A stretch of 64,000 nucleotides of DNA from Halioglobus sp. (GTDB taxonomy: Bacteria; Pseudomonadota; Gammaproteobacteria; Pseudomonadales; Halieaceae), in contig JAGRIH010000021.1 of the NCBI GenBank assembly GCA_020443345.1, positions 45,018 to 109,017 on the forward strand, read 5' to 3'. The translations under genes were made by a program, and so were the position numbers. This document shows positions 1-64,000 of this stretch, in pieces. The notes beneath the pieces were generated by a model. It did no database searches and was not told the DNA's origin. It saw only the letters and a list, made by a program, of their open reading frames with translations. Within the stretch, counting starts at the first letter, position 1, and every line of letters starts with the position of its first letter.

Positions 1-380
1 ACGACCTCGTCGTCCACGTGTGCCCCGTCCATGATCGTCGCCCCCATGCCGACCAGGACGCGGTGGCCCACGGTACAGCCGTGCAGTGTCGCGTTATGAC
101 CTATGGTGACTTCGCTGCCAATGCACAGCGGCCAGCCGTCGGGATTGTAGGGGCCGGGGTGCGTAATGTGCAGCACGCAGCCATCCTGAACGCTGGTGCG
201 CGCGCCGATCGCGATGCGGTGCATGTCACCGCGAATGGACACCTGCGGCCAGACCGAGGCGTCATCGCCCAGTGTCACATCGCCCAGCACGACAGCGCTG
301 GGATCGATAAAGACGCGCGCCCCGCACACCGGGAACTTGCCGTTGAAGCTGCGAATACTGCAAGCGTGTTCGGGTTGCAT
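1..380 (-). CDS. gamma-class carbonic anhydrase / hexapeptide-repeat (left-handed beta-helix) family protein; 3' end lies outside the window
   Basis: Absent from the ORF track because it runs off the window edge. The reverse complement from ATG (380-378) reads MQPEHACSIRSFNGKFPVCGARVFIDPSAVVLGDVTLGDDASVWPQVSIRGDMHRIAIGARTSVQDGCVLHITH..., a YrdA/PaaY-like pattern. The listed + ORF 18..401 is its antisense shadow. Confidence 0.8.
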   Translation of the reverse strand, partial: MQPEHACSIRSFNGKFPVCGARVFIDPSAVVLGDVTLGDDASVWPQVSIRGDMHRIAIGARTSVQDGCVLHITHPGPYNPDGWPLCIGSEVTIGHNATLHGCTVGHRVLVGMGATIMDGAHVDDEV

Positions 381-478
381 GGTCGCTGTAAACCTCCGTG
401 AATGCGGCTCGACCTGCTACAATAGCCAGCCGGGGGTGGAATGGCTACTCCCGGCCGGCGGCCTGTCGGAGATAGTGT

Positions 479-748
479 ATGCAGGAAAGTGGGAAACGCC
501 GGCGCTTTATCGCGGGCGCTGTGTGCCCACGCTGCGGTGAGATGGACCGGATCGTGGTTGATCTGGACACCGACCGGCGCGAGTGCGTGGCCTGTTCCTT
601 CAGCGAGGCGCGCCCCGCGGCGGTCGACACGCGCCGCGTGGGCGCTGGCGTGGAGCTGCCCACCCGGGTCACGCGGGGCGCGGCGCGCCGGGTGGAAACG
701 CCGGCGCAGCCTGTCACCCTGATCGATGAGATCAAGCCGCGCGACTAA
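479..748 (+). CDS. YheV-family zinc-ribbon protein
   Basis: KRRRFIAGAVCPRCGEMD...RECVACSF: two CxxC pairs and the N-terminal RFIAGAxCPxC signature of E. coli YheV-like proteins. Confidence 0.7.
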   Translation: MQESGKRRRFIAGAVCPRCGEMDRIVVDLDTDRRECVACSFSEARPAAVDTRRVGAGVELPTRVTRGAARRVETPAQPVTLIDEIKPRD

Positions 749-1395
749 CCAGCCCGCCCGGCCCCCGATACCAGGCGCAGGCGGATTTGCGGCGGTGAAC
801 CCACCAGTTGGCAGCTGCAGATGACGGCGTCCGGGGCGGCAGCCGTGCCCGGCATATTGCGCACCATGTCCCATGCGTGCTCCCGGCAGAGCAGTTGCCG
901 CGTGGCGCTCTGTATCAGCGCTTCCAGTTTGCTGGCAAATTCATCGCCCAGCAGGTGGTGCACAATGATGTTGGCTTCGGTCATGTCCACCGGCAACAGG
1001 GGCTGATGCAGGTGGCGGATATGGTGGTCGTTGACCTCCTCCAGCAGGCGGTGGGCGAGAAAAGCCGCGTCCAGCACTGCCTCCAGCGGGCTGTCGTGCG
1101 CCGGTATCCGCGGTGGCTGCAGGAAATAGTCCCCGGCCATGTGCAGAAACGGGGCGGCGTAGTCGTGAAAGCCCAGGCGTTTGCTCACCGCGTTGACCAG
1201 GCTCAGGCAGCCCGGTACGCTCTCGATGTAGTCGGTGATGAACTGCATCAGCGCCGCCACCGGTGCGCGTTCAGGCAATACCAGCTTCTGGTGCAGGCGC
1301 GGCATCTGCTCCTCGAGCTGCAGGGCGAGCTGCCCCGTGGCGCGCTCGGTGCGCACCGCTGACGCTATGGTCTCCCGGATAGCCGGTGTGTGCAT
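745..1395 (-). CDS. hypothetical protein
   Basis: The 216-aa ORF has natural-looking composition. The overlapping + ORF 808..1362 is R/Q/H/V-rich, typical of a shadow frame. No family recognised. Confidence 0.55.
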   Translation of the reverse strand: MHTPAIRETIASAVRTERATGQLALQLEEQMPRLHQKLVLPERAPVAALMQFITDYIESVPGCLSLVNAVSKRLGFHDYAAPFLHMAGDYFLQPPRIPAHDSPLEAVLDAAFLAHRLLEEVNDHHIRHLHQPLLPVDMTEANIIVHHLLGDEFASKLEALIQSATRQLLCREHAWDMVRNMPGTAAAPDAVICSCQLVGSPPQIRLRLVSGAGRAG

Positions 1396-1752
1396 GATGG
1401 TGCTGCCGCCGCTGGTGAACGTCGCTACCCTTCAGGCTAGTACAATCCCGCCAGATTGCTAACGCCGACCGCGCAGCGTGCCACCGCTGCGCACAATCAG
1501 ATCAAGCGTGTAGGCTTTGGCGCTTAGTTTCGCTATACTCTCAGCGCTTTGCCGGTGCGACCGATTGTCGCACCGCTCGCAAATACAAGTCAGCTGGCAA
1601 GTTTAAGCAGGTGAGACGCCGCCGTCACCGTTCTCTATCCACTGGAGATACTGGCGCAGCGCGGTTGACATATACCCGGGTCAGGGGCTGCGATAAAAAT
1701 GAAAGCCGGTTGGTGGAATGCATTTTTTACTAACTATATGGAGACACGGGAA

Positions 1753-2898
1753 ATGTCTTTTCAAGCGAAGCGGCTGTGCAAGCTCACGCTCGGTCCTGTG
1801 CTGATGCTGACGAGCGCGCTGGTCCTGGCGGCTGGTGGTGAGACCAGTCAGGTGAATATGTCACCGGGCGTTACAGAGGTGGGCAAGAATATTTACGACT
1901 TGCATATGATCATCCTCGGCATCTGTACGGTAATCGGCCTGGGCGTATTCGGGGTGATGTTCTATTCCATCATCTATCACCGCAAATCGCGGGGAGTGGC
2001 ACCCGCCACATTCCACGAGAGCACTGCCGTGGAAATAGCCTGGACCGTAGTGCCCTTCCTCATCCTGATTCTCATGGCCGTTCCCGCCACCTCCACACTG
2101 CTGCAGATATACGACAACGACGATGCCGACCTGGATATCCTGGTGACGGGCTACCAGTGGAAATGGAAGTACGAATACATCAATGAGAATGGAGAAAATG
2201 TCTCTTTTTTCAGTAACTTAAAGACAGCGCAAGGGGAGATCCACAACCTCGAGGCAAAGGGCGAGCACTACCTGCTGGAAGTCGATGAACCGCTGGTCAT
2301 ACCCGTCGACAAGAAAGTGCGCTTCCTGGTTACCGCCAACGACGTCATTCACTCCTGGTGGGTGCCGGCACTGGCGGTCAAGAAAGACGCGATCCCGGGG
2401 TTCATCAACGAGACCTGGGCCCGTGTCGAGCAGACCGGTGTCTACCGCGGTCAGTGCGCTGAACTGTGTGGCACCAACCACGGCTTTATGCCGATTGTGG
2501 TCAACGTGGTGGACCAGAGCGAGTTTGACCAGTGGCTGGGGGAAAAAGAGAAAGACGCGGCGGCCGTCAAGAAGTTGATGGCGCAGAATTTTACCCTGGA
2601 TGAACTGATGGCGCGCGGCAAATCGGTCTATGCGCGCAACTGCCAGGCCTGTCACGGCGCCAACGGTGAAGGCGGCGTGGGCAAGGCGATCGCCGGCAGC
2701 CCCATTGCCACGGGTGATCTGGCGACCCACATGGACGTGGTGATTCACGGGGTGCCGGGCACCGCCATGCAGGCGTTTGGCGGTCAGTTGAACGATGTGG
2801 ACATGGCCGCGGTCCTGACTTACCAGCGCAGTGCCTTCGGCAACAACATGGGTGACAAGGTACAGCCCATAGATGTCTTCAACCACAAGAAAGGCTAA
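1753..2898 (+). CDS. coxB: cytochrome c oxidase subunit II with fused C-terminal cytochrome c domain
   Basis: ORF 1699..2898, with the start moved to ATG 1753 (GGAGA 8 nt upstream). CuA region HSWWVPALAVKKDAIPG...CAELCGTNHGFM; C-terminal CQACH heme motif. Confidence 0.95.
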   Translation: MSFQAKRLCKLTLGPVLMLTSALVLAAGGETSQVNMSPGVTEVGKNIYDLHMIILGICTVIGLGVFGVMFYSIIYHRKSRGVAPATFHESTAVEIAWTVVPFLILILMAVPATSTLLQIYDNDDADLDILVTGYQWKWKYEYINENGENVSFFSNLKTAQGEIHNLEAKGEHYLLEVDEPLVIPVDKKVRFLVTANDVIHSWWVPALAVKKDAIPGFINETWARVEQTGVYRGQCAELCGTNHGFMPIVVNVVDQSEFDQWLGEKEKDAAAVKKLMAQNFTLDELMARGKSVYARNCQACHGANGEGGVGKAIAGSPIATGDLATHMDVVIHGVPGTAMQAFGGQLNDVDMAAVLTYQRSAFGNNMGDKVQPIDVFNHKKG

Positions 2899-2913
2899 TT
2901 GGAGGAGTTAACG

Positions 2914-4476
2914 ATGGGCGATTATCATCACGGTCCTGCCAAGGGCCTCAGCCGCTGGCTGTTTACCACCAACCACAAAGATATCGGGACCATGTATCTG
3001 TGGTTTTCTTTTGCGATGTTCATTCTCGGCGGCTCGTTTGCCATGGTTATTCGCGCCGAGCTGTTCGAGCCCGGTATGCAGCTGGTCGACCCGGCATTTT
3101 TCAACCAGATGACGACACTGCACGGGCTGGTCATGGTGTTCGGGGCGATCATGCCGTCTTTCGTCGGTCTGGCCAACTGGCTGATTCCAATGATGATCGG
3201 CGCCCCGGATATGGCCCTGCCGCGCATGAACAACTGGAGTTTCTGGATTCTGCCGCCGACCTTCCTGGTACTGGCCTCGACACTGTTCATGGAGGGCGGA
3301 GCGCCCGCATTTGGCTGGACGTTTTATGCCCCGCTGTCCACGACCTACGCGCCGCCATCGGTCACGTTTTTCATTTTTTCCATCCACGTGCTCGGACTTT
3401 CATCCATCATGGGTTCAATCAATATCATCGCCACGGTGATGAATATGCGCGCCCCGGGCATGACCTACATGAAGATGCCGCTGTTTGTCTGGACCTGGCT
3501 GATCACCGCCTTCCTGCTGGTGGCGGTGATGCCGGTACTGGCGGGCGCCGTGACCATGATGCTGATGGACATTCACTTCGGCACCAGCTTCTTCTCGGCG
3601 GCCGGCGGCGGCGACCCGGTACTGTTCCAGCACGTGTTCTGGTTCTTCGGGCACCCCGAGGTTTATATCATCATTTTGCCGGCTTTTGGCGTCATTTCGC
3701 AGGTTATACCTGCATTTTCCCGTAAACCCCTGTTTGGCTACGCGTCGATGGTCTACGCCACGGCGTCTATCGCTTTTCTGTCGTTTATCGTCTGGGCACA
3801 CCATATGTTCACCGTGGGCATGCCGGTGGCGGGCGAGCTGTTCTTTATGTACGCGACCATGCTGATCGCCGTGCCGACGGGTGTGAAGGTCTTTAACTGG
3901 GTGACCACCATGTGGCGCGGCGCGCTGACCTTCGAGACGCCCATGCTGTTTGCCATCGGCTTCCTCATCCTCTTTACCATCGGCGGCTTTACCGGTCTGA
4001 TGCTGGCCATAGCACCGGCGGACTTCCAGTATCACGACAGCTATTTCGTCGTCGCTCACTTCCACTACGTGATGGTGGCGGGCGCGGTATTCAGCATGTC
4101 GGCCGGTATTTACTTCTGGCTGCCCAAGTGGTGCGGGCGGATGTACAACGAGGCCATGGGCAAGACGCATTTCTGGATTTCCTTTATCGGCTTCAACCTG
4201 GCGTTTTTTCCACAGCATTTTGTGGGACTGGCGGGCATGCCGCGCCGCATTCCGGATTACGCCCTACAGTTTGCGGACTTCAACATGATGTCCAGTATCG
4301 GTGCCTTCATCTACGGCGCGTCGCAGATCCTGTTTCTGTATAACGTGATCGCGACCATCGTTGCGGGCAAGCCGGTGTCGGACGAGAAAGTCTGGGACGG
4401 CGCCGAGGGGCTGGAGTGGACCCTGCCCACACCGGCGCCCTATCACACCTTTGAAACCCCGCCGCTGGTGAAGTGA
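2914..4476 (+). CDS. ctaD: cytochrome c oxidase subunit I
   Basis: WLFTTNHKDIGTMYL, WFFGHPEVYIIILP and 12-TM-type hydrophobic pattern. ATG 2914 is preceded by GGAGGA. Confidence 0.97.
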   Translation: MGDYHHGPAKGLSRWLFTTNHKDIGTMYLWFSFAMFILGGSFAMVIRAELFEPGMQLVDPAFFNQMTTLHGLVMVFGAIMPSFVGLANWLIPMMIGAPDMALPRMNNWSFWILPPTFLVLASTLFMEGGAPAFGWTFYAPLSTTYAPPSVTFFIFSIHVLGLSSIMGSINIIATVMNMRAPGMTYMKMPLFVWTWLITAFLLVAVMPVLAGAVTMMLMDIHFGTSFFSAAGGGDPVLFQHVFWFFGHPEVYIIILPAFGVISQVIPAFSRKPLFGYASMVYATASIAFLSFIVWAHHMFTVGMPVAGELFFMYATMLIAVPTGVKVFNWVTTMWRGALTFETPMLFAIGFLILFTIGGFTGLMLAIAPADFQYHDSYFVVAHFHYVMVAGAVFSMSAGIYFWLPKWCGRMYNEAMGKTHFWISFIGFNLAFFPQHFVGLAGMPRRIPDYALQFADFNMMSSIGAFIYGASQILFLYNVIATIVAGKPVSDEKVWDGAEGLEWTLPTPAPYHTFETPPLVK

Positions 4477-4486
4477 GGCGCCGGCG

Positions 4487-5047
4487 GTGATACAGTTCAG
4501 CGACAACGCCACCGTGGATATCGTCGCCAAGCTGGTGGCGGTCACGGTGGCGATGTTTGCCTTTGTGTTCGTGGTGATGGTGCCGCTGTACGACGTGCTG
4601 TGCGACGCCCTGGGCATCAACGGCAAGACCAGCGGACAGGCTTACACCGCGGTGGCGGCCACCGTGGATGAAACCCGCTCGGTGACCGTGCAGTTCCTGG
4701 CGACCAACAACCAGGGTATGCCCTGGGAGTTCGGTCCCGGCACCACCGCCATGAAAGTGCACCCCGGTGCGGTGAACGATACCGTGTTCCACGCGCGCAA
4801 CCCGCTGCCGCAGCCCATGGTGGCACAGGCGATTCCCAGCATCTCGCCGGCGCGCGCGGCGGAGTATTTCCACAAGACAGAGTGTTTCTGTTTTAACCAG
4901 CAGCCGCTGGACGGCGAGAGTGCGGCGCAGATGCCGCTGCAGTTTATCGTGGACCGGGACCTGCCCCGGGATATCCATACCATCACGCTGTCCTACACCA
5001 TTTTTGACGTAACGGATATGGCGGGTGGCGCGGTCGCCACACGCTGA
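4487..5047 (+). CDS. ctaG: cytochrome c oxidase assembly protein CtaG/Cox11
   Basis: N-terminal TM helix and the FHKTECFCFNQQ copper-binding CFCF motif. Located between subunits I and III. Confidence 0.9.
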   Translation: MIQFSDNATVDIVAKLVAVTVAMFAFVFVVMVPLYDVLCDALGINGKTSGQAYTAVAATVDETRSVTVQFLATNNQGMPWEFGPGTTAMKVHPGAVNDTVFHARNPLPQPMVAQAIPSISPARAAEYFHKTECFCFNQQPLDGESAAQMPLQFIVDRDLPRDIHTITLSYTIFDVTDMAGGAVATR

Positions 5048-5090
5048 TGCGCAGGTCGGGGAACCGGCGCTTACATAACGGAGAGAAAAA

Positions 5091-6065
5091 ATGACAAGTC
5101 AGACGTCTACCGCGTACGAAAAATACCACGTACCGCCCAAGAGCAGGCTGGCCATCTGCGCCACGACCGGCCTGATGCTGAGTGTTTACGGCGCCGCCAG
5201 CATCATGAACGACATGACCTTTGGCGACCCGGGGGTATCCACCAACTCCTGGTCTATCTTTTTGTGCGGGCTGTTTTTCTTTCTCGCCACGCTCTTCGCC
5301 TGGTTTCGTACCGCGATCCGGGAGAACCTGGCGGGGCTGAACAGCGCGCAACTGAAGCACTCCTACGTGCTGGGTATGTTCTGGTTTATTTTTTCCGAAG
5401 TGATGTTTTTTCTGGCGTTTTTCGGCGCCCTGTTTTATGTGCGCAACCTGGTGGGGCCGTGGCTTGCCGGCGAGGGCGAAGGGGGTCGCATGAACGGCCT
5501 GCTGTGGCAGGGTTTCGAGTTCAGCTGGCCGATGATGCAAACGCCGCAGGAGGCGGTGGGCGGCGCCGCGGCGCAGCCGCTGGCCAACAACGGCACGTTT
5601 GCCGGCCCGCAGACCAGCCTGTCTTTTGCTCAGGCCCACGCCTGGTGGGCCTGGTTGCCGCTGTGGAACACCGTCGTGCTGCTGTCGTCCAGCTTTACCT
5701 GCCACCTTGCGCACATGGGCATTCTCGATGGCGACCGCAGGAAGTTTAACCTGTGGTTGGCGGTAACTGTGCTCCTGGGTATGCTCTTCCTCTGCCTGCA
5801 GGCATTTGAGTATCACGAGGCCTATACCCACTTCGGCCTGACCCTCAATTCGGGTATCTACGGCTCAACCTTCTTTATGTTGACCGGCTTCCACGGCTTT
5901 CACGTGTTTATGGGCATGACCATGCTGTTGATCCAGCTGTTGCGCTCGGTGCTGGGCGGCCAGTTTACGGCCAGCGATCACTTTGGTTTCGAGGCGTCGA
6001 GCTGGTACTGGCATTTTGTGGACGTGGTGTGGGTCTTCCTGTTCCTGTTCGTGTATATCCTCTGA
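5091..6065 (+). CDS. coxC: cytochrome c oxidase subunit III
   Basis: GSTFFMLTGFHGFHVFMG and WYWHFVDVVWVFLFLFVYI motifs. Confidence 0.93.
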   Translation: MTSQTSTAYEKYHVPPKSRLAICATTGLMLSVYGAASIMNDMTFGDPGVSTNSWSIFLCGLFFFLATLFAWFRTAIRENLAGLNSAQLKHSYVLGMFWFIFSEVMFFLAFFGALFYVRNLVGPWLAGEGEGGRMNGLLWQGFEFSWPMMQTPQEAVGGAAAQPLANNGTFAGPQTSLSFAQAHAWWAWLPLWNTVVLLSSSFTCHLAHMGILDGDRRKFNLWLAVTVLLGMLFLCLQAFEYHEAYTHFGLTLNSGIYGSTFFMLTGFHGFHVFMGMTMLLIQLLRSVLGGQFTASDHFGFEASSWYWHFVDVVWVFLFLFVYIL

Positions 6066-6071
6066 GGGCCG

Positions 6072-6326
6072 CTACTGCCGGGTCGCCTCCCGGGACGCTG
6101 CCGGCGCCGGCCCAGCGTCCCAGGGATTGCGGTGGCCCAGCCGCCCGGTGGCGACGCCGTAGACGATCAGTCCTACCAGTGTTGCAGCGAGGCTGAGCCT
6201 GACTCCCAGGGAATGAAACGTGCGGCGCTTGGTTCTGTCTCCCTGGTCGATCATCAGAAAGTAAAACCCGCTCCCGAGGCTGGCCACCAGGGCCAGCATC
6301 AGTAGTACAATCGCAGCTTTTAACAA
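6072..6326 (-). CDS. small twin-TM membrane protein (DUF2909-like), cox-cluster associated
   Basis: 84 aa with two hydrophobic helices. The position between coxC and SURF1 on the opposite strand is typical of such clusters. Confidence 0.6.
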   Translation of the reverse strand: MLKAAIVLLMLALVASLGSGFYFLMIDQGDRTKRRTFHSLGVRLSLAATLVGLIVYGVATGRLGHRNPWDAGPAPAASREATRQ

Positions 6327-6396
6327 TGGCGCACTCCCCGGACAGTTCAGTGCAGTATAAACCAGCCGCGGTGCCTTTGCCGGGGAGTCGGCAGCG

Positions 6397-7161
6397 GTGA
6401 CGCGCCGGGATGTACACCTGCAGTTCTATCCGGAGTGGCGCATGACAGTGTTTGCCGCCTGCATGACCGCGCTGATGGTTGCGCTGGGTTTCTGGCAGCT
6501 GTACCGGGCCCAGGAGAAAACCGCGATTCAGGCAGCTTTTGCCCGGCGGCAGGCGCAGCCGCCGGTAGCGCTGGACGAACTGTGGCAGCGCCCCCCCGCA
6601 GACCTCGCCTACCTCCCGGTTCACCTGCGCGGCGGGTTTCTCAAGGAGCAGTATTTCCTGCTGGACAACCGGATTCAGGGCGGCCGTTTCGGCTATGAAG
6701 TGCTGGGCATTCTGAGGCTCGACGATGGGCGGGGGCTGGTGCTGGTGAACCGCGGCTGGACCGCGGGCGACCCGGCCCGGCGCGAACTGCCGACTGTTCC
6801 CGCTGTGGCCGGGGACGTCGCCGTAACGGGCTATGTGTATGTCGCCCCGGGAGCGCCCTACCTGCTGGCGGAGCAGCAGCTCGCGCCGGGTTGGCCAAAA
6901 CTGCTGCAGGCGGTGGAGATGGACAAGCTGTCCCCGGTGCTGGCGGCGCTGGATGGCGGCGCGGTCTTCCCCTACCCTGTCCGTCTGGACGCCGATGCAG
7001 CCGGCGCCCTGTCGGTGGACTGGCCGCTGGTCAATATCACTCCAGACAAGCACCGGGCCTACGCCGCCCAGTGGTTTACGATGGCGGCAGTGCTCGCCCT
7101 GTTTTATCTGCTGCGCTACAGCAACATCGGGCAGCTACTGCGTCGCCACGCGAGGGACTAG
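6397..7161 (+). CDS. SURF1-family cytochrome oxidase biogenesis protein
   Basis: FWQLYRAQEK...LVLVNRGW...C-terminal TM helix. Cox-cluster context. Confidence 0.85.
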   Translation: MTRRDVHLQFYPEWRMTVFAACMTALMVALGFWQLYRAQEKTAIQAAFARRQAQPPVALDELWQRPPADLAYLPVHLRGGFLKEQYFLLDNRIQGGRFGYEVLGILRLDDGRGLVLVNRGWTAGDPARRELPTVPAVAGDVAVTGYVYVAPGAPYLLAEQQLAPGWPKLLQAVEMDKLSPVLAALDGGAVFPYPVRLDADAAGALSVDWPLVNITPDKHRAYAAQWFTMAAVLALFYLLRYSNIGQLLRRHARD

Positions 7162-7164
7162 AGG

Positions 7165-7824
7165 ATGGACGCTACAGAGCAGCGCCGCCGCAACCGCATG
7201 GTTTTGCTGATGATTGCCGGCATACCGCTGATGGTTGTCCTCGCGTCGACCTGGCTGTGGTACTTTGTGGTGCGTGGCGACCTGGATCTGGTGGGCGTGC
7301 TGGGCACCGCCAACAAGGGAAATCTGGTGCAGCCTCCGCGCCGGCTCGATACGGTAGCTCTGAGGCGCGAGGGCGGCGCGCCGTTGCATGTTGCCGCGGC
7401 CGAGCCTCAGTGGACGATGCTGGTGCCGCTGTCCGGGGGACGCTGCGGCAGCGCCTGTGAACACAGCCTCTACCTGACGCGGCAGATCCACGTGGCCATG
7501 GGCAAGGAGTTCAATCGCCTGCGGCGCTACTACGTGGGCGATGTGCCGGTGGCTGACAGTGTGCTGACGGTGCAGACCCTCAGTGACGGCGGCGCGGCCC
7601 CGGCATCCCTCGCCGACTTGCTGGCGACGGAGCATCGTCGCCTGACGCCGTTGACCATCGATCCGGAGGATTTTCGGGTGTTGTTTGCCGAGTACATTGC
7701 CGCACCGGACACCTGGTACCTGGTCGATCCGGCCGGCTGGATAATGATGTCGTACACCGACGACACGTCTTACCGGGACGTTATGGCTGATTTAAAATTC
7801 CTTCTCAAGAATTCCAGCGAGTGA
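7165..7824 (+). CDS. membrane-anchored cox-cluster protein with CxxxC motif (possibly thioredoxin/SCO-like)
   Basis: One N-terminal TM helix ([25 protein letters not shown]) and CGSAC at about residue 100. Sits between SURF1 and ctaB. Confidence 0.55.
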
Positions 7825-8729
7825 GCGACATGGCAGTAACCCAAGTAACCGAGCGGGCCACCTGGCGCGACTACAAGGAACTGACCAAACCCAACGTGGT
7901 GCTCCTGATGATCCTGACATCGGTCATCGGCATGTTTATGGCGGTACCGGGCATGGTGCCGCTGGATGTGCTGGTGCTGGGCAATCTCGGCATAGCTCTG
8001 TGTGCCGGTGCCGCCGCGGCCGTCAACCATGTGGTGGACCAGCGCATCGACCAGCACATGTCGCGCACCGCCAAGCGACCCATCGCCCAGGGGCGTCTCA
8101 GCACGGCACAGGCGGGGACCTTTGCACTGGCCATCGGTCTGCTGGGCATGGCCATTTTGCTGGTCTGGGTCAATGCGCTCACCGCCTGGCTCACCCTCGC
8201 CTCCCTGGTGGGCTACGCCTTTATCTACACATTGTTTTTGAAGCGGGCCACGCCGCAGAACATCGTGATCGGGGGTCTGGCGGGTGCCGCCCCTCCCCTG
8301 CTGGGCTGGACCGCGGTGACCGGTGAAATTCACGGTCACGCACTGCTGCTGGTACTGATCATTTTCGCCTGGACCCCGCCGCATTTCTGGGCGCTGGCGA
8401 TTCACCGCAAGGACGAGTACGCCGCGGTGGATATTCCCATGCTGCCAGTGACCCACGGTGTGGCGTTTACCAAGTTGCATATCCTGTTGTATACGGTGAT
8501 CATGTTCCTGATCACCTTGCTGCCCTACGCCACGCGCATGAGCGGGCCGCTGTACCTGCTGGGGGCCGTGGTGCTGGGCGGCGGCTTCCTCTACTGGGCG
8601 GCGGTGTTGATCTGGGGCAACAACCCCAACGCCCCCATGGAGACCTTCCGCTACTCCATCGTCTACCTGATGGCCCTCTTTGTGGTGATGCTGGTCGATC
8701 ACTATCTGTTTCCGGTGAATACGCTATGA
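7821..8729 (+). CDS. cyoE: protoheme IX farnesyltransferase (heme O synthase)
   Basis: UbiA-type prenyltransferase pattern: [19 protein letters not shown]...[12 protein letters not shown]. Confidence 0.93.
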
Positions 8730-9400
8730 CTGTCCACGATTCCTCCCCGGACAATGCCAGGCAGTCACGCGGGGTGCGGGTGACCCTGGTCGCCATTGTG
8801 GTTTTTATGCTGCTCGTGGTGGCCGGATTTGTCTACCGCATGCAGCAACCGCGCTCACTGAGCTCCGCCGAAATGAAGGCAAACGGGCTTTATCTTCTGG
8901 AAACACCGCGAAAAATCGGTGATTTTTCACTGGTTGATCATCGCGGCCAGACCTTTGGTCCGCAGCAGTTGCCGGGCCAGTGGACCCTGGTTTTTTTTGG
9001 TTTTACCCACTGTCCGGATATCTGCCCCACCACCATGGCGTTGCTCAATGAATTTGTGTCCGGCCTGCAGGACGCGGAGGCGGCCGATACCAAAGTGGTG
9101 ATGGTGTCGGTGGATCCCGAGCGCGATACGGTGGCGCGGCTGGCCGAGTACGTACCCTACTTCAACCCGGACTTTACCGGCGTGACCGGCGGTTTTCTCG
9201 ACGTTCAGCGCTTTGCCACGGCGCTCAACGCGCCCTTTCGCAAGGCGCCCGGCCAGGGCGAGGACTACCAGGTCGACCACAGCGCGAGCGTGGTACTGAT
9301 CAATCCCCGGGGGGACTACCACGGTTTTTTCCGGGCGCCGCTGGATCAAGCCCGGATGCAGCTCACCTATCGCTCCGCGCGCACGCAGTGGGAACGCTAG
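8726..9400 (+). CDS. SCO-family copper chaperone (SenC/PrrC)
   Basis: N-terminal TM helix, [13 protein letters not shown] CxxxC motif and a conserved downstream H ([10 protein letters not shown]). Confidence 0.9.
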
Positions 9401-12114
9401 TGGGCGGCGCGGCCCCGCCCATCGTCCTGGTCGACGGCTCCTCCTACGTCTACCGGGCCTTTCACGCCCTGCCCCCGCTGACCAATTCGCAGGGTCAGGC
9501 CACCGGCGCGATCAAGGGGGTGATCAGCATGTTGCGCCGCCTGTGCCAGGACTATCCCGACAGCCCGGTCGCGGTGGTGTTCGACGCCAAAGGCAAGACG
9601 TTCCGGGACGAGTTGTACGCCCAGTACAAGGCACACCGCCCCCCCATGCCGGACGAGCTGCGCGAGCAGATAGCGCCCATCCACGCCATCGTGAAGGCAA
9701 TGGGTTTGCCGTTTATCTGTGAGCCCGGGGTGGAGGCCGATGACGTGATCGGCACCCTGGCGCACCAGGCCAGCGAACAGGGCCGGCAGGTGGTGATCTC
9801 CACCGGCGACAAGGACATGGCGCAGCTGGTAAATGATCACACCTTGCTGGTCAATACCATGACCGATACGGTGCTCGATGCCGCAGGGGTCGAGCAAAAA
9901 TTCGGCGTCGGCCCCAACCTCATTATCGACTTGCTGGCGCTGGTGGGCGACAAGTCGGACAACATTCCGGGCGTTCCCGGTATCGGCGAAAAGACGGCGC
10001 TGGCGCTGCTGCGCGGGCTCGGTGGGCTCGATGACATCTACGCGGCGCTGGACAAGGTGGCCGGGCTGTCTTTTCGCGGCGCCAAAACCATGGCGCAAAA
10101 ACTGGCGGCGCAGCGCGACAACGCCTACCTCTCCTACGCGCTGGCCACGATCAAGACGGACGTGACGCTGGAGCTGAGCCCGGGGCAATTGCGCAACGGC
10201 GTGCCCGAGCGCGAGGTCTTGCGCGACTGGTATACCCGGCTGGAGTTCAGGTCCTGGCTGGAAGAGCTGCTGGAATACAGCGATGCCGCGCCGGGCGAGA
10301 GCCCGGCGCTGGACTGTGACACGGTGACCGACCAGGCGGGCCTGGACACCTGGCTGCAGCGCCTGCGCAGTGCTGAGCTGTTTGCTTTTGACACGGAGAC
10401 CACCAGCCTGGACTACATGGAGGCGCAGATCGTGGGCGTGTCGTTTGCCGTGGAGCCGGGCAGCGCGGCCTATGTCCCGCTGGCGCACGACTATCCGGGG
10501 GCGCCGCCGCAACTGGAGCGCGAGGCAGTGCTGGAGCAGTTGCGTCCGCTGCTGGAGGACGAGCGGCGCGCCAAGGTGGGCCAGAATCTCAAATACGACG
10601 CCAGTGTGCTGGCCAACCACGGTATCGCGCTGCGCGGCATCCGTTTCGATACGATGCTCGAGTCCTACGTACTGGACGCCACCGCCACCCGGCACGACAT
10701 GGACAGCCTGGCGCTGAAATACCTGGGCCAGAAGACCATCCACTTCGAGGAGATCGCCGGCAAGGGCGCCAGGCAGCTGCGTTTCAATCAGATTGCCCTG
10801 GAGCAGGCCGGTCCCTACGCGGCCGAAGATGCGGATGTCACGCTGCGCCTGCACCATGCATTGTGGCCGCGACTGGAGCGAGAGCAGTCGCTGGCGGCGC
10901 TGTTCAAAGACATCGAGATGCCGCTGGTGGGCGTGCTGTCGCGCATCGAGCGGCGCGGGGCGCTGTTGTCCCGCGAGCTGTTGCGCGCGCACAGCGCACA
11001 GTTGGGCGAGCGACTGCAGGAGCTGCAGAGCCGCGCCTACGAGCTGGCCGGGCAGGAGTTCAACCTGGGGTCCCCCAGGCAGTTGGGGGAGATATTGTTT
11101 GAGCAACAGAAGCTGCCGGTTATCAGAAAAACTCCCAAGGGCGCGCCCTCGACCGCCGAGGAGGTGCTGGCCGAACTCGCGCTGGACTACCCGCTGCCCC
11201 ATCTGCTGCTGGAATACCGCAGTTTGAGCAAACTCAAGTCGACCTATACCGATAAGCTGCCGGAGATGATCAACCCGCGCACCGGTCGCGTGCACACGTC
11301 GTACCATCAGGCGGTGACGGCCACCGGCCGGCTCTCTTCCTCGGACCCGAACCTGCAGAACATCCCGGTGCGCACCGAGGAGGGCAGGCGCATTCGCCAG
11401 GCCTTTATCGCCCCCGTCGGCTACCGTATTCTGGCCGCGGATTATTCACAGATCGAGCTGCGCATCATGGCCCACCTGTCGGGTGACGAAGGCCTGCTGC
11501 GCGCGTTCCGCGAGGGACAGGACGTGCACCGGGCCACGGCCGCCGAGGTCTTCGAGGTCGATCTGGACGCGGTGTCGGGCGAGCAGCGACGCAAGGCCAA
11601 AGCGATCAATTTCGGCCTGATCTACGGCATGTCGGCCTTCGGCCTGGCGCGGCAACTGCATCTGGGCCGCAGCGAGGCGCAGGACTATATCGACCGCTAT
11701 TTCCAGCGCTATCCCGGCGTGCAGCAGTACATGGACAGGACGCGGGCGCTGGCGCGGGAGCAGGGCTATGTCGAGACCCTGTTTGGCCGCCGCCTGTACC
11801 TGCCGGAAATCAATGCCCGCAACAGGATGCGGGTGCAGGCGGCGGAGCGCACCGCCATCAATGCGCCGATGCAGGGCACCGCGGCGGATATCATCAAGCG
11901 GGCCATGGTCGCCGTGGACGGCTGGCTGCAGCAGCAGACGGCGGACGCGTGCATGATCATGCAGGTGCACGATGAACTGGTACTCGAGGTGGCGACGGAG
12001 CAGGTCGCGGCTGTCGGCGAGCGGGTGCGCAGCCTGATGGCCGGCGCCGCGGAACTGGCGGTGCCGCTGTTGGTCGACGTCGGTGTCGGCGCTAACTGGG
12101 ACGAGGCGCATTGA
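9388..12114 (+). CDS. polA: DNA polymerase I
   Basis: 908 aa. 5'-3' exonuclease N-terminus ([14 protein letters not shown]), 3'-5' exonuclease ([11 protein letters not shown]) and polymerase motifs ([27 protein letters not shown]). Start is GTG 9388 or GTG 9400. Confidence 0.98.
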
Positions 12115-12160
12115 GCGGCCGACCGCTAGGGGGGTTGCTGGGCAGAGCGTTGCTACAGTG

Positions 12161-12352
12161 GATCGGTCGGCGTCCAGTGGGGTAGCAGTGCACGGCCACA
12201 GGCTTGCCAACCGGTTCAGGCGGCTGCGGAACTCGACCAATTTTGCTGCGCAAAATTCGGGACTCGAACAGTCCTCGCCGAAAGCCCCTGAACCGGTTGG
12301 CAAGCCTGAACGTGGCCTATAGCACTGCTACCCCACTGGACGCCGACCGATC
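12161..12352. repeat. 192-bp nested palindromic element
   Basis: Outer arms 12161-12191 and 12322-12352 are perfect 31-nt reverse complements. Inner arms 12201-12220 and 12287-12306 are perfect 20-nt reverse complements. An extra GGCCAC/GTGGCC pair lies between them. Confidence 0.9.
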
Positions 12353-12387
12353 CGGGCCGGGCTCGACAAAAAAATTGTCGAGATTTT

Positions 12388-12414
12388 GAACTTTCCCACT
12401 GACCCCCAGTCTCA
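12388..12414 (+). promoter_or_regulatory. RpoE/AlgU (sigma-E family)-type promoter
   Basis: GAACTT (12388-12393), a 16-nt spacer, then TCTCA (12410-12414). This matches the consensus GAACTT-N16/17-TCnnA. Confidence 0.5.
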
Positions 12415-12419
12415 TTATA

Positions 12420-12538
12420 CGTAGCGAGCGCTACATCCCTGGGTGGCCTTTCTCCATGGGCCACCAGAGCAGTCTCTAATCCCCAGAGACTCTAGCTGGC
12501 CCGGTTGCTTTTCCCCTAGAGGCAACCGGGCTTTTTTA
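12420..12538 (+). ncRNA. candidate sRNA at the Spot 42 / ErsA syntenic position
   Basis: Lies in the polA-engB gap in the polA orientation. Four hairpins: 12421-12434, 12442-12465, 12471-12491 and a terminator stem 12499-12531 followed by TTTTTT. Starts about 7 nt after the sigma-E-type -10. Confidence 0.55.
12499..12537 (+). terminator. Rho-independent terminator
   Basis: GCCCGGTTGC...GCAACCGGGC 10-bp GC-rich stem followed by T6. The U-tract is present only on the + strand. Confidence 0.8.
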
Positions 12539-12541
12539 TTC

Positions 12542-13201
12542 TCAACCCTGTACGGCTTTATCGACACAGACGCTGGCGTCCGTCAACCACGCGTTGAGCA
12601 CCCCGGTCAATTCCCTCTGGCCGCTGTGTTTGAGCGCGGAAAACAGTTGTACGCTCACCAGTTCCCCATGGGTTTCGAGCGCGGAGGCCACCTGCAGCAA
12701 CGCGGCGGCGGCCTGGCCTCTGCTGAGTTTATCCGCCTTGGTCAGCAGAAGATGCACCGGCATGGTCGCATGCAGCGCCCAGTTCAGCATCTGCTGATCG
12801 AAGGGCTGCAGCGGGTGGCGCGCATCCATGACCAGGACCAGCCCGCGCAGGCTCTCGCGCCTTCGCAGGTAATTTTCCAGTTGCCTGGTCCATTCCCGTT
12901 TGACCGCCAGGGGTACTTGGGCAAAACCGTAGCCCGGCAGGTCCACCAGCCGCTGGTTGGCGCCGAGGCTGAAAAAGTTCAAAAGTTGTGTCCGGCCGGG
13001 CGTTTTGGATGTCTTTGCAAGCTTCTTGTTCCCTGTTAAGCTGTTGATTGCACTCGATTTTCCGGCATTTGAGCGGCCGGCGAAGGCCACTTCCCAACCG
13101 CTGTCCTGCGGGCACTGCGAGAGTTTACTGGCGCTGACCAGAAATCGTGCACAGCGGTAATTGGGAACTTTGGGATCAGAGCCTTGATCAAAGTCAGTCA
13201 T
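12542..13201 (-). CDS. engB: ribosome biogenesis GTP-binding protein YihA/EngB
   Basis: [12 protein letters not shown] (G1), DLPGYG (G3), TKADK (G4). ORF 12542..13288 trimmed to ATG 13201 (MTDFDQ...). Confidence 0.95.
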
Positions 13202-13318
13202 TGCGGGCTTGTGCCTTTTAATGGCGGAAGTATCTCGTATATAATGCCACAGCTTTTTTTCGACTGTTATCAACTGCTTGCGCAGCAAGCCGGACTAACC
13301 TGAACTGAGAGGTTTCAA

Positions 13319-13606
13319 ATGAAGAAGATCGTTGCTGCTATGCTGATGTGCGCCGCTGCCGGCGCCATGGCCCAACCGGAACAGTACGCTTCGAGCTGTG
13401 GCGTGTGCCACACGTCCGGGGCGGCCAATGCGCCGAAGACGCATGATGTGGATGCCTGGGCACCGCGCATGGAAAAGGGCATGCCAGCACTGCTGGAATC
13501 CGTACACAACGGCCTCAACGCTATGCCGCCCAAGGGCATGTGCTTCACCTGTACCGACGAGCAGTACACCGCGCTGATCGAGTATATGGCCAAGCCCGCG
13601 GAGTAA
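13319..13606 (+). CDS. cytochrome c5-family monoheme cytochrome
   Basis: Signal peptide, CGVCH heme motif, distal MPPKG and a C-terminal Cys pair CFTC. Confidence 0.85.
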   Translation: MKKIVAAMLMCAAAGAMAQPEQYASSCGVCHTSGAANAPKTHDVDAWAPRMEKGMPALLESVHNGLNAMPPKGMCFTCTDEQYTALIEYMAKPAE

Positions 13607-13640
13607 GCGGGGTTTTTGCCAACGACTATCTGGAACTGAC

Positions 13641-14276
13641 ATGAAAAAAGTCGCACTCCTGCTCAGCCTGACCCTGGGCTGGGCCTCCACTGCCGTTGCC
13701 GCCGGTGCCGGTCCAAGCGGTGATGCCGACGCCGGCAAGAACAAAGTGACAACCTGTGGGGCCTGCCACGGCGCCGATGGCAACAGCGCGGTGCCCACGT
13801 TCCCGAAGCTGGCGGGCCTGGGTGAGAAATACCTGTTCAAACAGTTGCAGGATATCCGCGATGGGGCCCGCCCGGTGCCCACCATGGTGGGGCAACTCGA
13901 CGGCAAGTCGGACCAGGACCTGGCGGACATGGCCGCCTACTACAGCGCGCAGGCGCGCTCGGGTGGCAAGACGGACCCGGAGCTGCGGGCCCTGGGGGAG
14001 AAGGTCTATCGCAGCGGCGTGGCGCAGCGCAACGTCGCGGCCTGTACCGCCTGTCATTCGCCGACGGGCAAGGGCAATGCGCCGGCCGGCTTTCCGGCCC
14101 TGGCCGGACAGCACGCGGACTACATCGCCGCCCAGTTGAAAGCCTATCGGACCGGTTACGAGGACGCTTCCGGCCGCACCAATGATGGCGATACGAAAAT
14201 CATGCGCACCACGGCCTTCGGCCTGAGCGACAGGGAAATCGCGGCCGTAGCCAGCTATATCGCCGGCTTGCAGTAG
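13641..14276 (+). CDS. cytochrome c4 (diheme)
   Basis: Signal peptide, two heme motifs (CGACH and CTACH), FPKLAGL/FPALAGQ repeats. Confidence 0.9.
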   Translation: MKKVALLLSLTLGWASTAVAAGAGPSGDADAGKNKVTTCGACHGADGNSAVPTFPKLAGLGEKYLFKQLQDIRDGARPVPTMVGQLDGKSDQDLADMAAYYSAQARSGGKTDPELRALGEKVYRSGVAQRNVAACTACHSPTGKGNAPAGFPALAGQHADYIAAQLKAYRTGYEDASGRTNDGDTKIMRTTAFGLSDREIAAVASYIAGLQ

Positions 14277-14294
14277 GCATTTCAGGCAGTGAAT

Positions 14295-14319
14295 CAAGGT
14301 GGCCCTGCGCCACCTTTTT
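14295..14319 (+). terminator. Rho-independent terminator after cytochrome c4
   Basis: AAGGTGG - 7-nt loop - CCACCTT followed by a T-run. Confidence 0.6.
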
Positions 14320-14503
14320 TACCTTCAGGGCGGAGCGGGCTGCGCCGTGGGCGGTAGATCCGCTAGGGTGGGGCAGTCCTGTTCGCGAAACGTGGAGAAC
14401 CGGTCTTTCCCGGTCGGATATTCCCCCCAGCGACGACCCCGTGTCGGAGAACATCGGCCGCCTTGCGTTGTCTCAACCGGCTGACGAGTTATTGGAGAAA
14501 GTC

Positions 14504-15148
14504 ATGTTCAAGCGTCTCTTGGTACCCCTCGCTCTGGTGCTGCTGGCCCCGCTGTCGGTAGTGGCTGGAGATACTGCGAAAATCTATGTCGAGGGCGCTG
14601 ATTACGATCTGATCAGCCCGGCTATCCGCACTGCCGACCCTGACAAGATAGAGGTCGTGGAATTTTTCTGGTACGGCTGTGGTCACTGCTATACCTTTGA
14701 GCCCATGATCACCCAGTGGAAGAAGACCCTGCCTGAGGATGTCGATTTTCACGGCTCACCGGCCATGTGGAACGCACCGATGGAGTTGCACGCGCGCGCC
14801 TACTACACAGCGCAGGTGCTGGGGGTGCTGGACACCATGCACACGGCACTGTTTCGGGCCATGAATGTCGAGCGCAAGCGGCTGGCCTCGGAGGACGAAA
14901 TCGCCGCCGTGTTTATCGCCAACGGCGTGTCCGCCGAGGACTTCGACAAGGCCTTCAACTCCTTTGGCGTCGATGCCCAGGTGCGCCAGGCCAGCGCCCG
15001 CATGCGCTCGGCCAAGGTCACCGGCACGCCGGCGCTGATGGTCAATGGCAAGTACCACATCAGCACACGCAAATCCGGATCGCAGGCGGCCATGATCGAC
15101 ACGGCCAACTACCTGATCGAGAAGGAGCGGTCGGGACAGGCGCGCTGA
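14504..15148 (+). CDS. dsbA: thiol:disulfide interchange protein DsbA
   Basis: FFWYGCGHCYTFEP active site and a signal peptide. Start moved to ATG 14504 (GGAGA upstream). Confidence 0.92.
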   Translation: MFKRLLVPLALVLLAPLSVVAGDTAKIYVEGADYDLISPAIRTADPDKIEVVEFFWYGCGHCYTFEPMITQWKKTLPEDVDFHGSPAMWNAPMELHARAYYTAQVLGVLDTMHTALFRAMNVERKRLASEDEIAAVFIANGVSAEDFDKAFNSFGVDAQVRQASARMRSAKVTGTPALMVNGKYHISTRKSGSQAAMIDTANYLIEKERSGQAR

Positions 15149-15197
15149 GTCATGCGTGCGGCCCCACTTGGAAGCACGCGCCGGCGCCGGTGGACGC

Positions 15198-16214
15198 TCA
15201 ACGGACGGGAACGGCTCGCCGCTTTCTGACCTCCTGGGGGCTGTAGCCAGTCCAGCGCCGATAGGCGCGGGAAAAGGCACTGAGGTCGCTGTAGCCGAGC
15301 ACTAGCGCGATATCCGTCAGGCTGTAGTCGCTGCGCAGCATGTATTCATCCGCGATGCCGCGGCGCACATCGCAAACCATGTCGCTGAATACGAGACCTT
15401 CGGCGGCGAGTCGTCGTTGCAGGGTGCGGCGGCTCATTCCCAGCATGCTGCCGACACACGCGATATCGGTGGCGCCGTCGCGCAGGGCGGCTGCCACCAG
15501 GTGATACACACGGCCCGCCAGCGGCTCCTCCTCATCGCGCAGCCGGAGGCGCGCGTCCAGATAAAAGGTCAGCGCTTCGCACAGGCCGGGGTCGGCGCTC
15601 GTACAGGGGAAATCCAGAACCTGCTTGCGGTAGTGCAGCCGGTTGTAGCTGGCCCCAAAACGCAGTTTACAGCGAAAATGCGCCTCCAGTTCACCGGCAT
15701 AGGCCGGTCGGCTGTGCTCCAGTTCCACCAGCACTGGGTCGATGCCGTGTCCGCTCAGGTTGCGTACGGTGCTGGCCAGAAAGCAAGTCGACAGATCCAT
15801 ATCCTGCCGATGCAGATCCACAAAGCCGTCATTGAGCTGATAAAAGATGATGGCGCGCTCCTGACCGACGTCCAGCCGGACCTTGTTGTTATGGGCAAAA
15901 ACATACAGGTATTTGGCGAGCAGGCTCAGCGCCCGGTCCAGATTGGCGCTGGCCGCCATGGCATGCCCCAGTGCGCCGAGATCACCGGGCCGCATCGCCA
16001 TCCCAATACGCATGCCGATATTGGGAATGTCAGCGCTGGCGCTTTCCAGCAGGCGATAGTATTTCTCCAGCGGGTATTCTATATCGTGCCGCTCAAAGAT
16101 GGCGCGGGGGATGCCCAGCCGGTCCGCGTGCGGACCGAGTTCGGCTTTCCAGAGCGACAGCATCCGTTCCGAGTAGATGGTGGACATACAGTTCCTCGGT
16201 GCCCGACCGTGCAA
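15198..16214 (-). CDS. AraC-family transcriptional regulator
   Basis: C-terminal double HTH (...MLGMSRRTLQRRL...LGYSDLSAFSRAYRRWTGYSPQEVR). Confidence 0.88.
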   Translation of the reverse strand: MHGRAPRNCMSTIYSERMLSLWKAELGPHADRLGIPRAIFERHDIEYPLEKYYRLLESASADIPNIGMRIGMAMRPGDLGALGHAMAASANLDRALSLLAKYLYVFAHNNKVRLDVGQERAIIFYQLNDGFVDLHRQDMDLSTCFLASTVRNLSGHGIDPVLVELEHSRPAYAGELEAHFRCKLRFGASYNRLHYRKQVLDFPCTSADPGLCEALTFYLDARLRLRDEEEPLAGRVYHLVAAALRDGATDIACVGSMLGMSRRTLQRRLAAEGLVFSDMVCDVRRGIADEYMLRSDYSLTDIALVLGYSDLSAFSRAYRRWTGYSPQEVRKRRAVPVR

Positions 16215-16390
16215 CGCTACAACGCTGGACTATACGCCATGCGCGTTCGACCCATCAAAACCGATAGGTCACCTCGGCGCCATAGGTGCGCGGAGCGCCG
16301 ATATGGCTGTAGTCGAACCCAAAGGAAGTCTGCAGGTCGAGTATCCAATTGCGCTGTTCCTATCCAGTCGAATTGCACCCCTGGAGCGCC

Positions 16391-17836
16391 CTAAGCGAGT
16401 TTATCCTTGACCCGCTGGGCCGCCTTGATGCCTCCGCCGATGGCGCCGTCGATAAAGCCGCGCCAGCCCTCGCCGTGGTCGGACGAGCCGAAAAAGATGC
16501 GCCCCTGGTCTTTCTGGAAATCCGCGTAGTATTTGGCGAGCCAGCCGGGCCGGTAGCTGCAGTAGGTGCCGCGGGCGTAGGGGTCGTTGTTCCAGTCGTA
16601 GCTGGTGGCGGCGAGCAGCCGCGCGCCGGGCACCAGTTGCCGCAGCGCGTTTTCAACTGCGCGGTTGTCGGCTGTATCCAGCGCGGCCGGGTCCTGGCCG
16701 AAGCCTACCAGTATGGTGTGATCGCCGGCCTGTTTGTAAGTCATCACGAAGTCCAGCGGCGCGGACGTTGCCACGCTGAGTAGGTTGCCGACATCCCCCT
16801 GCACTTTCATGTAGAGCTTGAATCCAACCCCGGTATGGCGCTGCCTGCCGGCTTCGACCACCCCGGCCGGCAGGGGTGGATCGAAGTCAATGTTGAAAAT
16901 GGTGTTCATCGGCAGGCAGGCGATCACGGCCGCCGCGACAAGGGTTTCACCCTGCGCCGTCGTTACCGCTACCCTGTCGCCGCGTTCATGCACCGACTTG
17001 ACAGGTGTATTGAGGCGCACCTCCGCGCCGCCGTCCTGCACCATCTTCTCCACCAGTTTGATGGTGCCGTCCTTGAGGCTGAAGCGGCCCACCGCGTCCA
17101 TGAACGTGGGGAAGTAGCCGCCGCCGCACTGGTGCCAGCGCAGCATTTCAATGTAGGACATGGCGTCTGGCGAATTGTGGGCCATGGTGGCCACGATGGC
17201 GCTGATAAACTGCTTTTGGAACGGGGTGAGATCGGCCTGCGCCAGCTTGTCGCGCACGCTGACGCTATCTGCCTGCAATGCGGCGTCGCGGTTGTACAGG
17301 ATATCCCAGTTGCGCGGCATGATCTCGCGGCCCGCATCGGTAAAGCTCTGCCAACCGGCGATGGCCTCGTGTATCTGTGCCAGGCTGAGTTCCAGGCGCT
17401 TGCCGTCGATGGTCAGCGCCATGCGGTCGGGCACGGCGCCCGGCGTTTCGACGATCTCCAGGTTGTAACGCTCTTTTTCAGCCCATACGAAGGGCTGGGT
17501 GTGGTGGATCCAGAAGCCCCCGAGTTCCACGTGGGTACCCTCGAAATCGGCGGTGAAAGTACGGCCGCCCAGGCGGTTGCGCGCCTCCAGCAGCAGGGTC
17601 CGATAGCCGTTTTCCATGCAGTCGCGCGAGGCGGCCGCGCCGGCGTTGCCGCCGCCGATTACGATTACATCGTAGTCGCAGCCCGGCACCTTGCAGGCGC
17701 CAGTGGACTCCCGCGCGGCAGCCAGGGCGCCGCCGCCGGCCAGTACCCCTGCAGTGCCGGCGGCGAGGGCCCCGGCTCCCCCGAGGAAGCGGCGGCGATT
17801 GAGGTCGATGGTCCCCTGATTTGCTTTGTCTTGCAT
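16391..17836 (-). CDS. Tat-exported flavin-containing amine oxidase
   Basis: Twin-arginine leader NRRRFLGGAGALAAG, FAD-binding DVIVIGGGNAGAAAS...LLLEARNRLGGR and an amine-oxidase C-terminal region. Start trimmed to ATG 17836. Confidence 0.8.
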   Translation of the reverse strand: MQDKANQGTIDLNRRRFLGGAGALAAGTAGVLAGGGALAAARESTGACKVPGCDYDVIVIGGGNAGAAASRDCMENGYRTLLLEARNRLGGRTFTADFEGTHVELGGFWIHHTQPFVWAEKERYNLEIVETPGAVPDRMALTIDGKRLELSLAQIHEAIAGWQSFTDAGREIMPRNWDILYNRDAALQADSVSVRDKLAQADLTPFQKQFISAIVATMAHNSPDAMSYIEMLRWHQCGGGYFPTFMDAVGRFSLKDGTIKLVEKMVQDGGAEVRLNTPVKSVHERGDRVAVTTAQGETLVAAAVIACLPMNTIFNIDFDPPLPAGVVEAGRQRHTGVGFKLYMKVQGDVGNLLSVATSAPLDFVMTYKQAGDHTILVGFGQDPAALDTADNRAVENALRQLVPGARLLAATSYDWNNDPYARGTYCSYRPGWLAKYYADFQKDQGRIFFGSSDHGEGWRGFIDGAIGGGIKAAQRVKDKLA

Positions 17837-18072
17837 GGCGTGTCCTCGCGTTTCGGGATGACGGCCGGGCGCGGCCTGATCTTTGCAGCCACGCTCAGGC
17901 TGCAACAGCCGGAAAGACTAAGCGATGCATCAGGGCCCTGCTTGACATCCTGCGCCAAATCGTTTGACGGTGCGCGCCAGCTCTGCAAGGGCTGTCAGGG
18001 GTCGACAGCGCTGCGCCGGGGGTAGCTCGCTGTTATGTCAGTGGTCGGCGACAGCGTGGTGGTGGTTTGGAT

Positions 18073-19503
18073 TCAGCGGCCGGGGCGATAGGGGTCGGGT
18101 GTGCCGGGCGGGATGGGCGGCTCGACCGCGAGACTCTGCCGGTGCTCAATTACGCGCTTGCTGATGGGCGGCAGCACCCAGAAGTTGGCGCCGCCCCATT
18201 CGCCGCCCTTGTCGATCAGATCGTAGTGCTCTTTGGGGTCGCTCAACAGGTTGTACAGGCGCGGCATCCCCGGGCGTTCGATGGTGTCGCGCATGGAGTC
18301 CTGTGTCCTGAAGTGCAGCTTCCAGTGGCGCCATTTGTAGGCCTGTAGCGTATCGCCGTTGTATACCGGGAAGCCCTCCCGGGCTGAAGTTCCGGCTTGT
18401 CCAGTCAGCAGCGGCAGTTGATCCCGGCCGTCGATCAGGCGATCCCGCGGAATCTCGGCTCCACCGATGCGGGCCAGCGTCGGGTACAGGTCGGTGATGT
18501 GGACGATCTCGTTGTTGCTGGCTCCCGCGGGCACATGCCCCGGCCAGCGTATCAGCAGCGGCGCGCGCAGCGAGCCTTCCAGGGCGGTAAAGTAGGTGCC
18601 ACGCCAGGGGCCGGCTGTCCCGTTGTACGGGAAGATCTCTTCCGGGCCGTTTTCGCTCATCCAGATCACCACGGTGGTGTCCGCGATGGCGAGAGCATCA
18701 ATGGCATCCAGCACCTGGCCGGTGCGGAAGTCAATTTCCGCCAGAACGTCCGCAAAATCGCCGTTGCCGGTGCTGCCCGCGAAGTCCGGGTGCGGCAGCG
18801 TCGGCAGGTGGGGTTGGGTCAGCGGTACATAGACAAAGAAGGGTTTCCCGGCGCGGCTGCTACGGCGCATGAAATCGATGGTACGCGACACCAGTTCCGC
18901 GTCGATGCCGCGGCGCGCCTCGAGGTTGTAGACCCTGACCTGTTCCGGTATTCCGCCCCGGGTGCTGCGCAGTATATAGGGGCGGGGCACAGCGTCGGCG
19001 TCGAACTGAAAGCCATCGGTGTACAGCGATTCATCCGTCGTATTGGGTATGCCGTACCACTGGTCGAAACCCTGGTCCGTGGGAAATCGTCCGGGGGAAT
19101 CGCCCAGGTGCCACTTGCCGAACATGGCGGTGGCATAGCCCTGTGCGGACAGCAGTTCCGCAATGGTGATCTCCCACTGGGTCAGGCCATAGCGCTGTCC
19201 CCAGACCACTCTGGTGGTGCCAGAGCGCACCGGGTGGCGGCCGGTCATCAGCGCCGAGCGGCTGGGGGTGCACTGGGTCTCGACATTGAAATTCAGCAGG
19301 CGCGCGCCCTGACTTGCCAACTGGTCCAGCCGCGGCGTGGCCGCGCCGCGCAGAATGCCGCCACCGTAGACGCCGATTTCACCCCAACCCAGGTTGTCCA
19401 TCACCATCAGGACGATATTGGGGCGGTTGCCCGCCGCCTGTGCAAGTGTGGGCAAAAACAGCAGCCAGAGCAGCAGCGCGCGCGGTGTGGATTTTCTCGT
19501 CAT
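18073..19503 (-). CDS. sulfatase (arylsulfatase family, Cys-type)
   Basis: Signal peptide, PNIVLMVMDNLGWG and the formylglycine signature CTPSRSALMTGR. Confidence 0.9.
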   Translation of the reverse strand: MTRKSTPRALLLWLLFLPTLAQAAGNRPNIVLMVMDNLGWGEIGVYGGGILRGAATPRLDQLASQGARLLNFNVETQCTPSRSALMTGRHPVRSGTTRVVWGQRYGLTQWEITIAELLSAQGYATAMFGKWHLGDSPGRFPTDQGFDQWYGIPNTTDESLYTDGFQFDADAVPRPYILRSTRGGIPEQVRVYNLEARRGIDAELVSRTIDFMRRSSRAGKPFFVYVPLTQPHLPTLPHPDFAGSTGNGDFADVLAEIDFRTGQVLDAIDALAIADTTVVIWMSENGPEEIFPYNGTAGPWRGTYFTALEGSLRAPLLIRWPGHVPAGASNNEIVHITDLYPTLARIGGAEIPRDRLIDGRDQLPLLTGQAGTSAREGFPVYNGDTLQAYKWRHWKLHFRTQDSMRDTIERPGMPRLYNLLSDPKEHYDLIDKGGEWGGANFWVLPPISKRVIEHRQSLAVEPPIPPGTPDPYRPGR

Positions 19504-19707
19504 GCCCTGTCTCTCCCGCTAGCACCGGCCGGAAAAGTCACGCGATCATTCCCGACACAGCTTAACATCCTGTACCAAATCGCCTGGTGTTGCACAGCAG
19601 ACCCGCGTGAATCACCGACCCCGGGGGATGCCGCGTCCTGCTGCAGCGGCGCCCCGGCAGATTTTCGGGTACAGCGTCCAGGTGTCGCTGTCCCGGGGTG
19701 ATAGCGA

Positions 19708-20754
19708 TCAGATCGCCAGCCACGCCGGAATCGGCAGGTCGCGGTTTTCCAGAAACACCGGGTTGAACAACTTGCTCTGGTAGCGGTTGCCGTAGTCGCA
19801 CAGGATGGTGACGATGGTGTGCCCGGGGCCGAGCTGGCGCGCCAGGCGCACGGCGCCGGCGATGTTGATACCCGAGGAGCCGCCCAGGCACAGGCCCTCG
19901 TGTTCCAGCAGCGCGAACAGGTAGGGCAGGGCTTCGCGGTCGCTGATGTTGAACGAGACATCGACCTGCGCCTGCGCCACATTGTCGGTGACGTGGTTGA
20001 TGCCGATACCCTCGATGATTGAGCTGCCCGCGCTGGGCTGCAACTGGCCGCTGTTGAAGTACTCGTGCAGCGACGCGCCGCAGGGGTCGGCCAGACCGAT
20101 GGTAATCTGCGGCTTGCGCTCCTTCAGTGCATTGGACACGCCAGCCAGTGTGCCACCGGTGCCGACTGAGCAGATAAAGCCGTCCACCTCACCCTCGGTC
20201 TGTGCCCAGATCTCCGCGCCGGTGGTGCTTCTGTGGATCGCCATATTGGCCAGGTTGTCAAACTGGCGCGCCCAGACGACACCGTTTTCCTCCCGCTCGG
20301 CAAGTTTTTCCGCCAGCCGCTGCGCCGTGTGGATATAGTGATTGGGGTCGGAGTAGGAGGTGGCCGCCACCAGGTGCAGATCCGCGCCCAGCAGTTCCAG
20401 CGAGTCGATTTTTTCCCTGCTCTGGGTGATCGGCATGACCACCGAGCTCCGGTAGCCCAGCGCGTTGGCCAGCAGGGTCAGCCCGATACCGGTGTTGCCG
20501 GCGGTGCCCTCGACGATTCGTCCCCCGGGCCGCAGTTCGCCGGATTGCTCCGCGGCGCGAATGATACCCAGCGCGGTGCGGTCCTTGACTGAGCCGCCGG
20601 GATTGAGAAATTCCGCCTTGCCCAGGATGGTACAGCCGGTTTGTTCCGACACCTGCTTGAGCAGCAGCAGCGGTGTATTGCCAATCAGTTGGGTGACGTC
20701 CGAGGCGATCTGCACGCAGCATTTCTCCGCAACATTCCGTGCAGAGTATGCCAC
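19708..20754 (-). CDS. PLP-dependent cysteine synthase / CBS-like family protein
   Basis: LNPGGSVKDRTA (PLP lysine) and GTAGNTGIGL. The exact start is uncertain. Confidence 0.85.
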   Translation of the reverse strand: MAYSARNVAEKCCVQIASDVTQLIGNTPLLLLKQVSEQTGCTILGKAEFLNPGGSVKDRTALGIIRAAEQSGELRPGGRIVEGTAGNTGIGLTLLANALGYRSSVVMPITQSREKIDSLELLGADLHLVAATSYSDPNHYIHTAQRLAEKLAEREENGVVWARQFDNLANMAIHRSTTGAEIWAQTEGEVDGFICSVGTGGTLAGVSNALKERKPQITIGLADPCGASLHEYFNSGQLQPSAGSSIIEGIGINHVTDNVAQAQVDVSFNISDREALPYLFALLEHEGLCLGGSSGINIAGAVRLARQLGPGHTIVTILCDYGNRYQSKLFNPVFLENRDLPIPAWLAI

Positions 20755-20977
20755 AGCGCACCGCGTCGGTCAGGGTTTTGTCGCGCCATAGCGCCGTTGC
20801 ACGCGGACGCTGAGCGCCAGCAGGCTGATGACAAACAGTGCAGACAGTAGGGGCTCGGGGGTCGCCTGCAGCCACCGCCCCACCAGCGCCGTGACCGCGG
20901 CCGACAGGGTGTGTTCTTGTGCAGGTATGAGCTGTGCACTGAGCCCTAATGTTGAGCCTTTGAGTGGTAGTAAGCGC

Positions 20978-21466
20978 TTACAAAATGCTTTGGTCGGAGA
21001 GGTGCTCCAGGGGCAGTTCGGTGCGCTGGACCACCTGGCGCAGCTCGAAACTGGAGTGCACGCCGGTGACGCCCGCAATGCGCGTCAGCTTGCCCAGCAG
21101 GAAGCGCTCATAGTACTCCATATCGGGCACCACGGCCCGCAGGAGATAGTCGGCGGACTGCCCGGTGACGACGGCACAGGCCATGACCTCGGGGTAGGCG
21201 GATACCTCGGCCTCGAAGGCCTCGAAGCGATCGGGCGTATGGCGGTCCATGGTGATGCCGATGTGGGCGGTCAACTTCAGCCCCAGCATCGACTGGTTGA
21301 GCAGGGTGACATGGCCGCGGATGAGGCCGGACTCCTCCAGGCGCTTTACCCGTCGCGAGCAGGGCGTGGGCGACAGCCCGACCAGTTCCGCCAGTTCCAG
21401 GTTGCTGATGCGGCCATTGCTCTGCATGGCCCGCAGGATTCTGCGGTCGGTACGGTCCAGTTTCAT
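20978..21466 (-). CDS. Lrp/AsnC-family transcriptional regulator
   Basis: MKLDRTDRRILRAMQSNGRISNLELAELVGLSPTPCSRRVKRLEESGLI plus a RAM domain. Start trimmed to ATG 21466. Confidence 0.9.
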   Translation of the reverse strand: MKLDRTDRRILRAMQSNGRISNLELAELVGLSPTPCSRRVKRLEESGLIRGHVTLLNQSMLGLKLTAHIGITMDRHTPDRFEAFEAEVSAYPEVMACAVVTGQSADYLLRAVVPDMEYYERFLLGKLTRIAGVTGVHSSFELRQVVQRTELPLEHLSDQSIL

Positions 21467-21757
21467 GTATCTCGGGCTGTAGAAGCCAATCAAATCCAAC
21501 ATGGAAGAGAATATCACTAAAGGAGCGCGATATTATAGTGAATTATATCGAAAAGGCGTAAAAAACCACTGATATTTGCAATCAATCCCTCAGTGCGCCC
21601 GCCTATACTGTGCACGTGGCTGACACAGCACCTGCTGTCGCAGTCGCCCGCGGCTTACCCCGTCGCCGGCGGCTCGCACACGATCTCACGAGGGTCAGTG
21701 CCCCGGAGTATCCGGGCAGGTGTGCAGCCTTTAAATCCACCTTTAAGGTACACGGTT

Positions 21758-23431
21758 ATGAACAGCTTCGATCACCGCAAGTACAAGTCCTTCCAGCCCA
21801 TCGCGATGCCGCACCGGCGCTGGCCGGAGCGCACCATTGCGGCGGCCCCGCGCTGGTGCAGCGTGGATCTGCGCGATGGCAACCAGGCGCTGATCGAGCC
21901 CATGACCACGCGCCAGAAGTCGCGCCTGTGGGACCTGCTGGTCAAGATCGGCTTCAAGGAAATAGAGGTGGGCTTTCCCTCCGCGTCCGGACACGATTAC
22001 GACTTCGTGCGCGAACTGATCGATAACGACCGTATCCCGGATGACGTCACCGTGCAGGTGCTCACCCAGGCCCGCCCCGATTTGATTCAACGCACCTTCG
22101 AGGCCCTGAAGGGCGCGCGCCGGGCAATCGTGCACGTCTACAATTCCACCTCCACTGTACAGCGCGAGCAGGTCTTCGGGCTGGACCGGCAGGGCATCAT
22201 CGATATCGCCGTGAAAGGCGCGCAACTGGTGCGGGAGGGCGCGGCGCGCTACCCGCAGACCGAGTGGGTGTTCGAGTACTCGCCGGAGAGCTTTACCGGC
22301 ACCGAGCCGGATTTTGCCGTGGAAGTGTGCGATGCGGTGACCGCGGTGTGGCAGCCCACCCCGGAGCGCCCGGTGATTATCAATCTGCCCGCCACCGTGG
22401 AGATGAGCACGCCGAACGTCTACGCGGATCAGATCGAATGGTTCTGCGACCATGTGGCCAACCGCGACAGCCTGCTGATCTCCCTGCATACGCACAACGA
22501 TCGCGGCTGCGCCGTGGCCGCCGCCGAGCTGGGCGTACTGGCCGGCGCCGACCGCGTGGAGGGCACCTTGCTGGGCAACGGTGAGCGCACCGGCAACATG
22601 GACATCATCACCATGGCCATGAATCTCTACAGCCAGGGGGTGGACCCGCAGCTGCAACTGGGCCAGATGGACGAAATCATCCGCACCGCCCGGGAGTGCA
22701 CCCAGCTGCCGGTGCACCCGCGCCACCCCTACGCCGGCGAGCTGGTGTTCACTGCATTTTCCGGCAGCCATCAGGACGCCATCAAGAAGTGCCTGGCCCG
22801 GCGCGACGATCGCGCGCCCTGGGAGGTCGCCTATCTGCCGATCGATCCCGCGGATATCGGGCGCTCCTACCAGGAGGTGATCCGCATCAACAGCCAGTCC
22901 GGCAAGGGCGGTATCGCCTATGTGTTGGAGAGCAACTACGGTCTGCAGCTACCGCGCTGGTTGCAGATTGATTTCAGCGCCGCGGTGCAGGCCTTTGCCG
23001 AAGCGCGCGAGTCCGAGGTGGGTGCCGAGGAGATCTACCGGTTGTTTCAGGAGACCTACTGTGCAACCGACGGCTGCTGGAGTCTGGGCAACTACCAGGT
23101 GAGCAGGGAAGACAAAGTCGACAAACTGCAGGTGGAGGTGTTGCGCGGCGGCTCCAGCGTCGAGCTGTCCGGCACCGGCAATGGTGTCGTGGCGTCTTTC
23201 GTCGACGCCATGCAGCGTTGCACCGGCAAGCACATCGTGCTGGTGGAATACAGCGAGCACGCGCTGAGCCACAGCGCCGACGCCGAGGCGATTTGCTACA
23301 TCCAGCTTAACATCGACGGCGAGCGCTACTGCGGTGTGGGCCGCAGCCACGATATCATCCAGGCCTCCCTGGACGGCATCCTCGGCGCCATCAACCAGGC
23401 GGCGCGCAAAGCGCAGGGCGTCGCCGCCTGA
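21758..23431 (+). CDS. leuA: 2-isopropylmalate synthase (long form)
   Basis: WCSVDLRDGNQAL, HTHNDRGCAVAAAELGVLAGADRVEGTLLGNGERTGN. Start set at ATG 21758 (MNSFDHRKYK...). Confidence 0.93.
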   Translation: MNSFDHRKYKSFQPIAMPHRRWPERTIAAAPRWCSVDLRDGNQALIEPMTTRQKSRLWDLLVKIGFKEIEVGFPSASGHDYDFVRELIDNDRIPDDVTVQVLTQARPDLIQRTFEALKGARRAIVHVYNSTSTVQREQVFGLDRQGIIDIAVKGAQLVREGAARYPQTEWVFEYSPESFTGTEPDFAVEVCDAVTAVWQPTPERPVIINLPATVEMSTPNVYADQIEWFCDHVANRDSLLISLHTHNDRGCAVAAAELGVLAGADRVEGTLLGNGERTGNMDIITMAMNLYSQGVDPQLQLGQMDEIIRTARECTQLPVHPRHPYAGELVFTAFSGSHQDAIKKCLARRDDRAPWEVAYLPIDPADIGRSYQEVIRINSQSGKGGIAYVLESNYGLQLPRWLQIDFSAAVQAFAEARESEVGAEEIYRLFQETYCATDGCWSLGNYQVSREDKVDKLQVEVLRGGSSVELSGTGNGVVASFVDAMQRCTGKHIVLVEYSEHALSHSADAEAICYIQLNIDGERYCGVGRSHDIIQASLDGILGAINQAARKAQGVAA

Positions 23432-23442
23432 GGCGCCGCCAG

Positions 23443-25287
23443 CTAATCCAGTAGCGACAGATCCCGCACCGCGCCCTTGTCCGCGCTGGTCGCCATTTTG
23501 GCATAGACTTTGAGCGCGGCGCTGATCTGACGCGGCCGCGCCTCGCGCGGCCGCCAGGCGGCGTCGCCCCGGGCTTCCATGGCCCTGCGTCGCGCGGCCA
23601 GCTCCGCGTCGCTCAGGGCCACGTCAATGGTGCGGGCCGGGATGTCGATATTGATGATATCGCCGTCTTCGACCAGGGCGATAGCGCCGCCGGCAGCCGC
23701 CTCCGGCGAGGCGTGGCCGATGGACAGGCCCGAGGTGCCGCCGGAGAAGCGGCCATCGGTGAGCAGCGCGCAGGCCTTGCCCAGCCCCCTGGACTTGATA
23801 TAGCTGGTGGGATACAGCATTTCCTGCATGCCCGGCCCCCCGCGCGGCCCCTCGTAGCGCACGATCACCACGTCGCCCGGCGCGACGCGGCCCTCGAGGA
23901 TGTCATCCACGGCCGCCTCCTGGCTTTCGCAGATGTGCGCGGGGCCGGAAAAGATCAGGATACTGTCGTCCACGCCGGAGGTCTTCACCACGCAGCCGTC
24001 CCGGGCGATGTTACCGAACAGCACCGCCAGGCCGCCCTCGCGGGAATAGGCGTGCGCCAGGCTGCGGATGCAGCCGCCGGCGCGATCGACATCCAGGCTG
24101 GGCCAGCGGGTGTCCTGACTGAAGGCGCTCTGGGAGGGGATACCCGCGGGGCCGGCGCGGTAAAAGGTGTGCACATCCGGGTCCTGACTGCGCACGATAT
24201 CCCAGCTTAGCAGCGCCTGGCTCATACTGGCGCTGTGCACGGTGGGGCAGTCGCCGTGCAGCAGTCCGGCGCGCTCCAGTTCACCCAGAATGCCCATGAT
24301 GCCGCCGGCGCGGTGCACGTCTTCCATGTGGTAGTCGGGTGTGTTGGGTGCGACCTTGCACAATTGCGGTACCTGGCGCGACAGGCGGTCGATATCGGCC
24401 AGGGTAAAGTCCAGTTCGGCTTCCTGCGCGGCGGCGAGCAGGTGCAGGATGGTGTTGGTGGAGCCGCCCATGGCAATATCCAGGGTCATGGCGTTTTCAA
24501 ACGCTGCAAAGCTGCCGATGCTGCGCGGCAGCACCGAGGCGTCGTCCCCGTCGTAGTAGCGCTTGCACAGCTCCACGATCAGGCGGCCGGCGCGCAGGAA
24601 CAGTTGCTCGCGGTCGGCGTGGGTGGCCAGCATCGAGCCGTTGCCCGGCAGAGACAGACCCAGAGCCTCGGTCAGGCAGTTCATGGAATTGGCGGTAAAC
24701 ATACCGGAGCAGGAACCGCAGGTGGGGCAGGCGGAGCGCTCGTACTCGTCCACCTGCTCATCAGTGGCGGCGTCGTCCACGGCGATCACCATGGCGTCGA
24801 CCAGGTCCAGCTTGTGTTCGGACAAGCGGGTTTTGCCCGCTTCCATCGGGCCGCCCGATACAAACACCGCGGGAATGTTCAGGCGCATGGCGGCGTTGAG
24901 CATTCCCGGGGTGATCTTGTCGCAGTTGGATATACACACCATGGCGTCGGCGCAGTGCGCGTTGACCATGTATTCGACGGAGTCGCAGATGATGTCGCGC
25001 GAGGGCAGGCTGTACAGCATGCCGTCGTGTCCCATGGCGATGCCGTCGTCCACCGCGATGGTGTTGAACTCCTTGGCCACGCCCCCGGCGGCCTCGATCT
25101 CGCGCGCCACCAGTTGCCCCAGATCCTTCAGGTGCACGTGGCCGGGCACAAACTGGGTGAACGAATTCACTACCGCTATGATGGGCTTCTGGAAGTCCTC
25201 ATCACGCATGCCGGTGGCGCGCCACAGGGCGCGGGCACCGGCCATGTTGCGGCCGTGGGTGGAGGTTTTCGAGCGATACTCTGGCAT
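23443..25287 (-). CDS. ilvD: dihydroxy-acid dehydratase
   Basis: [26 protein letters not shown]..., [24 protein letters not shown]. Start trimmed to ATG 25287. Confidence 0.97.
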
Positions 25288-25514
25288 GGCGGGTGTCCGT
25301 GTCCTGGCGGCGGAAAAAGCGGGAGCGCAGCATAGCAAATTTTGGGCTGCTTTTGATGCTGTAATCGCCTGTGGGAGCCTGGCGAACTCGTCATTGCGAC
25401 GGGCCGCCGGTGGTTTGAGCAAGCGGCTCCGGCCGGAGTCTTAATTCCGGTAATTGGGTCGGACACTGTTTCCATTGATCAATCGATGGAATAGCGCGCT
25501 GGATGCAGGAAGAA

Positions 25515-25591
25515 GGGTTCGGGCGGCAGGGCTGCGATTCGTCAGCGAGTATCGGGGAAGCGGGCGAATCGCAGCCCTGCCGACCGAACCC
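25515..25591. repeat. REP-like long hairpin
   Basis: 27-nt arms (25515-25541 and 25565-25591) are complementary with one mismatch. The loop is 23 nt. Lies in the ilvD-argA intergenic region. Confidence 0.85.
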
Positions 25592-25680
25592 GCCACCCCA
25601 GCGAGATTCCGTAACGACGAGGCTGCTTGTAGGCGCGTCGCCGAGTGGAACTGAATGGAGCAGACGGCACTTCTGCAGCC

Positions 25681-26985
25681 CTACAGCGGCTTGAAAAACA
25701 CCTTGGAGTTGCGCTGCAGGTTGTACAGCGATTGCTTCGGCTGCGGCAGCGCATCGCGCGGAGCCTCGGCAAAGCCCTGCTCGAGAAACCAGTGCGCGGT
25801 CTGCGTGGTCAGCACGAACACCCGGTCCAGCCCCTGGCGGCGGGCCTCGTGCTCCAGTTCCCGCAGCAGGCGCTGTCCGCGCCGGCCGCCGCGATAGTCG
25901 GGGTGGGTCACGATGCAGGCAATTTCGCCGCAGTGCTCCTGCGGGAACGGATACAGTGCGGCGCAGGCCACGATGCGCCCGTCCCGTTCCAGCAGGCGAA
26001 ACTGGCGTATTTCAGTTTCCAGCAGCTCGCGGGAGCGTTTCAGCAGTACACCCTGTTGCTCCAGTGGCTGAATCAGTTCCAGGATGCCGCCCACATCGTC
26101 TATATCGGCCTGGCGCGAGCGCTCGTAGTCGTCGCTGGTCACCAGGGTGCCGCTGCCGTCGTGGGTGAACAACTCCTCGAGCAGTGCACAATCGTCCCTG
26201 TAACTGATGATGTGGCTGCGCGGCACGCCCGCCTGGCAGGCCCGGCTGGCCGTGTTCAGCAGGGCCGCCTGTTCCGCATCGGGCACCTGCAAGCGGCCGA
26301 TATCGCCCAGCATGCACTGGCGTATGAGCTCGCCGTCCGGGCCCGCAATGCCGGGCGCCGCGCTGAACATTATCAGTTTGTCGGCGCCGATGGCAGCGGC
26401 GCAGTGCACCGCGATATCTTCCAGTCCCAGGTTGAAAATCTCGCCCGTGGGCGAGTAGCCCAATGGCGGCAACAGCACGATCGAGCCCTGCTCCAGTTGC
26501 ATGCGGATGCCGTCCACATCGATGCGCCGCACCTTGCCGGTGTGCTGGAAATCCACACCGTCGACCACGCCCAGGGGCCTGGCAGTGACGAAATTTCCCG
26601 AGCACACGCGTATGCGCGAGCCCTGCATGGGCGAGTTCGGCAGGCCCATGGACAGCAGCGCCTCGATCTGGGCGCGCAGTGAGCCGGCGGCGTCCTTGAC
26701 CCGCTCGATGCCCTCGGCATCGGTGATGCGCATGCCATCGTGGAAGGCGCTGTGCAGTCCGTCGCGGTGCAGGCGCTCGTCGATCTGGGTGCGCAAGCCG
26801 TGCAGCAGCACCAGGCGCACACCGAGGCTGTTGAGCAGGGCGATATCGTGGATAACACTGGGAAAGTTCTCGTGTAGCGCCACGGCGCCCCCCAGCATCA
26901 GCACGAAGGTCTTGCCCCGGTGCGCGTTGATATAGGGCGCGGTGTTTCTGAACCAGCGTATGTGGGACCGTCCCGGTGTTGTCAC
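25681..26985 (-). CDS. argA: amino-acid N-acetyltransferase (N-acetylglutamate synthase)
   Basis: FRNTAPYINAHRGKTFVLMLGG kinase-like domain plus a C-terminal GNAT domain (...HPDYRGGRRGQRLL). Confidence 0.92.
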   Translation of the reverse strand: MTTPGRSHIRWFRNTAPYINAHRGKTFVLMLGGAVALHENFPSVIHDIALLNSLGVRLVLLHGLRTQIDERLHRDGLHSAFHDGMRITDAEGIERVKDAAGSLRAQIEALLSMGLPNSPMQGSRIRVCSGNFVTARPLGVVDGVDFQHTGKVRRIDVDGIRMQLEQGSIVLLPPLGYSPTGEIFNLGLEDIAVHCAAAIGADKLIMFSAAPGIAGPDGELIRQCMLGDIGRLQVPDAEQAALLNTASRACQAGVPRSHIISYRDDCALLEELFTHDGSGTLVTSDDYERSRQADIDDVGGILELIQPLEQQGVLLKRSRELLETEIRQFRLLERDGRIVACAALYPFPQEHCGEIACIVTHPDYRGGRRGQRLLRELEHEARRQGLDRVFVLTTQTAHWFLEQGFAEAPRDALPQPKQSLYNLQRNSKVFFKPL

Positions 26986-27048
26986 ACTGATATCCAGGCT
27001 GTTGATAAACAGGCAATTCTGTAGATTACCGAACGCGGCGCGAATTAC

Positions 27049-28236
27049 CTAATGGGAATTTTGCACAGCGCGGTGCCGATCCTGCGGCAGGCAGTAGTGC
27101 GCGATGCACTGCCGCAACAGGGACACGCAGGGTTTGATCTGCTCCATCTCCAGGTATTCGTCGGGCTGGTGGGCACGATCGATCGAGCCGGGGCCCATGA
27201 CAATGGTCTCCATGCCCAGCGCCTGCAGGAACGGCGCTTCGGTGGCAAAGGCAACGGCCTCGGCGCTGTGTCCGGTGAGGCGCTCGGCCACGCGCACCAG
27301 GGCGCTGTCGGTGCTCTGTTCGAAGGGCGCCACGCTTTCCACCAGGGGGTGCAGTGCGATGTCCAGGCCGCTCCGCCGGCCGCTAGCTGCCAGGCGCTGC
27401 TCAATCTCGCCCACGACGCTGGCGTTGTCGACGCCGGGCACCATGCGCAGATCGAAGTGCAGTTCGGCCCGTGCGCAGATGCGGTTGGGACTGTCGCCGC
27501 CGTGCAGGCAGCCCAGGTTGAGGGTGGGGTAGGGGATCTTGAAGAAGGCATTGTGATAGCGCTGTTGCAGCTCCCGGCGAAACTCGAGCAGCTCGCCCAT
27601 CACCGCGTACATGCCCTCCAGCGCGCTGTTGCCCAGCGTGGGATCGGATGAGTGCCCTGCCTGTCCGGTAACCCGCACCGCCTCCATCACGATGCCCTTG
27701 TGCATGCGCACCGGCACCAGCGAGGTGGGTTCACCGATAATGGCGGCTCGCGCCCGCGGGCGGCCGGCGGCGACCAGGGCGCGGGCGCCGTTCATGGAGC
27801 TCTCCTCGTCAGCCGTGGCCAGGATGATCAGCGGCTGCTGCAGGGGCCTGTCGACAAATGCGCCGGCGGCGGCGATGGCCAGCGGGAAAAATCCCTTCAT
27901 GTCCGTACTGCCCAGCCCGTACAGCCGGTTGTCGCGTTCGACAAGCTGCAGCGGGTCGCTCCGCCAGCGGCCCTCATCGAAGGGCACGGTGTCGGTGTGC
28001 CCCGCCAGAACCAGTCCGCCGGGCCCGCTGCCGAGCGTGGCGATCAGGTTGGCCTTGCTGCCATCGGGCGCCACGTGCTGTATCTCGGTGGCAAAGCCCA
28101 GCTCCCCGAGCCAGGTGGCGAGCAGGTCGATCACCGCCCGGTTGCCCTGGTCCCAACCGGGGTCAGTGGAACTCACCGAGGGCGTGCTCACCAGGGCGCC
28201 CAACTGTTGCAGGATGACTTGTTCAGAATACGGCAT
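27049..28236 (-). CDS. argE: acetylornithine deacetylase
   Basis: M20 peptidase motifs LAGHTDTVP and ATADEESS. Start trimmed to ATG 28236. Lies directly upstream of argA. Confidence 0.9.
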   Translation of the reverse strand: MPYSEQVILQQLGALVSTPSVSSTDPGWDQGNRAVIDLLATWLGELGFATEIQHVAPDGSKANLIATLGSGPGGLVLAGHTDTVPFDEGRWRSDPLQLVERDNRLYGLGSTDMKGFFPLAIAAAGAFVDRPLQQPLIILATADEESSMNGARALVAAGRPRARAAIIGEPTSLVPVRMHKGIVMEAVRVTGQAGHSSDPTLGNSALEGMYAVMGELLEFRRELQQRYHNAFFKIPYPTLNLGCLHGGDSPNRICARAELHFDLRMVPGVDNASVVGEIEQRLAASGRRSGLDIALHPLVESVAPFEQSTDSALVRVAERLTGHSAEAVAFATEAPFLQALGMETIVMGPGSIDRAHQPDEYLEMEQIKPCVSLLRQCIAHYCLPQDRHRAVQNSH

Positions 28237-28455
28237 GCCGCCACCGCCGGTGGTGAATGGGAAACTCAGAGACCGCGGCGGTGCGCACCGCGGTACGCTG
28301 TACAGTCTAGACAAGCCCTGTCGCGCCGCCAAGTGCGCTGGCCGCGACAGGTTTCTCGGGGTCCGGCGGTTCTTCCACCGCGGCAGCGGCTGCAAACCGG
28401 CGAGCGAGCGTGCTAGCCTTGTTGTCCCAGTCCGCCGCAGTACCCCCGGAGCCCA

Positions 28456-29056
28456 TATGGCAGCGCGTATCGATGGCCGCAAAATCCTGCCGCGCGCGTT
28501 CTTTCGGCGCGATTCGCGCGCCGTCGCCCCGGCGCTGCTGAACAAAATTCTGGTCGGTGCGGACGGGCGCAGCGGGCGCATCGTGGAGACGGAGGCGTAC
28601 TGCGGCGCCATCGATCCGGCGGCGCACACCTACCGCGGCAAGACCGCCCGCAATGCAACGATGTTCGGACCGCCCGGTAAAATGTACGTGTATTTCACCT
28701 ATGGCATGCACTGGTGCTGTAACACGGTATGTGGTGAGGAGGGCGAGGGCATCGGCGTGCTGCTGCGCGCGCTGGCGCCGCTTAGCGGGCTCGAGATAAT
28801 GCGCGCGCACCGCCCCAAAGCGCGTCGCGACCGGGAGCTGTGCAGCGGTCCCGCGCGCCTGACCCAGGCGATGGGCATCAGCGGCGTGCACGATGGCATC
28901 GACCTGGTGGCGGGCGATGGCGGATTTTGCATCGTGGACGACGGCACACCGCCGCCGCGCAATCCGGTGGCGAGCGGACGCATCGGCGTCAGCCGCGCGG
29001 CCGAAGCGCCCTGGCGCTGGTACGTGCCCGGCGACACCAACGTCTCGCGGCGGTGA
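28456..29056 (+). CDS. mpg: DNA-3-methyladenine glycosylase (AAG/Mpg family)
   Basis: GRIVETEAYCG..DPAAHTYRGKTARNATMFGPPGKMYVYFTYGMHWCCN. Only the last 200 codons of ORF 27611..29056 are coding; the upstream part is antisense to argE. Confidence 0.88.
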
Positions 29057-29061
29057 GAGAC

Positions 29062-30342
29062 CTAAAAACTGAAAGCAGTCTTGAAGATAAAGAAAAACAC
29101 AATCGCCAGGCCGGCGCCCGCCGGCAGGGTGATGATCCACGACACGAATATCTGGCCAACGGTGCGCAGATTCAGGGCGCCGATACCGCGGGCAAAGCCG
29201 ACGCCGAGCACCGCGCCGACCAGGGTATGGGTGGTCGAAATGGGTAGTCCGGTGGCGGAGGCCACGACCACCGTGCCGGCGGCGCCCAGTTCTGCGGCGA
29301 AGCCGCGGCTGGGAGTGAGCTCGGTGATCTTGCGTCCCACCGTCACGATAACGCGCCAGCCGTAGGTCGCCAGTCCCGCCACGATGCCCAGCCCGCCGAC
29401 CAGCAGGATCCACCACGGCATGGCGGCAGTGGCCGCGATGGCGCCGCCGGAGCGCACCGTACTGACCACCGCGGCCAGTGGCCCCACCGCGTTGGCCACG
29501 TCGTTGGAGCCGTGCGCGAAGGCCATGGAGCAGGCGGTAAAGATCATGAGAATGGCAAACACCCGCTCGACACTGCCAAAGCGGTTCATCTTGTCCGGTA
29601 CTTCCTTTACGCGGCGCAGCAGCAGCGCACCAAAACCCGCCACCAGCAGTCCGATCACCGCGGAGAAAAGCAGGGCGTTGGCAAACCGGCTGCCCAGTCC
29701 CAGGTCCAGGTCCAGGCCGATGTGCTTGAGACCCTTGAGCAGCGTTACCATCGAGATCATAAAGCCCACCATCCACATGTACACCGGGATGAAGCGCTTG
29801 GCGCGGCCGAAGGGGTCGTCGGTGTCCAGGATCAGGTGTTTTACGCTCATGAACAGGCCGAACGAAATGGTGCCGGCCAGCACCGGGGAGGTCACCCAAC
29901 TGGCCACGATCCCGCCCACCTTGCTCCAGTAGATCGCGTCGACGGAGATGCCCACGGCGGCGAAGCCGACGATGGAGCCGACGATGGAGTGCGTGGTGGA
30001 GACCGGCCAGCCGTTGAAGCTGGCGATCAGCAGCCAGGTGCCGGCGGCCAGCAGAGCGGACAGCATGCCGTAGATCATCAACTCGGGGTGATCGGCCATC
30101 ACCTGCGCATCGATAATGCCCTGGCGAATGGTGGCGGTCACCTCGCCGCCGGCGAGGTAGGCGCCGAGAAATTCAAATACGACAGCCACCCCGATCGCCT
30201 GGGAGATGGTCAGCGCGCGCGATCCCACCGACGTACCCATGGCGTTGGCGACGTCATTGGCGCCGATGCCCCAGGCCATGAAAAATCCGAACAGGCAGGC
30301 CAGCACAATGAACACGCCGCCGTATTGCGCGATTATCTCCAT
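29062..30342 (-). CDS. pit: inorganic phosphate transporter, PiT family
   Basis: Duplicated GANDVANA / GSNDVANA signatures and a multi-TM pattern. Start trimmed to ATG 30342. Confidence 0.93.
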   Translation of the reverse strand: MEIIAQYGGVFIVLACLFGFFMAWGIGANDVANAMGTSVGSRALTISQAIGVAVVFEFLGAYLAGGEVTATIRQGIIDAQVMADHPELMIYGMLSALLAAGTWLLIASFNGWPVSTTHSIVGSIVGFAAVGISVDAIYWSKVGGIVASWVTSPVLAGTISFGLFMSVKHLILDTDDPFGRAKRFIPVYMWMVGFMISMVTLLKGLKHIGLDLDLGLGSRFANALLFSAVIGLLVAGFGALLLRRVKEVPDKMNRFGSVERVFAILMIFTACSMAFAHGSNDVANAVGPLAAVVSTVRSGGAIAATAAMPWWILLVGGLGIVAGLATYGWRVIVTVGRKITELTPSRGFAAELGAAGTVVVASATGLPISTTHTLVGAVLGVGFARGIGALNLRTVGQIFVSWIITLPAGAGLAIVFFFIFKTAFSF

Positions 30343-30355
30343 CGGGTTTTCCTTG

Positions 30356-31033
30356 TTATTTGGCCAGCAGTATCTGCAGCCGATCGCCGACCTTTTCCGC
30401 CTCGTCGGCCACCTTGCCGACCAGTGACAGGACCTTGTAGTAGAACATGACATCCACCGGCGGCAGCTCACTTTCGAGCTTGAACAGTCGGCCGCGCAGG
30501 GCGAAGGACTGCTTGTCCGTGCGCCGTTCCTGCTTGGCCAGTTGCTTGAGCATGCCTTCCACGCGCTTTACCTCGCGCCCGGAAAATCCGACTTCGAGCA
30601 GTTCGTCCAGCTCCTGTATGGCCTCCAGCGCCATGTTGGACGTGAGGCAGCACGCCTGGATGTACTCGAACACGCCGGACAGGTTTTCCGGGAACTGCAT
30701 TTCGCGCCCGAGCACCAGACTCGACGCATCCCTGGCGGTGTTGGCGACCTTGTCCTGGATGCCCACCAGCGACAGCAGATCGGCGCGCGGCACTGGCAGA
30801 AACAGGCTCTTGGGCATATGCCGGCGGATCGATCGCTTCACCTTGTCGGCCCGGCGCTCCGCGTCGACGATCGCCTTGTGCGCCTGTTTGACGACCGCCC
30901 AGTCGCCCTCCGCGGCGGCTTGGAACAGGCCCGGCAACTGCTGCGCCGCCTCGTTGGCAATCTGCATATGTTCCTGGATGGGGCGTATCGGGGATCGGCC
31001 AAACAGGTCGCTCAGGGGGTTTCTGCTCACCAT
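30356..31033 (-). CDS. DUF47 / PhoU-like Pit accessory protein
   Basis: 225-aa helical protein immediately upstream of pit. This is the conserved orfA-pit arrangement. Confidence 0.85.
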   Translation of the reverse strand: MVSRNPLSDLFGRSPIRPIQEHMQIANEAAQQLPGLFQAAAEGDWAVVKQAHKAIVDAERRADKVKRSIRRHMPKSLFLPVPRADLLSLVGIQDKVANTARDASSLVLGREMQFPENLSGVFEYIQACCLTSNMALEAIQELDELLEVGFSGREVKRVEGMLKQLAKQERRTDKQSFALRGRLFKLESELPPVDVMFYYKVLSLVGKVADEAEKVGDRLQILLAK

Positions 31034-31063
31034 ACTGTGGCTCCGGTGGTTGCGTCGACGGCT

Positions 31064-31092
31064 AGTTTAGGGTCAATGGCCCGCGCTGTCAT
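31064..31092 (-). promoter_or_regulatory. sigma-70-like promoter for DUF47-pit
   Basis: On the minus strand: ATGACA (31092-31087), a 17-nt spacer, then TAAACT (31069-31064). GGAG RBS lies before ATG 31033. Confidence 0.4.
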
Positions 31093-31103
31093 GAAAATGT
31101 CAG
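31086..31103 (+). promoter_or_regulatory. Pho-box-like site
   Basis: CTGTCATGAAAATGTCAG has two TGTCA repeats 11 bp apart (compare the E. coli Pho box CTGTCATAWAWCTGTCAY). It overlaps the -35 of the DUF47-pit promoter. Confidence 0.4.
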
Positions 31104-31225
31104 CGCGGTTGCCTGGATTCGTCCCGGGCTGATCACGGCTGAAATTGCTCGCTGGGACAGGCCGGCGCTGTGTTAGCATGCCCGAATACGCAAACCCGTG
31201 ACACGGGCTGGTTGGGGGCGGACAA

Positions 31226-33001
31226 GTGGCGACGAGGACAGTGGATCAACTGGCAGAACATCGCCTGAATCTGGCGACGCTGGCACGGGAGCTCAATGCC
31301 GATGGCCGGCTGTCGAGTGCGGACCTGGCCAGGGTGGGGGAGTCCACGGTGATCAAGGTCAACCCGCTGGTGTTTCTGGCCGAACAAAAACTGGCCGATA
31401 GCGCGCGCCCCGGTAAATACCTCGACATGGAGAGCCTGCTGGCCTGGCTGGGCCGGCGGGTGGAGCAGCGCGTCTACCAGATCGATCCGCTGAAAATCAA
31501 TGTCGGCGCAGTGGCCGAGGTCATGTCGCGGGCCTTCGCCGAGCGACATCGCATCCTCGCGGTGGAGGTGAGCGACAGCGAAGTGGTCATCGCCAGCGCC
31601 GAACCCTATGTCAACAGCTGGGAAGCCAACCTCGAACACGTCCTGCGCAAGCGCATCCGCCGGGTGCTGGCGGACCCGCGGGACATCGCGCGCCACACGG
31701 CGGAGTTCTACACCATGGCCGGCTCAGTGCGCGGGGCCCGCGGCGCCAAGCGTCTGGACAGCGCCGCCGGTGCGGGCAACCTGGAGCAGATGCTGGAGCT
31801 GGGCTCCATGAAGGAGCTCGACGCCAACGACCAGCATGTCGTCAACATCGTGGACTGGCTGCTGCAGTACGCGTTTGAGCAGCGCGCCAGCGATATCCAC
31901 ATAGAGCCCCGGCGCGAGGTCGGCAAGGTGCGCTTTCGCATCGACGGGGTGCTGCACAGCGTCTACGAGCTGCCGGCGCAGGTCTGTGCCGCGGTGACCA
32001 GCCGCATCAAGATACTCGGGCGCATGGATGTGGCGGAAAAACGGCGGCCCCAGGACGGCCGGCTCAAAACCCGCAGCCCCGAGGGCAATGAGGTGGAGCT
32101 GCGCCTGGCCACCCTGCCCACTGCCTTTGGCGAAAAGCTGGTGATGCGAATTTTCGATCCCGATGTGCTGCAGAAAAGCTTCGAGGAACTGGGCCTGGCC
32201 GACGAGGACCTGGCGCGCTGGCACCAGATGACCGGCATGGGCAACGGCATCGTGCTGGTCACCGGGCCCACCGGTTCGGGCAAGACCACCACGCTGTACT
32301 CCACCCTGCGCCAACTGGCGACCTGTGAGGTGAATGTGTGCACCATCGAGGACCCGATCGAGATGGTCGAGGGCGCGTTCAACCAGATGCAGGTCAACCA
32401 CGGCATCAACCTGGATTTTTCCTCCGGCGTGCGCGCCCTGATGCGCCAGGACCCGGACATCATCATGGTGGGTGAGATACGCGACCTGGAAACGGCCAAC
32501 ATGGCGGTGCAGGCGGCCCTGACCGGACACCTCGTGCTGTCCACCCTGCACACCAACGACTCGCCCGGCTCCATCTCGCGCCTGCTTGAACTGGGCGTGC
32601 CGGCCTACCTGATCAAGGCCACCGTCCGGGGTGTCATGTCGCAGCGCCTGGTGCGCATGCTGTGCCCGCACTGCAAGACTTTTGCGGCGCTGGACGGCAG
32701 CGCCTGGCAGCAGCTGGTGCAGCCCTGGGCGGTGGAGGCGCCCGCGCAGGTCGCCCGTCCGGTGGGCTGCAATGCGTGCCGTGACACCGGCTATATCGGC
32801 CGCCAGGGCATCTACGAGGTGCTGGTGAACAGCCCGGCGGTGCAGAAACAGATCAATCCCCGGCTGGAGACGGCGAAGATTCGCCAGGTGGCGATGGCCG
32901 AGGGCATGCGCACGCTGCGCCTCAGCGGTGCCACCCGCGTGGCCCGGGGCCAGACCACCATTGAGGAGGTCATGCGCGTGGCGCCAGTGCTGGACGCCTG
33001 A
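31226..33001 (+). CDS. GspE/PulE/PilB-family secretion ATPase (orphan)
   Basis: One T2SSE_N-like N-terminal domain, Walker A GPTGSGKTT, Asp box, Walker B IIMVGEIRD, His box TGHLVLSTLHTN and a tetracysteine CPHC...CNAC. Confidence 0.9.
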   Translation: MATRTVDQLAEHRLNLATLARELNADGRLSSADLARVGESTVIKVNPLVFLAEQKLADSARPGKYLDMESLLAWLGRRVEQRVYQIDPLKINVGAVAEVMSRAFAERHRILAVEVSDSEVVIASAEPYVNSWEANLEHVLRKRIRRVLADPRDIARHTAEFYTMAGSVRGARGAKRLDSAAGAGNLEQMLELGSMKELDANDQHVVNIVDWLLQYAFEQRASDIHIEPRREVGKVRFRIDGVLHSVYELPAQVCAAVTSRIKILGRMDVAEKRRPQDGRLKTRSPEGNEVELRLATLPTAFGEKLVMRIFDPDVLQKSFEELGLADEDLARWHQMTGMGNGIVLVTGPTGSGKTTTLYSTLRQLATCEVNVCTIEDPIEMVEGAFNQMQVNHGINLDFSSGVRALMRQDPDIIMVGEIRDLETANMAVQAALTGHLVLSTLHTNDSPGSISRLLELGVPAYLIKATVRGVMSQRLVRMLCPHCKTFAALDGSAWQQLVQPWAVEAPAQVARPVGCNACRDTGYIGRQGIYEVLVNSPAVQKQINPRLETAKIRQVAMAEGMRTLRLSGATRVARGQTTIEEVMRVAPVLDA

Positions 33002-33036
33002 GTGCACGCCAGTTTCATCGCGCTTGGTCAATCACT

Positions 33037-35928
33037 ATGAACCTGACTGTCACTGCATTGCCCGCGGCACTGGCTGAACAGGCACAGATCGCCTGGCGCC
33101 GTATACTGGAACGCGCCACTGAGTCCGTTGCTGGAGAGCTGGCCGCCGCTGTCGCCGCCGATCCGCTGGCGGCGCAACTGCCGCGGGTGCTGGCCTGCAG
33201 CCCCTTTGTCGCCGATCTGGCCCGGCGCAAGCCGGCACTGCTGCTGGCGCTGCTGCGCAGCGGGCAGTTGCACGAAACCCTCGCCGAGAGTGCTTTTGCA
33301 CAGCAGTTGCAGCAGCGCCTGGCGCCCGGGGACGCGGACCTGGCACTGGAGCTGCGCCGCTTTCGCCAGTGGCACATGCTGCGCATCGTGTGGCGCGACT
33401 TCTGCCGCCTGGCCGATACCATGGAAACCGTGCGCGATACCTCGCTGCTGGCGGAGGCCTGTATCGGCGGTGCCCTGCAACACACCCAGGCGGCACTGGA
33501 GCGGCGCTTCGGGCAGCCCCGCGGACGCGACAGCGCCCGGCCGCAGCAGCTGATCGTACTGGCCATGGGCAAGCTGGGCGCGCGCGAACTCAACGTCTCC
33601 TCCGATATCGATCTGATGTTTGCCTTCCCCGAGGCCGGGCACACCGACGGCGAGAAAAAATCGATCAGCAATGAGGAGTTTTTCACCCGCGTGGGGCAGG
33701 GCCTGATCACCGCGCTGGACCAGGTGACGGCGGAGGGCTTTGTGTTCCGCTTGGATATGCGCCTGCGCCCCAACGGCGACAGCGGGGCCCTGGTGCACAA
33801 CTTTACCGCGCTGGAGGCGTATTACCAGGAGCAGGGGCGCGACTGGGAGCGCTACGCGCTGATCAAGGCGCGGCCGATCACCGGCGACCCGGCGCGGGGC
33901 GCCGAGTTGATGGCGTCGCTGCAACCTTTTGTGTACCGCCGCTACGTGGATTTCGGGGTGATTGAAAGCCTGCGCGGCATGAAACAGATGATTACCGCCG
34001 ATGTGCGCCGCCGCGGCTTGCAGGACAACGTCAAACTGGGCAGCGGCGGTATTCGCGAGGTGGAGTTTATCGCCCAGTGCTTCCAGTTGATCCGCGGCGG
34101 GCGCGACCTGGGCCTGCAGCGGCGCGAACTGCTGGCGGTGCTCGATGAATGCCGGGAACTGGGCTGTCTGCCGGCGGATGCCGTGCGCGAATTGCGCGCG
34201 GCCTACCTGTTCCTGCGCGACAGCGAGCACGCCATCCAGGGCTACCAGGACCGGCAGACCCAGCGCCTGCCCGAAGAGTCCGCAGCGCGCCTGGCCCTGG
34301 CCACCGTCATGGGCTACGCCGACTGGCCGGCTTACAGCGAAGCGCTGCAGCAGCACCGGTGCCGGGTGGCGGCGCACTTCGCCGAGCTGATCGCACCGCC
34401 GGAGGACGACGCCGCGCCACAGCCGGAGGACGAGCTGCCGCTGTGGGGGAGCGGTCTGAGCGCCGCGTCGCTGGCCGCCCTGGGCTATCGGCAGGCGGAG
34501 CAGTCCATGCAGGCTCTGCAGGAACTGCGGCAGAGTTCGCGGCTGGTGGCCCTGCAGGCCCAGGGGCGCGAACGGCTGGAGCAATTCATGCCGCAGTTGC
34601 TGCGCGCCTGTGCCGAGGTGGAACAGCCCGACCTGGCGCTGCAGCGGCTGCTGCCCCTGGTGGCGGCCGTCGCGCGCCGCAGTGCCTACCTGGCGCTGTT
34701 GCTGGAAAATCCGCCGGCGCTGCGCGAACTGGTGGTGTTGTGCGAGGCCAGCCCGTGGATTGCAGAGCAGATCACACGGCATCCGGTGCTGCTGGATGAA
34801 TTGCTGGATCGCGCCAGTCTCTATACCGCTCCGGACATAACACTGCTGCGCGACGAGTTGCGCCAGCAGGTGGCGCGCCTGGCCACGGACGACCTGGAGG
34901 CGCAGATGGACGCGCTGCGCTATTTCAAGGCCTCCCAACTGCTGCGCGTGGCCGCCAGCGAGCTGGCCGGGCGCCTGCCGGTGATGCTGGTCAGCGACAA
35001 GCTGACCTGGATCGCCGAGGTCATCCTGGAGCAGGTGCTGGCGGTGGCCTGGGCCGATCTCACCCGCAAGTACGGCGAGCCGCAGCGCGAGGCCGGAGGT
35101 TACGGCTTTGCCGTGTTCGGCTACGGCAAGCTCGGCGGTATCGAGCTGGGCTACGGCTCCGACCTCGATCTGGTCTTCGTCAGCGACGCCGCCCGGCAGG
35201 GTGTGACCAGCGGTGCGCGGGCCATCGATAACGCACTGTTTTATACGCGCCTGGCGCAGCGCATGATCCATATCCTGGAGACCCGCATGGCCATGGGACA
35301 GTTGTACGAGGTGGACATGCGCCTGCGACCCTCGGGGGAGTCCGGCATGCTGGTGACCAGCTTCGAGGGCTTTAGCAGTTACCAGGAGGGATCCGCCTGG
35401 ACCTGGGAGCACCAGGCGCTGGTGCGCGCCCGCTTCGTGGGGGGCGATGCGCAACTGGCGCGGCGCTTCGAGGCGGTGCGCCGCGCTATTCTGTGTCAGC
35501 CGCGCGATGCGGCGCAACTGGCGCGGGAGGTGCTGCAGATGCGCGAGCGCATGCGTGAGCACTTACTACCAAAGCAGGGGCCCGATGCTGCGGAATTTCA
35601 CCTAAAACAGGGTGCCGGAGGTATCGTCGATATTGAATTTATGGTGCAATACGCCGTCTTGGCGTGGTCCCATCGGGTGCCGGAGCTGGCGCGCTGGTCG
35701 GACAACGTGCGCGTTCTGGAGACCCTGGGCAGGGAGGGTTTGATCGGGCAGTCCGAGTGTGAACTGCTGACCCGGGCTTACCTCACCTACCGCTCCGCCG
35801 CCCATCAACTCTCCCTGCAACAGCAGCCGGACGTCGTGCCGGCCGATCGTTTCAGTGAATTGCGGGCCGCTGTGAGCGCCATCTGGCAGCAGTTATTTGC
35901 GCCGTATTCGACAACGACAGAGCACTGA
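33037..35928 (+). CDS. glnE: bifunctional glutamine synthetase adenylyltransferase/adenylyl-removing enzyme
   Basis: 963 aa with two nucleotidyltransferase repeats (GKLGARELNVSSDIDLMF and GKLGGIELGYGSDLDLVF). Confidence 0.97.
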   Translation: MNLTVTALPAALAEQAQIAWRRILERATESVAGELAAAVAADPLAAQLPRVLACSPFVADLARRKPALLLALLRSGQLHETLAESAFAQQLQQRLAPGDADLALELRRFRQWHMLRIVWRDFCRLADTMETVRDTSLLAEACIGGALQHTQAALERRFGQPRGRDSARPQQLIVLAMGKLGARELNVSSDIDLMFAFPEAGHTDGEKKSISNEEFFTRVGQGLITALDQVTAEGFVFRLDMRLRPNGDSGALVHNFTALEAYYQEQGRDWERYALIKARPITGDPARGAELMASLQPFVYRRYVDFGVIESLRGMKQMITADVRRRGLQDNVKLGSGGIREVEFIAQCFQLIRGGRDLGLQRRELLAVLDECRELGCLPADAVRELRAAYLFLRDSEHAIQGYQDRQTQRLPEESAARLALATVMGYADWPAYSEALQQHRCRVAAHFAELIAPPEDDAAPQPEDELPLWGSGLSAASLAALGYRQAEQSMQALQELRQSSRLVALQAQGRERLEQFMPQLLRACAEVEQPDLALQRLLPLVAAVARRSAYLALLLENPPALRELVVLCEASPWIAEQITRHPVLLDELLDRASLYTAPDITLLRDELRQQVARLATDDLEAQMDALRYFKASQLLRVAASELAGRLPVMLVSDKLTWIAEVILEQVLAVAWADLTRKYGEPQREAGGYGFAVFGYGKLGGIELGYGSDLDLVFVSDAARQGVTSGARAIDNALFYTRLAQRMIHILETRMAMGQLYEVDMRLRPSGESGMLVTSFEGFSSYQEGSAWTWEHQALVRARFVGGDAQLARRFEAVRRAILCQPRDAAQLAREVLQMRERMREHLLPKQGPDAAEFHLKQGAGGIVDIEFMVQYAVLAWSHRVPELARWSDNVRVLETLGREGLIGQSECELLTRAYLTYRSAAHQLSLQQQPDVVPADRFSELRAAVSAIWQQLFAPYSTTTEH

Positions 35929-35939
35929 GCGGGAGTGAA

Positions 35940-36869
35940 ATGATGAGTCTGGCCGATCGCGATGGTCTAATCTGGCTTGATGGAGAGATGGTGCCCTGGC
36001 GTGAGGCCAGGGTGCATGTGCTGACTCATACGCTGCACTACGGCCTGGGCGTGTTTGAGGGAGTGCGCGCCTACCGGACGGCGGATCGCGGCACCTGTAT
36101 CTTCCGGCTCGCCGAGCACACCGATCGGCTGTTCCGCTCCGCCCATATCCTGGGCATGTCCATGCCCTATGACAGGGACACACTGAACCGGGCGCAGAAG
36201 GATGTGGTGCGCGAGAACGGCCTCGAAGAGGGCTATCTGCGACCCATGTGTTTCTACGGTTCGGAAGGCATGGGGCTGCGCGCCGACAACCTGCGCACCC
36301 ACGTGATGGTGGCCGCGTGGGAGTGGCCGTCCTACATGGATCCGGAGGCCCGCAATCGCGGCATCAAAGTGCGCACGTCCTCCTACACCCGCCACCACGT
36401 CAATATCACCATGTGCAAGGCCAAGGCCAACGGCAATTACACCAACTCGATGCTGGCCCTGCGCGAGGCGCTGGACAGCGGCGCGGAGGAAGCGCTGCTG
36501 CTGGACAACGAAGGCTACGTCGCCGAGGGCAGCGGCGAAAACGTATTCATCGTGCGCGACGACAGGATTTATACGCCCGAATTGACCTCCTGCCTGGAGG
36601 GCATCACGCGCGATTCGGTATTCGCGCTGGCCGCCGAGCTGGGCTATACCATCCGGGAAAAACGCATTACCCGGGACGAGGTCTACGTCGCCGACGAGGC
36701 GTTCTTCACCGGCACCGCCGCCGAGGTGGTGCCGATCCGCGAGCTGGACGGCCGCACCATCGGCAGCGGCAGCCGCGGGCCGCTGACCACCAGGCTGCAG
36801 GCCATGTATTTCGACTCCGTGCGCGGCAACCGCAGCCAGAACAGCCAGTGGCTGGAGCCTGTCGCCTGA
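35940..36869 (+). CDS. ilvE: branched-chain amino acid aminotransferase
   Basis: Class IV aminotransferase: HTLHYGLGVFEGVRAY..., EGSGENVFIV, GITRDSV. Confidence 0.95.
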   Translation: MMSLADRDGLIWLDGEMVPWREARVHVLTHTLHYGLGVFEGVRAYRTADRGTCIFRLAEHTDRLFRSAHILGMSMPYDRDTLNRAQKDVVRENGLEEGYLRPMCFYGSEGMGLRADNLRTHVMVAAWEWPSYMDPEARNRGIKVRTSSYTRHHVNITMCKAKANGNYTNSMLALREALDSGAEEALLLDNEGYVAEGSGENVFIVRDDRIYTPELTSCLEGITRDSVFALAAELGYTIREKRITRDEVYVADEAFFTGTAAEVVPIRELDGRTIGSGSRGPLTTRLQAMYFDSVRGNRSQNSQWLEPVA

Positions 36870-36905
36870 GGAACTCGCCCGAGCGTGGCGGCGGGCGGTA
36901 CTGGC

Positions 36906-37940
36906 ATGACTGACGCCGGCCGTGTGCTGGTGGTCGGGCCATCCTGGGTCGGCGATATGGTGATGTCCCAGGTGCTGTTCATCGCTCTGCAGCAGGCGCG
37001 TCCCGGCGTGCAGATCGATGTGCTGGCGCCGGCCTGGAGCGAACCGCTGCTGCAGCGCATGCCGCAGGTACAGCGCGCCATCGAGCTGCCCGCCGGCCAC
37101 GGCGAACTGGCGCTGGGACGCCGCTGGCGGCTCGGCCGCCAACTGCGCAGCCAGTGCTACTACCAGGCCATCGTGCTGCCCAACTCACTGAAATCCGCGC
37201 TGGTGCCGCTCTTTGCCGGTATTCCCCGGCGCACCGGCTGGCGCGGTGAAATGCGCTACGGCCTGCTGAACGACCTGCGCATCCTGGACCAGACAGCGCT
37301 GCCGCTGATGGTGCAGCGCTTTGCCGCGCTGGGTCTGGATGCGCACGCGGCGCTGCCCCACGAACTGCCCCAGCCGCTGCTGGTGGTCGACGCCGAGGCG
37401 GCGCGAGAGTGCGCCGCGCGGCTCGGCCTGCACCCCGATAAACCGATATTGGCACTGTGTCCCGGCGCCGAATTCGGCTCCGCCAAGCGCTGGCCGGTAG
37501 AATACTACGCCGATCTGGCCCGCCACTATCTGGCGCGGGGCTGGCAGGTGGCCATTTATGGTTCCGCCAATGACCGCCCGGTGACTGCGCCGATCCGGCG
37601 CGGGAGCGGCGCTGACCCGCACTGTCGCGACCTCGCCGGGCGCACCGCCCTGGCCGAGGTGGTGGACCTGCTGTCCCTGTCGGCCGCGGTGGTCAGCAAC
37701 GATTCGGGGCTGATGCATATCGCGGCGGCCCTGCGGCGACCGCTGCTGGCGATATACGGGCCGACCTCGCCGTCGTTCACACCGCCGCTGAGCGCCGCTG
37801 CCGCGCTGTTGGTCAGCGATATCGAATGCGCTCCCTGTTTTGCGCGCGAGTGTCCACTAGGCCACCATCGCTGCATGCGCGAGACCCCGGTGGAATTGGT
37901 CGTGCAGCGCCTGGACGCCCTGCTGGCGGAGCGTTCCTAG
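36906..37940 (+). CDS. waaF: ADP-heptose:LPS heptosyltransferase II
   Basis: GT9 pattern VLVVGPSWVGDMVMSQ...SNDSGLMHIAAAL. Position matches glnE-ilvE-waaF synteny. Start at ATG 36906. Confidence 0.88.
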   Translation: MTDAGRVLVVGPSWVGDMVMSQVLFIALQQARPGVQIDVLAPAWSEPLLQRMPQVQRAIELPAGHGELALGRRWRLGRQLRSQCYYQAIVLPNSLKSALVPLFAGIPRRTGWRGEMRYGLLNDLRILDQTALPLMVQRFAALGLDAHAALPHELPQPLLVVDAEAARECAARLGLHPDKPILALCPGAEFGSAKRWPVEYYADLARHYLARGWQVAIYGSANDRPVTAPIRRGSGADPHCRDLAGRTALAEVVDLLSLSAAVVSNDSGLMHIAAALRRPLLAIYGPTSPSFTPPLSAAAALLVSDIECAPCFARECPLGHHRCMRETPVELVVQRLDALLAERS

Positions 37941-38947
37941 TGCGCGTGCTGGTGGTCAAGATGTCCTCCCTGGGGGATGTCATCCACACGCTGCCGGCAC
38001 TGGGCGATGCGGCCCGCGCCATGCCGGACATTGCCTTTGACTGGGTGGTGGAAGAGGCGTTCGCGGAGATCCCCGCCTGGCATCCAGCGGTGCGTGAGGT
38101 CATACCCGTGGCCCTGCGCCGCTGGCGCAAGCGGCCCCTGCGTGCCCTGCGCGGGCCCGAGTGGCGCCGGGCCCGCGCCGCGCTGCGCCGGCAGCGCTAC
38201 GACGTGGTGATCGATGCCCAGGGCCTGCTCAAGAGCGCGTTTATCGCGCTCCAGGTGCGCTCGCCGCGCTGCGGTATGGACTGGCGCTCCGCGCGCGAAC
38301 CCCTGGCCAGCCTGGCCTACCGGCGGCGGATCGCGGTGCCGAAAGACCTGCACGCGGTGGAGCGCACCCGGCTGTTGTTTGCCCGGGCGCTGGCCTACCC
38401 CGCGCCGGTCACACCCGCCGACTACGGCCTGCGCGCCGCCTTTGCCGAGGGCGCCGGCGATGCTGCCGCGCAGCCGCCGCACCTGCTGCTGTTCCACGGT
38501 ACCGCGCGGGCGGAGAAACTGTGGCCGCGCGCGCACTGGGTGGAGCTGGCGCGCCTGGCCGGCCAGCGCGGCTATACCTCGTGGCTGCCCTGGGGCAGCG
38601 AGCTGGAGTATGAGCGGGCCAGCGGTATCGCGGCCGCTGCGGGGGACTGCGCCCGGGTACTGCCGCGACTGGACCTGCGGGGCCTGGCGGACCGGCTGCG
38701 GCAGGTGCACGCCGCGGTCGCGGTGGACACGGGTCTGGGCCATATGGCGGCGGCGCTGGATGTGCCCGCGGTGTCCCTGTACGGCCCCACGGACACGCGC
38801 CTGATCGGCGCCTACGGCCGCCGCCAGGTGCATATACAATCGCCGCTCAAAGCGGTTGCCGCGGCTGATCCGCAGGCCTCGATGGCGGCCATTACACCGG
38901 CACAGGTGTGGCGCGAACTGCAAACCCTGCTGCCAGCGCCCGACTGA
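37940..38947 (+). CDS. waaC: ADP-heptose:LPS heptosyltransferase I
   Basis: VRVLVVKMSSLGDVIHTLPA...VDTGLGHMAAAL. GTG 37940 overlaps the waaF stop (TAGTG). Confidence 0.88.
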   Translation: MRVLVVKMSSLGDVIHTLPALGDAARAMPDIAFDWVVEEAFAEIPAWHPAVREVIPVALRRWRKRPLRALRGPEWRRARAALRRQRYDVVIDAQGLLKSAFIALQVRSPRCGMDWRSAREPLASLAYRRRIAVPKDLHAVERTRLLFARALAYPAPVTPADYGLRAAFAEGAGDAAAQPPHLLLFHGTARAEKLWPRAHWVELARLAGQRGYTSWLPWGSELEYERASGIAAAAGDCARVLPRLDLRGLADRLRQVHAAVAVDTGLGHMAAALDVPAVSLYGPTDTRLIGAYGRRQVHIQSPLKAVAAADPQASMAAITPAQVWRELQTLLPAPD

Positions 38948-38949
38948 CC

Positions 38950-40095
38950 GTGCGCCTGGCCTGCCTGTTGTACAAGTACTTTCCCTACGGCGGCATGCAG
39001 CGCGACTTCCGCCGGTTCGTGGAAGAGCTGCACGGTCGCGGTCATCACTGTCGCGTGTACTATCTGCAGTGGCAGGGCGATGCGCTGCCCGGCGCCGAGC
39101 TGCGCCGGGTGCCGGTGTCCGCGCTCACCAACCACCGCCGCAACGAGCGCTACCTGCGGTGGGTGCGCGAAGACCTCGCCGCCGATCCAGTCGACGGCGT
39201 GATCGGCTTCAATAAAATGCCCGGCCTGGATATCTACTTCGCCGCGGACTCGTGCTACCTGGAAAAGGCGCACGAGGACCGCAGCTGGCTGTACCGGCGC
39301 GGCGCGCGCTTCAAACATTTTGCGCACTACGAGCGCGCCGTGTTCGCGCCCGCCAGCGCGACCGAGATCCTGTTGATTTCCGAGCGGCAGCGCAGCAGTT
39401 TCCGCCGCTGCTACCACACTCCGGAGCAGCGCCTGCACCTGCTGCCGCCGGGAATTGCGCAGGATCGCCGCGCGCCGCCCGACGCCGCCGCGCGGCGCGC
39501 GGCCAAACGGGACAGCCTGGGCCTCGCCAGCGGGCAGCTCGCGCTGCTGCTGGTTGGCTCCGGCTTCATCACCAAGGGGCTGGACCGCGCCATCGCCGCG
39601 CTGGCCCGGGTGCGCGCGGCGCAGCCGGGTGCCGACGCGCGCCTGCTGGTGGCGGGCCAGGACCGCAGCCGCCGCTTCCAGCGCCTGGCCAGACGGCTGG
39701 GGGTGGGCGCCGCCGTGAGTTTCCTGGGCGGTCGGGACGATGTGCCGGACCTGCTGCTGGCGGCGGACCTGCTGGTCCACCCGGCGCGGCACGAGGCCGC
39801 CGGCATGGTCCTGCTGGAGGCACTGGTGGCCGGGCTGCCCGCGATAGTCACCGACGTGTGCGGCTATGCGCCGCATGTGCAGGCCGCGCGCGGCGGCATC
39901 GTGCTGTCCTCGCCCTACCGCCAGGAGCAGCTGGAAGCTGCCATCCTGCGCACTGTCGATGGCGTGTTCCGCGCCGAGTGCCGCGCCAGCGCCCTGACCT
40001 ACGCCGAACAGACGGACCTGTACTCCATGCACCGCACCGGTGCGGCCCTGATCGAGTCGCTGCTGCGGCGCAAACAGGCGGCGGCAGGTGACTGA
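38950..40095 (+). CDS. waaG: LPS core glycosyltransferase (GT4, WaaG-like)
   Basis: LLYKYFPYGGMQRDF N-terminus typical of WaaG, and the GT4 C-terminal EAAGMVLLEALVAGLP. Start at GTG 38950. Confidence 0.85.
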   Translation: MRLACLLYKYFPYGGMQRDFRRFVEELHGRGHHCRVYYLQWQGDALPGAELRRVPVSALTNHRRNERYLRWVREDLAADPVDGVIGFNKMPGLDIYFAADSCYLEKAHEDRSWLYRRGARFKHFAHYERAVFAPASATEILLISERQRSSFRRCYHTPEQRLHLLPPGIAQDRRAPPDAAARRAAKRDSLGLASGQLALLLVGSGFITKGLDRAIAALARVRAAQPGADARLLVAGQDRSRRFQRLARRLGVGAAVSFLGGRDDVPDLLLAADLLVHPARHEAAGMVLLEALVAGLPAIVTDVCGYAPHVQAARGGIVLSSPYRQEQLEAAILRTVDGVFRAECRASALTYAEQTDLYSMHRTGAALIESLLRRKQAAAGD

Positions 40096-40939
40096 GTACT
40101 ATCTCAGGGAGGATATGGCCGCCGGCGAACTCGCGGCAGTGACCGGGGCCGCGCAGTTGCTGCAGTGGGGTGCGCGGATGGCCGACGGCGCCGCGCCCGG
40201 CGATGTCTACCGGCACCGCGAAGGGCGCAAGACACTGCGCTGCCACTGGCGGGGTCGGCCTTTTTTCCTGAAGCTGCACAGCGGCATCGGCTGGCGGGAA
40301 ATTGCCAAAAACCTGCTGCAACTGCGCGCGCCGGTGCTGGGGGCGGCCAATGAATACCGCGCGGTGAGGGCGCTGGAAAGGCTGGGCGTGGACACGCTGT
40401 CAGTGGCGGCCTACGCCTGCCGCGGCCGCAATCCCGCCACCCGGCAGTCGCTGCTGCTGAGCGATGAACTGGTGGGCACGGTCAGCCTGGAGGAGTACTG
40501 TGCCGATTGGGCCAGCGCGCCGCCGCCCCCGGACATTCGCCTGCGCTTGCTGTGCAAACTGGCGGACACCGCGCGCCGCATGCACGGCGCGGGCATCAAT
40601 CACCGGGACTTCTACCTGTGCCATTTTCACCTGGATCCGGCGACCCTCGAACGGCCCCGGCCGCGCTGTCACCTGATCGATCTGCACCGGGCGCAGTTGC
40701 GCCGGTGCGTGCCGCGGCGCTGGCGTGTCAAGGACCTGGCCGGACTGTATTTCTCCGCCATGGACTGCGGTCTGAGTCGGCGCGATGTGCTGCGTTTTAT
40801 ACGCCACTACAGTGCGGGCGGGCTGCGCGCGGCACTGGGTGAGCAGGCGGGCTTGTGGCGGGATGTGGAGCGTCGCGCACTGCAGCTGTACCGCAGGGAT
40901 CACCGGCGCGAGCCGCCCGCCGGTCCGTGGCAGCGCTGA
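40088..40939 (+). CDS. waaP: LPS core heptose(I) kinase
   Basis: Collinear with P. aeruginosa WaaP as I remember it: GIGWREIAKNLL, PPPPDIRLRLL, GINHRDFYLCHFHLD, IDLHRAQ. Overlaps the waaG stop. Confidence 0.9.
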   Translation: MTEYYLREDMAAGELAAVTGAAQLLQWGARMADGAAPGDVYRHREGRKTLRCHWRGRPFFLKLHSGIGWREIAKNLLQLRAPVLGAANEYRAVRALERLGVDTLSVAAYACRGRNPATRQSLLLSDELVGTVSLEEYCADWASAPPPPDIRLRLLCKLADTARRMHGAGINHRDFYLCHFHLDPATLERPRPRCHLIDLHRAQLRRCVPRRWRVKDLAGLYFSAMDCGLSRRDVLRFIRHYSAGGLRAALGEQAGLWRDVERRALQLYRRDHRREPPAGPWQR

Positions 40940-40947
40940 TGGTATTC

Positions 40948-41748
40948 TCAGAACGCCGCATAGTCCGCGCGCTGCGCCTGTTTGGCCCGCATGCGCCGCA
41001 TCGCGGTGTCGTAGGCCGCCCGCGCCAGAAGCCTGCTCTCCACCGGCTCCAGTGCGGGCATCTGGCGCGCCCAGGCTTGAAAAAAACGCCAGCGGTCGCT
41101 GCGCGATAGCTGGTGCGCGGGCAGCATGTTCAGCTGCACCAGGTTTTTCAGCAGCAGCTTGCCGGGCACCTCCCGGTGGCGCGAGTTACTCTCGTTGTCG
41201 ATAAAGGTGAACCGGTAGCGCTCGCCCTGCCGGTCCGCCAGGATATTGCCGGGACGCAGGTCACCGTGGACAAAGCCGCTGCCGTGCAGCCGTCCCACCT
41301 GGGTGCCCAGCGCGCGCAGGAATGTGCGGCGTCGGTCGGCGGCACCGGCGTCGGCGAAGCGGCGCAGCCACTGTGGTACCGGGTCGCCGGGTACGAGGCG
41401 GGTGAACAGGTACTCGGCGCCGCCCGGGGTGCGGCCCCACAGCACGTTGACCGGAGCCGGGAAACCGCAGTGCAGCAGGGCGTCGCTGTTGTCGCGGGCG
41501 CGCCTGCCGCGGCCCCCGCGCAGCAGCGCCTTCAGCCTCTCCGGCCAGCCGCGTGGCAGAAATGCCTTGTAGTACAGCGCCCGCTGTGGATTGCAGGCGA
41601 CCACGGCAAAGCGCGAGCTGTCGACATAGTGCCAGCCCGCGACTTCCTGCCGCGCACTCAGCGGCGGGGCCAGCAGCACCAGCTCCGCTTCCGGCTCACT
41701 GCTCACTGGTGCGCGCCGCGACCCGGCGCAGCGCAGTTGCGGCTGCAT
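40948..41748 (-). CDS. LPS kinase (Kdo/WaaP/InaA family) paralog, inverted orientation
   Basis: GRLHGSGFVHGDLRPGNILA catalytic loop, FTFIDNE. Confidence 0.75.
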   Translation of the reverse strand: MQPQLRCAGSRRAPVSSEPEAELVLLAPPLSARQEVAGWHYVDSSRFAVVACNPQRALYYKAFLPRGWPERLKALLRGGRGRRARDNSDALLHCGFPAPVNVLWGRTPGGAEYLFTRLVPGDPVPQWLRRFADAGAADRRRTFLRALGTQVGRLHGSGFVHGDLRPGNILADRQGERYRFTFIDNESNSRHREVPGKLLLKNLVQLNMLPAHQLSRSDRWRFFQAWARQMPALEPVESRLLARAAYDTAMRRMRAKQAQRADYAAF

Positions 41749-41768
41749 AAGACCGGGCGGGTCTGGTG

Positions 41769-41777
41769 TGAGATAAT
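41769..41777 (+). promoter_or_regulatory. extended -10 promoter element (TGaGATAAT)
   Basis: Lies in the 62-bp divergent gap between the two kinase paralogs. Conserved in the diverged second copy at 49780-49788. Confidence 0.35.
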
Positions 41778-41810
41778 GACATCGAAGGCAGTTTACTCAT
41801 GTGATCCGGG

Positions 41811-42629
41811 TTGTGGCGGGATTGTGCAGTCGTGACAGCGTCTATTGACAACATCAACACCGCGGCTTCGGAAGGCGCGCCATTGACCTGTCTCGGCGCG
41901 GCCGATGCCGCCACCGAACAGACATTTCGAGAAAAATGCACGGTTCTAAAGACAGGCACCGGCAGTTACGCGGGCCTGTTGCACATCGGTGGTGGCGGTG
42001 AAACGCTGTTCGTAAAATGCTACCTGGCCAAGCATAGCATTGCCCGACTCGCGGGCAAACTGGCGCTGGGCCGCGGCTACACCGCGCGCGCCGCCATGCG
42101 CGCGCTGGCCGGGCGGCTGCGCGTGCCCGCAGAGCGCGGCCTGGTCAGGAACCGTCGATCCGGCAATATCTACCTGTTCAGCGAACACCTGGCCGGCACT
42201 GATCTTGCGCAGTTGTATCGCGGGGGGGAACTGGCGGAACCGGTCCTGCGGCCGCTGCTGTGCCTGGCCGGGGAGTCGCTGGCGCGCATGCACGAGGCGG
42301 GCTGGGTGCACGGCGACTTCAAGTGGGGCAACCTACTGGTCGAGCAGGTACAACCGCCGCGGCTGGCACTGCTTGATTTCGATGGCGCCGGGCGCAGCCG
42401 GCGGGCCGTGCGCCGCGGGCGGGATGTGGCGCGCTTTATCGTCAATGCCGAGGACTACCGCGTGCCCGAGGTGCTGGCGCGGGTGTTTCTGGACGCCTAC
42501 GCAGCGGCGCGCCCGATGAGCGCCGCGCAGGTGCTGTCGCAGGCGGCGCCGGCCCTGCGCAAGCTGCGGGCCCGGCACGATCGGAAATACGGCTTGAGAG
42601 AGGTGGAACTGTTTCATGGGGAGTTCTGA
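41811..42629 (+). CDS. LPS kinase (Kdo/WaaP/InaA family) paralog
   Basis: MHEAGWVHGDFKWGNLLV catalytic loop, LLDFDGA. The start is ambiguous (TTG 41811 or GTG 41832). Confidence 0.75.
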   Translation: MWRDCAVVTASIDNINTAASEGAPLTCLGAADAATEQTFREKCTVLKTGTGSYAGLLHIGGGGETLFVKCYLAKHSIARLAGKLALGRGYTARAAMRALAGRLRVPAERGLVRNRRSGNIYLFSEHLAGTDLAQLYRGGELAEPVLRPLLCLAGESLARMHEAGWVHGDFKWGNLLVEQVQPPRLALLDFDGAGRSRRAVRRGRDVARFIVNAEDYRVPEVLARVFLDAYAAARPMSAAQVLSQAAPALRKLRARHDRKYGLREVELFHGEF

Positions 42630-42666
42630 GCCGCTAAAGCTGTACTGGTCATCCAGCAAACCGAAT
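42491..42666 (+). repeat. direct repeat, left copy (DR-L)
   Basis: 176 bp, identical to 49829-50004 apart from 3 mismatches by manual alignment. Covers the kinase 3' end and the first 17 codons of the pyruvyl transferase. Confidence 0.95.
42616..42666 (+). pseudogene. truncated 5' fragment of the polysaccharide pyruvyl transferase gene
   Basis: MGSSEPLKLYWSSSKPN is identical to the start of 49954..50736. The reading frame then diverges into unrelated sequence (ORF 42616..42837). Confidence 0.85.
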
Positions 42667-42873
42667 CTTGCCGTTCCACTCGTTGCGGGTACTGCGTACT
42701 GCGGCCTGAGGTGCTTCTGGCGGTGTAAGAAGGTCTGCTCGATGTCGTGTACGGCGCGCACATTGCTGCCAGCCCTCAGAGGACGGGCGGGACACACCAT
42801 ACTGTTCATCGATCGCGAGGGCAGGCTTACAGGATAATTTGCTTCCCCATCACGGGAGCTGCAGGTTAGAAAG

Positions 42874-43959
42874 TTAGAAATAAACGTGGGCCTGGAGGAA
42901 GTATTCCTCACCATCCGGGTACAGCGGGTCATCGCTGTCCCGCAGCCGCACCACGGCGCGCAACTGGGTGTGAGACCAGGGAAAATATTCCCAGACGAAG
43001 CTCGCGCGTTTTCTATCGCGATCCTCACCACTGAAGCTCTGGTGTTCAAGAGAAAGCTTAAGATTTTGCCCCTTTACTACCAACCAGTTTGCTTCAAGCA
43101 GAGCGATATCCATTTCGGTATCTGATGCGAGCCTGTCGTCGTCCTCGATCTGGTCATACTCCAGCAACCAGGTCACCGGACCGGTATTGAGTCCTGCGAA
43201 GATGCCGATCAGCTTCCGGTCCACCAGGTCCGTATCGTTATAGCCCGCGCTCACGCCGAGTTGCCCCCAGCCGTCAAGCCAATTGCCGCGAAACATCACC
43301 CACTTGCCATCGTCCACCTCACCGCCCCCGCCCGAGCCGTTGGTAACGGACAACTGCGCCTGGATATGGTGTGTATCGTAACCCAGTTCCACGCCATTAT
43401 CCGGCGTCGAGAAAGTGACGCCGCTGGCCTGTCGCACGAATGCCGTGTCATCCTGTAACCGCCAACCGAAGGGAAGGAAAATCTTTCCCCCTTTCAGATA
43501 CCAGTCCTTCCTCTGGATCTTGACCCAACTCTCCCGATTGATGGAGCCGCCGGGCGCGACTTGCTGGTCAACATAGAGGGCCAGGTACTGGTTGAGCTGC
43601 AACCGGCCATAGAGGGTTACCGCATCGGTGGTGAATTCCAGGTTGCTGTCGACATTGTCCACGTCAAACTGCCGGGCGCTGTAGCGCGCGTTACCGCCAA
43701 GGCGCAGGCCATCGAATACTGCGAAATCCGGCTCCACGGCTTTCTCGGTCAAGGGCCTTACAGAGAGAACGGATGCGCCATAGGCACTGCCGAAAGCCGT
43801 GCGCATGCCGCCGCCTGTGGGGTTGACATGGCATACGTTGCACTCATTGCCGGTCCGGACTGACAGGTAGGGTTCCGCCCGAGAGAGCCCCGCATACAGC
43901 GTCAACAGTAGGACGGCCACTGGCGCTGTGTGCCTGACAAAAGGCAACGTCGGCATCAA
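42874..43959 (-). CDS. predicted outer-membrane beta-barrel protein with N-terminal CxxCH heme motif (fused cytochrome-porin architecture)
   Basis: Signal peptide (...LLLTLYAGLSRAEP), CNVCH 12 residues after the predicted cleavage site (encoded at 43828-43842), alternating amphipathic strands and a C-terminal ...QAHVYF. Confidence 0.6.
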   Translation of the reverse strand: MMPTLPFVRHTAPVAVLLLTLYAGLSRAEPYLSVRTGNECNVCHVNPTGGGMRTAFGSAYGASVLSVRPLTEKAVEPDFAVFDGLRLGGNARYSARQFDVDNVDSNLEFTTDAVTLYGRLQLNQYLALYVDQQVAPGGSINRESWVKIQRKDWYLKGGKIFLPFGWRLQDDTAFVRQASGVTFSTPDNGVELGYDTHHIQAQLSVTNGSGGGGEVDDGKWVMFRGNWLDGWGQLGVSAGYNDTDLVDRKLIGIFAGLNTGPVTWLLEYDQIEDDDRLASDTEMDIALLEANWLVVKGQNLKLSLEHQSFSGEDRDRKRASFVWEYFPWSHTQLRAVVRLRDSDDPLYPDGEEYFLQAHVYF

Positions 43960-45890
43960 TTGTTCTCCGCCCCGGCATCAATCCACTCCCGCACGGACTG
44001 TATCTGGCTGTTGCTCAGCGGTGCACCGCCCAGGGGCATGCGCGAACCGACGGGAGCCGTACCCTCCAGCTTTTGGACGATCAAACTGTTGTTGGCATCT
44101 CCCGGTAACACCCGGGTGAGCGCCGGGTTTTGCGAGCTGGGGACGTTGACCAGATTATCGAAGGCCTGGCCCTGGGACAGGTTCATGCCCGCCGCAGGAG
44201 CGGCTCCGGTGTGGCATCCGGACACGGCGCACGAGTTGTTGAATATCTGGGTCTGAATTTCCGATAGGGTCGTTGTTTCAGGCTCCGGCTCCGGCTCCGG
44301 TTCCGGTTCGGGGGGCGTGGCAAGTGTAAAGGTGACTATCGCGTCTCCACCTCCGGTGCCGTCCCGGTCACCATCCAGCACGCGCCCCTGCACGTCGGTA
44401 AGGGGAGTGCCACCAGTACCCAAGACCGTGAGCTGATAGGTGTCATCCATCGCAGCGACGCCGGTAAAATCCAGCTCGACGGAATTGTCCTCCACCAGCA
44501 CGTTGACGTGACTTATCTCCATCTCATTGCCGTCACTGAAGGAACCGTCACCGCCGCTGGCCAGCAACTGGAATTGTCCGGCCTCCGGCTCGAGAGGCGC
44601 GGCATTGAAGTTAAGCTCAATGGAGGTGGGAAAGCTGTTCACGACGGCACCGTTTGACGGTACCGTGGAGTTGACAAGAAACCGCCCGGAACCCATTTGC
44701 GAGTTGTCGGGCACTATCTGACCCCGCATCGCGCCCTGTGGAAACGCGGGTGTATAGACCTCTGCGTACAATCCCTGATTGCGCAGCGCGCGGGACAGGC
44801 CTTCGGTCAGCGCCGTATCCACGGCGAACCAGTGACTCAAGTTCTGCACGTCCTGCTCTAACGCAATGGCTATGGGGCCGCGCTGGCCGAGCGGCGCCTG
44901 GCGAATGGCGGCACCGGTTGCATCATCGGCCCCGCTGTTGTTCAGGTGAAAGCTGGCGCTGGACTCGCTAACCTGCAGCGTCAATGCCAGCAGTCCGCTG
45001 ACCCCGCTCGTCGATGGCGGTACCACGTCGCCGGGGCTGAGATTGGTGAACATTATCTCCACGTTCTCGCCGGGTAACTGGCCGCGCACTTCACCACCGG
45101 GGTGTTCGGGCGAGTGTACGTTGACGTAGTAATAACCGTTATCCAGGTCCGCCAGATCCTCCGCATCCAACACCTGATGCGCTGCAAACCAGTGGTCCGC
45201 GTTGTCGACATCCTGTGTGAGTTGGATTACCACAGGTCCGTTGACCCCTGCCAGCGCGCGATGGATATGGCTGGCGGTAGCGTCTTGCAGCCCGACCGTG
45301 GTAACGTGGATAGTCAGCTCGGTGGCCTCGGGGCTCAGGGTAATCGCGGCGCGGCCCATCGCAGTGGTATCGACCACCGGCACTTCCTGGCTGCCGGATA
45401 GCTGCAGAAATCGAACGCGTACATCCCCGATAACGATCTGACCGCGCAGCGCGCCGTCCGGCAGTCCCTCGGTGACAACCAGCAAATACAGGCCGCCGGC
45501 CTCCAAAGCCGCCAATTGCGTTTCATCGAGTACAGTGTCCTCGGGCAGCATCCACTGAGTATCGTTGCTGGCGTCCAGTTCGATTTCTACCGGGCCTGAC
45601 TCCCCGGCCAGACCCCGGCGCAGCTGTACCGCCGTGGCGGTCAGCCCCTGCAGATCGACGGTTCCCTGCAGCGTATCGGTGTCGAGATCCAGTTCAAACT
45701 CGGCGGAGGCGCTGGCACCGCTGGAACTCCCCGCCACCACCTGCATGGCGTCAAGCTGTACCTCGATGGTCATGGTATTGGCCGGCTGGGTGTTTGAGTT
45801 GTTATTGTTACCACCATTATTGCAACCGGAGACCAGGGCGATCGTCGCTAAAATCAGTGCCGCTACTAATTGAATTGCATATCGAATCAT
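43956..45890 (-). CDS. lipoprotein with three CHRD domains, an Ig-like domain, a (PE)n linker and a C-terminal cytochrome-c-like (PSCyt-type) domain
   Basis: Lipobox LVSGC. The canonical CHRD repeat is LSGSQEVPVV...ASHIHRALAGVNGPVVIQL...YYVNVHSPEHPGGEVRGQL, flanked by two degenerate repeats ending ...ALRGQIV and ...AMRGQIV. PPEPEPEPEPEPE linker. C-terminal IFNNSCAVSGCHTG...MPLGGAPLSNSQIQSVREWIDAGA. Its stop overlaps the start of the downstream barrel gene by 4 nt. Confidence 0.7.
   Translation of the reverse strand: MIRYAIQLVAALILATIALVSGCNNGGNNNNSNTQPANTMTIEVQLDAMQVVAGSSSGASASAEFELDLDTDTLQGTVDLQGLTATAVQLRRGLAGESGPVEIELDASNDTQWMLPEDTVLDETQLAALEAGGLYLLVVTEGLPDGALRGQIVIGDVRVRFLQLSGSQEVPVVDTTAMGRAAITLSPEATELTIHVTTVGLQDATASHIHRALAGVNGPVVIQLTQDVDNADHWFAAHQVLDAEDLADLDNGYYYVNVHSPEHPGGEVRGQLPGENVEIMFTNLSPGDVVPPSTSGVSGLLALTLQVSESSASFHLNNSGADDATGAAIRQAPLGQRGPIAIALEQDVQNLSHWFAVDTALTEGLSRALRNQGLYAEVYTPAFPQGAMRGQIVPDNSQMGSGRFLVNSTVPSNGAVVNSFPTSIELNFNAAPLEPEAGQFQLLASGGDGSFSDGNEMEISHVNVLVEDNSVELDFTGVAAMDDTYQLTVLGTGGTPLTDVQGRVLDGDRDGTGGGDAIVTFTLATPPEPEPEPEPEPETTTLSEIQTQIFNNSCAVSGCHTGAAPAAGMNLSQGQAFDNLVNVPSSQNPALTRVLPGDANNSLIVQKLEGTAPVGSRMPLGGAPLSNSQIQSVREWIDAGAENN
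44281..44310. repeat. hexanucleotide tandem repeat (GGCTCC/GGTTCC, 5 units) encoding the PE linker
   Basis: ggctcc ggctcc ggctcc ggttcc ggttcg, read directly from the sequence. Confidence 0.9.
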
Positions 45891-46126
45891 GGTCGGGATC
45901 CTCGGCAGGTTTAACTGTAAGTGCCCGCGGCGCCGACCGAAGGTTCGATTAAAAAAAAGTTTCGGGGCTTTGAACCCCCGATCCGGTAAGGAGTACTCAC
46001 AGGATAGGGAATCCGAGCTTTAGGGTGACAACAAAACAGTTGTTACCGGCGATTTGAACTTTTTCCCGATTGGCGGATACTGTGGATACTAGTGTTGGAA
46101 GTGGGTAGCTGTCGGCTATACGTGCG

Positions 46127-46726
46127 ATGTCCGAACTGAACAGCCAGGCGGCTGCCGAGGACCGCCACCATAGGGAACTGCTGGCACGCACCGCCAGGGG
46201 TTCTGTCGAGGCTTTTAACGAACTCTACACCCTGCTCTATACGCCCCTGGTGCGTTTCCTCTACCGCTTTACTCAGTCCAGCGCACTCGCCGAAGAAATT
46301 CTGGACGACACCCTGATGGTGGTCTGGCAAAAGGCCGGCACTTTTCGCGGCGACTCCCGCGCTTTGACCTGGGTGCTGGGCATTGCCGGCCGCAGAGCCT
46401 TGAAATCGGTGCGACAGGAGCGCCATTGTGCCAGTCCGCGAAACTGTCTGTTTCCCGGATCGACCGCTGCGAACGAGTTGTCGCAGTTGGCGACGCGAGA
46501 AGCGCTGGAATGGGCATTGCAACAGCTCAATACAGAACAACGCCTGGCGATTGAAATGGCATACTTTCACGGTTTGAATTGCGAGGAGATTGCATCAGTA
46601 CTGGGCTGTCCGCTCAATACGGCTAAAACACGACTGCACTATGCCCGCCGTCGATTGCGCAAGATATTCGGCAGTGCCGGGGAACCGCTCGACTTCGCTG
46701 ACCTCGACGAGGCAATGGCGCCATGA
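46127..46726 (+). CDS. ECF (group 4) RNA polymerase sigma factor
   Basis: Region 2 (FNELYTLLYTPLVRFLYRFT...AEEILDDTLMVVW) and region 4 HTH (LNTEQRLAIEMAYFHGLNCEEIASVLGCPLNTAKTRLHYARRRL). Confidence 0.9.
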   Translation: MSELNSQAAAEDRHHRELLARTARGSVEAFNELYTLLYTPLVRFLYRFTQSSALAEEILDDTLMVVWQKAGTFRGDSRALTWVLGIAGRRALKSVRQERHCASPRNCLFPGSTAANELSQLATREALEWALQQLNTEQRLAIEMAYFHGLNCEEIASVLGCPLNTAKTRLHYARRRLRKIFGSAGEPLDFADLDEAMAP

Positions 46727-47412
46727 CCAGCAAGTTGAACAGAATCAGTCACCGGCAGGTGGTGGACGCGCTACCGGCATTTATCCGCGGCAAACTCAGC
46801 AGCGAGTTGCAGCGTCAAATACAGGCACACATTGTCAATTGCACCGCCTGCGCCAGCCTGCATCGTCAGGAGTTAAACTTGAGTGGCCTGATCTGTGAGC
46901 CGATGGCGGGCGAAGAAATACTGCTTACCTCGCAGCGGCGCGAGACGAACAGGATGCGCCTGATGCAGCGCATCAAGCAAAATCCGTCGCACCCGGGCGC
47001 AGCGCAGGACAACCAGTGCGTATCGAGCATGCGGTCTAGATTTCCCCGGGTAGTAAGCGTTGCCGCCAGCATGGCAGCAGTGGTTCTGGGCGGCATGCTC
47101 TGGGTGCAATACAGTTATTCCCCAGCGCCGGAAAGCGGGGCAACCTACCTGACCAGATCCTCAATCACCGCACCGCAAACCGCTCCCACCGACGATACCT
47201 ACCGGGTAGTCTTTCAACCGGAGGAAACCCCAGACAGTATTCGTCACTTACTGAGCGTACTGGAGGCGGAGGTGATCAATGGCCCCTCGGCGACCGGGGT
47301 GTACACCCTGGCGTTTAGCCAACCGGCATTGAGCAATGAACAGCGACTGGCGCAGTTGCGCCGGGAGCCCGCCATTTTGTTGGCAGAAAGAAGTGTACAT
47401 CGGGATCGGTAG
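46723..47412 (+). CDS. anti-sigma factor (zf-HC2, single-pass membrane)
   Basis: ATGA overlap with the sigma gene, HIVNCTAC (H-x3-C-x2-C), TM helix VVSVAASMAAVVLGGMLWV and an extracytoplasmic tail of about 85 aa. Confidence 0.8.
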   Translation: MTSKLNRISHRQVVDALPAFIRGKLSSELQRQIQAHIVNCTACASLHRQELNLSGLICEPMAGEEILLTSQRRETNRMRLMQRIKQNPSHPGAAQDNQCVSSMRSRFPRVVSVAASMAAVVLGGMLWVQYSYSPAPESGATYLTRSSITAPQTAPTDDTYRVVFQPEETPDSIRHLLSVLEAEVINGPSATGVYTLAFSQPALSNEQRLAQLRREPAILLAERSVHRDR

Positions 47413-47437
47413 GCAATCTCCGCATGCATTTTGGCGA

Positions 47438-48694
47438 ATGTTGGCAGTCCTTGTGCCAGTTCTGTGCGCATGTTTGGCCAGTGCCTGCCAGCACCACGCA
47501 CCACTATCCGCCTCCGACCGGGCCTCCCAGTCACCCAGGCTGTTACTCACTTTCACCCAGAGTGCCGACAAAACCTCCGGCTTAGTGAACAGTTTCAGCG
47601 GGAACTACTTTCGCAGCTACTGGGCTGCTCCGTTGATAACTCAGCACCGGATTATTCAAATTGAGAGGGACTACCCGCTCGTAGAGCAGGAGGGCTGGGA
47701 AATCGAAGCACTGGGAGTTTATTGTGTACTGTTCACCCTGCAACCGGGGGCGGATGCGGCCACCCAGTTGCAGCGACTGCGTCAGGACGAGCGGGTGGAG
47801 AGCGCGCAGTTACTCCAACTATACCAAACCCGCGCCGCCACCGCCTACAACGACCCCTACTTCAGCATCCAGTACGGCGAGGCGCGGGCCTATATCCAGC
47901 AACTTCACCAGTGGTCGACGGGAAAGGGGGTGGATGTGGCGATTATCGATACCGGCGTGGACATTGGCCACCCGGATCTGCAAAGCCAGATCTTCAATAC
48001 CCAGGTGTTCGTTGCCGGCGATTCGGACGACTTCCGCCACGACATTCACGGCACCGCGATGGCCGGAATTATCGCGGCCTCCGCCAACAATGGCACCGGC
48101 ATCGTTGGCCTGGCTCCGGACGCCCGTCTCTGGGTATTAAAAGCCTGCCACCAGCTCCACAGCCGTTCCAGTGTAGCACAGTGCGACAGTTTCACTCTGG
48201 CCAAGGCGCTGAACTACGCTATCGTTCGCAATGTAGACGTACTCAATCTCAGCCTGTCCGGCCCCTATGACCCACTCATCGACAGGTTGATTCAGCGGGC
48301 GCTGAATAAAGATCAGATCGTGGTTGCAGCAGATCCCGGGCGGGGAGCAGACCGATATCCGGCTTTGATAGATGGCGTGCTCGCCGCCAGAGAGGCTCCG
48401 CCGGGACAGGGCATGACCAGCCGCATGGCCGAGCCCATGGTGGTGGTCACCCCCCAGACAGAATTGCTGAGCACGGGGCCGGGCGGCGGCTATGACTTTT
48501 TTACAGGGTCGTCCAATGCGGCGGCTCTGGTCAGTGGGTTGGCGGCCGTGCTTCTCCAAAATAGCAGGGAATGGGCGCCACAGGTGCGGGTGAACTGGAT
48601 CCAGCAGGCGCTGAGGATGGAGCAGCACTGGGTGTCGTTGAACCAGCCGGGGGTTGGAGATCTCGCGGGCTACAAAGACCTCCGGCGACCGTAA
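47438..48694 (+). CDS. S8-family (subtilisin-like) serine peptidase, secreted or lipoprotein-like
   Basis: Catalytic triad contexts VAIIDTGVDIGHPDL (D), HGTAMAGIIAA (H) and GSSNAAALVSG (S). Hydrophobic Cys-containing leader MLAVLVPVLCACLASAC. Start set at ATG 47438. Confidence 0.85.
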   Translation: MLAVLVPVLCACLASACQHHAPLSASDRASQSPRLLLTFTQSADKTSGLVNSFSGNYFRSYWAAPLITQHRIIQIERDYPLVEQEGWEIEALGVYCVLFTLQPGADAATQLQRLRQDERVESAQLLQLYQTRAATAYNDPYFSIQYGEARAYIQQLHQWSTGKGVDVAIIDTGVDIGHPDLQSQIFNTQVFVAGDSDDFRHDIHGTAMAGIIAASANNGTGIVGLAPDARLWVLKACHQLHSRSSVAQCDSFTLAKALNYAIVRNVDVLNLSLSGPYDPLIDRLIQRALNKDQIVVAADPGRGADRYPALIDGVLAAREAPPGQGMTSRMAEPMVVVTPQTELLSTGPGGGYDFFTGSSNAAALVSGLAAVLLQNSREWAPQVRVNWIQQALRMEQHWVSLNQPGVGDLAGYKDLRRP

Positions 48695-48702
48695 TCACTA
48701 CC

Positions 48703-49419
48703 ATGCACCCCGGCCATGCGGCGGCATTATCGATACTGGTGATCACGAAACTGGCCGGCCCGCAGCAAGTGACTGCCGGCGAGCTCGTCTCCACCGGTAG
48801 TATCGGTCTCGCCAGTGGCCAGGTGTACCGGGGCATCGCCCTGGCCAGGGAGACTCTGGTCCCCAACATCAACGTCGCGCTGGAACACAGTTCGGGTGTG
48901 TATGCCCGAACCTGGCTGACCCGGGTGCAACTGGCGGGCCTGGCTTATCCGTCCGACGAAAGCACCTGGCAAACGCTACTGGACGTAGGCTATCTCTGGC
49001 AGTTGCAATCCCACTGGACGATTTCAGCCGCCCACCACTGGTATCACTACAGCGAAAACACCCGTGGGAGTGATCGCGACTATCGCGAATGGTCGGCCAG
49101 CCTGGACTATGGCGCCTACCTGACCCTCAACTACGCCTATACAAATGATTTGTGGGGGCGCGACCTGCGTCAGGACGTAACCACGCTCAGCGGCCGCTGG
49201 CCATTCACTCAGCGCCTTGTTGGCGAGGCCGCCGTCGGCTGGGTCAGCCAGCACGGTCAGCGTGGAGACAGCTACAGTTTCCTGCGCCTCAATGCCGGTT
49301 GTGTGATTCGCGACTGGAGTTTCCAGTTGCAGTTTCATACCACCCACAATGTCGACGGGTACTACCGCAAGAGCCGCATCGGCAATCAGTGGATCGCCCA
49401 GATGGATTGGCACTGGTAG
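48703..49419 (+). CDS. predicted outer-membrane beta-barrel (Gcw_chp/TIGR02001-like)
   Basis: SGQVYRGIALA..PNINVALEHSSGVYARTW resembles the SDYvfRGisq...G.Y.g.W start of that family. Alternating strands and a terminal ...AQMDWHW. The signal peptide is weak. Confidence 0.5.
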   Translation: MHPGHAAALSILVITKLAGPQQVTAGELVSTGSIGLASGQVYRGIALARETLVPNINVALEHSSGVYARTWLTRVQLAGLAYPSDESTWQTLLDVGYLWQLQSHWTISAAHHWYHYSENTRGSDRDYREWSASLDYGAYLTLNYAYTNDLWGRDLRQDVTTLSGRWPFTQRLVGEAAVGWVSQHGQRGDSYSFLRLNAGCVIRDWSFQLQFHTTHNVDGYYRKSRIGNQWIAQMDWHW

Positions 49420-49523
49420 GTGCTGGTCTGGCCGCCGTGGCCGGACCTGGAAGAAGTGCGGACTGAGGACTTCACCCCGCGACGCACCACTGAATTGGGA
49501 TAGATGGCGGGCCTGACCGATGA

Positions 49524-49690
49524 ATTCGGGAAGTGCAACTACCCGATGAGTCCGGTAGCAATTTTGACCGGGTATTGCGCGTGCTCGATTATCTTCAGCT
49601 CACCACGAAGCACCAGGTGGCGAAACCGGTGAACTGGAAAACAGACGAATATCGCATCATCGTGCCATCGCCGACTCCCGCGCACTCAGC
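49524..49690 (+). pseudogene. C-terminal fragment of a 1-Cys (Prx6-type) peroxiredoxin
   Basis: SGSNFDRVLRVLDYLQLTTKHQVAKPVNWKTDEYRIIVPS resembles the TGRNFDEILRVxDSLQLTxxxxVATPVNWKxGDxVMVxP C-terminal region. An in-frame stop lies just upstream and there is no N-terminal catalytic part. Confidence 0.55.
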
Positions 49691-49703
49691 GGCGAGGCCC
49701 GCC

Positions 49704-49967
49704 CCGGCTCACTGCTCATTGGCAGCTGCATCGAATCGGTGTCACTGTTGCGGTTTCATAAGACCGGGCATGTCGGCTGTGAGATAATGCTATTAAAGAC
49801 ATTTTACCTATATGGTCCAACTTATGGTGGATGCCTACGCAGCGGCGCGCTCGATGAGCGCCGCGCAGGTGCTGTCGCAGGCGGCGCCGGCCCTGCGCAA
49901 GCTGCGGGCCCGGCACGATCGGAAATACGGCCTGAGAGAGGTGGAACTGTTTCATGGGGAGTTCTGA
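49704..49967 (+). pseudogene. remnant of the LPS kinase locus: diverged promoter region plus the 3' end of the kinase gene
   Basis: 49704-49807 is a diverged copy of 41701-41796, including the first codons of the minus-strand kinase and the TGaGATAAT element. 49829-49967 is the last 46 codons of the + kinase. The body of the gene is missing. Confidence 0.8.
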
Positions 49968-50004
49968 GCCGCTAAAGCTGTACTGGTCATCCAGCAAACC
50001 GAAT
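49829..50004 (+). repeat. direct repeat, right copy (DR-R)
   Basis: Matches 42491-42666 with 3 mismatches. Confidence 0.95.
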
Positions 50005-50736
50005 GTCGGCGACTGGCTCTCGCCGCGGATTGTGCAGGCGCACACCAGCCGCGAGGTGGTACACGCGTCTGCCAGGCGCTGCGAATTCATGGCGATCGGC
50101 AGCATTCTGCACAAGGCGAAAAATTTGCCCTTCTCGCCGCGGCTGAGCGTGTGGGGCAGCGGCTACATGCACGATGGCCCCCCGGTAAAACTGAAACACC
50201 GCGTACACGCGGTGCGCGGCCGCCTGACAGCGGCACGCCTCAAGAACCACTGCGATCTGCCCTGCGGTGACCCCGGCCTGCTGGCGGCGCGGGTTTTTCC
50301 CCACTGCGCCGCTGCGCCGGTGCCGGGTCGGGTGGGCGTGGTGCCCCACTATACCGATCGCGACGAGCCGGCCGTGCGGCGTTTCGTCGAGCGCGTACCG
50401 GGTGCGCTCGCCATTGACATATTCGATGATGTGGAGGGGTTCCTGTGCAAACTCACGACCTGTTCTTTCGTGTTGTCCTCCAGTCTGCACGGCCTCATTC
50501 TGGCCGACGCCTTCAATATTCCCAACCAGTGGATCCGCTTGTCCGACCGGGTCGAGGGGCGGGATTTCAAGTTTTATGATTACTACAGCGTATTTGACCT
50601 GGCGCCGCCGCAATTCGCCGACCTGGAGCAGGTGGGCCGGGCAGAAATCGAGAGGCTGCAGCGCGACTACCGGCGCCCGGGCCTGGAAGCGGTCTGTGAT
50701 GCCCTGGCCGCGGCGTTTCCCGCGGAGTATCGGTAA
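49954..50736 (+). CDS. polysaccharide pyruvyl transferase family protein
   Basis: N-terminal ...SSSKPNVGDWLSPRIV (NxGDxLS motif) and C-terminal SSSLHGLILADAFNIP. Confidence 0.75.
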   Translation: MGSSEPLKLYWSSSKPNVGDWLSPRIVQAHTSREVVHASARRCEFMAIGSILHKAKNLPFSPRLSVWGSGYMHDGPPVKLKHRVHAVRGRLTAARLKNHCDLPCGDPGLLAARVFPHCAAAPVPGRVGVVPHYTDRDEPAVRRFVERVPGALAIDIFDDVEGFLCKLTTCSFVLSSSLHGLILADAFNIPNQWIRLSDRVEGRDFKFYDYYSVFDLAPPQFADLEQVGRAEIERLQRDYRRPGLEAVCDALAAAFPAEYR

Positions 50737-50760
50737 CTGCCGCCCAACGCCCGGTGGCGT

Positions 50761-52263
50761 TTAGCGCGCCCGGGTGGCGACAATGCGGACATCGCCGTGG
50801 CGCCCGCCCTCGAAGACGACAATCTCGTGCAAGCCGTGGCGTTGTAAAAAAGTACGCCAGCGCGCTGCATCCGGCGGCCGCACCAGCATGGCCAGATAGT
50901 CCCGGCCGCCCCAGAATGCATCGTCCGACAGCATGCTCCACATGTCGAAGCGCTTGCGTGAAGCACTGTCCCACTCGATATCGCGACCACTGAAATAGGC
51001 GATGTAGCGTTCGTTGGTGACTAGCGTGGCGTGCTCCGGGGTATTTTCAGCCAGCCACAGCGTGGCATCGCGGATAAAAATCTTTTCGCTTCTGGCATTG
51101 TCCAGGCTGTCCAGCACAAAGGCCAGCAACAGGGCGGCAATGAGCAACTTCACCCAGGTGCGGCCGCTGTTCTGCCACAGTGCGTTGAGAACAAAGGGTA
51201 CGTAGAGCAGGGCGAAGATGACCAACTGATTGCTGTAGCGTTCCAGCATAAAGCGGTTGATCAGGGTGAAGGCGAGCAGATAGCCGAGGCTAATCAACAG
51301 GTGCGCGTGGAGCAGGACCGCATCCTGCGGTCGAAACCGCGCCAGCAGCTTGTCCTTTGCGCCCCACAACAGCACCGCGACATAGGGCCAGGTCAGCGCT
51401 CGACCGATATTCAGCAACAGGATTGCCAGCAGGCCCGCCAGTACCGCCGCGATTCCGTCTTCCCGCGCGGAGCCGCGCAACAGCAGCTCTGCGTTGGCCG
51501 CTGCGAGCTGTGTCAGCTCGCCGGGAACGGCCAGCAGTCGCGTGACATGGACCCTGATACCGGGCAGTTGCAGTGGCTGCGGCAGTACGCTGACCACGAT
51601 TGCCGCGCCGATGCCCGCGACCACCAACACCGGCCATAACAGGCTCAGACCAAGCCGCAGTTTGTGCGGTTGGTCCTTGAGCAACAAAAGGCTCAGCGGC
51701 GCCAGTGCGGCGAAGAACAGTCCCTCGAAGCGAAACAGCGAGGCGAGCATCACACAGACCAGCCAGCCCAGCCGGTGTCGCCAGCGCGCGGTGCGCAGAT
51801 ACAACAGCAGTTGCCGCAGCGACAGCACGATGAAGGCCCAATAGGCCGGGTCGCGGACGATGGAACTGCGGTAGTCGTTCAGCATGGGGTGGGACAGTAC
51901 GACGACGGCGGCAAACAACTGCACCCGGCGGTCGCCGCCCAGCGTGTGCACGGTGGCGACAAACGCCGCGCAAAACAGCGCGTAGAACAGCGAATTCAGT
52001 AACTGTCCCGCCCACTCCAGCGGCAGCCCGGTCCACTTGTGCAGCAGCGCGAAGCAGATGGAAATCAGCGGGCGATCAAACAACTGTTGGCTGGCCACAA
52101 AGCCGTCGCGCAGGTAGGCATCGGCACTGCGCAAGTATATGATGGCATCGCGGTTGAGCAGCGGGTCGATGGCGATCAGCCATCCGGACAGCAACAGGCT
52201 GGCCAGTACGATCCAGCGGTAATCGATGGGGGCCATGGCCGCTGCGGCGGGATTATTGTGCAC
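50761..52263 (-). CDS. integral-membrane glycosyltransferase (GT39/GT83, ArnT/PMT-like) with C-terminal soluble domain
   Basis: About 11 hydrophobic segments and an N-terminal loop NRDAIIYLRSADAYL..., as in PMT_2-type enzymes. LPS locus context. Confidence 0.6.
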   Translation of the reverse strand: MHNNPAAAAMAPIDYRWIVLASLLLSGWLIAIDPLLNRDAIIYLRSADAYLRDGFVASQQLFDRPLISICFALLHKWTGLPLEWAGQLLNSLFYALFCAAFVATVHTLGGDRRVQLFAAVVVLSHPMLNDYRSSIVRDPAYWAFIVLSLRQLLLYLRTARWRHRLGWLVCVMLASLFRFEGLFFAALAPLSLLLLKDQPHKLRLGLSLLWPVLVVAGIGAAIVVSVLPQPLQLPGIRVHVTRLLAVPGELTQLAAANAELLLRGSAREDGIAAVLAGLLAILLLNIGRALTWPYVAVLLWGAKDKLLARFRPQDAVLLHAHLLISLGYLLAFTLINRFMLERYSNQLVIFALLYVPFVLNALWQNSGRTWVKLLIAALLLAFVLDSLDNARSEKIFIRDATLWLAENTPEHATLVTNERYIAYFSGRDIEWDSASRKRFDMWSMLSDDAFWGGRDYLAMLVRPPDAARWRTFLQRHGLHEIVVFEGGRHGDVRIVATRAR

Positions 52264-52395
52264 TATCTGCCTCGCTGTCGGCGGCTCGCTGCAAGTTACA
52301 CTGTGAATAACCGGGTGCGCCGTGTGGACTCTGATGTCGGCGCCAGTCTGGCGCCAGGCTCTGGGAGAAGCGGGCGCGCTGCTACTTTACCCTAA

Positions 52396-53301
52396 ATGTG
52401 CCGAGGAATCAGTTTGCAGGAAAAGGTCGTCATTACCGGTGCGGGTGGCCAGCTGGCAAGCGAGTTGCTGCGCTATGCCGACCGCGCGTTTTGCTGCGTG
52501 CCCCTGGAGCGCGCGCAGCTGGATATCGGCGATGCGCGAGCGCTCAGCGACCGCCTGCAACAACACGCGCCGCGGCTCGTCATCAACGCCGCCGCCTACA
52601 CTGCGGTGGATGCTGCCGAGACCGATGCGGACGCAGCGCGGCGCGCCAATGAGCTGGGTCCGGCCAATCTGGCCCGCGCCTGCCGGCAGCAGGGTATTCG
52701 CCTGATGCATGTTTCCACCGATTTCGTGTTCGACGGACTCGCCTCCCGCCCCTATGCGGCCAGCGCGCCCACCGCGCCGCTGGGTGAATACGGCCGCAGT
52801 AAACTGGCGGGCGAGATCGCCGTGCGCGAGGCCCTGCCAGACGCACTGATTGTCCGCACAGGCTGGGTCTATTCGATGTTCGGCAATAACTTTGTCAAAA
52901 CCATGTTGCGCCTGATGGCCCAGCGCGACGAACTGGCGGTGGTGGCCGACCAGGTCGGTACGCCGACCTGGGCCGCGGGGCTGGCGCGGGCGCTGTGGGC
53001 GGCGGCCGCGCGGCCGCAGCTCGGCGGCATCTACCACTGGAGCGATGCGGGGGTGTGCAGCTGGTATGATTTTGCCGTAGCCATTTATGAAGAGGGCTGC
53101 GCTGCCGGGCTGCTGCAGCGGCCGGTGCGCATCCGCCCCATCGGCAGTGATGAATACCCCACCGCGGCCCGGCGCCCGGCCTACAGCGTACTCGACAAGA
53201 CCGGCACCTGGCGCGACCTGGAGCTGGAACCGGTGCACTGGCGGCAACAGCTGCGCGCCATGCTGGCGCAGTACCGCGACGGTAGCCATGCGGACGTGTA
53301 G
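52396..53301 (+). CDS. rfbD: dTDP-4-dehydrorhamnose reductase
   Basis: VVITGAGGQLA Rossmann fold, AAYTAVD, STDFVFDG...YGRSKLAGE. Confidence 0.92.
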   Translation: MCRGISLQEKVVITGAGGQLASELLRYADRAFCCVPLERAQLDIGDARALSDRLQQHAPRLVINAAAYTAVDAAETDADAARRANELGPANLARACRQQGIRLMHVSTDFVFDGLASRPYAASAPTAPLGEYGRSKLAGEIAVREALPDALIVRTGWVYSMFGNNFVKTMLRLMAQRDELAVVADQVGTPTWAAGLARALWAAAARPQLGGIYHWSDAGVCSWYDFAVAIYEEGCAAGLLQRPVRIRPIGSDEYPTAARRPAYSVLDKTGTWRDLELEPVHWRQQLRAMLAQYRDGSHADV

Positions 53302-53340
53302 AGAGCCGCTGTTCGCACCCGGGCGGCGTCCGGGCCACCC

Positions 53341-53380
53341 CAGGCCGGGCCACGCCAGGCCGGGCCGCGCCAGGCCAGCC
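53341..53380. repeat. 15-bp tandem repeat (CAGGCCGGGCCRCGC, 2 units plus a partial unit)
   Basis: Read directly from the sequence, in the rfbD-rfbB intergenic region. Confidence 0.85.
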
Positions 53381-53444
53381 ATCCCTCGCGGCTCAGACCG
53401 CTTTGCCGCGCGCGACAAACACGACCATTACGACAGGTGTTCCT

Positions 53445-54521
53445 ATGTCTAACGCAAGACCCCGGGCGCTGCTGGTGACCGGTGCCGCCGGTTTTATCGG
53501 CGCCAATTTCATGCACTACTGGGCGCGCGCCCACCCCGCGGACACGCTGGTTGCCTACGACGCCCTCACCTATGCCGGCAACCTCGCCAGCCTGGAGTCC
53601 CTGCGCGGCCGCGACAACGTCCACTTCATACATGCCGATATCTGCGACGGCGATCGCGTGCTGGCCACCCTGCGCGAACACTGCGTGGATACCATCGTGC
53701 ACTTTGCCGCCGAGAGCCATGTCGACCGCTCCATCAGCGGTTCGGACGCCTTTATCCAGACCAACATAGTGGGTACCCACAGCCTGCTGCAGGCCGCCCG
53801 CGAGGCCTGGCTGGGCGCCGATGCGACGGTGGCGCAGCACCGCTTTCACCACGTCTCCACCGATGAAGTGTACGGCTCGCTGAGTGCGGATGCGCCGGGG
53901 TTTCACGAGCGGCAGCAGTATCAGCCCAACTCGCCCTATTCCGCCAGCAAGGCCGCGTCCGACCACCTGGTGCGGGCCTGGCTGCACACCTACGGCCTGC
54001 AGGTGACCATCAGCAACTGCTCCAACAATTACGGTCCCTACCACTTTCCGGAAAAGCTGATCCCGCTGTGCATTACCAATATCCTGCGCGGGCTGCCGCT
54101 GCCGGTTTACGGCGACGGCAGCAACATCCGGGACTGGTTGTACGTAGAGGATCACTGCCGCGGCATAGAGCTGGTCTTGCAGGCCGGAGAAGTGGGGCAG
54201 GCCTACAATATCGGCGGCAACAACGAGTGGAGTAACCTCGATATCGTGCACCTGCTGTGCGACGAACTGGATAAGCGCTTTGCCGCGGACGCGGACCTGG
54301 TCCGGCGCTTCCCGGCGGCGCCGGGCGCCGCCGGCACCAGTGCGCGAGAGCTCGTCACCTTCGTGCAGGACCGGGCGGGCCACGACTGGCGCTACGCGAT
54401 CGATGCCGGCAAGATAAGCGCTGAACTGGGCTACACCCCGCGCGAAAGCTTCGCCAGCGGCCTGCAGCGCACGGTGGACTGGTTCCTCGACAACCAGGCC
54501 TGGTGGCAGCCGCTGCTGTGA
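53445..54521 (+). CDS. rfbB: dTDP-glucose 4,6-dehydratase
   Basis: LLVTGAAGFIGANF, HVSTDEVYG, SPYSASKAASDHLV. Start at ATG 53445. Confidence 0.96.
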   Translation: MSNARPRALLVTGAAGFIGANFMHYWARAHPADTLVAYDALTYAGNLASLESLRGRDNVHFIHADICDGDRVLATLREHCVDTIVHFAAESHVDRSISGSDAFIQTNIVGTHSLLQAAREAWLGADATVAQHRFHHVSTDEVYGSLSADAPGFHERQQYQPNSPYSASKAASDHLVRAWLHTYGLQVTISNCSNNYGPYHFPEKLIPLCITNILRGLPLPVYGDGSNIRDWLYVEDHCRGIELVLQAGEVGQAYNIGGNNEWSNLDIVHLLCDELDKRFAADADLVRRFPAAPGAAGTSARELVTFVQDRAGHDWRYAIDAGKISAELGYTPRESFASGLQRTVDWFLDNQAWWQPLL

Positions 54522-54567
54522 GTCTCACCGCGGTATCTGACTACCAGGCCGAAGGAGTAACGGTATC

Positions 54568-56082
54568 ATGGCGGAACCAACGGCTTCGAATTTGTACCAG
54601 GCGTTTCGACGTCATTTTCCCGCGGATGGGTCAAAGGTACTGCTGACCACCGACAGTGGCGAAGTGTTCAGCTATGACGATGCGCAGCACAAGTCGGCAC
54701 AGGCCGCCAACTACCTGGTGGCAGCGGGCCTGGTGCCCGGTGATCGGCTCACTGTCCAGGTAGAAAAATCCCCGGCCATGCTGTGGCTGTACCTCGGTGC
54801 CCTGCGCGCCGGTCTGGTTTTTCACCCGCTCAACACCGCCTACACCACCGACGAGCTGAGGTATTTTTTGGAGGATGCCCGGCCTTGCATGGTGATTTGC
54901 GACGACTCAAAACGCGCGAGCTTTGCAACGCTGTGTGCACAGAGCGGGGTTCCCACCCTGAGAACCCTGAATGCAGATGGCAGCGGCAGCTTCGCGCAAG
55001 AGGTGTCACGCCAACCCCGCGAATTTACCACGGTGCAGACCGCGGCCGATGACCTGGCCGCCCTGCTGTATTCCTCCGGAACCACCGGGCGGCCCAAAGG
55101 TATCATGCTGTCCCACAGGAACCTGATGGTCAACGCGCAAGCCCTCACCGACTGCTGGGGTTTCAGCGCAGACGACTGTCTACTGCACGCGTTGCCTGTG
55201 TTTCATGTTCACGGGCTGTTTGTCGCCATCGGCTGTGTCCTGATGAGTGGCGCTAGCATGTGCTGGTTAGCGAAGTTCGATACCGCTGCGGTCATGCGGC
55301 ACCTGTCGCGCTGCACGGTAATGATGGGGGTGCCGACCTATTACACGCGCCTGCTCGCCGAGCCGGCTTTTGGCGCACCGAGTTGTGACACGGTGCGCCT
55401 GTTCATTTCCGGCTCGGCGCCGCTGCACAGTGACACGTTCCGGGAATTTGAAAAACGCACCGGCAAGGCCATTTTGGAAAGGTACGGCATGACGGAAACC
55501 GGCATCAATACCTCCAACCCGCTGTATGGTGAGCGGCGGGCCGGCACCGTCGGTTTTCCCCTGCCCGGCGTGGAGCTGCGCATCGCCGGTGCGGACAACC
55601 GAGCGCTGCCGCCGGAAGCCGTGGGCGACATCCAGGTGAGGGGGCAGAATGTATTTGCCGGATACTGGAACCTGCCGGAGAAAACCGCTGAGGATTTTAC
55701 CGGCGACGGGTTCTTCACTACCGGGGACAAGGGGCAGCTCGATGCGGATGGCTATGTGTCCATTGTCGGCCGCTCCAGGGACCTGATCATAACCGGCGGT
55801 CTCAACGTCTACCCCCGGGAAGTGGAGCTGCTGATCGACGAGCTGGCGGGGGTGGTGGAGTCGGCAGTGATCGGTATCCCGCATCCGGACTTCGGGGAGG
55901 CCGTGGTCGCCGTGGTGGTTCGGGAGGCGGGCGCCGCTGTGCGAGAGGCGGATGTCATCGGGCACATCAGAACCCGGGCCGCCAATTTCAAGGTGCCCAA
56001 ACGTGTGGTCTTTGCCGACGAGCTGCCCAGAAACACGATGGGCAAGGTGCAGAAAAACCTACTGCGGGAAAACTACAGCTAA
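54568..56082 (+). CDS. AMP-dependent acyl-CoA synthetase, malonyl-CoA synthetase (MatB)-like
   Basis: AMP-binding motif LLYSSGTTGRPKGIM, YGMTETG, GDKGQLDADGYVSIVGRSRD. The N-terminal VQVEKSPAMLWLYLGALRAGLVFHPLNTAY resembles MatB as I remember it. Confidence 0.7.
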   Translation: MAEPTASNLYQAFRRHFPADGSKVLLTTDSGEVFSYDDAQHKSAQAANYLVAAGLVPGDRLTVQVEKSPAMLWLYLGALRAGLVFHPLNTAYTTDELRYFLEDARPCMVICDDSKRASFATLCAQSGVPTLRTLNADGSGSFAQEVSRQPREFTTVQTAADDLAALLYSSGTTGRPKGIMLSHRNLMVNAQALTDCWGFSADDCLLHALPVFHVHGLFVAIGCVLMSGASMCWLAKFDTAAVMRHLSRCTVMMGVPTYYTRLLAEPAFGAPSCDTVRLFISGSAPLHSDTFREFEKRTGKAILERYGMTETGINTSNPLYGERRAGTVGFPLPGVELRIAGADNRALPPEAVGDIQVRGQNVFAGYWNLPEKTAEDFTGDGFFTTGDKGQLDADGYVSIVGRSRDLIITGGLNVYPREVELLIDELAGVVESAVIGIPHPDFGEAVVAVVVREAGAAVREADVIGHIRTRAANFKVPKRVVFADELPRNTMGKVQKNLLRENYS

Positions 56083-56145
56083 CCGCGACTAGCGCAAGGA
56101 GCGGTTACGTCCAGTTCCTCGGTATCCGCGCACGCCGGCAAAACG

Positions 56146-56694
56146 TCAGGTCAGCAGGGGTACATCAGCCCAGGGCAGCCCCGCGGCGTCCTTGTCCGAC
56201 AGGCGCGGCGTACCCCCGGCATCCAGCGGCCAGTCGATACCGACCGCGGGGTCGTTCCAGGCCAGGGACACCTCGCTGTCAGGGTGATAGCTATCTGTGC
56301 ACTTGTACTGAAAGTCGGCGTACTCGGACGTCACATAGAAGCCGTGGGCGAAGCCGGGTGGGACCCACAGCATGCGGTGCGTCTTTGCGTCCAGCGTGAC
56401 CCCGTACCACTGGCCCAGTGTGTCGGAATCGCGGCGCAGATCGACCACCACGTCAAATACCTCACCCGAGGTGACACGCACCAGTTTGCCCTGAGTATGC
56501 TGCATCTGGTAGTGCAGGCCGCGCAGGGTACCGCGCGCTGAACGGCTGTGGTTGTCCTGTACGAAGTCGATATCGAAACCCGCGTCGCGAAAGCTCGCTG
56601 CGTTCCAGCTCTCCAGGAAGAAACCGCGCGCATCGCCGAACACCCGCGGCTGTACCAGGTAAACACCCGGCAGTGGTGTGGCTTCAAATTTCAT
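56146..56694 (-). CDS. rfbC: dTDP-4-dehydrorhamnose 3,5-epimerase
   Basis: [26 protein letters not shown]. Confidence 0.96.
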
Positions 56695-57589
56695 TGACCA
56701 CCGGATCCCGTTCGTCGAGTAGTTGCTTAAGGTAGTTCCCGTAGCCGCTTTTTTCCAGCGGCGCGGCCAGCACCAGCAGTTGTTCGGCGCCGATGTACCC
56801 CATGCGGTAGGCGATCTCCTCTGGACAGGCGATTTTCAGACCCTGGCGCTCCTCCACCACGCGAATGAAATTGGCGGCGTCCAGCAGCGAGTTGTGGGTG
56901 CCGGTATCGAGCCAGGCGGTGCCGCGGTTCATCACTTCCACGCGCAAATCGCCGCGGGCCAGGTAGGCCCTGTTGACATCGGTGATCTCCAGTTCGCCGC
57001 GCGCCGAGGGGCGGATGTCGCGGGCGATGTCCACCACGTCGTTGTCGTAGAAATACAGACCGGTGACAGCGTAGTGCGAGCGCGGGGCCGCGGGCTTCTC
57101 CTCGATATCCCGCGCCACGCCGTCGGCGTCGAAACTGACTACCCCGTAGCGCTGAGGGTCCTGCACATAATAGGCGAAAACGGAAGCGCCCTCGGTGCGG
57201 CCGGCGGCATTTTTAAGCTGGCCGCTAAAGCCGCCGCCGTAAAAAATATTGTCGCCCAGCACCAGACTGGCGGGCGCATTGCCGATGAAGTCCGCACCGA
57301 GCAGAAAGGCCTGCGCCAGTCCGTCGGGACTGGGTTGCACCGTGTAGCTGATATTGATGCCCCAGTGTGAGCCGTCGCCGAGCAGCTCCGCGAAAGCCTG
57401 CTGGTCGCGCGGTGTGGTGATTATCAGGATGTCGCGTATCCCGGCCAGCATCAGGGTGGACAGCGGGTAGTAGATCATCGGCTTGTCGTAGACCGGCATC
57501 AACTGTTTGCTGACGGTACTGGTCAGGGGGTGCAGGCGGGTGCCCGACCCACCGGCGAGAATGAGGCCCTTGCGGGTCTGCGCGAACAT
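56684..57589 (-). CDS. rfbA: glucose-1-phosphate thymidylyltransferase
   Basis: [31 protein letters not shown]. Start trimmed to ATG 57589. Confidence 0.96.
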
Positions 57590-57846
57590 GGCGGGCTCCT
57601 GTGGTGAAAGCGCGCAATTATAACCAGAAAACGCCGCGCCGCGACAATCGGTCAGTGGTTTTGCGCCGGTTGTAGCGAGCTGTCGAGTGCATCTGGCGCC
57701 ACCGTCTTGCGAGGCCATGCCGCTTTGTAGGCCGCGGCGTAAATCACCGCCAGGCGCTGCCGTGCAGCTATACTTCCCACTGAGACGGCCGCCGCCTGGC
57801 GGAGGCCCAACGTTGCCATAGTTGTCCCGAGGAGTGACAAACGACA

Positions 57847-58722
57847 ATGGACCCCGTCAACCTGTTGCTCGCCCAACTACTGGATATCGCCCGCAGTTTC
57901 ATTGCCCAGCTACCGCAACTGGGCATTGCCCTGTTTATCCTGTTGCTAACGTGGGCGGTGGCGCGCCTGTCCCGCGGGGCCATTCGCCGCTCGCTGAGCA
58001 GTGCCAGGCTGCGCCCCAGCCTGAAGAACCTCTTTACCCTGCTCGGCTCCATCGCGATCTGGACACTGGGTATCATGCTGGCCGCACTGGTCGCTTTTCC
58101 CAATCTCACCCCGACGAAGATTCTGGCAGCGCTCGGCATCGGCTCTGTCGCCATTGGCTTCGCCTTCAAGGATATCTTCGAGAACTTTCTCGCCGGCATC
58201 ATCATTCTGTTGCGACGCGAGATGCGCATCGGCGATTTTATCGAATGCCAGGGCATCGAGGGCAAAGTGGAAGACATCTTCGTGCGCGAGACACATATCC
58301 GCATGACCGACGAACAACTGGTGATCGTCCCCAACAGCATGCTATTCAAGAACCCGCTGCGCATTATTACCGACCGGGAGCAGCGCCGCGTTACGATCCT
58401 CTGCGGTATTGCCTACGGCGAGGATGTGAGCGCTGCGCGCGAGGTCATTGCCCGGGCGGTGGCGGACAGCGACCACGTGCTCACCGACCGCCAGCCGGTG
58501 CAGGTGTTCGCGCGGGAGTTCGCCGACTCCTCGATCAATTTCGAGGTGAGCTGGTGGACGGGCTCGACGCCGCTGGATGTGCGCCAGTCGCGGGACGCCG
58601 TCATCCGCGCCATCAAGCAGGCGCTCGATCGGGCCGGCATCGAGATCCCCTTTCCCTATCGCACCATCACCTTCGACGAGCGCGCACCGCTGGCATTCGC
58701 GGTCGAGAAGCCGAAGTCGTAG
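57847..58722 (+). CDS. mechanosensitive ion channel (MscS family)
   Basis: Three N-terminal TM helices, then [27 protein letters not shown]...G.VEDI.VR.T.I. Confidence 0.88.
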
Positions 58723-58798
58723 CCCGTCGCTGGCAGTGTGGGGTGAATGCGCCTACTATTGGGCATCGTATCTTGCGCCGCGCCCCAGGAGGTGAAAC

Positions 58799-59425
58799 GT
58801 GAAACTGTATACCTACGATCCGGCCCCTAATCCCAAGCGCCTGCAACTGTTTCTGGACTACAAGGGCATCGAGATCGAAAGCGAGCAGGTGGACCTGATG
58901 AGCAAGGCCCACCTGAAGCCCGAGTACCGCGCCATCAACCCGGCCTGTTCGGTTCCGGCCCTGCTGCTGGACGACGGCACGCTGCTGACGGAGGTCATCG
59001 GGGCCTGTGTCTATCTGGAGGAGCAGTACCCGGAGCGGCCGCTGCTGGGCCGCTCCGCGCTGGAGCGGGCCCAGGTCATCAGCTGGGACCACCGCCTGTT
59101 TATCACGCTGCTGATGGCGACGGCGGAAATTTTCCGCAACGGCAATCCGGCGTTTGTCGATCGCGCCCTGCCCGGGCCGCAGCCAATACCCCAGATCCCG
59201 GCGCTGATCGAGCGCGGCAAGCTGCGCCTGACCAGCGCCTGGCAAATGGTGGATGACGCCCTGGGCGATGCGCCGTTTCTGGCTGGCGATGCCTTCTCGC
59301 TGGCGGATATCGATCTGCTGGTATGTATCGAGTTTGCCGGCTGGGTGAAGGAGTCAGTGCCCGAGCAGTGCGGCAATATCCGCAATTGGCAGCGTCGCGC
59401 ACAGGCGGCGATCAGCAAGCAATAA
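58799..59425 (+). CDS. glutathione S-transferase family protein
   Basis: N-terminal thioredoxin-like fold (KLYTYDPAPNPKRL...SVPALLLDDG), C-terminal helical domain. GTG start. Confidence 0.85.
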   Translation: MKLYTYDPAPNPKRLQLFLDYKGIEIESEQVDLMSKAHLKPEYRAINPACSVPALLLDDGTLLTEVIGACVYLEEQYPERPLLGRSALERAQVISWDHRLFITLLMATAEIFRNGNPAFVDRALPGPQPIPQIPALIERGKLRLTSAWQMVDDALGDAPFLAGDAFSLADIDLLVCIEFAGWVKESVPEQCGNIRNWQRRAQAAISKQ

Positions 59426-59482
59426 AACCGGCGGCTATGCAGTACCGCCGCCGCAGCAGCGAATCGCAGGGAACAGGCGCAG

Positions 59483-60916
59483 ATGCAACTGAATATGCCG
59501 TCTTTCAACCGGGCCCGGGTGCTGGTGCTTGGCGATATCATGCTGGATCGCTACTGGGAGGGCGAAACCTCGCGCATTTCACCCGAGGCGCCGGTGCCGG
59601 TGGTGCGCGTGGAGCAGATCAACAATCGCCCCGGCGGTGCCGGCAACGTGGCCCTGAATATTGCGGCGCTGGGTGCGGCCGTCAGCCTGAGCGGGCCCAC
59701 CGGCGATGACGAGATGGCCGATTCCCTGCAGGATATGCTGCACGGCGCCGGCGTGCACTGTACTTTCACCCGGGTGCCGGACCACCCCACCATCACCAAA
59801 CTGCGGGTCATCAGCCGCCACCAGCAATTGATACGGCTGGATTTCGAGCAGCCAGAGCTGGCCCTGGCCGCCACGTCACTGGCGCAGGATCTGCCGGCGC
59901 AACTGGCCGGCTGCGGCGCCCTGGTACTGTCCGATTACGCCAAGGGCGCACTGCACCGGCCGCAGCCGCTGATCGAAACGGCGCGGGCGCAGTCGATACC
60001 GGTGCTGGTGGACCCCAAGGGTACCGATTTCAGCCGCTATCGCGGCGCCACCGTGCTGACGCCAAATTTGCATGAATTCGAGGCGGTGGTCGGCACCTGT
60101 GCCACGGAGGCGGAACTGGTGGCCAGGGGCGCACAACTGATGCGCGAGCTGGATCTGGGCGCCCTGCTGGTGACGCGCGGCGAGCACGGTATGACCCTGC
60201 TGCGCCCCGGCGCAGAGGAACTGCATCTGCCGGCCCGCGCCCGCGAAGTCTACGATGTCACCGGCGCTGGCGACACAGTCATCGGCGTGCTCGCGGCGGC
60301 GGTGGCGGCGGGCGCCGACCTGCCCCTGGCCGTGAGCCTGGCCAATATCGCCGCGGGTATCGTGGTGGGCAAGCTCGGTACGGCCGCGGTGAGCGCGCCG
60401 GAGCTGCGCCGCGCCGTGCAGGCCGAACAGGGCTCACAGCGCGGCGCGATGACGCTGGAGCAGCTCGAGATCGCCGTGTCGGATGCACGCAGCCAGGGCG
60501 AGCGCGTGGTGTTCACCAATGGCTGCTTCGATATCATCCACGCCGGTCACGTGGCCTATCTGGAGCAGGCCCGGCGCCTGGGCGACCGCCTGATCGTGGC
60601 GGTCAACAGCGACGAATCTGTCACACGCCTGAAGGGCAGGGGCCGCCCGATCAACCCCCAGGATCGCCGCATGGCGGTGCTGGCGGGGCTGGAGGCGGTG
60701 GACTGGGTAGTGTGCTTTGCCGACGATACCCCGCGCGCCCTGCTGCATACTCTGCGGCCGGATGTGCTGGTCAAAGGCGGCGACTACGACCGCGAGGGCG
60801 TGGTCGGCCGGGAGATTGTCGAGGCCTACGGCGGGCGGGTTCAGGTGTTGGACTTGGTCGATGACGTGTCCACGACCGCCATCGTCAACCGGATACAGAA
60901 TCGCGATTCGACTTAG
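59483..60916 (+). CDS. hldE: bifunctional D-beta-D-heptose 7-phosphate kinase / D-beta-D-heptose 1-phosphate adenylyltransferase
   Basis: Ribokinase-like N-terminal domain (VTGAGDTV) and a cytidylyltransferase C-terminal domain ([17 protein letters not shown]). Confidence 0.96.
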
Positions 60917-61034
60917 GTTGCAGTTCTCTGTGGTACCTCCATGAGTTGTTTTGTCATCCCCTTATAATTTAAGACTAACGATAATTGGGTGCGCAGTCGG
61001 CCATTTCCGAGGCAGCAGGGACGCTTCGCAGACT

Positions 61035-61862
61035 TCAGTCATGGGGATACTCGATATCCCCGACATCCACGACAAAAAACGGAAAGTACCGCTCGGTGCC
61101 GAAGTGGTTGCCCGCCTCCACGTGGGTAGGCAGGCGAAACCCGGCGAACTCCTGGAACGCCGAGAGATAGCCGCCGAAGGGCTGTAGCCGATACGCCTTT
61201 TCCGGGTTGGCATTGCTCCAGCGCTCGAAGCAGATTTCGGTCGGCTGCCCATCCGGCGCCACCGTGATATCGATCGACTGTGAAAGCTCCCCATGACTCA
61301 GGACAAGGCGCGCGCGATCCGCATCCACCGAGTCCCAGTCAATCCCCGGTCCAGGCAACAGCGCCGCCGGCGTCCAGAACACCGCCTCGGCAACATAGCG
61401 TCCAAAGGCCGAGCGCCGATGATCGGGGTCGCCGCCCATGCGCGCGACCGGCAGCAAGCCCATCAGCCAGAATCGCGTCCAGCACTCACTGTCCGAGCCG
61501 GACAAATGCAGCAGACCACGCCTCGCGCTCATCTTCCATACGAAGCCGGCAGGCACGGCGAGGGTCTGACTCGCCGTCATATCAAGATAGTTCGGGTCGG
61601 CCTTCGTGCCCATCCCGAAGCGCCCGATCATGGTGATATTGGCTACCGTATAAAGGGGCGTGCCCGGGGCAATGGTGTAGAGAAAATAGCGCCGGGCGGG
61701 TTCCGGTAAACCGGCAACCAGCTCCGCATTGAAACGGGCCGGCCCCACCGGCTGCGTCGCGACAAGCCAATGCATGGCCTTTCGGTCAGCTCGGTGATCA
61801 GACCATCGCCAGAGCGCGAGTCCCAGACATGCCAGCAACAACACAAGCAGTAGAACATGCAT
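61035..61862 (-). CDS. hypothetical membrane-anchored protein
   Basis: N-terminal TM helix MHVLLLVLLLACLGLALW. No motif recognised. Confidence 0.6.
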   Translation of the reverse strand: MHVLLLVLLLACLGLALWRWSDHRADRKAMHWLVATQPVGPARFNAELVAGLPEPARRYFLYTIAPGTPLYTVANITMIGRFGMGTKADPNYLDMTASQTLAVPAGFVWKMSARRGLLHLSGSDSECWTRFWLMGLLPVARMGGDPDHRRSAFGRYVAEAVFWTPAALLPGPGIDWDSVDADRARLVLSHGELSQSIDITVAPDGQPTEICFERWSNANPEKAYRLQPFGGYLSAFQEFAGFRLPTHVEAGNHFGTERYFPFFVVDVGDIEYPHD

Positions 61863-61871
61863 CGTGTGGCT

Positions 61872-62681
61872 TTATTTAATGTTCGCCTGGTCGATGGCGC
61901 GCCCGGCCGCTGCGACATTGGCGGCCAGGTGCGCCGGGTCGATGGTGCCGACGATGGCGGAGGTGGTGCCGGGGTGGGCGAACACCAGGTCCATGCTGGC
62001 CTGCACCGGGTCCGCGCTATCGCGTTGCAGGTGGCCGCTGGCCAGGGCTTTCTTGATGAATGCGCCTTTGCCCAGCGCGGCGCAGGCGTCGAGTACCGCG
62101 GCTTCTTCCCGCTGGACCAGGTTGTAGGTAAGCATCACCACGTCGCAGCAAGCCGCGGCGGAGAGGCCGCCTGCCACCGTCTTGGTGGACATGCCGAAGG
62201 CGCGGATCAGGCCCTCGCGCTTCAGCTCCGCCAGCGCCTGCAGGGTGCCGGCCTGCTCGATAATGCGCAGGTCGTCGCCGTCGGAGTGCACCAGCACGAT
62301 ATCCAGCACCTCTGTATCGAGGCGGCGCAGGCTGCGCTGCACGGAGCGGCGCGTGTGCCGCGGTGAAAAATCGAAATGCGATTGCCCCTGTTCGAACTCC
62401 TCGCCCACCTTGCTGCAGATCACCCAGTCCTCGCGCTGCCCCCGCAGGAGCCTGCCCAGGCGCTGCTCGCTGCTGCCGTAGGCCGGGGCGGTGTCCAGCA
62501 GGTTGATGCCCAGCGCCCGGGCCCGCGCCAGCAGCGCCGCGGCGCTGCGCTCATCCGGCAGGGTGAAGCCACGCGGGTATTTCAGGCCCTGGTCGCGACC
62601 GAGTTTGACGGTGCCCAGTCCCAGCGCGCTGACCTGCAGGCCGGTGTCTCCGAGCGCGCGCATCCAGTTCATCGAAGCCAC
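61872..62681 (-). CDS. aldo/keto reductase
   Basis: GLGTVKLG...INLLDTAPAYGSSE...AKR fold pattern. Confidence 0.85.
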   Translation of the reverse strand: MASMNWMRALGDTGLQVSALGLGTVKLGRDQGLKYPRGFTLPDERSAAALLARARALGINLLDTAPAYGSSEQRLGRLLRGQREDWVICSKVGEEFEQGQSHFDFSPRHTRRSVQRSLRRLDTEVLDIVLVHSDGDDLRIIEQAGTLQALAELKREGLIRAFGMSTKTVAGGLSAAACCDVVMLTYNLVQREEAAVLDACAALGKGAFIKKALASGHLQRDSADPVQASMDLVFAHPGTTSAIVGTIDPAHLAANVAAAGRAIDQANIK

Positions 62682-62696
62682 CTCATCGAACCCTGC

Positions 62697-63893
62697 TCAT
62701 GAAAACAGGGTATCCCAATAGGGCGCCGCCACGGGCACGCTGCCCGCGGTACCCAGGACAGAAAAATCCGGGCGGTGCCGGGGCTGAATTTGCTGCGAGC
62801 GCAGGTGCGCCACCAGTGCGTCGCCCAGATCGGGGCTGAGGGTGAGCTTGGTGGGCCAGGCCGCCAGTGCGTTATCCACCCCCGCCACCGGCCCGAGATA
62901 GGCGCTGTCCGGTCGCCGCAGGCTGGACTGGCGCGGCTCCGCGCGATCCAGCCGCAGGGTGCGCCACTGGCTCTGTCCCAGGTCGATCCAGGGCAGCAGC
63001 GCGCGCAATTCCCGGCGCGCCTTGTCGATCAGTTGCTGCGGGGTATCATCGACGGCCTGGGTGGCCAGGTCGCCGCCCAGATACCACAGCGGTGCGCCGT
63101 CCGCACAGCGGTGGCTGGAGATGGTCAGGCGCGGGGAGGGATTGCCGCCCATGCAGTGCGCGAAAAAGGGCTCGGTGTACTCGTGTTTTACCAGTACCTG
63201 CTGCAGCGGCCGGCGCTGCATGGCCGGGGCACTGCCGCCCAGCTGCGCGATGAGCGACTCATTGCCGGTGCCGGCGCTCAGCAGCAGGCGCTCGGGGGCC
63301 ACAGTGCACTGGGGCAGCGCCAGCGTGGCGCGGCCGCTGTCGAGCCGCAGCGCGGCCCGCTGCCAGTCGATGGGGAAAATGGCTTCGCGCTGTCGGCTGG
63401 CGAGTGTCGCCACCAGCGAGGGTACATCCAGTACCAGGTCGAGCAGGCGGTAGACCTGGCCCCGGAACGCCCGGTCGCGCAGGGGGGCGGGGTAGTCCCG
63501 CGCGGACAGGTGCTGCACGCGCCCGCGCAGCAGCTTGCTGGCGAAAAAGGAGCTGAGCCGCGACTGCAGCCCGCCGTCGGACCACAGGTAAAACTGTTCG
63601 CTGAGCACGCGGCAGCCGCGCAGGTCCACCGCGCCGCGCCCGGCGAGGCACTCGCGCCAGGTAGCCGGCATGCCGGAGATGGTTTCCGAGCCGCTGCTCA
63701 GGGCGCCCGACAGCGCGTATTTGATGCCCCCGTGAATCATGCCCTGGGAGCCGATGGTCTGGTAGCTGCCCAGCGCCTCGCGCTCGAACAGCACGGCGCT
63801 GTAGCCGAGGTTGCGCAGCTGGTTCAGCGCCCACAGGCCGGCGATGCCGCCGCCGATTATGGCAATGTCGGTGTGCAGTAGCGGTGCGCTCAT
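62697..63893 (-). CDS. FAD-dependent oxidoreductase (DAO/GlpD-like family)
   Basis: DIAIIGGGIAGLWALNQL Rossmann motif at the N-terminus. Start trimmed to ATG 63893. Confidence 0.8.
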   Translation of the reverse strand: MSAPLLHTDIAIIGGGIAGLWALNQLRNLGYSAVLFEREALGSYQTIGSQGMIHGGIKYALSGALSSGSETISGMPATWRECLAGRGAVDLRGCRVLSEQFYLWSDGGLQSRLSSFFASKLLRGRVQHLSARDYPAPLRDRAFRGQVYRLLDLVLDVPSLVATLASRQREAIFPIDWQRAALRLDSGRATLALPQCTVAPERLLLSAGTGNESLIAQLGGSAPAMQRRPLQQVLVKHEYTEPFFAHCMGGNPSPRLTISSHRCADGAPLWYLGGDLATQAVDDTPQQLIDKARRELRALLPWIDLGQSQWRTLRLDRAEPRQSSLRRPDSAYLGPVAGVDNALAAWPTKLTLSPDLGDALVAHLRSQQIQPRHRPDFSVLGTAGSVPVAAPYWDTLFS

Positions 63894-64000
63894 GGTGCTG
63901 ATCCAGGCTCGGGGGCGCCCATTATAACCGCACCGGGGGATGCCGCGGTCACGCACTGGCCGCGCCCGCGGCCGGACGTTATGCTGTGCCATTCGCCCGG

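Follow-up and report, generated by a model that had tools for sequence, protein, structure and literature searches.

A conserved candidate sigma-E-type small RNA gene in the polA-engB gap of Halieaceae appears distantly related to ErsA and sX13

Introduction

ErsA of Pseudomonas aeruginosa (Pseudomon-1/ErsA; RF01719) is a small RNA (sRNA) encoded in the gap between polA and engB, and its transcription depends on AlgU (PMC8395346). A CUCCU region just past its first stem-loop (SL1) pairs with the ribosome binding sites (RBSs) of oprD and mlaA, for which Hfq is required, and a CCU-to-GGA change abolished the regulation of mlaA (PMC13613067). The Xanthomonadaceae sRNA sX13 (RF02232), which is always found adjacent to polA and has no engB neighbor, represses mRNAs with G-rich RBS motifs through its CCCC loops independently of Hfq, and the authors of that study raised the explicit question of whether similar sRNAs are encoded at polA in other bacteria (PMC3771888). 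A third RNA, anti-hemB (ncS04, Burkholderia RNA 7; RF02837), is expressed and binds Hfq (PMC5688073). Our literature search found no paper that names two of ErsA, Pseudomon-1, sX13, and anti-hemB together.

Sigma-E promoters drive the sRNAs MicA, RybB, and MicL of Escherichia coli and VrrA of Vibrio, which repress the synthesis of envelope proteins. The sequence GAACTT-N16-TCnnA, at such spacing, is the RpoE/AlgU consensus, and rpoE/algU genes are autoregulated from a sigma-E promoter. The Halieaceae (OM60/NOR5 clade) are abundant coastal marine bacteria, and we know of no regulatory RNA described in this family. A preliminary description of a 64-kb stretch of DNA from a Halioglobus genome, here called the window, proposed a sigma-E/AlgU-type sRNA of about 118 nt at the ErsA/Spot 42 position. 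Here, we show that comparative sequence analysis supports this reading, with sigma-E dependence and expression as its predicted parts, and that the RNA probably belongs to a much wider family anchored at polA and engB.

Results

Promoter, hairpins, and terminator in the polA-engB gap

The element is flanked on its 5' side by polA, encoding DNA polymerase I (9388-12114, + strand; NCBIfam NF004397, 1204 bits), which has the same orientation, and on its 3' side by the convergent engB (yihA), encoding the YihA/YsxC ribosome-biogenesis GTPase (12542 to about 13150, - strand; TIGR03598, 240 bits). These NCBIfam matches and coordinates bear out the proposed placement in the polA-engB gap and in polA orientation. 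EngB is 72-81% identical to its counterparts in Halioglobus, Haliea, and Pseudohalioglobus assemblies, which assigns the source genome (assembly G000; 3.68 Mb, 70 contigs) to the Halieaceae. The gap of 427 bp contains a palindrome of ~190 bp (12161-12352) and, separate from it, the sRNA element.

The palindrome, long and nested, sits between polA and the sRNA promoter and is outside the sRNA finding; it is absent from the corresponding gaps displayed in the 49-sequence alignment described below. Two partial copies with 76-86% identity were found on contigs C22 and C70 of the same genome, which gives it the look of a low-copy palindromic repeat or a MITE-like element. The Rfam match with the best E-value in the gap, MIR1437 (12166-12347; 74.5 bits against a cut-off of 168), is an artifact of this palindrome, unrelated to the sRNA, and was discarded.

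The putative promoter consists of a -35 box GAACTT of the sigma-E (RpoE/AlgU, ECF02) type at 12388-12393 (+) and a -10 box (G)TCTCA at 12409-12414 (+; TCTCA, 12410-12414), separated by 16 nt. GAACTT-N16-TCNNA occurs once in the 64-kb window when both strands are scanned, against 0.05 occurrences expected from shuffled sequences. Directly 5' of the -35 box lies the A/T-rich tract CTCGACAAAAAAATTGTCGAGATTTT (12362-12387, +), and A/T runs of the AAAAATTTTT type precede GAACT in most of the 49 aligned homologs; the tract looks like an UP element. Its first part (12362-12382) forms a small inverted repeat with an A/T loop, CTCGACAA-AAAAA-TTGTCGAG, followed by ATTTT that abuts the -35 box, and this repeat could be a weak terminator for polA transcripts, an UP-like element, or both.

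Transcription is predicted to start at 12420-12421 (+), 6-7 nt past the -10 box, by analogy with ErsA, whose published 5' end, taken from the T7 oligonucleotide in a supplement (PMC5819304), maps 6 nt after TCAGA in Pseudomonas loci. With a start at 12420 or 12421 and an end at 12537, the RNA would be ~117-118 nt long. Four hairpins follow on the + strand. SL1 (GUAGC-GAGC-GCUAC; 12421-12434) is a short 5' hairpin in which 96.5% of the aligned cells are paired and three of six pairs show compensatory changes; an AGCGC...GCGCU hairpin occupies its position in the wider polA-engB family. SL2 (12442-12465) has the stem GGUGGCC/GGCCACC and the loop UUUCUCCAUG (12449-12458), which contains an anti-Shine-Dalgarno-like CUCC, and SL3 (12471-12491) has the stem AGUCUCU/AGAGACU and the loop AAUCCCC (12478-12484). 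The fourth hairpin is an intrinsic terminator (12498-12537) with a GC-rich stem of 10-15 bp (12498-12532), the loop UUUUCCCCUAG, and a tract of six U residues (12532-12537), ending 5 nt short of the stop codon of the convergent engB.

On recheck, the coordinates previously given for the promoter boxes, the four hairpins, and the T6 tract all proved exact. The predicted fold of the 121-nt stretch returned precisely these four consecutive hairpins, with a free energy of -58.8 kcal/mol and a z-score of -6.0 versus shuffled sequences; the minus strand likewise folds well (z = -4.4), as it would for any set of hairpins. A terminator scan called a 15-bp stem with a T-run on the + strand only, in agreement with the earlier observation that the U-tract is confined to that strand. 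Exact coordinates, rarity of the motif, the fold z-score of -6.0, and a terminator on the + strand only therefore establish that promoter motif, hairpins, and terminator are real features, well past chance.

Conservation and covariation in Halieaceae

A blastn search recovered the stretch from 19 of 21 congeners as well as from five other genera. With strict filters, the Rfam sX13 model missed even the copy in the window when applied to 41 relatives; blastn and our own models were used instead. A covariance model built from 49 distinct homologs (R1, the Halieaceae model) detected the element in 74 of 121 high-quality Halieaceae genomes, representing 25 of 37 genera, almost always as a single copy, and homologs lay at the 3' end of engB in every locus checked. 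GAACT is invariant or nearly so in all 49 homologs. The information content of their alignment is 1.4-2.3 bits per column in GAACT and GTC..A and ~0.1 bits in the 16 spacer columns, while the spacing is constant. Since the boxes are conserved, the spacer varies, and the distance is fixed, the region bears the sequence signature of a promoter that selection maintains.

Downstream of the promoter, the stems vary across homologs and the loops stay constant. In a plain MAFFT alignment, 86.7% of the cells pair, versus 32-44% with the partners slid, and both partners have changed in 19 pairs. A model-fitted alignment of 54 sequences, which unlike the MAFFT alignment is biased towards the structure by construction, gave 89.7% pairing cells and compensatory changes in 23 of 32 pairs, and none of 500 shuffles reached either value. 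All nine pairs of SL2 show compensatory changes and its loop, UCUCCAUG, is conserved; so do nine of the ten terminator pairs, around a conserved CCCCUA loop. SL3 (GUCUC-UUCCCC-AGAGAC; GUCUC...(U)CCCCAGAGAC) is near-invariant in the 54 homologs and is therefore uninformative on pairing, yet such invariance speaks for a function that depends on its sequence. Frequent G-U pairs are compatible with the + strand only, agreeing with the promoter and the U-tract. The hairpins, whose conservation and covariation in relatives had been named as a check on the sRNA reading, thus came through it.

A peptide encoded by a + strand open reading frame (ORF) at 12443-13039 was also considered. The ORF runs antisense through engB, and the peptide reading is unsupported because the homolog alignment contains indels of 1, 2, and 4 nt. 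Judged by its pattern of sequence conservation, the element is a conserved gene for a regulatory RNA and not a chance arrangement.

Assignment of the promoter to sigma-E

The source genome contains one true rpoE (TIGR02939, 322 bits), with ORFs next downstream at the position expected for rseA/mucA. About 157 nt upstream of this rpoE match stands GGAACTT-N16-TCTTA, and 12 of 14 congeners have the motif at the same place and spacing, with a variable spacer. Because autoregulation of rpoE/algU is established and the motif stands before rpoE, it is reasonable to read this motif as the sigma-E promoter of the organism and the sRNA promoter as one sigma-E target. The proposed classification of GAACTT-N16-TCnnA as an RpoE/AlgU-type promoter thus gains from the conservation of its boxes, from the same motif at rpoE, and from similar RNAs at the same locus in other bacteria.

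It is nevertheless conceivable, albeit unlikely, that the sRNA is real but that a different ECF sigma factor or holoenzyme recognizes its promoter, in which case the signal would not be envelope stress. The source genome carries eight further ECF-sigma-like genes, some of which could share the GAAC -35 box, an AAC -35 core is common to many ECF promoters, and the strict promoter motif is not enriched genome-wide (seven sites versus 6-20 in shuffled genomes). Against this weigh the match to the full RpoE/AlgU consensus including its spacing, the motif preceding rpoE itself in the source genome and 12 of 14 congeners, and the relative ErsA, which has the same promoter type and is AlgU-dependent (PMC8395346). 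A genome-wide scan with a position-weight matrix built from the sRNA promoters recovered no obvious envelope regulon. A sigma-E promoter remains the reading we prefer.

Two further observations concern sigma factors and Hfq in this genome. An ECF-type sigma gene lies inside the window at about 46163-46657 (+), corresponding to 91180-91674 of contig C51; it is not the true rpoE, since its 52.8 bits on the RpoE model fall far under the cut-off. The genome also encodes hfq, with GGGAACTT-N16-TCTCA (contig C14, ~33127-33160, +) 285 nt ahead of its start codon. This site ranked third in the matrix scan (18.9 bits); hfq might hence be under sigma-E control in this organism as well.

Comparison with ErsA, sX13, anti-hemB, and Spot 42

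At gathering thresholds, the 64-kb window yielded no match to any Rfam family, Spot 42 included. For the window sRNA, sX13 was the best Rfam match, collinear over model positions 1-115 of 115, with 35.1 bits (E 5.5e-5) against a cut-off of 50. anti-hemB gave 23.1 bits (E 0.0041 on the window; cut-off 49.5), and with strict filters its model returned no match in the whole source genome. Neither ErsA (cut-off 50) nor Spot 42 (RF00021) matched at E <= 10 within 12050-12650, and the ErsA model found nothing in four Halieaceae genomes, the source genome included; as a positive control, it scored 137.8 bits at the ErsA locus of Pseudomonas paraeruginosa. The scan with ErsA and Spot 42 models, proposed as a check, thus found neither family at its curated cut-off, and no likeness to Spot 42 emerged beyond position, whereas a relationship to ErsA held at a distance. 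An sRNA of the sigma-E type next to polA is a known kind of element; its Halieaceae version is unannotated and under every curated threshold.

The window RNA resembles ErsA in its location in the same gap and orientation, in its promoter type (TGAACTTTCC-N-GTCAGA in 64 Pseudomonas species), in a short 5' hairpin at the very start, followed after SL1 by a CUCC(U) anti-RBS motif, in a penultimate hairpin with a C-rich loop, and in a terminator with a C-rich loop. It differs in that it lacks the single-stranded seed AUGCUCCU...GUGUUUAGUGUUGGCA, which lies between SL1 and SL2 of ErsA and which 64 Pseudomonas species share with ErsA-like RNAs of other families. The place of this long single-stranded seed is taken by the covarying hairpin with the UCUCCAUG loop, and only CUCC is kept, in the loop. 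Because RF01719 gives no match and the GUGUUUAGUGUUGGCA seed is missing, sequence comparison makes the window RNA a distant relative of ErsA and not a strict orthologue; and because the seed is missing, the ErsA targets algC, oprD, amrZ, mlaA, and fleN cannot be transferred to it.

With sX13, the window RNA shares adjacency to polA (PMC3771888) and stable hairpins with C-rich apical loops, CCCC being carried here by AAUCCCC and UUUUCCCCUAG, and CUCC by UUUCUCCAUG. The two RNAs have nearly the same UCCCCA(A)G loop in their penultimate hairpin (loop 2 of sX13), and this loop is common to the wider family. sX13 belongs to another order than Halieaceae, and it has neither the 5' GUAGC hairpin nor, as reported, engB as a neighbor (PMC3771888). 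At the one true sX13 locus examined (L312, genome G198; 103 bits), GAACTT-N16-TCnnA was absent from the 70 nt upstream. Since most family members carry the motif, the Xanthomonadaceae branch may have changed its promoter.

In anti-hemB-type RNAs, the modules come in the same order: one hairpin has a CCUCCCUGA-type loop, the next has CCCCAA in its loop, and the terminator loop is C-rich. The SL2-equivalent loop differs, being CCUCCCUGA there and UCUCCAUG in the window RNA. The SL2 loop corresponds to this CCUCCCUGA loop and to the CUCCU seed of ErsA. Spot 42 (spf) of Enterobacteria shares the position between polA and engB/yihA and the orientation, but it is CRP-cAMP-repressed and not sigma-E-driven and has another architecture (PMC3771888 and general knowledge). 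As for MicA, RybB, MicL, and VrrA, the proposed regulatory logic is alike, whereas sequence, locus, and seed type are unrelated; none of their Rfam models matched at the gathering threshold in the 64-kb window or at E <= 10 in the 601-nt sRNA region.

A wider family at polA and engB

R1 also matched 14 genomes from other families of the order. Ten of these 14 matches adjoin polA and/or engB, and many R1 matches outside Halieaceae carry GAACTT-N16-TCTnA upstream. Among Pseudomonas ErsA loci, of which 65 were collected with a 28-nt terminator pattern, R1 produced a single weak match (15.6 bits); a 16-nt ErsA oligonucleotide used as an exact pattern was discarded, having given chance matches only. 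Direct similarity between R1 and ErsA being marginal, the link between them rests on intermediates and on a second model, R2.

Such intermediates occur in other families of the order, where three loci (L112, L121, and L122) scored 34-40 bits with the ErsA model and 24-37 bits with R1, and two further loci (L108 and L111) were matched by both R1 and the sX13 model. Outside Pseudomonadaceae, the ErsA model gave sub-threshold matches in six more families, mostly at the polA-engB locus and with a sigma-E-type promoter. In these ErsA-like RNAs, the seed CUACUCCUUAUGUGUUUAGUGUUGGCA is followed by a hairpin with CCCCCAAG in its loop and by a terminator whose loop is C-rich. One of the intermediate loci (L122, genome G035) contains three tandem copies of an ErsA-like sRNA beside engB, at 974-1102, 1258-1387, and 1501-1631, each with its own GAACTT-N16-TCTCA/TCTGA promoter and terminator. 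The anti-hemB model, for its part, matched in 75 of 151 genomes sampled from the class; among its best 30 matches, from 30 families, 25 adjoin polA or engB and 20 have GAAC..-N16-TC..A upstream.

R2 was built from 25 polA/engB-adjacent RNAs, one per family, with no Halieaceae among them and with Pseudomonas ErsA and Xanthomonadaceae sX13 not deliberately included. In the window, it matched 12418-12539 with 47.3 bits (E 1.7e-11), the sole other match scoring 10 bits (E 0.43). It gave 37.0 bits with a true sX13, 22-27 bits with three Pseudomonas ErsA genes, and 30-32 bits with other Halieaceae copies. The window RNA shows the module order of the family, namely sigma-E promoter, 5' hairpin, CUCC-loop hairpin, CCCC-loop hairpin, and C-rich-loop terminator. 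Since R2 matches the window RNA, a true sX13, and Pseudomonas ErsA, the window RNA is, by these sequence models, a divergent member of a wide family that includes sX13-, anti-hemB-, and ErsA-type RNAs. At the EngB loci of SAR92, Thiotrichaceae, Beggiatoa-like, and other named gammaproteobacteria, we found no Rfam match and no promoter-plus-terminator pattern, and the family is therefore widespread but not universal.

Discussion

We consider it quite probable that the element is a gene for a trans-acting sRNA of ~117 nt that is sigma-E-driven, represses translation by pairing of its loops with RBSs, and forms an arm of the envelope-stress regulon; sigma-E control, transcript start, mechanism, and targets are the predicted parts of this proposal, and the mechanism is modeled on the described relatives. 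Envelope stress would free RpoE (sigma-E/AlgU) from its anti-sigma factor, and RpoE would recognize GAACTT-N16-TCTCA and direct transcription of the RNA (12420/21-12537, +), which would stop at its own intrinsic terminator just ahead of the convergent engB. Folded into four hairpins, the RNA would display the C-rich, anti-Shine-Dalgarno-like sequences UCUCC, UCCCC, and CCCCU in three apical loops. Pairing of these loops with G-rich RBS regions (GGAGA/GGGGA) would then reduce translation and stability of the target mRNAs, which would make the RNA the post-transcriptional repressing arm of the envelope-stress regulon. The conserved, anti-Shine-Dalgarno-like nature of the loops makes RBS occlusion on several mRNAs the most likely mode of action. 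The U-tailed terminator may aid Hfq binding; dependence on Hfq varies among the relatives, being needed by ErsA, bound by ncS04, and dispensable for sX13.

A mainly cis-acting or decoy role, in which the RNA would be antisense to read-through engB transcripts or would titrate a protein or the ribosome, seems quite improbable to us. The terminator does end next to the engB stop codon and the minus strand has no U-tract after the hairpin, so that engB transcripts may run into the sRNA gene, and linkage to engB and polA is retained in at least 25 families. Conserved linkage, however, can be a mere legacy of old gene order; conservation is best in the anti-Shine-Dalgarno-like apical loops and not along the whole length, and the mRNAs on which sX13 and ErsA act in trans are unlinked. 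That there is no independent RNA gene at all, the hairpins being polA and engB terminators or DNA-level elements and the promoter motif fortuitous, is highly improbable. The minus strand does fold well too, but all 49 homologs keep the motif although the spacer drifts, the non-terminator helix SL2 shows compensatory changes in every pair, the G-U pairs are strand-specific, the loops are more conserved than the stems, and independent covariance models converge on this exact spot.

For the trans-acting sRNA that we favor, we scanned duplex energies between the loops and the translation initiation regions of ~2,900 crudely called genes. The RBS of a type IV pilin gene ranked first, and PilQ and a GspE-type ATPase were within the top 24. 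The pilA RBS in question (AUGGGGAUUAGAGA; L339, contig C31 of the source genome) is complementary to 11-13 nt of SL3 (UCUCUAAUCCCCAG). The pilA genes of 13 congeners have the conserved RBS sequence AUGGGGAUAGCA, which retains only GGGGA-level, that is, Shine-Dalgarno-level, pairing. Because complementarity in the congeners is of this level, no specific target is supported; we do not claim pilA as one, the extended pairing not being kept, and treat it as a lead only.

Beyond Halieaceae, we lean towards the view that ErsA, sX13, anti-hemB/ncS04 of Burkholderia, and the Halieaceae RNA represent one ancient family anchored at polA-engB across the GTDB Gammaproteobacteria (Burkholderiales included), mostly sigma-E-driven, with C-rich loops serving as anti-Shine-Dalgarno seeds. 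This view draws on sub-threshold similarities, synteny, and the shared promoter, and C-rich loops and GC-rich terminators could inflate the scores. Composition alone can hardly explain that the whole-genome best matches of three independent models fall in one ~300-bp intergenic slot in dozens of families.

The window RNA helps to connect three RNA families with separate first descriptions and separate Rfam entries. Dozens of gammaproteobacterial families show the same three traits, a sigma-E promoter, anchoring at polA-engB, and an architecture of C-rich loops, which suggests that a single old regulator had its seed remodeled lineage by lineage, single-stranded in ErsA and presented by a hairpin here. 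If this is true, the polA-engB family would be the most widely conserved sRNA of the sigma-E regulon known, the three Rfam models could join in one clan, and what is known of how sX13 and ErsA act could inform research on many bacteria that are still unstudied. For the Halieaceae, the element provides a concrete candidate for an envelope-stress riboregulator.

Follow-up and report, generated by a model that had tools for sequence, protein, structure and literature searches.

An uncultured Halioglobus (Halieaceae) carries a six-gene envelope cassette of foreign composition inserted between two genes of its LPS-core locus, a kinase gene (k3) and a pyruvyl-transferase-like gene (PT). The k3-3'/PT-5' junction is duplicated around the insert, and therefore both k3 and PT are intact. 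The arrangement represents a tidy but fairly ordinary gene gain by recombination, achieved without a dedicated mobility enzyme. We favour, tentatively and with a probability somewhat short of even, a history in which recombination brought the cassette in from a lower-GC relative, with duplication of the junction and a subsequent deletion of the surplus kinase copy.

The host side of the arrangement consists of three intact genes in the window, by which we mean the whole 64,000 nt stretch of DNA that was analysed. The k2 gene (40948-41748, minus strand) encodes the second WaaP/Kdo-family LPS kinase (Pfam Kdo family, E = 2e-9) and is called in every metagenome contig. The k3 gene (41832-42629, plus strand) encodes the third such kinase, of the WaaP family (Pfam Pkinase/Kdo; 265-aa gene call), and its last 14 nt overlap the start of PT (49954-50736, plus strand; weak PS_pyruv_trans match). 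The comparison with related genomes that the first-pass annotation had proposed led to a distant Halioglobus MAG (L011) with a syntenic locus (glnE-ilvE-waaFCGP...rml), in which k3 is followed directly by a gene 59% identical to PT and the cassette is absent. This k3-PT adjacency is the ancestral layout of the LPS core, in which k3 and PT are overlapping, co-transcribed genes. A search of 5.8 billion proteins with k3 returned, besides k3 itself, three matches at 37-41% identity, and a scan of 185,579 species genomes found the L011 locus as its one hit, at 40% identity. No donor or sister-species locus was found by the protein search, the species-genome scan or two scans of JGI metagenomes; the latter used an empty-site-specific pattern (22 nt unique to k3, 184 N and 24 nt unique to PT) and the conserved intergenic promoter motif described below, and neither gave a match. 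A candidate sister species is represented by a Halioglobus MAG with a 92% identical PolA.

Alignment and a repeat finder both place the duplicated junction in direct repeats of 177 nt at 42490-42666 and 49828-50004 (plus strand, offset 7338). The copies are 98.3% identical (1.7% divergence), differing by three substitutions (left/right: C/T at 42494, C/T at 42513 and T/C at 42594), and their homology stops sharply at either border. The left copy comprises the last 45 codons and stop of k3, the PT ribosome-binding site and the first 17 codons of PT, whereas the right copy runs without a break into intact PT. Near-identical junction repeats, the left one finishing an intact kinase and the right one beginning an intact transferase, had been described in the first-pass annotation, and both observations are borne out here. 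The extent of the duplication had been underestimated, however. Specifically, positions 49658-49830 are a degenerate copy of 41625-41819, such that the whole of 41625-42666 is present again at 49658-50004 minus an internal deletion of ~670 nt. At the DNA level the 177-nt segment aligns poorly with L011, and it lacks intrinsic conservation.

The degenerate copy (GC 0.55; blastn E = 2e-20) corresponds to the 5' end of k2 and the k2-k3 intergenic region. It is 67% identical to its counterpart across 171 columns (33% diverged) and includes four perfect runs of 12-17 nt, a pattern matched by 0 of 20,000 shuffles. The k2 part, ~30 codons on the minus strand, contains stops, a frameshift and a 15-nt deletion. 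Changes in the copy are shifted towards AT, with 26 GC->AT versus 7 AT->GC, and its GC content lies 11 points below the 0.66 of the counterpart. It runs straight into the right repeat at a joint (49828-49830) that has GG/TGG microhomology and was created by a deletion at this microhomology.

The k2-k3 intergenic region (41749-41831) contains a promoter-like pair, read from the sequence, that consists of AAGACC (41749-41754), a 17-nt spacer and an extended -10 element, TGaGATAAT (41769-41777). Both the -35-like and the extended -10 blocks are identical in the two intergenic copies and the spacer is altered; the site was not among the calls of a consensus promoter scan. A 51-codon relic ORF (49812-49967, plus strand), called as a gene in metagenome contigs and with its frame checked on the sequence, begins in the intergenic copy and then reads the final 45 codons of k3 in their own frame; like k3, it overlaps the beginning of PT. 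PT would still have a predicted promoter, a ribosome-binding site and an upstream translated ORF.

Between the repeats, the cassette encodes, in order, a CxxCH porin-like protein, a CHRD lipoprotein, an ECF sigma factor, an anti-sigma factor, an S8 peptidase and a TorF-like porin. After a left non-coding flank (42667-42873, GC 0.59), the first gene (42874-43956, minus strand) specifies a predicted 360-aa outer-membrane beta-barrel with a weak Porin_4 match and an N-terminal CxxCH, whose C39, C42 and H43 are shared by all 6 homologues compared; the C-terminus reads ...YF in five of these, the protein of the window among them. The second (43956-45890, minus strand) encodes a 644-aa lipoprotein with three CHRD domains (Pfam, E = 1.7e-69) and a C-terminal CxxxxCH segment. 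It has 374 homologues, the best being 63% identical, and a PDB sequence search returned no solved relative. These are followed on the plus strand by genes for the ECF-type sigma factor (46127-46726; Sigma70_r2, r4 and ECF matches), the zf-HC2 anti-sigma factor (46723-47412; domain matches), the S8 (subtilisin-like) peptidase (47438-48694; Peptidase_S8, E = 4e-28; 418-aa gene call) and the TorF/Gcw_chp-family putative porin (48703-49419; domain matches and gene call), and then by a right non-coding flank (49420-49657, GC 0.57). The cargo has the composition of an ECF module, with adjacent genes for an ECF sigma factor (regions 2 and 4) and a zf-HC2 protein and with co-conserved envelope proteins. 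We found no literature connecting CHRD proteins or S8 peptidases with ECF sigma factors, and an Rfam search gave no result.

The same six genes occur in the same order in at least four unrelated neighbourhoods (L012, L013, L014/L024 and L025), and in one of these (L012) each of the six proteins is 45-66% identical to that of the window. The cassette is thus a self-contained, conserved unit that occurs in other genomic contexts. Its two non-coding flanks show no homology to any fetched locus, the other cassette contexts included, or to the rest of the window. The GC3 of the cassette genes is 0.66-0.75 (mean 0.71), compared with a mean of 0.81 (sd 0.04) for the 46 other genes (Mann-Whitney p = 6e-6), which upholds an earlier claim of A/T-leaning codon use. 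A deviation in k-mer usage, suggested at the same time as a check, is also evident: the tetranucleotide distance of the cassette is 24.9 and that of most of the window 8.5-12.

An integrase, a transposase, a tRNA and inverted repeats had all been noted as missing from the insert, and domain scans and searches agree. No recombinase, integrase or transposase was matched in the six genes or the junction ORFs with Pfam, NCBIfam or PHROGs, and the PHROG search revealed no mobility or phage match. PADLOC reported no mobility or defence system, its matches being generic subtilase-family matches to the S8 peptidase only. The gaps in the cassette measure 207, 236 and 238(+173) nt, that is, at most 238 nt apart from the host-like remnant, and gaps this short leave no room for a mobility gene. 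No tRNA was found, and inverted matches between the two ends reach at most 8 nt, as in shuffles. Origin as an insertion sequence or composite transposon was rejected on the absence of a transposase and of inverted repeats above chance, and on a duplication of 177 nt.

Since the window is a metagenome contig, and since the right repeat breaks or carries gaps in some assemblies, we considered whether repeat and insert are a chimeric join in one metagenome assembly. This is exceedingly improbable. The filled site recurs with the same structure in over 20 contigs, which derive from many samples and were assembled by two different pipelines; several of them span both junctions and the rest cross one, with 0-11 mismatches per 11-21 kb. 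The reproduction of the junctions by both pipelines effectively refutes an artefact and establishes that the arrangement is real, settling the doubt about an assembly duplication raised in the first-pass annotation.

The same annotation had predicted that recombination between the repeats would excise the island precisely, and one 5.8 kb scaffold (L009) has exactly this empty-site junction. It equals the filled strains across 1,116 nt, and a single SNP in ~4.7 kb is private to it. An ancestral, never-filled lineage was rejected as its source: the scaffold is near-identical to the filled strains, while the repeats differ by 1.7%. The empty site may nevertheless be a mis-join across the repeat, for which identical stretches of 72-153 nt are available. 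In the assembly series of this scaffold, the third of the repeat SNPs shows the base of the other copy in some scaffolds, and one scaffold is gapped within the repeat. Swaps at this SNP (42594/49932) occur in some assemblies and in both directions (L002 and L007; L003 and L016). Among the 10 of at least 39 sample blocks given in a look-up with the TorF-like protein, the sample of the empty-site scaffold (WANG18, SAMN08389235) does not appear.

Import from a lower-GC relative would have proceeded as follows. A fragment of the relative's genome, probably linear DNA, would have entered the cell carrying the envelope cassette and, at its right end, the donor's own k2'-intergenic-k3' segment. Host recombination functions, rather than an element-encoded enzyme, would then have integrated it: the right end recombined with resident k3/PT, and the left end was presumably joined illegitimately, 51 nt into PT (42666/42667), on the other copy of the locus, duplicating the k3-3'/PT-5' junction. 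The redundant hybrid kinase copy would subsequently have lost its start and first ~219 codons through a deletion at 2-3 nt of microhomology, leaving a putative foreign intergenic promoter adjoining the relic ORF of 51 codons at the start of PT. Finally, the 177-nt repeats could recombine with each other, resulting in gene conversion and the occasional precise loss of the island. We infer the order of these events, the donor, the involvement of homologous and illegitimate recombination and the function of the promoter.

The step in divergence along the duplication, from 33% to 1.7% at the boundary between its two parts, fits a foreign segment joined to resident DNA, and the low GC of the intergenic copy together with the low GC3 of the cassette fits one lower-GC donor. 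The missing donor or sister-species locus weighs against import, as does the unequal or inter-sister event that duplication of the target would need. The promoter and coupling roles were assigned by reading the sequence, at a site that the consensus scan passed over. Furthermore, the patchy identity of the intergenic copies could reflect short conversion patches on an old in-situ duplication. Such a duplication, spanning host DNA from the k2 5' end to the PT 5' end with the cassette at the join, an unused right copy that decayed by AT-biased mutation and a deletion, and conversion that kept 177 nt alike, seems rather improbable to us. It would account for the 26:7 bias of intergenic substitutions towards A/T, as decay predicts, and for the four perfect runs, such as conversion patches would leave; the third-SNP swaps in both directions fit ongoing conversion, although they may be assembler bubble collapse. 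However, it does not explain why conversion was confined to 177 nt up to the edge of homology when an equally short neighbour is 33% diverged, and 37 nt of the homogenised stretch have no function in the left copy. The clearly foreign GC3 of the cassette also argues against great age.

The uneven divergence also bears on Campbell-type integration, which together with import from a differently laid-out relative had been offered as the initial interpretation. A circle carrying the cassette and ~1 kb of host junction, from k2 codon ~30 through PT codon 17, would enter by one RecA-mediated crossover, and the right kinase copy would then be deleted. The topology is exactly segment-insert-segment: both copies end at PT codon 17, and the right one starts in the k2 5' end; the repeats are direct, no mobility gene is present, and the empty-site scaffold shows the junction expected of the reverse crossover. 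A single crossover, however, sets a chromosomal allele against a circle allele at every position and hence predicts even divergence along the duplicated segment. Given how unequally the two parts of the duplication have diverged, Campbell integration is a poor fit. It would require a mosaic circle or a subsequent homogenisation limited to the 177 nt, and no circular form or plasmid context of the cassette is seen in five other contexts. We consider it unlikely, and of the two initial interpretations import fits better. An island that targeted the k3 3' end, supplied a replacement 3' end and has since lost its integrase is very improbable. Direct repeats do reconstitute the 3' end of k3, and the composition is atypical, but there is no recombinase gene or fragment, no space for one and no tRNA, and no integrase lies beside the cassette in any fetched contig that carries it elsewhere. 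In addition, the repeat extends across two genes and is prolonged by a diverged copy of host-like upstream DNA, something that att sites, to our knowledge, do not do.

Several known systems resemble the arrangement in part. As in Campbell integration, one contiguous stretch of host DNA is present in direct copies on either side of the insert, both genes are intact and recombination of the repeats would restore a clean empty site; in contrast to it, the copies diverged unevenly and the cassette has no known replicon, circle or plasmid context. Direct repeats that restore the 3' end of a target gene and atypical composition are classic features of genomic islands. Integrase-borne islands share these features and a discrete functional module as cargo, but here there is no recombinase or tRNA, and the repeat is far longer than a typical att core and crosses a gene boundary. 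In transformation-triggered merodiploidy, incoming DNA recombines with two sister copies and can create duplications that contain heterologous DNA where the copies meet (Johnston et al., 2013; PMC3784515). There, too, one copy stays intact next to an altered one, but those duplications measure 100-900 kb and need pre-existing IS-like repeats (PMC3784515), whereas the segment duplicated here is ~1 kb or less.

Homology-facilitated illegitimate recombination during natural transformation (de Vries and Wackernagel, 2002; Prudhomme et al., 2002; Meier and Wackernagel, 2003; all as cited in PMC5361080) is the published mechanism of DNA capture through one-sided homology, and it has been invoked for similar displaced gene remnants in Vibrio T6SS immunity arrays (PMC5361080). 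The favoured import would resemble it in having one homologous and one illegitimate joint, no element enzyme and remnants of displaced genes. It differs in that the target was duplicated, over 177 nt as seen today and probably over a longer stretch originally, and not deleted. Target duplication is not the usual outcome of this mechanism. The sole visible microhomology is that at the later deletion joint. Separately, a type IV pilus ATPase (TfpB-like) is encoded at 31226-33001, which is not evidence of competence.

The locus offers a clean natural example of a cassette inserted mid-operon with no mobility enzyme and neither neighbour damaged, and such footprints help, in uncultured marine bacteria, to tell gene gain by recombination from gain driven by an integrase or transposase. 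From the 177-nt repeats, a reversible loss of the island is predicted. It is quite improbable, in our estimation, that the cassette and its captured homology arm form a recombinase-free mobile unit that enters and exits at k3/PT of related Halieaceae by RecA-mediated recombination. Were this so, expression of PT would be maintained by the foreign promoter and the relic ORF left at the site, and filled and empty alleles would be in reversible population equilibrium. Should the ECF-controlled operon read through into PT, PT could fall under the control of the ECF sigma factor. The cargo itself, a widely conserved, uncharacterised envelope module that includes a CHRD lipoprotein with haem-type motifs, may be a more interesting object for follow-up than its insertion.

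The third gene of the WaaP/Kdo LPS kinase family (k3; Pkinase/Kdo family, 41832-42629) and the gene for a pyruvyl-transferase-like protein (PT; intact at 49954-50736) are separated by a six-gene insert that lies between two direct repeats. Pairwise alignment and a repeat finder place the repeats at 42490-42666 and 49828-50004 (177 nt, offset 7338). The two copies differ by three substitutions (left/right C/T at 42494, C/T at 42513 and T/C at 42594), in agreement with the first-pass annotation, and outside both repeat edges similarity ends abruptly. The left copy carries the final 45 k3 codons with their stop codon and then the first 17 PT codons, with the PT ATG sitting 14 nt within k3. A kinase remnant precedes the right copy, in which the intact PT begins. 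This arrangement is no assembly accident: more than 20 contigs, which come from many samples and were built by two assembly pipelines, show the same junctions at 0-11 mismatches per 11-21 kb, and ENA contig ERZ27309265 k141_725237 is identical to the window.

Judged by its PolA, which is 100% identical to that of an NCBI Halioglobus MAG (next matches 92% and ~82%), the organism is a Halioglobus. The one k3-related genome locus fetched for comparison, from a distant Halioglobus MAG (JBDXFZ010000139.1; L011), has the syntenic order glnE-ilvE-waaF-waaC-waaG-waaP ... k3-PT-k2(-)-rmlD-rmlB, where k2 is the second kinase gene. In this relative, only a few bases separate the k3 orthologue (38-40%) from the PT orthologue (59%) that follows it, and the cassette is absent, so the k3-PT adjacency is ancestral and the cassette is an insertion. 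The 177 nt segment aligns poorly with the orthologous L011 region at the DNA level; its 98% identity between copies therefore reflects recent common origin or conversion rather than constraint. The layouts also differ (L011 8927-12372 versus window 40088-52263). Specifically, L011 has an alpha/beta-hydrolase-like gene between waaP and k3, and downstream of PT the opposite strand carries its k2 orthologue (49%), at the place taken in the window by the gene for a 500-aa membrane protein. Rearrangement has affected the kinase genes within Halioglobus. Although PolA of the organism has matches at 92% and ~82%, a collection of 5.8 billion proteins holds almost no k3 relatives (next best 37-41%); within the LPS locus, this kinase gene is one that evolves fast or has rarely been sampled.

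The cassette genes form two divergent groups. A predicted outer-membrane barrel (360 aa) with an N-terminal CxxCH and a 644-aa CHRD-domain lipoprotein are encoded on the minus strand, and an ECF sigma factor, a zf-HC2 anti-sigma factor, an S8 peptidase and a TorF/Gcw_chp-type porin on the plus strand. These parts point to a cell-envelope system with its own ECF sigma factor. The non-coding gaps (207, 236 and 238 nt, plus a remnant of k2 and the k2-k3 intergenic region) leave no room for a further gene. Searches of the insert yielded no phage-type, defence or Rfam family match, no tRNA and no terminal inverted repeats above chance; together with the want of a recombinase or transposase, this upholds the earlier statement that no mobility gene is present. 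The same is true of its claim of more A/T-ending codons. Cassette GC3 is 0.66-0.75 (mean 0.71) versus 0.81 +/- 0.04 for the 46 other window genes (Mann-Whitney p = 6e-6), codon-usage distance is greater (p = 1.6e-4), and tetranucleotide distance is 24.9 versus 8.5-12 in most 7-kb windows. The waaF-waaC-waaG-waaP-k2-k3 block (~35000-42600; GC 0.68-0.73 versus 0.63-0.65 elsewhere) deviates nearly as much (20.1) in the opposite, GC-rich direction, and this core-LPS block may also differ in origin.

The DNA that adjoins the right repeat on its left (49658-49830) duplicates 41625-41819 in degenerate form, a feature missed in the first-pass annotation. The intact counterpart contains the k2-k3 intergenic region and, on the minus strand, the first ~30 k2 codons. 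Over 171 columns the two are 67% identical, and the degenerate copy shows stop codons, a 2-nt frameshift and a deletion of 15 nt. Its GC content is 0.55 versus 0.66, with 26 G/C-to-A/T changes versus 7 in reverse. The similarity is patchy, comprising four perfect runs of 12-17 nt that none of 20,000 shuffles matched. A 2-3-nt overlap (GG/TGG) links this copy to the right repeat; the right-hand kinase copy therefore lacks all sequence between a point slightly ahead of its start codon and codon ~219. A 51-codon relic ORF in the k3 frame (49812-49967) survives, and its end overlaps the PT start exactly as the k3 end does. Together, degenerate copy and repeat define a duplicated host-like segment of ~1,040 nt, from k2 codon ~30 to PT codon 17, with one intact and one gutted copy.

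Any mechanism must explain why host-type sequence flanks the insert as a direct duplication, why one part of it has diverged by 33% and the adjoining part by 1.7%, and why a deletion joint lies exactly where these parts meet. A single Campbell crossover of circular DNA, one of two origins previously proposed, yields a product of the same topology, but the chromosomal and circle copies should then diverge evenly throughout. An old in-situ duplication followed by decay would give AT-biased changes; however, conversion must then have homogenized 177 nt as far as homology extends, among them 37 nt that are functionless in the left copy, while an equally short neighbouring piece escaped. The other original proposal, recombinational import from a relative, is the reading we favour.

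By import, the diverged intergenic copy would have come with the cassette from a lower-GC relative owning a k2'-IG'-k3' locus (IG, intergenic region), which explains why both fall short in GC by a similar ~10 points. The right end would have recombined with the resident k3/PT, so that sequence right of the crossover would be resident and identical to the left copy at the event. On the other copy of the locus, the left end would have joined illegitimately at PT codon 17. The redundant hybrid kinase would have been taken out later by a microhomology deletion whose right end lies within the resident-type part, and no coincidence of borders is needed. The insert resembles foreign DNA captured by recombination into an LPS locus, and such loci are known for mosaicism of this kind. 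It is neither an integrase island, for it has no recombinase or tRNA and its repeat extends over two genes, nor a transposon, for it has no transposase or inverted repeats and its duplication is 177 nt long. Import as described would be a variant of homology-facilitated illegitimate recombination, as treated in the literature cited in PMC5361080, and its duplicative outcome resembles transformation-induced merodiploids from inter-chromatid events (PMC3784515). A type IV pilus assembly ATPase (TfpB-like, NCBIfam E = 3e-271; 31226-33001) is encoded ~10 kb upstream, only a hint that DNA-uptake machinery might exist.

Excision through the repeats had also been predicted, and there is one suggestive instance. 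Among ~22-23 contigs with k3 or PT, only in L009 (WANG18 SAMN08389235 scaffold_7677, 5,828 bp) does k3 lead directly into PT across one repeat copy, with the left-type base at all three SNPs. Its left side (1,116 nt) is identical to filled strains, and its right side has one private SNP (53625) in ~4.7 kb. This near-identity, when the repeats differ by 1.7%, rules out a never-filled lineage; L009 arose either through a mis-join during assembly or by a recent, precise deletion between the repeats. Several patterns call for caution. The third SNP (42594/49932) is swapped in some contigs of this assembly series: the right copy has T in contigs L002 and L007, and the left copy has C in L003 and L016. 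Moreover, L003 has a 100-N gap within the right repeat, and several contigs stop inside the repeat, at 49906/7 or, directly before the third SNP, at 49931. Either ongoing gene conversion or repeat collapse by the assembler could produce such swaps and ends. We give the empty site a roughly even chance of being real.

Two of the perfect runs in the degenerate copy are a -35-like AAGACC and an extended -10 TGaGATAAT, with the spacer between them altered. This promoter was read by eye, and a simple consensus scan left it uncalled. These blocks, the relic ORF and the ribosome-binding site of PT (GAGAGAGGTGGA, 9 nt ahead of its ATG) together probably keep PT expressible after its separation from the k3 promoter. 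No convincing terminator was found between the TorF-like gene and PT, so the cassette plus-strand operon, presumably controlled by the ECF sigma factor, might read through into PT. The dead k2' fragment has two perfectly kept 15-17-nt blocks (41691-41709/49704-49722 and 41647-41674/49675-49702), one of which, in the intact copy, includes CTCACTG CTCACTG in tandem. Such conservation within a pseudogene hints either at conversion patches or at binding sites for a regulator ahead of the k3/PT promoter.

The uncharacterized cassette may deserve more attention than how it arrived. Its six genes (42874-49419) keep their order in at least four other neighbourhoods, which implies a self-contained, transferable functional module. 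The closest locus, L012 (JGI, 3491-10172; 45-66% identity for all six proteins), neighbours an IS240-type transposase fragment. The others adjoin cytochrome P460 and a short-chain dehydrogenase (L013, NCBI GCA_976553675.1, 6456-13071), SapC and DUF2784 (L014, Logan, 907-7377; L024, ENA, 1391-8165), or a methyltransferase/kinase pair and a glyoxalase (L025, ENA and NCBI, 6904-12927). We found no characterized or structurally solved member of this strictly syntenic module, which recurs among marine Gammaproteobacteria in unrelated neighbourhoods.

The haem-type CxxCH of the barrel (codons 39-43, window 43840-43854, just after the signal peptide) is invariant in all six aligned homologues; outer-membrane barrels that bind haem are unusual. 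The CHRD lipoprotein has 374 homologues, including ~1,050-aa forms in Woeseiaceae, and a CAVSGCH segment at its C-terminal end (near 44150-44250), a type labelled cytochrome-c-like by JGI annotators in one homologue. In L012, the DDE_Tnp_IS240 fragment (2937-3326) adjoins the TorF-like end and cassette GC (0.61) exceeds that of the flanks (0.52), which suggests that this cassette too was horizontally acquired, possibly with IS help.

Follow-up and report, generated by a model that had tools for sequence, protein, structure and literature searches.

Does the gene for a secreted beta-barrel in a Halioglobus sp. genome, with a single CxxCH near its N-terminus, encode a porin that carries its own haem, and if so, what might such a porin be used for? 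The design is known from Cyc2, the Fe(II) oxidase of Acidithiobacillus ferrooxidans, Mariprofundus ferrooxydans PV-1 and Gallionellaceae, which combines a 16-strand barrel of OprO/OprP-like fold with an experimentally bound haem; Cyc2 proteins take electrons inward and are the sole characterised proteins with such a haem module (Keffer et al. 2021, PMC8406198). The window analysed here, a stretch of 64,000 nucleotides from one contig, holds the porin gene next to the gene of a lipoprotein, referred to below as the partner. The features of the porin are as follows.

42874..43956 (-), putative haem-porin gene, 360 aa from ATG 43956, stop codon 42874-42876 (open reading frame list and sequence)
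43959 (-), alternative TTG start of the haem-porin, giving 361 aa
43876..43959 (-), signal peptide, residues 1-28 (TTG numbering), predicted cleavage after SRA and before EPY, read from the sequence
43765..43875 (-), predicted haem module, residues 29-65, EPYLSVRTGNE-CNVCH-VNPTGGGMRTAFG, then a helix
43828..43842 (-), CNVCH, residues 40-44, candidate covalent haem c attachment site and proximal His (sequence, family conservation)
42877..43707 (-), 16-strand beta-barrel, residues 85-361 (AlphaFold2, Foldseek, sub-threshold Porin_4)
43402..43479 (-), long loop between strands 5 and 6, residues 161-186, FLPFGWRLQDDTAFVRQASG (AlphaFold2 secondary structure and alignment conservation)
42886..42888 (-), His358, 4 residues before the C-terminus, invariant in porin alignment A1

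The original prediction placed the gene at 42874..43959 (-), with 361 residues from TTG. This open reading frame is present as described, and ATG 43956 is the likelier start because a database protein 100% identical to the window porin (P0001) has 360 residues; GGAG stands 8 bases upstream of this ATG. The 4-nt overlap with the upstream partner gene, from which translational coupling had been proposed, applies only to the TTG start and becomes 1 nt (TGATG) from the likelier ATG; the two genes are tightly coupled whichever start is used. The N-terminus, MMPTLPFVRHTAPVAVLLLTLYAGLSRA before the predicted cut and EP after it, looks like a Sec signal peptide. CNVCH at 43828-43842 begins 11 residues past the cleavage site, in line with the distance of about 12 first given.

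Homologues of the porin make up 972 clusters at 50% identity and occur in 415 species genomes; the closest species-level relative of the window porin is only 62% identical to it. The conserved block of the family opens at A28-E29-P30. An N-terminal CxxCH, whose conservation the original prediction had left to be established, is found in 209 of 213 full-length homologues, with just one copy per protein in 208 of 209, and every homologue with the motif retains the His following the second Cys. The motif is unchanged across a 34-sequence alignment (A1) reaching down to 38% identity, in which E29, P30, G37, C40, C43, H44, N46, G49, G51, R53 and G57 are invariant. The family pattern reads A-E-P-Y-L-A-V-R-x-G-x-x-CxxCH and continues as CH-[VT]-N-P-[TS]-G-G-G-x-R. 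Judged by this degree of conservation, the CxxCH is not a chance motif, and haem would be covalently attached at CNVCH.

The remainder of the protein had been described as a beta-barrel ending in HVYF. The C-terminus is indeed HVYF, and AlphaFold2 folded the chain into a closed barrel with 16 strands over residues 85-360 (mean pLDDT 86.7, pTM 0.82), pLDDT within the barrel being mostly >90. A Foldseek search with this model returned 16-strand porins with E values down to 2e-14, OprP (2o4v) and OprO (4rjw) among them at TMq 0.64-0.65. The porin shares with OprP/OprO, VhChiP, OmpT and Omp32 the 16-strand fold (TMq 0.6-0.65) and a conserved long loop after strand 5, as L3. This strand 5-6 loop is the best conserved segment of the barrel, carries Q/E-D-D and contains one of two peptide patterns picked automatically as most conserved; it is a candidate L3-type constriction loop with acidic residues. 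The porin differs from general and phosphate-selective porins (Porin_4, Porin_O_P) in its predicted haem module and in its very short, acidic predicted extracellular loops, seen in both model and alignment, and no Arg ladder motif was recognised in it by sequence. His358 is kept in 200 of 209 full-length homologues and, judged by strand alternation, points into the lumen near the periplasmic rim. We regard it as a candidate distal haem ligand; its equivalent was not found in the Cyc2-like sequences fetched for comparison.

Scans of the window porin with Pfam and NCBIfam gave no family above threshold, the best Pfam candidate being Porin_4 (23.3 bits against 27) and the NCBIfam models including MtrB/PioB. 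That no curated model claims the protein fits the suggestion, made at the outset, of a possibly undescribed family. Because some homologues bear precomputed PF13609 or PF07396 matches (Porin_4 / Porin_O_P), the barrel probably belongs to the porin superfamily as a distant member. Searching PDB sequences with a profile of the family gave no meaningful match; a hit to 8e5f, annotated as a 'c-type cytochrome' (E 1.2), was dismissed as noise from the signal peptide and CxxCH. A tblastn search of the window porin against plasmids returned no match.

Cyc2-like genes for comparison were drawn from plasmids using a consensus peptide, and were accepted only when they showed the published AXPXFARQT...CXXCH...PXL signature. 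With signal peptides removed, hhalign aligned the haem module of the porin family with that of Cyc2 at 96.4% probability (E 1.3e-9), and comparisons with Cyc2-type proteins overall gave 94-96% probability with E values of 1e-7 to 1e-9. The original prediction had claimed a Cyc2-like architecture but had stopped short of homology; the architecture is present, and the 96% probability for the haem module goes further than that claim. Certain family members read AEPYFAVQTG..C..CH, against A.PAFARQTG..C..CH in Cyc2. Common to Cyc2 and the window porin are a signal peptide, a single CXXCH about 12 residues into the mature protein, a 16-strand OprO/OprP-like barrel and the spacing A-x-P-x-hydrophobic-A-x-x-x-G-x-x-CxxCH, then F/Y-G; a c-type cytochrome gene adjoins the porin gene in Cyc2-like loci and in the window family alike.

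Outside the haem module the two families part. Barrel-to-barrel profile comparison of the porin family with Cyc2-like proteins gave no signal (probability 0.7%), an HMM built from eight Cyc2-like proteins scored the window porin at 10.6 bits over the N-terminus only, and a greedy full-length alignment added only low-confidence columns. A position-weight test of the haem-module likeness against decoy CxxCH sites was uninformative because nearly all decoys were family members or partner domains. The criteria for Cyc2 are AXPXFAR[Q/K][T/Y] before CXXCH, PXL four residues after it and 365 aa or more, with 400 or more in most confirmed members (Keffer et al. 2021, PMC8406198 / FeGenie). The FAR-type motif P.FA[RK][QKR][TY] occurred in 0 of 269 porin-family sequences; the window porin reads AEPYLSVRT, retaining only the A, the P and the spacing of the Cyc2 upstream motif. 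A looser P.F[AN][RAK][QK][TY] was present in 102 of 118 Cyc2-like sequences. CxxCH..PxL was found in 115 of these 118, whereas the porin family lacks PxL and has N-P-T-G-G-G-x-R there. The family is also shorter, with a median of 364 aa (at least 365 in 101 of 209 sequences, at least 400 in 10 of 209) against 440-480 for most Cyc2-like sequences fetched, and the window porin, with 360/361 aa, is too short for the 365-residue limit. It further differs from Cyc2 in its near-invariant C-terminal His, its obligate lipoprotein cytochrome partner, its putative ECF control and hosts that are not known iron oxidisers. From these sequence comparisons we read the porin family as a sister family, so far unrecognised, of the Cyc2-type fused cytochrome-porins; a similar haem peptide could also have been fused independently to another porin, since the barrels have no detectable similarity to those of Cyc2.

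The partner gene lies directly upstream of the porin gene and has the following features.

43956..45890 (-), partner gene, 644-aa lipoprotein (lipobox LVSG-C23; Pfam; adjacency to the porin)
44691..45773 (-), three CHRD repeats, about residues 40-400 (Pfam PF07452, three stretches, E 1.7e-69)
43959..44276 (-), c-type cytochrome domain, residues 539-644 (profile search against PDB)
44211..44231 (-), CAVSGCH, residues 554-560, CX4CH variant haem-attachment motif (alignment A3)
44034..44039 (-), Met-Pro, residues 618-619, candidate distal Met ligand, invariant in A3 and aligned with the RMP of FoxE

The partner consists of three CHRD domains with His-rich repeats, an Ig-like domain, a PEPEPE linker and the C-terminal cytochrome c domain; Pfam also gave weak Big_5 and CopC matches (CopC-like, E 0.0018). 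The original prediction paired the porin with a CHRD/cytochrome-like lipoprotein. We counted neighbourhoods in 80 loci, the best of the 415 species genomes, using 8 kb around the porin for ECF genes. The pairing is conserved: a partner cytochrome domain adjoins the porin gene in 74 of the 80 loci, and four of the other six end at contig edges. CHRD, on the other hand, lay inside the fetched flanks of only 32 of the 80 loci, sometimes as a separate gene. As the comparison of loci indicates, the family can do without the CHRD and CopC-like parts; what stays constant in the partner is a FoxE-related c-type cytochrome domain.

This domain is about 100 aa long and carries CX2CH or CX4CH and Met-Pro. 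Both C-Xn-CH and Met-Pro are found in all 115 partner domains from related loci, with a canonical CXXCH at the position of CAVSGCH in 76 of the 115; CX4CH, an uncommon haem-attachment motif, replaces CXXCH as a trait of the window's clade. PSCyt1 (PF07635) scored 14.3 bits on the window domain against a cut-off of 22, and the best values among 19 members, E 0.012 for PSCyt1 and 0.006 for Cytochrome_CBB3 (PF13442), were likewise sub-threshold. The domain profile (A3) matched FoxE (5mab) with E 9.8e-10 and the haem domain of hydrazine synthase alpha with E 0.0019. Its structure model is moderate (pLDDT 71) and the Foldseek matches are weak, their two top proteins being those of the sequence search. 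Among solved structures, the haem domains of FoxE are nearest; both of them align with the partner domain, sharing the R-M-P distal Met region and a W-I-x-x-G-A C-terminal helix. FoxE (PDB 5mab/5mvo) is the dihaem c-type Fe(II) oxidoreductase of Rhodobacter ferrooxidans SW2, a soluble periplasmic protein encoded in the foxEYZ operon (PMC10654088). In contrast, the partner domain sits in a predicted outer-membrane lipoprotein, occurs in 1-4 copies, is often fused to CHRD or Ig-like domains and is paired with a haem-porin, and no FoxY- or FoxZ-like gene family recurred among the neighbours. The FoxE match alone is no pointer to iron, because the fold class also takes in the hydrazine synthase domain and PSCyt1.

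Beyond the partner gene, the locus continues in the opposite direction with a set of genes around an ECF sigma factor.

45942..45976 (both strands), paired opposed -35-like boxes, GGTTCG-N23-TGAACC on + and GGTTCA-N23-CGAACC on - (sequence)
46127..46726 (+), ECF sigma factor (Pfam Sigma70_r2, Sigma70_r4_2, Sigma70_ECF)
46723..47412 (+), anti-sigma factor with a zf-HC2 (ZAS-type) motif (Pfam PF13490 E 2.1e-7; NCBIfam anti-sigma match)
47438..48694 (+), subtilisin-type S8 protease (Pfam Peptidase_S8 E 4.4e-28; mycosin-like 1.4e-41)
48703..49419 (+), TorF/Gcw_chp-family putative small outer-membrane barrel (Pfam, NCBIfam)

The paired boxes occupy the gap that separates the partner gene from the ECF sigma gene; at least 15 related loci have GGTTCA-N21-25 (A/T-rich)-TGAACC in the corresponding position. 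They may be back-to-back ECF-type promoters; a terminator-like hairpin upstream of the partner gene was recast as part of these boxes after comparison with related loci. The ECF sigma gene lies within 8 kb of the porin in 47-49 of the 80 loci, and the module was not found within that distance in the other 31-33, some of which are short contigs. The anti-sigma factor carries an H-x3-C-x2-C zinc motif and has a weak RsrA match. The S8 protease has a lipoprotein-like signal (LASA-C), with Asp, His and Ser where the catalytic triad is expected, and its gene is linked to the porin in 42 of the 80 loci, so that linkage of the ECF, anti-sigma and S8 genes to the pair ranges over 42-49 of 80. The TorF-related family recurs in 39 of 80. 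No entry in the ECF classification paper fits the window gene context, and no conserved inner-membrane redox partner was found near the pair among the neighbours in the 80 loci.

The porin had also been assigned to an island within an LPS locus. Composition agrees with an island (GC is 0.58-0.62 between about 42.6 and 52 kb and 0.69-0.73 in the LPS-core genes beside it). In loci L005-L007, the few relatives whose wider setting was read, the conserved neighbours of the porin are genes for an ECF sigma factor, a zf-HC2 anti-sigma factor and an S8 protease; L005 has a TorF-like barrel as well, and LPS genes are absent. The LPS context in the window is incidental.

Taking together the observed architecture, the conservation of both haem motifs, the barrel fold, the gene pairing, the likeness to the Cyc2 module and FoxE and the promoter-like boxes, our best reading, to which we assign a probability of about 0.5, is an ECF-controlled two-component outer-membrane electron conduit, possibly for Fe(II). 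The N-terminal segment of about 40 residues of the porin would hold one covalent haem c (Cys40, Cys43, His44) and plug the periplasmic mouth of the barrel, as proposed for Cyc2. The partner would be an outer-membrane lipoprotein with a flexibly tethered c-type cytochrome domain, Met serving as sixth ligand, which would make contact and exchange electrons with the porin haem. Electrons would most likely move inward. The donor would be a small soluble reductant, Fe2+ being the foremost candidate, that enters the pore at its acidic, short-looped outer side and hands an electron to the porin haem; the lipoprotein cytochrome would take up this electron and deliver it to general carriers in the periplasm. 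The ECF sigma factor encoded next door would drive expression from the back-to-back promoters, with the zf-HC2 anti-sigma factor and the S8 lipoprotein protease acting as the switch. Points against this reading are the dissimilar barrel sequences of the porin and Cyc2, the breadth of the fold class that FoxE belongs to, the moderate model of the partner domain, the uncommon CX4CH motif and the failure to find a conserved inner-membrane redox partner nearby.

In the MtrCAB, MtoAB/PioAB and Geobacter Pcc conduits, barrels of 20 to 28 strands, themselves without haem, sheathe a separate cytochrome with 8-12 haems; for MtrB/PioB, the barrel has about 26-28 strands and a decahaem cytochrome gene is adjacent. 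The window pair resembles these conduits in joining an outer-membrane barrel to c-type cytochromes, one of them a lipoprotein, in adjacent genes, with electron transfer as a proposal in this case. It differs from them in its 16 strands, a haem site fused to the barrel and a partner with 1-4 predicted haems; by strand number, the lack of an NCBIfam match and the 1-4 haem domains of its partners, the window porin is not a member of MtrB/PioB.

The same genes could work in the opposite direction, passing electrons outward to an external oxidant, or could scavenge reactive oxygen species at the surface, their induction under envelope or oxidative stress being mediated by the ZAS-type anti-sigma factor. 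The zinc motif of that factor is the one found in redox-responsive ZAS proteins, and RsrA is a weak match; the hosts are known as aerobic heterotrophs; many partners contain CHRD domains, which Pfam describes as distantly SOD-like; and sequence fixes no direction of electron flow. We nevertheless think this unlikely. Zinc is often structural in membrane-bound ZAS proteins and so does not imply redox sensing. With only one haem, placed at the periplasmic mouth, a narrow 16-strand barrel has no means of reaching a solid acceptor outside the cell. Cyc2, the only characterised carrier of such a haem module, takes electrons in (PMC8406198).

It is rather improbable that the pair is mainly a sensor, in which, after the manner of cell-surface signalling, the S8 protease and the anti-sigma factor receive the redox or metal-binding state of the outer-membrane haem proteins and other genes are the targets of the ECF factor. 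Linkage of the pair to the ECF, anti-sigma and S8 genes, seen in roughly half of the loci, would suit such a role, as would the position of a protease beside an anti-sigma factor, which suggests regulated proteolysis. The paired boxes, however, point towards the ECF operon on one side and the cytochrome operon on the other, which argues that the pair is an output of the ECF factor; the module was not found within 8 kb in the 31-33 loci counted above, some on short contigs, while the pair itself is constant, and no TonB-box-like or signalling extension is evident. A role for the porin CxxCH in disulfide formation or metal binding, within a cation-selective channel for a metal handled by the CHRD/CopC-like lipoprotein, appears very improbable. 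The N-terminal CXXC of MtrB/PioB porins does not attach haem, so that paired cysteines near the start of a porin are no proof of haem binding, and the weak CopC-like match, the His-rich CHRD repeats of the window partner and the acidic barrel loops would all agree with metal handling. Yet the His after the second Cys is never lost from the motif, the flanking residues match those of the experimentally haem-bound Cyc2 module, and what is conserved in the partner is the cytochrome domain and not the dispensable CHRD and CopC-like parts.

Of the genomes that carry the family, the best 80 are nearly all labelled Gammaproteobacteria, from Halieaceae, Woeseiaceae, Steroidobacteraceae and relatives, groups common in marine sediments and soils. 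Cultured carriers include Steroidobacter flavus, S. agaridevorans, Povalibacter uvarum, Peristeroidobacter soli and Seongchinamella species; Steroidobacter, Povalibacter and Seongchinamella are aerobic heterotrophs that are not known as iron oxidisers, which weighs against the favoured conduit reading. Literature searches on porins combined with CHRD and CXXCH, on Cyc2 in Halieaceae, Woeseia or Steroidobacter and on other fused cytochrome-porins returned no account of the family, within incomplete coverage that leaves room for an earlier one, and the predicted haem-porin and cytochrome pair is widespread and apparently undescribed. Tentatively, and with more doubt than conviction, we suggest that an unrecognised Cyc2-type branch works with its obligate FoxE-like lipoprotein cytochrome in inducible outer-membrane oxidation of dissolved Fe(II) or another small reductant in abundant heterotrophic Gammaproteobacteria of marine sediments and soils.

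Should the proteins bind no haem, what is left of the finding would be a new family of porins in which a Cys pair is conserved. Otherwise, it would add a second large family sharing the fused haem-porin design with Cyc2 and, with the ECF switch, a compact system of two to six genes. The natural CX4CH/CXXCH variants of one cytochrome domain would be of interest for cytochrome maturation and design, as would His358 as a candidate barrel-borne distal ligand. Cyc2 is the main genetic marker today for inferring neutrophilic iron oxidation in genomes and metagenomes. The standard criteria of motif, length cut-off and HMM score would probably miss the porin family, because it lacks the Cyc2 motif and often falls below the length cut-off. 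If so, outer-membrane electron exchange would be under-counted, notably in Woeseiaceae, Halieaceae and Steroidobacteraceae, and the existence of cultured carriers makes the idea open to direct testing.

The open reading frame 42874..43959 (minus strand), originally predicted to encode a fused cytochrome-porin of Cyc2-like architecture, was borne out as a real gene specifying 361 aa from a TTG start. The codon right after it is an ATG (43956) with GGAG eight bases upstream, and P0001, a database protein identical to it, is 360 aa long; this spacing and length make the ATG the more likely start. The predicted overlap with the upstream gene exists, but with the likelier ATG start it shrinks from 4 nt to 1 nt (TGATG). 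The haem-porin gene and its surroundings are arranged as follows.

40088-40939, plus strand: LPS kinase-like gene 1
40948-41748, minus strand: LPS kinase-like gene 2
41811-42629, plus strand: LPS kinase-like gene 3, convergent with the haem-porin gene
42874-43956 (ATG) or 43959 (TTG), minus strand: haem-porin
43956-45890, minus strand: partner gene, a 644-aa lipoprotein with lipobox LVSG-C23, comprising three CHRD domains (E 1.7e-69), an Ig-like region, a PEPEPE linker and a C-terminal 106-aa domain with CAVSGCH
46127-49419, plus strand: ECF sigma factor, anti-sigma factor, S8 protease and TorF-like genes

The haem-porin starts with what looks like a Sec signal peptide, ending SRA/EP; CNVCH occupies residues 40-44 (encoded at 43828-43842) and the protein ends in HVYF. 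Pfam and NCBIfam scans returned no model above threshold. The anticipated barrel was recovered in an AlphaFold2 model based on 34 homologues (mean pLDDT 86.7, pTM 0.82), in which residues 30-65 form three short helices and residues 85-360 contain 16 beta strands. Foldseek matched this model to 16-strand porins in the PDB with E down to 2e-14, including OprP and OprO (TMq 0.64-0.65), templates also used for Cyc2 (PMC8406198). Going by strand order in the model, the outer loops are predicted to be short and acidic (E-DD in L4, EDDD in L6 and DSDD..DGEE in L8), and the long conserved loop that follows strand 5 (LPFGWRLQDD) resembles the L3 constriction loop of porins. This would suit a cation such as Fe2+ as substrate. 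On strand alternation, His358 would face the lumen close to the periplasmic rim, making it a candidate distal ligand; Cyc2-like proteins have no equivalent His.

A word-indexed search yielded 717 relatives, and an exhaustive HMMER search gave 972 cluster representatives at E ≤ 0.001. Scanning one genome per species detected a relative in 415 genomes. The closest match there has only 62% identity, so the window's own species is absent from that collection. The best 80 of the 415 are labelled Gammaproteobacteria almost throughout (two as Proteobacteria only), and include Halieaceae, Seongchinamella, Porticoccaceae, Kangiellaceae, Spongiibacteraceae, Woeseiaceae, Steroidobacteraceae, Lysobacterales, Nevskiales and Granulosicoccaceae. 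Carriers in culture include Steroidobacter flavus, S. agaridevorans, Peristeroidobacter soli, Povalibacter uvarum and Seongchinamella sediminis/unica. CxxCH is invariant in the family alignment, which extends to 38% identity, and present in 209 of 213 full-length homologues, confirming its conservation; in 208 of these 209 it is the sole CxxCH, and 200 of 209 carry a His four residues before the C-terminus. Members have a median length of 364 aa and the signature A-E-P-[YFW]-[LIF]-[AS]-[VI]-[RQK]-x-G-x-x-CxxCH-[VT]-N-P-[TS]-G-G-G-x-R-x-x-[FY]-G. They are annotated as 'hypothetical protein', 'porin' or 'phosphate-selective porin', and we found no description of the family in the searchable literature, whose coverage is incomplete.

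Cyc2 is defined by a signal peptide, one CXXCH and a 16-strand OprO/P-like barrel, with AXPXFAR[Q/K][T/Y] ahead of the haem site and PXL behind it (Keffer et al., PMC8406198); their pipeline and FeGenie set a minimum length of 365 aa (PMC8406198). For comparison, Cyc2-like genes were taken from plasmids or megaplasmids (Ralstonia, Caballeronia, Paraburkholderia, Ideonella, Methylocystis, Polymorphobacter and Acidithiobacillus ferrooxidans) and 118 further sequences were added by profile search. The set matches the published definition, since 102/118 carry a FARQT-type motif and 115/118 CxxCH..PxL. FAR[QK][TY] occurs in none of 269 haem-porin family sequences, which have N-P-T-G-G-G-x-R instead at the PxL position. 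The window protein matched an HMM of Cyc2-like proteins at 10.6 bits over the N-terminus only, and barrel profiles of the two families showed no similarity (probability 0.7%). The haem modules, in contrast, share identical spacing, A-x-P-x-hydrophobic-A-x-x-x-G-x-x-CxxCH followed by F/Y-G. Profile comparison gave a probability of 94% for full proteins and 95.5% with deeper profiles; restricted to the mature haem modules it gave 96.4% (E 1.3e-9), supporting and sharpening the original prediction, which had claimed no homology. Some members carry AEPYFAVQTG..C..CH, a near-match to the Cyc2 A.PAFARQTG..C..CH. On the motif and length criteria applied here the family is not filed as Cyc2; we read it as a sister family with the haem module and 16-strand architecture in common.

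Among the comparison loci, Cyc2-like genes in L008 (a Caballeronia plasmid), L010, L011, L093 and L095 carry no annotation beyond 'cytochrome C' or 'hypothetical protein', and a c-type cytochrome gene follows each of them; L008 also has a HiPIP gene ~0.7 kb upstream. The annotated starts in L008 and L092 fall downstream of the haem motif, which leaves the deposited proteins with no signal peptide and with the haem module partly or wholly missing.

The proposed pairing of porin and lipoprotein held in a phmmer survey, with a cytochrome domain gene adjoining the porin gene in 74 of 80 species loci; four of the other six are truncated at a contig end. The retrieved flanks contained CHRD in only 32/80 loci, at times as its own gene, and in four relatives read by hand the C-terminal cytochrome domain was the sole constant portion of the partner. 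Partners carry one to four copies. All 115 copies retain C-Xn-CH (76 CX2CH, 38 CX4CH and one CX3CH) and Met-Pro, and the domain therefore looks like a genuine c-type cytochrome, the CX4CH of the window partner resembling a clade-specific variant. Pfam gave sub-threshold matches only (PSCyt1 and Cytochrome_CBB3). The domain profile best matched FoxE (5mab, E 9.8e-10), the dihaem Fe(II) oxidoreductase of Rhodobacter ferrooxidans SW2, followed by the C-terminal haem domain of hydrazine synthase alpha; the same two topped the Foldseek matches of a moderate structure model (pLDDT 71).

Metagenomic proteins P0271-P0289 (108-171 aa) are scarcely more than a CX4CH cytochrome domain, several with a lipoprotein-like N-terminus and one from a Gemmatimonadetes MAG; the domain thus also circulates alone and outside Gammaproteobacteria. 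Several CHRD repeats (window 44691-45773, minus strand; relative locus L005:9116-12091) contain recurring His motifs, for example ..SHIH..AG.NG.. and ..H[ST]P.HP.GE.RGQ, suggestive of a metal site. Many Steroidobacteraceae-type and similar loci (L040, L045, L046, L048, L051, L054, L059, L060, L063, L065, L072, L079 and others) have a second gene combining CHRD with a C-terminal cytochrome domain, usually divergent and upstream of a short cytochrome lipoprotein gene, and thus encode two cytochrome lipoproteins plus the haem-porin.

All-against-all clustering of neighbouring ORFs in the 80 loci revealed, besides the pair, only three recurrent families: an ECF sigma factor (49/80), a zf-HC2 anti-sigma factor with an S8 lipoprotein protease (42/80) and a TorF/Gcw_chp-type small barrel (39/80). 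No inner-membrane redox protein recurred. The region that separates the divergent ECF and cytochrome operons contains GGTTCA-N21-25 (A/T-rich)-TGAACC, both in the window (45942-45976) and in at least 15 related loci; these are two TGAAC-type -35-like boxes facing outward that are probably back-to-back ECF promoters. Upstream of the partner gene, a hairpin followed by T8 (45962-45981, minus strand) is terminator-like; related loci suggest that it belongs to the paired boxes and A/T-rich spacer and is no terminator, though it may still act as a regulatory hairpin.

The LPS-locus setting originally described holds in that LPS genes lie on one side; they are not conserved neighbours in relatives. 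The three consecutive Kdo/WaaP-family kinase-like genes (40088-42629) lie directly beside the module, preceded by two heptosyltransferase-like genes and a GT4 gene. GC content is 0.58-0.62 in the module against about 0.70 in adjacent sequence; the low-GC stretch spans about 42600-52000, including the following genes, and the upstream LPS-core genes have 0.69-0.73. Horizontal acquisition would fit this drop, as would a variable surface-polysaccharide region. Within 49954-52263, a 260-aa gene weakly matches polysaccharide pyruvyl transferase and a 500-aa minus-strand gene matches no family; neither is conserved beside the module in other genomes.

The best-supported model for the module, whose function we infer, is an ECF-controlled outer-membrane electron conduit. 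By analogy with the proposal for Cyc2, the haem segment at the porin's N-terminus would act as a plug in the periplasmic mouth of the barrel. A small solute would come in from the exterior, and the lipoprotein, through its tethered cytochrome domain, would take or give an electron at the periplasmic side. Likeness to Cyc2 and FoxE makes Fe(II) oxidation a reading that we hold loosely, because the FoxE-like fold class extends beyond iron enzymes, the hosts are to our knowledge not known as iron oxidisers, haem binding is predicted and the sequence does not specify which way electrons flow. Electron flow could alternatively be outward or protective, the module could act as a sensor for ECF signalling, or the porin could be a non-haem cation porin with a Cys pair.

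The haem-porins are thus a large unannotated sister family of the Cyc2-type fused cytochrome-porins, of inferred function, with a FoxE-like lipoprotein cytochrome as predicted obligate partner and, in many genomes, what is probably a dedicated ECF switch. Cultured strains allow the family to be tested, and it matters for the way metagenomes are scored for iron-oxidation potential.

Follow-up and report, generated by a model that had tools for sequence, protein, structure and literature searches.

To our knowledge, the first cleavage of ECF anti-sigma factors and the source of its signal specificity are known for only a handful of systems. The sigma-E/RseA/DegS/RseP system of E. coli and the AlgU/MucA/AlgW system of Pseudomonas resemble the locus described here in that a periplasmic serine protease is proposed for the first membrane-near cut and in the (here predicted) autoregulation of the sigma operon. 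DegS and AlgW are S1C HtrA-type proteases with a PDZ sensor, whereas the protease considered here is an operon-encoded S8 subtilase, and the periplasmic domain of its anti-sigma factor appears to be a homologue of subtilase prodomains rather than of the RseA/RseB type. A specific extracytoplasmic site-1 protease followed by a site-2 protease is also found in the Bacillus systems sigma-W/RsiW/PrsW and sigma-V/RsiV/signal peptidase and in Pseudomonas cell-surface signalling with Prc/CtpA, but these proteases belong to families M82, S26 and S41, and none of the respective anti-sigma factors mimics a protease prodomain. An ECF sigma factor genomically linked to a subtilase has been described for ECF54 of Actinobacteria, whose genomic context includes subtilase, carboxypeptidase and CHAT genes; proteolytic control was proposed, the group was described as having no anti-sigma factor, and the protease was suggested to act on sigma itself (PMC8999054). 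The present module, in contrast, includes a canonical zf-HC2 anti-sigma factor and occurs in Proteobacteria, Acidobacteriota and Myxococcota. Literature searches for S8- or prodomain-linked anti-sigma factors returned nothing relevant except ECF54, and no S8 site-1 protease was found in them. The signalling cassette is widespread and apparently undescribed in the searchable literature.

The window, a stretch of 64,000 nucleotides from Halioglobus sp., contains the following genes and flanking repeats:

46127..46726, plus strand: ECF sigma factor, 199 aa (Sigma70_r2 and Sigma70_r4_2 matches)
46723..47412, plus strand: single-pass anti-sigma factor, 229 aa (N-terminal zf-HC2, one TM segment, periplasmic part)
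47438..48694, plus strand: pro-subtilase (S8), 418 aa (Peptidase_S8 match, invariant catalytic residues, fold)
48703..49419, plus strand: TorF/Gcw_chp-like outer-membrane barrel, 238 aa, last in the operon (Gcw_chp match, neighbourhood)
43956..45890, minus strand: lipoprotein (three CHRD domains, CHRD E=1.7e-69; one Big_5/CopC-like domain; C-terminal CxxCH region), first gene of the divergent operon
42874..43959, minus strand: outer-membrane barrel with N-terminal CxxCH ("heme barrel"; weak Porin_4 match), second gene of the divergent operon
42490..42673, no strand: left copy of a 184-nt direct repeat (sequence comparison)
49828..50011, no strand: right copy of this repeat, 97% identical to the left one

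The positions and tight packing of the four plus-strand genes, reported in an earlier note on this DNA, are borne out by the gene calls in the window, and independent metagenome gene callers give identical products. The sigma and anti-sigma genes overlap by ATGA, and spacers of 25 nt and 8 nt precede the S8 gene and the barrel gene, respectively, as had been claimed. The 236-bp gap to the divergent operon (45891-46126) is indeed AT-richer than its flanks (GC about 0.50 versus about 0.60), and the heptamer TTTGAAC lies at 45969-45975 and 46053-46059 as indicated. The GGATACT-GT-GGATACT repeat is also present, though shifted by one base to the right, at 46075-46090. All six genes are located within one 7.3-kb cassette bounded by the 184-nt direct repeats, which points to their co-inheritance. 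Within the left repeat lie the 3' end of a Kdo/WaaP-like kinase gene and the initial 17 codons of a pyruvyl-transferase-like gene; the right repeat runs into an intact pyruvyl-transferase-like gene.

The sigma factor matches Sigma70_r2 (E=5.9e-10), Sigma70_r4_2 (E=2.2e-13) and TIGR02937 (68.6 bits, cut-off 42.9). With a length of about 200 aa and only the sigma-2 and sigma-4 regions it belongs to the ECF (group 4) sigma-70 factors; none of the NCBIfam equivalogs was matched at or above its cut-off, and the nearest solved structures reached only about 1e-14. In the anti-sigma factor zf-HC2 scores 31.3 bits (cut-off 22.2), and this domain was matched in 106 of 115 relatives. The residues concerned are H10 and H36-x3-C40-x2-C43, of which H36, C40 and C43 are invariant among relatives and the whole set is invariant or nearly so. 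The N-terminal H-x3-C-x2-C precedes a single TM segment (a hydrophobic stretch at about residues 108-128, read from the sequence); this is the layout of class I (zf-HC2/ZAS-type) membrane anti-sigma factors. About 100 aa (residues 129-229) are extracytoplasmic, including a folded domain of about 66 aa.

The subtilase shows a Peptidase_S8 match of 99 bits (E=3.6e-28), a lipoprotein-like signal up to Cys17 and its own prodomain at about residues 34-130. D171, H204, N270 (oxyanion Asn) and S359, in the order Asp-His-Ser for the catalytic residues, are invariant in 51 relatives, and from this the protein is predicted to be an active enzyme. Among known structures it is matched best by unautoprocessed pro-subtilisin E (E=3e-21 across about 370 columns); it is thus a classical pro-subtilase, and the S8 protein of every relative has a prodomain of its own. 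Assignment as a T7SS mycosin, the best NCBIfam match, was rejected (143.3 bits against a cut-off of 278.75, and no T7SS context). The barrel is matched by Pfam Gcw_chp only marginally (25.9 bits, cut-off 24) and by NCBIfam TorF (TIGR02001) below the cut-off (38.1 versus 47.15 bits).

A survey of gene neighbourhoods, proposed in the earlier note, spoke in its favour. In 75 of 77 S8-anchored related loci, which come from Proteobacteria, Acidobacteriota and Myxococcota, the genes for sigma, anti-sigma and S8 are collinear, and in most gene-called loci the anti-sigma/S8 boundary is a stop/start overlap or a gap of less than 30 nt. A TorF-like barrel gene is found at a distance of at most 3.5 kb in 52 of 70 loci; the module often, but not always, has this barrel as a partner. 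The barrel probably acts on the sensing side and not as an output. Sigma-dependent expression of upstream-lying barrel genes was considered and rejected, as no sigma-type promoter was present (best score at most 12.7 bits). Lipoprotein status of S8 and presence of the barrel were not associated (Fisher P=0.44). The anti-sigma domain is not exclusively tied to S8: when four anti-sigma-anchored loci were looked up, two had an S8 neighbour and two a caspase-type C14 peptidase instead.

The earlier note had seen no shared promoter by eye. Comparative motif discovery, which it had suggested, recovered a family-wide ECF-type promoter, TTGAACC-N14-GGGTAC, with 45 matches of at least 19 bits in 2.2 Mb versus 0.7 expected. 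The two best matches of the window form a back-to-back pair in the 236-bp gap, one for each operon:

45969..45998, plus strand: predicted ECF-type autoregulatory promoter facing the sigma operon, TTTGAACCC-N12-GGAGTACTC, 18.6 bits
45919..45949, minus strand: predicted ECF-type promoter facing the CHRD operon, ATCGAACCT-N13-CGGGCACTT, 16.6 bits
46053..46082, plus strand: second, weaker promoter-like match, TTTGAACTT ... GGATAC, spanning the second TTTGAAC and the first GGATACT

The sigma-facing promoter is the best match in the window; it includes the first TTTGAAC and is kept in the nearest relative (locus L095). The CHRD-facing promoter, second best in 128 kb of window sequence and outside the training set of the matrix, ends 29 nt upstream of the ATG at 45890, and both of its hexamer blocks are kept in the nearest relative, where a CHRD-like gene is likewise read divergently. 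We downgraded the second TTTGAAC and the GGATACT repeat as key regulatory elements: the third match scores 10.7 bits at the usual family spacing (16.1 bits at an unusual one), and neither of the two elements is conserved in the nearest relative. TTTGAAC alone is weak evidence, because seven copies occur on both strands of the window versus 3.1 expected. A sigma-70 promoter scan of the 236-bp gap found none. A riboswitch or attenuator in the gap was likewise set aside (no Rfam match; the 128-nt leader folds no better than shuffled sequences, z=-0.28).

In at least 12 other loci pairs of CHRD-like lipoprotein and heme-barrel genes adjoin the module, and a promoter match is present in 8 of these. 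The divergent promoter pair, its conservation and this recurrence support the earlier suggestion that the CHRD/heme-barrel pair is the likely regulon. In our best reading the CHRD operon would be a local regulon of the sigma factor, with the heme barrel as a candidate member. The synteny, domain homology, motif identity and promoter motif with its positions given here were computed.

Three elements link the anti-sigma factor to the subtilase:

47197..47394, plus strand: subtilase-prodomain-like domain of the anti-sigma factor, residues 159-224 (AF2, Foldseek, hhalign, PF22148 in relatives)
47146..47160, plus strand: anti-sigma motif Y142-L-T-R-S146, proposed S8 cleavage site (consensus [YF]-x-T-L-[STA])
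47822..47836, plus strand: S8 pro/mature junction motif Y129-Q-T-R-A133, presumed autoprocessing site (consensus [FY]-x-[TVA]-[LQRYM]-[ASG])

AlphaFold2 (AF2) models the C-terminal domain of the anti-sigma factor as beta-alpha-beta-beta-alpha-beta (pLDDT 83-92 per 10-residue block), the fold of subtilisin propeptides/intramolecular chaperones (MEROPS I9; PF22148). In Foldseek, 13 of the 50 best PDB matches are subtilisin and kexin propeptides, and these also show the lowest rmsd (2.1-3.1 A); the E-values are weak (0.002-0.1), and the ferredoxin-like fold is a common one. Pairwise BLASTP of the anti-sigma factor against S8 was only suggestive (E=0.39), so that profiles were needed for this comparison. 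With hhalign the domain matches the prodomain of the cognate S8 at 88.6% probability (P=2.7e-6; reversed control 4.3%), and Pfam PF22148 (Fervidolysin_NPro-like) matches 53 of 115 family representatives at E<=0.01, that is about half, the best at 8.8e-12 (45.7 bits, cut-off 21). The window's own domain has no significant Pfam match, and neither the C-domain profile nor the complete anti-sigma factor gave a meaningful hit in sequence searches of the PDB. A first, word-index search found 3 anti-sigma homologues and an alignment search 22; the exhaustive profile search that was needed showed that the domain family comprises at least 2,479 clusters at 50% identity. Taken together, sequence profiles and the model indicate that the periplasmic domain is homologous to subtilase prodomains. 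It differs from the subtilisin propeptide in its location at the C-terminus of a membrane anti-sigma factor, in trans to the protease, and in that the junction-like motif stands before the domain, not after it: the motif is N-terminal to the prodomain-like domain in the anti-sigma factor and C-terminal to the prodomain in S8. A role of the anti-sigma C-terminal tail as product-like inhibitor of the active site was set aside, since tail length ranges from 2 to 11 residues.

The anti-sigma motif lies in a disordered extracytoplasmic linker, 10-14 residues from the TM segment (about 12), and its consensus matches that of the S8 pro/mature junction. A PSSM built from S8 junctions ranked the motif as the top-scoring 5-mer in 74 of 85 anti-sigma proteins, with a median of 9.7 bits versus 4.4 bits in 662 control ORFs. 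Cognate anti-sigma/S8 motif pairs were more similar than permuted pairs (P=1e-4 with 59 representatives, P=0.004 with 40). This pair-specific covariation weakens when de-replication is strict (28 representatives, P=0.09).

Synteny and shared promoter support the view of the earlier note that the locus is a self-contained envelope signalling module, and of the roles it had offered for the peptidase, the prodomain-like domain and the junction-like motif favour that of site-1 protease. The binding and cleavage steps, the direction in which control runs and the signal that induces it are inferred. In the resting state the zinc-finger anti-sigma factor would hold sigma at the inner membrane, its periplasmic part copying the prodomain-like fold and the pro/mature junction motif of S8. 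Once S8 has matured and lost its own prodomain, it could dock on the prodomain-like domain and make the site-1 cut at the membrane-near motif. The remaining short stub would be cleared by a general site-2 protease and cytoplasmic proteases, and the released sigma would transcribe its own operon from 45969-45998 and the CHRD/heme-barrel operon from 45949-45919. In this best reading S8 would be dedicated to the anti-sigma factor as its site-1 protease, or would at least be its direct partner, and cleavage by S8 probably turns on nearby envelope genes. For the explanation as a whole, a self-contained ECF sigma cassette in which S8 cuts the anti-sigma factor to free sigma, we see slightly better than an even chance.

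Co-transcription of S8 with sigma and anti-sigma fits a regulon output equally well, and control could run in the reverse direction. The prodomain-like domain would then be a trans inhibitor or tether of S8, or a reporter of its level; S8 would be kept inactive at the inner membrane and serve mainly as an output, processing or degrading envelope proteins, while another signal frees sigma. It is established that subtilase prodomains tightly inhibit the enzymes they belong to, the prodomain homology is the best-supported fact of this study, and the S8 gene lies in an operon with a predicted sigma-controlled promoter. This arrangement nevertheless leaves the conserved junction-like motif in the disordered membrane-near linker unexplained and meets an S8 that has its own prodomain in every relative; we consider it unlikely.

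It is still somewhat less probable that a housekeeping protease (DegS-, Prc- or CtpA-like) performs the site-1 cleavage, with S8 and the barrel as conserved regulon members, S8 for example maturing secreted targets such as the CHRD lipoprotein, and the prodomain likeness as an evolutionary leftover. According to the literature all characterised Gram-negative ECF systems have unlinked site-1 proteases, and the predicted targets are secreted or periplasmic proteins. These targets, however, differ between lineages while S8 is constant, and the ranking by the junction PSSM and the covariation of cognate pairs also argue against such an arrangement. A ZAS redox or metal switch, in which cytoplasmic oxidation or metal loss frees sigma and periplasmic proteolysis has no role, would suit the near-invariant H10 and H36-x3-C40-x2-C43 and the several periplasmic redox or copper proteins among the predicted targets, but most zf-HC2 anti-sigma factors are not redox sensors, and such a switch would account neither for the conserved periplasmic domain nor for the motif and the linked protease, so that we regard it as very improbable.

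Going beyond cleavage of the anti-sigma factor by S8, the module may be an ECF switch of a class so far unrecognised: the anti-sigma factor would be a decoy zymogen that shows copies of the protease's prodomain and of its autoprocessing site, and sigma would report the maturation state of the protease. We put this forward tentatively, at a little under an even chance. The sister branch, in which the same kind of anti-sigma factor accompanies caspase-type C14 peptidases, suggests a broader "bring-your-own-protease" principle. The recognition logic of the module can be tested directly: it would combine a docking surface that resembles a prodomain with a copy of the junction sequence, and protease, substrate and candidate site are all named. 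If this is true, an S8 subtilase would for the first time be seen in the role of site-1 protease, and regulated intramembrane proteolysis would gain a new protease family; cleavage sites would be predictable from the junction of the partner protease itself, and compact orthogonal sigma/anti-sigma/protease parts would become available for synthetic biology. In addition, the CHRD and heme-motif barrel proteins, which are poorly understood, would be linked to a defined regulator.

The six genes of the locus were confirmed by the ORF list and by family scans, two on the minus strand and four on the plus strand. They are listed here together with the copies of a 184-nt direct repeat (97% identical) that brackets exactly these genes.

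42490–42673, left copy of the 184-nt repeat
42874–43959, minus strand, barrel with an N-terminal CxxCH motif
43956–45890, minus strand, lipoprotein with three CHRD domains
46127–46726, plus strand, ECF sigma factor
46723–47412, plus strand, zf-HC2 anti-sigma factor
47438–48694, plus strand, S8 peptidase
48703–49419, plus strand, Gcw_chp/TorF-like barrel
49828–50011, right copy of the 184-nt repeat

The same gene calls were obtained on metagenome contigs bearing an identical anti-sigma factor. The earlier note had described the four plus-strand genes at this place, with an ATGA overlap of the sigma and anti-sigma genes, gaps of 25 nt and 8 nt in front of the S8 and barrel genes, and an AT-richer gap of 236 bp between the divergent operons. 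All of this was recovered, the GC content of the gap being about 0.50 versus about 0.60 in the surroundings. Both TTTGAAC motifs lie where they had been placed in this gap; the GGATACT repeat is real, and its position had to be shifted by one base to 46075–46090.

Because the 184-nt repeat brackets exactly six genes, the sequence suggests that both divergent operons were gained as a single unit, or share one pair of boundaries. The repeat spans the point where a Kdo/WaaP-like kinase gene, which is intact at the left copy, meets a pyruvyl-transferase-like gene, which is intact at the right copy. With this junction duplicated, the six-gene cassette gives the impression of having been inserted into an LPS/polysaccharide locus. 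A second direct repeat of 84 nt (75% identical) was seen at 41736–41819, upstream of the kinase gene, and at 49747–49830, where it abuts the 184-nt repeat.

A homology search returned many S8 relatives of about 430 aa, and on seven contigs with called genes the sigma, anti-sigma and S8 genes were always adjacent and co-oriented. A locus scan with one genome per species gave 80 further loci, which were scored with HMMs built in this analysis; at least 492 stretches encode an S8 relative. The linkage that the earlier note had described in the window recurs in most of these loci: the order sigma, anti-sigma, S8 was found in 75 of the 77 loci with enough upstream DNA, and 52 of 70 loci had a TorF-like barrel gene no more than 3.5 kb away (39 upstream and 10 downstream on the same strand, three downstream on the opposite strand). 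The two exceptions in gene order are L038, where the arrangement is divergent, and L040, where a separate upstream anti-sigma copy occurs with an S8 fragment. Hosts belong to the Gamma-, Beta- and Alphaproteobacteria, the Acidobacteriota and the Myxococcota; culturable carriers exist in Dyella, Luteibacter, Duganella and Mangrovimicrobium. Four look-ups anchored on divergent anti-sigma factors revealed S8 in two cases (one with a barrel) and a caspase-type Peptidase_C14 in the other two. In this sister arrangement (L093, 2138–3823; L094, 303–1861) an anti-sigma factor with a similar C-terminal domain is followed by Peptidase_C14, not S8. At locus L004 a C14/CHAT protein is encoded divergently to the module (4371–5597).

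Residues D171, H204, N270 and S359 of the S8 peptidase are invariant among 51 relatives. Its AF2 model (mean pLDDT 86) comprises a beta-alpha-beta-beta-alpha-beta unit at 34–130, a low-confidence linker at 135–143 and the catalytic domain, and the top PDB matches were unautoprocessed pro-subtilisins (about 370 aligned columns, E = 3e-21). Because of this prodomain unit and the structural matches, S8 is, as modelled, a classical zymogen. Its own prodomain matches PF22148 (Fervidolysin_NPro-like, a subtilase prodomain family) weakly. A lipobox is present in about 60–70% of the S8 relatives, with Asp at +2 in none. In the window protein the lipid anchor would be on the prodomain, so that maturation would free the catalytic domain. 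C237 and C249 of the catalytic domain, which may form a disulfide, are invariant, as are W87 and C96 of the prodomain.

The periplasmic part of the anti-sigma factor (131–229) was modelled with 24 disordered residues followed by an E-H-E-E-H-E fold (block-mean pLDDT 83–92). Foldseek E-values for this domain were weak (0.002–0.1); propeptides of subtilisin, Tk-subtilisin and PC1/3 accounted for 13 of the 50 best matches and showed the lowest rmsd (2.1–3.1 Å). Aligning 213 anti-sigma domains with 205 S8 N-terminal prodomains by hhalign resulted in 88.6% probability (P = 2.7e-6, 66 columns), compared to 4.3% for the reversed control and 62% for smaller alignments. An exhaustive profile search with the anti-sigma domain found 2,479 clusters (50% identity) at E ≤ 0.001; among the best 150 clusters listed, almost all proteins have 205–250 aa and carry the domain C-terminally. 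A zf-HC2 match was present in 106 of 115 representatives, and 53 of the 115 matched PF22148 at E ≤ 0.01. The window's own domain stays below the Pfam threshold individually and reaches E = 5e-26 against the local family HMM. The family member P0230 scored 45.7 bits against PF22148 (cut-off 21). Taken together, the anti-sigma periplasmic domain is very probably homologous to the subtilase prodomain. P0230 (263 aa) is an anti-sigma variant with two tandem prodomain-like copies that adjoins a 569-aa S8; tandem copies were also seen in P0145 (1093 aa, six copies) and P0159 (367 aa, three copies).

Between the TM segment and this domain the anti-sigma factors share a [YF]-x-T-L-[STA] motif (Y142-L-T-R-S in the window), at a median of 12 residues from the TM segment (IQR 10–14). 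In the S8 family, [FY]-x-[TVA]-[LQRYM]-[ASG] stands immediately after the last prodomain strand (Y129-Q-T-R-A in the window), followed by a linker of variable length and YNDPY. By analogy with subtilisin, we infer that the S8 motif may be the P-side of the autoprocessing site; the model shows a confident strand at 128–130 and a collapse of confidence from about 131, the pattern expected for such a site. The S4 and S1 preferences of subtilisin fit an aromatic P4 and a large P1. A matrix trained on S8 junctions only picked the anti-sigma motif as the best 5-mer in 74 of 85 anti-sigma factors, with a median score of 9.7 bits versus 4.4 bits in 662 control ORFs, 4% of which reached 9.7 bits. Motif residues agreed more often within cognate pairs than within permuted ones (P < 1e-4 over all pairs; after de-replication P = 1e-4, 0.004 and 0.09 with 59, 40 and 28 representatives). 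For example, both window proteins have Arg at position four; in four loci of the Duganella group (L068, L074, L077, L084), the anti-sigma factor and S8 both have Ala at position three. Anecdotally, one of two C14-linked relatives, P0136, had no recognisable motif, and the other, P0139, had F-R-T-S-S.

The earlier note had found no convincing shared ECF motif by eye. Expectation-maximisation over 78 sigma-upstream regions recovered aTTGAACCt-N12-cGGGtACt, which has an ECF-like layout. In 2.2 Mb of loci, 45 matches reached 19 bits (0.7 in shuffles) and 101 reached 15 bits (about 20 in shuffles), 44 of the latter lying upstream of sigma genes. The two best matches in the window (128 kb over the two strands) form a divergent pair within the 236-bp gap.

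45969–45998, plus strand, predicted promoter of the sigma operon (18.6 bits)
45949–45919, minus strand, predicted promoter of the CHRD operon (16.6 bits), with its end 29 nt upstream of the CHRD start codon

The minus-strand site was left out of matrix training, and the third-best match at family spacing scored 12.5 bits. Transcription would be predicted to start near 46005 on the plus strand and near 45912 on the minus strand. The nearest relative, L095 (59% anti-sigma identity), also has a divergent CHRD-like lipoprotein gene; in each of the two promoters the −35 and −10 blocks are kept there, and the spacers and remaining leader have diverged. We consider both promoter assignments likely. 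Conservation in this relative does not extend to the second TTTGAAC or the GGATACT repeat. A 9-bp inverted repeat in the sigma leader, GGTGACAAC-N6-GTTGTTACC at 46024–46047, is a possible operator and is likewise not kept in L095. A terminator-like GC hairpin (45962–45981, minus strand), followed by a T-run (45951–45958), overlaps the plus-strand −35 and lies just upstream of the minus-strand −35; alternatively, it may be an A/T tract (UP-like element) common to both promoters.

In at least 12 other loci the module has neighbours homologous to the CHRD/Big_5 cytochrome-motif lipoprotein and to the heme-motif barrel; a promoter match is present in eight of these loci, as in the window. Operon pairs of a lipoprotein (Big_5/CopC-like, with or without CHRD) and a barrel with a weak porin match were seen in the window (42874–45890), L008 (9139–11140), L053 (1158–3103) and L091 (892–3226). 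Both members of the window pair have a CxxCH motif, and such a pair might be a porin-cytochrome-like unit. Other predicted targets, periplasmic or secreted, are TlpA-like redoxins, FG-GAP proteins, beta-propeller proteins with cytochrome c motifs, a plastocyanin-GSDH protein and a PgaA-like barrel. The periplasmic redoxins are predicted targets in the Duganella group; redoxin or flanking genes were located at L084 4773–5270, L085 3944–4432, L074 2495–5344 and L091 6722–8407, and in L091 the genes flanking the module encode a rhomboid protease and a redoxin. Upstream TorF-like barrel genes had no sigma-type promoter (best score ≤12.7 bits), and for this reason the barrel fits better as a constitutive partner than as an output.

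The best-supported model is regulated proteolysis of the anti-sigma factor driven by S8. S8 would recognise the anti-sigma factor through prodomain mimicry and cut it at the junction-like site, leaving a stub of about 12–16 residues as substrate for a site-2 protease, and the freed sigma factor would drive both its own operon and the CHRD operon. Rival explanations are that the anti-sigma factor acts as an inhibitor or tether of S8, or that S8 is a pure output and a housekeeping site-1 protease takes its place; a ZAS redox switch is a further rival. We lean slightly towards S8 acting directly on the anti-sigma factor and thereby activating sigma.

In the searchable literature the sole subtilase-linked ECF group found was ECF54, an actinobacterial group without an anti-sigma factor (PMC8999054), and no paper was found on a link between anti-sigma factors and subtilase prodomains. 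The gene neighbourhood as such may already be on record among the ECF Hub group descriptions. Functionally, the module resembles sigma-E/RseA/DegS but differs from it in protease family, operon linkage and recognition logic. Since the predicted targets differ between loci, its outputs would vary, while the core of sigma factor, anti-sigma factor and S8 stays constant.
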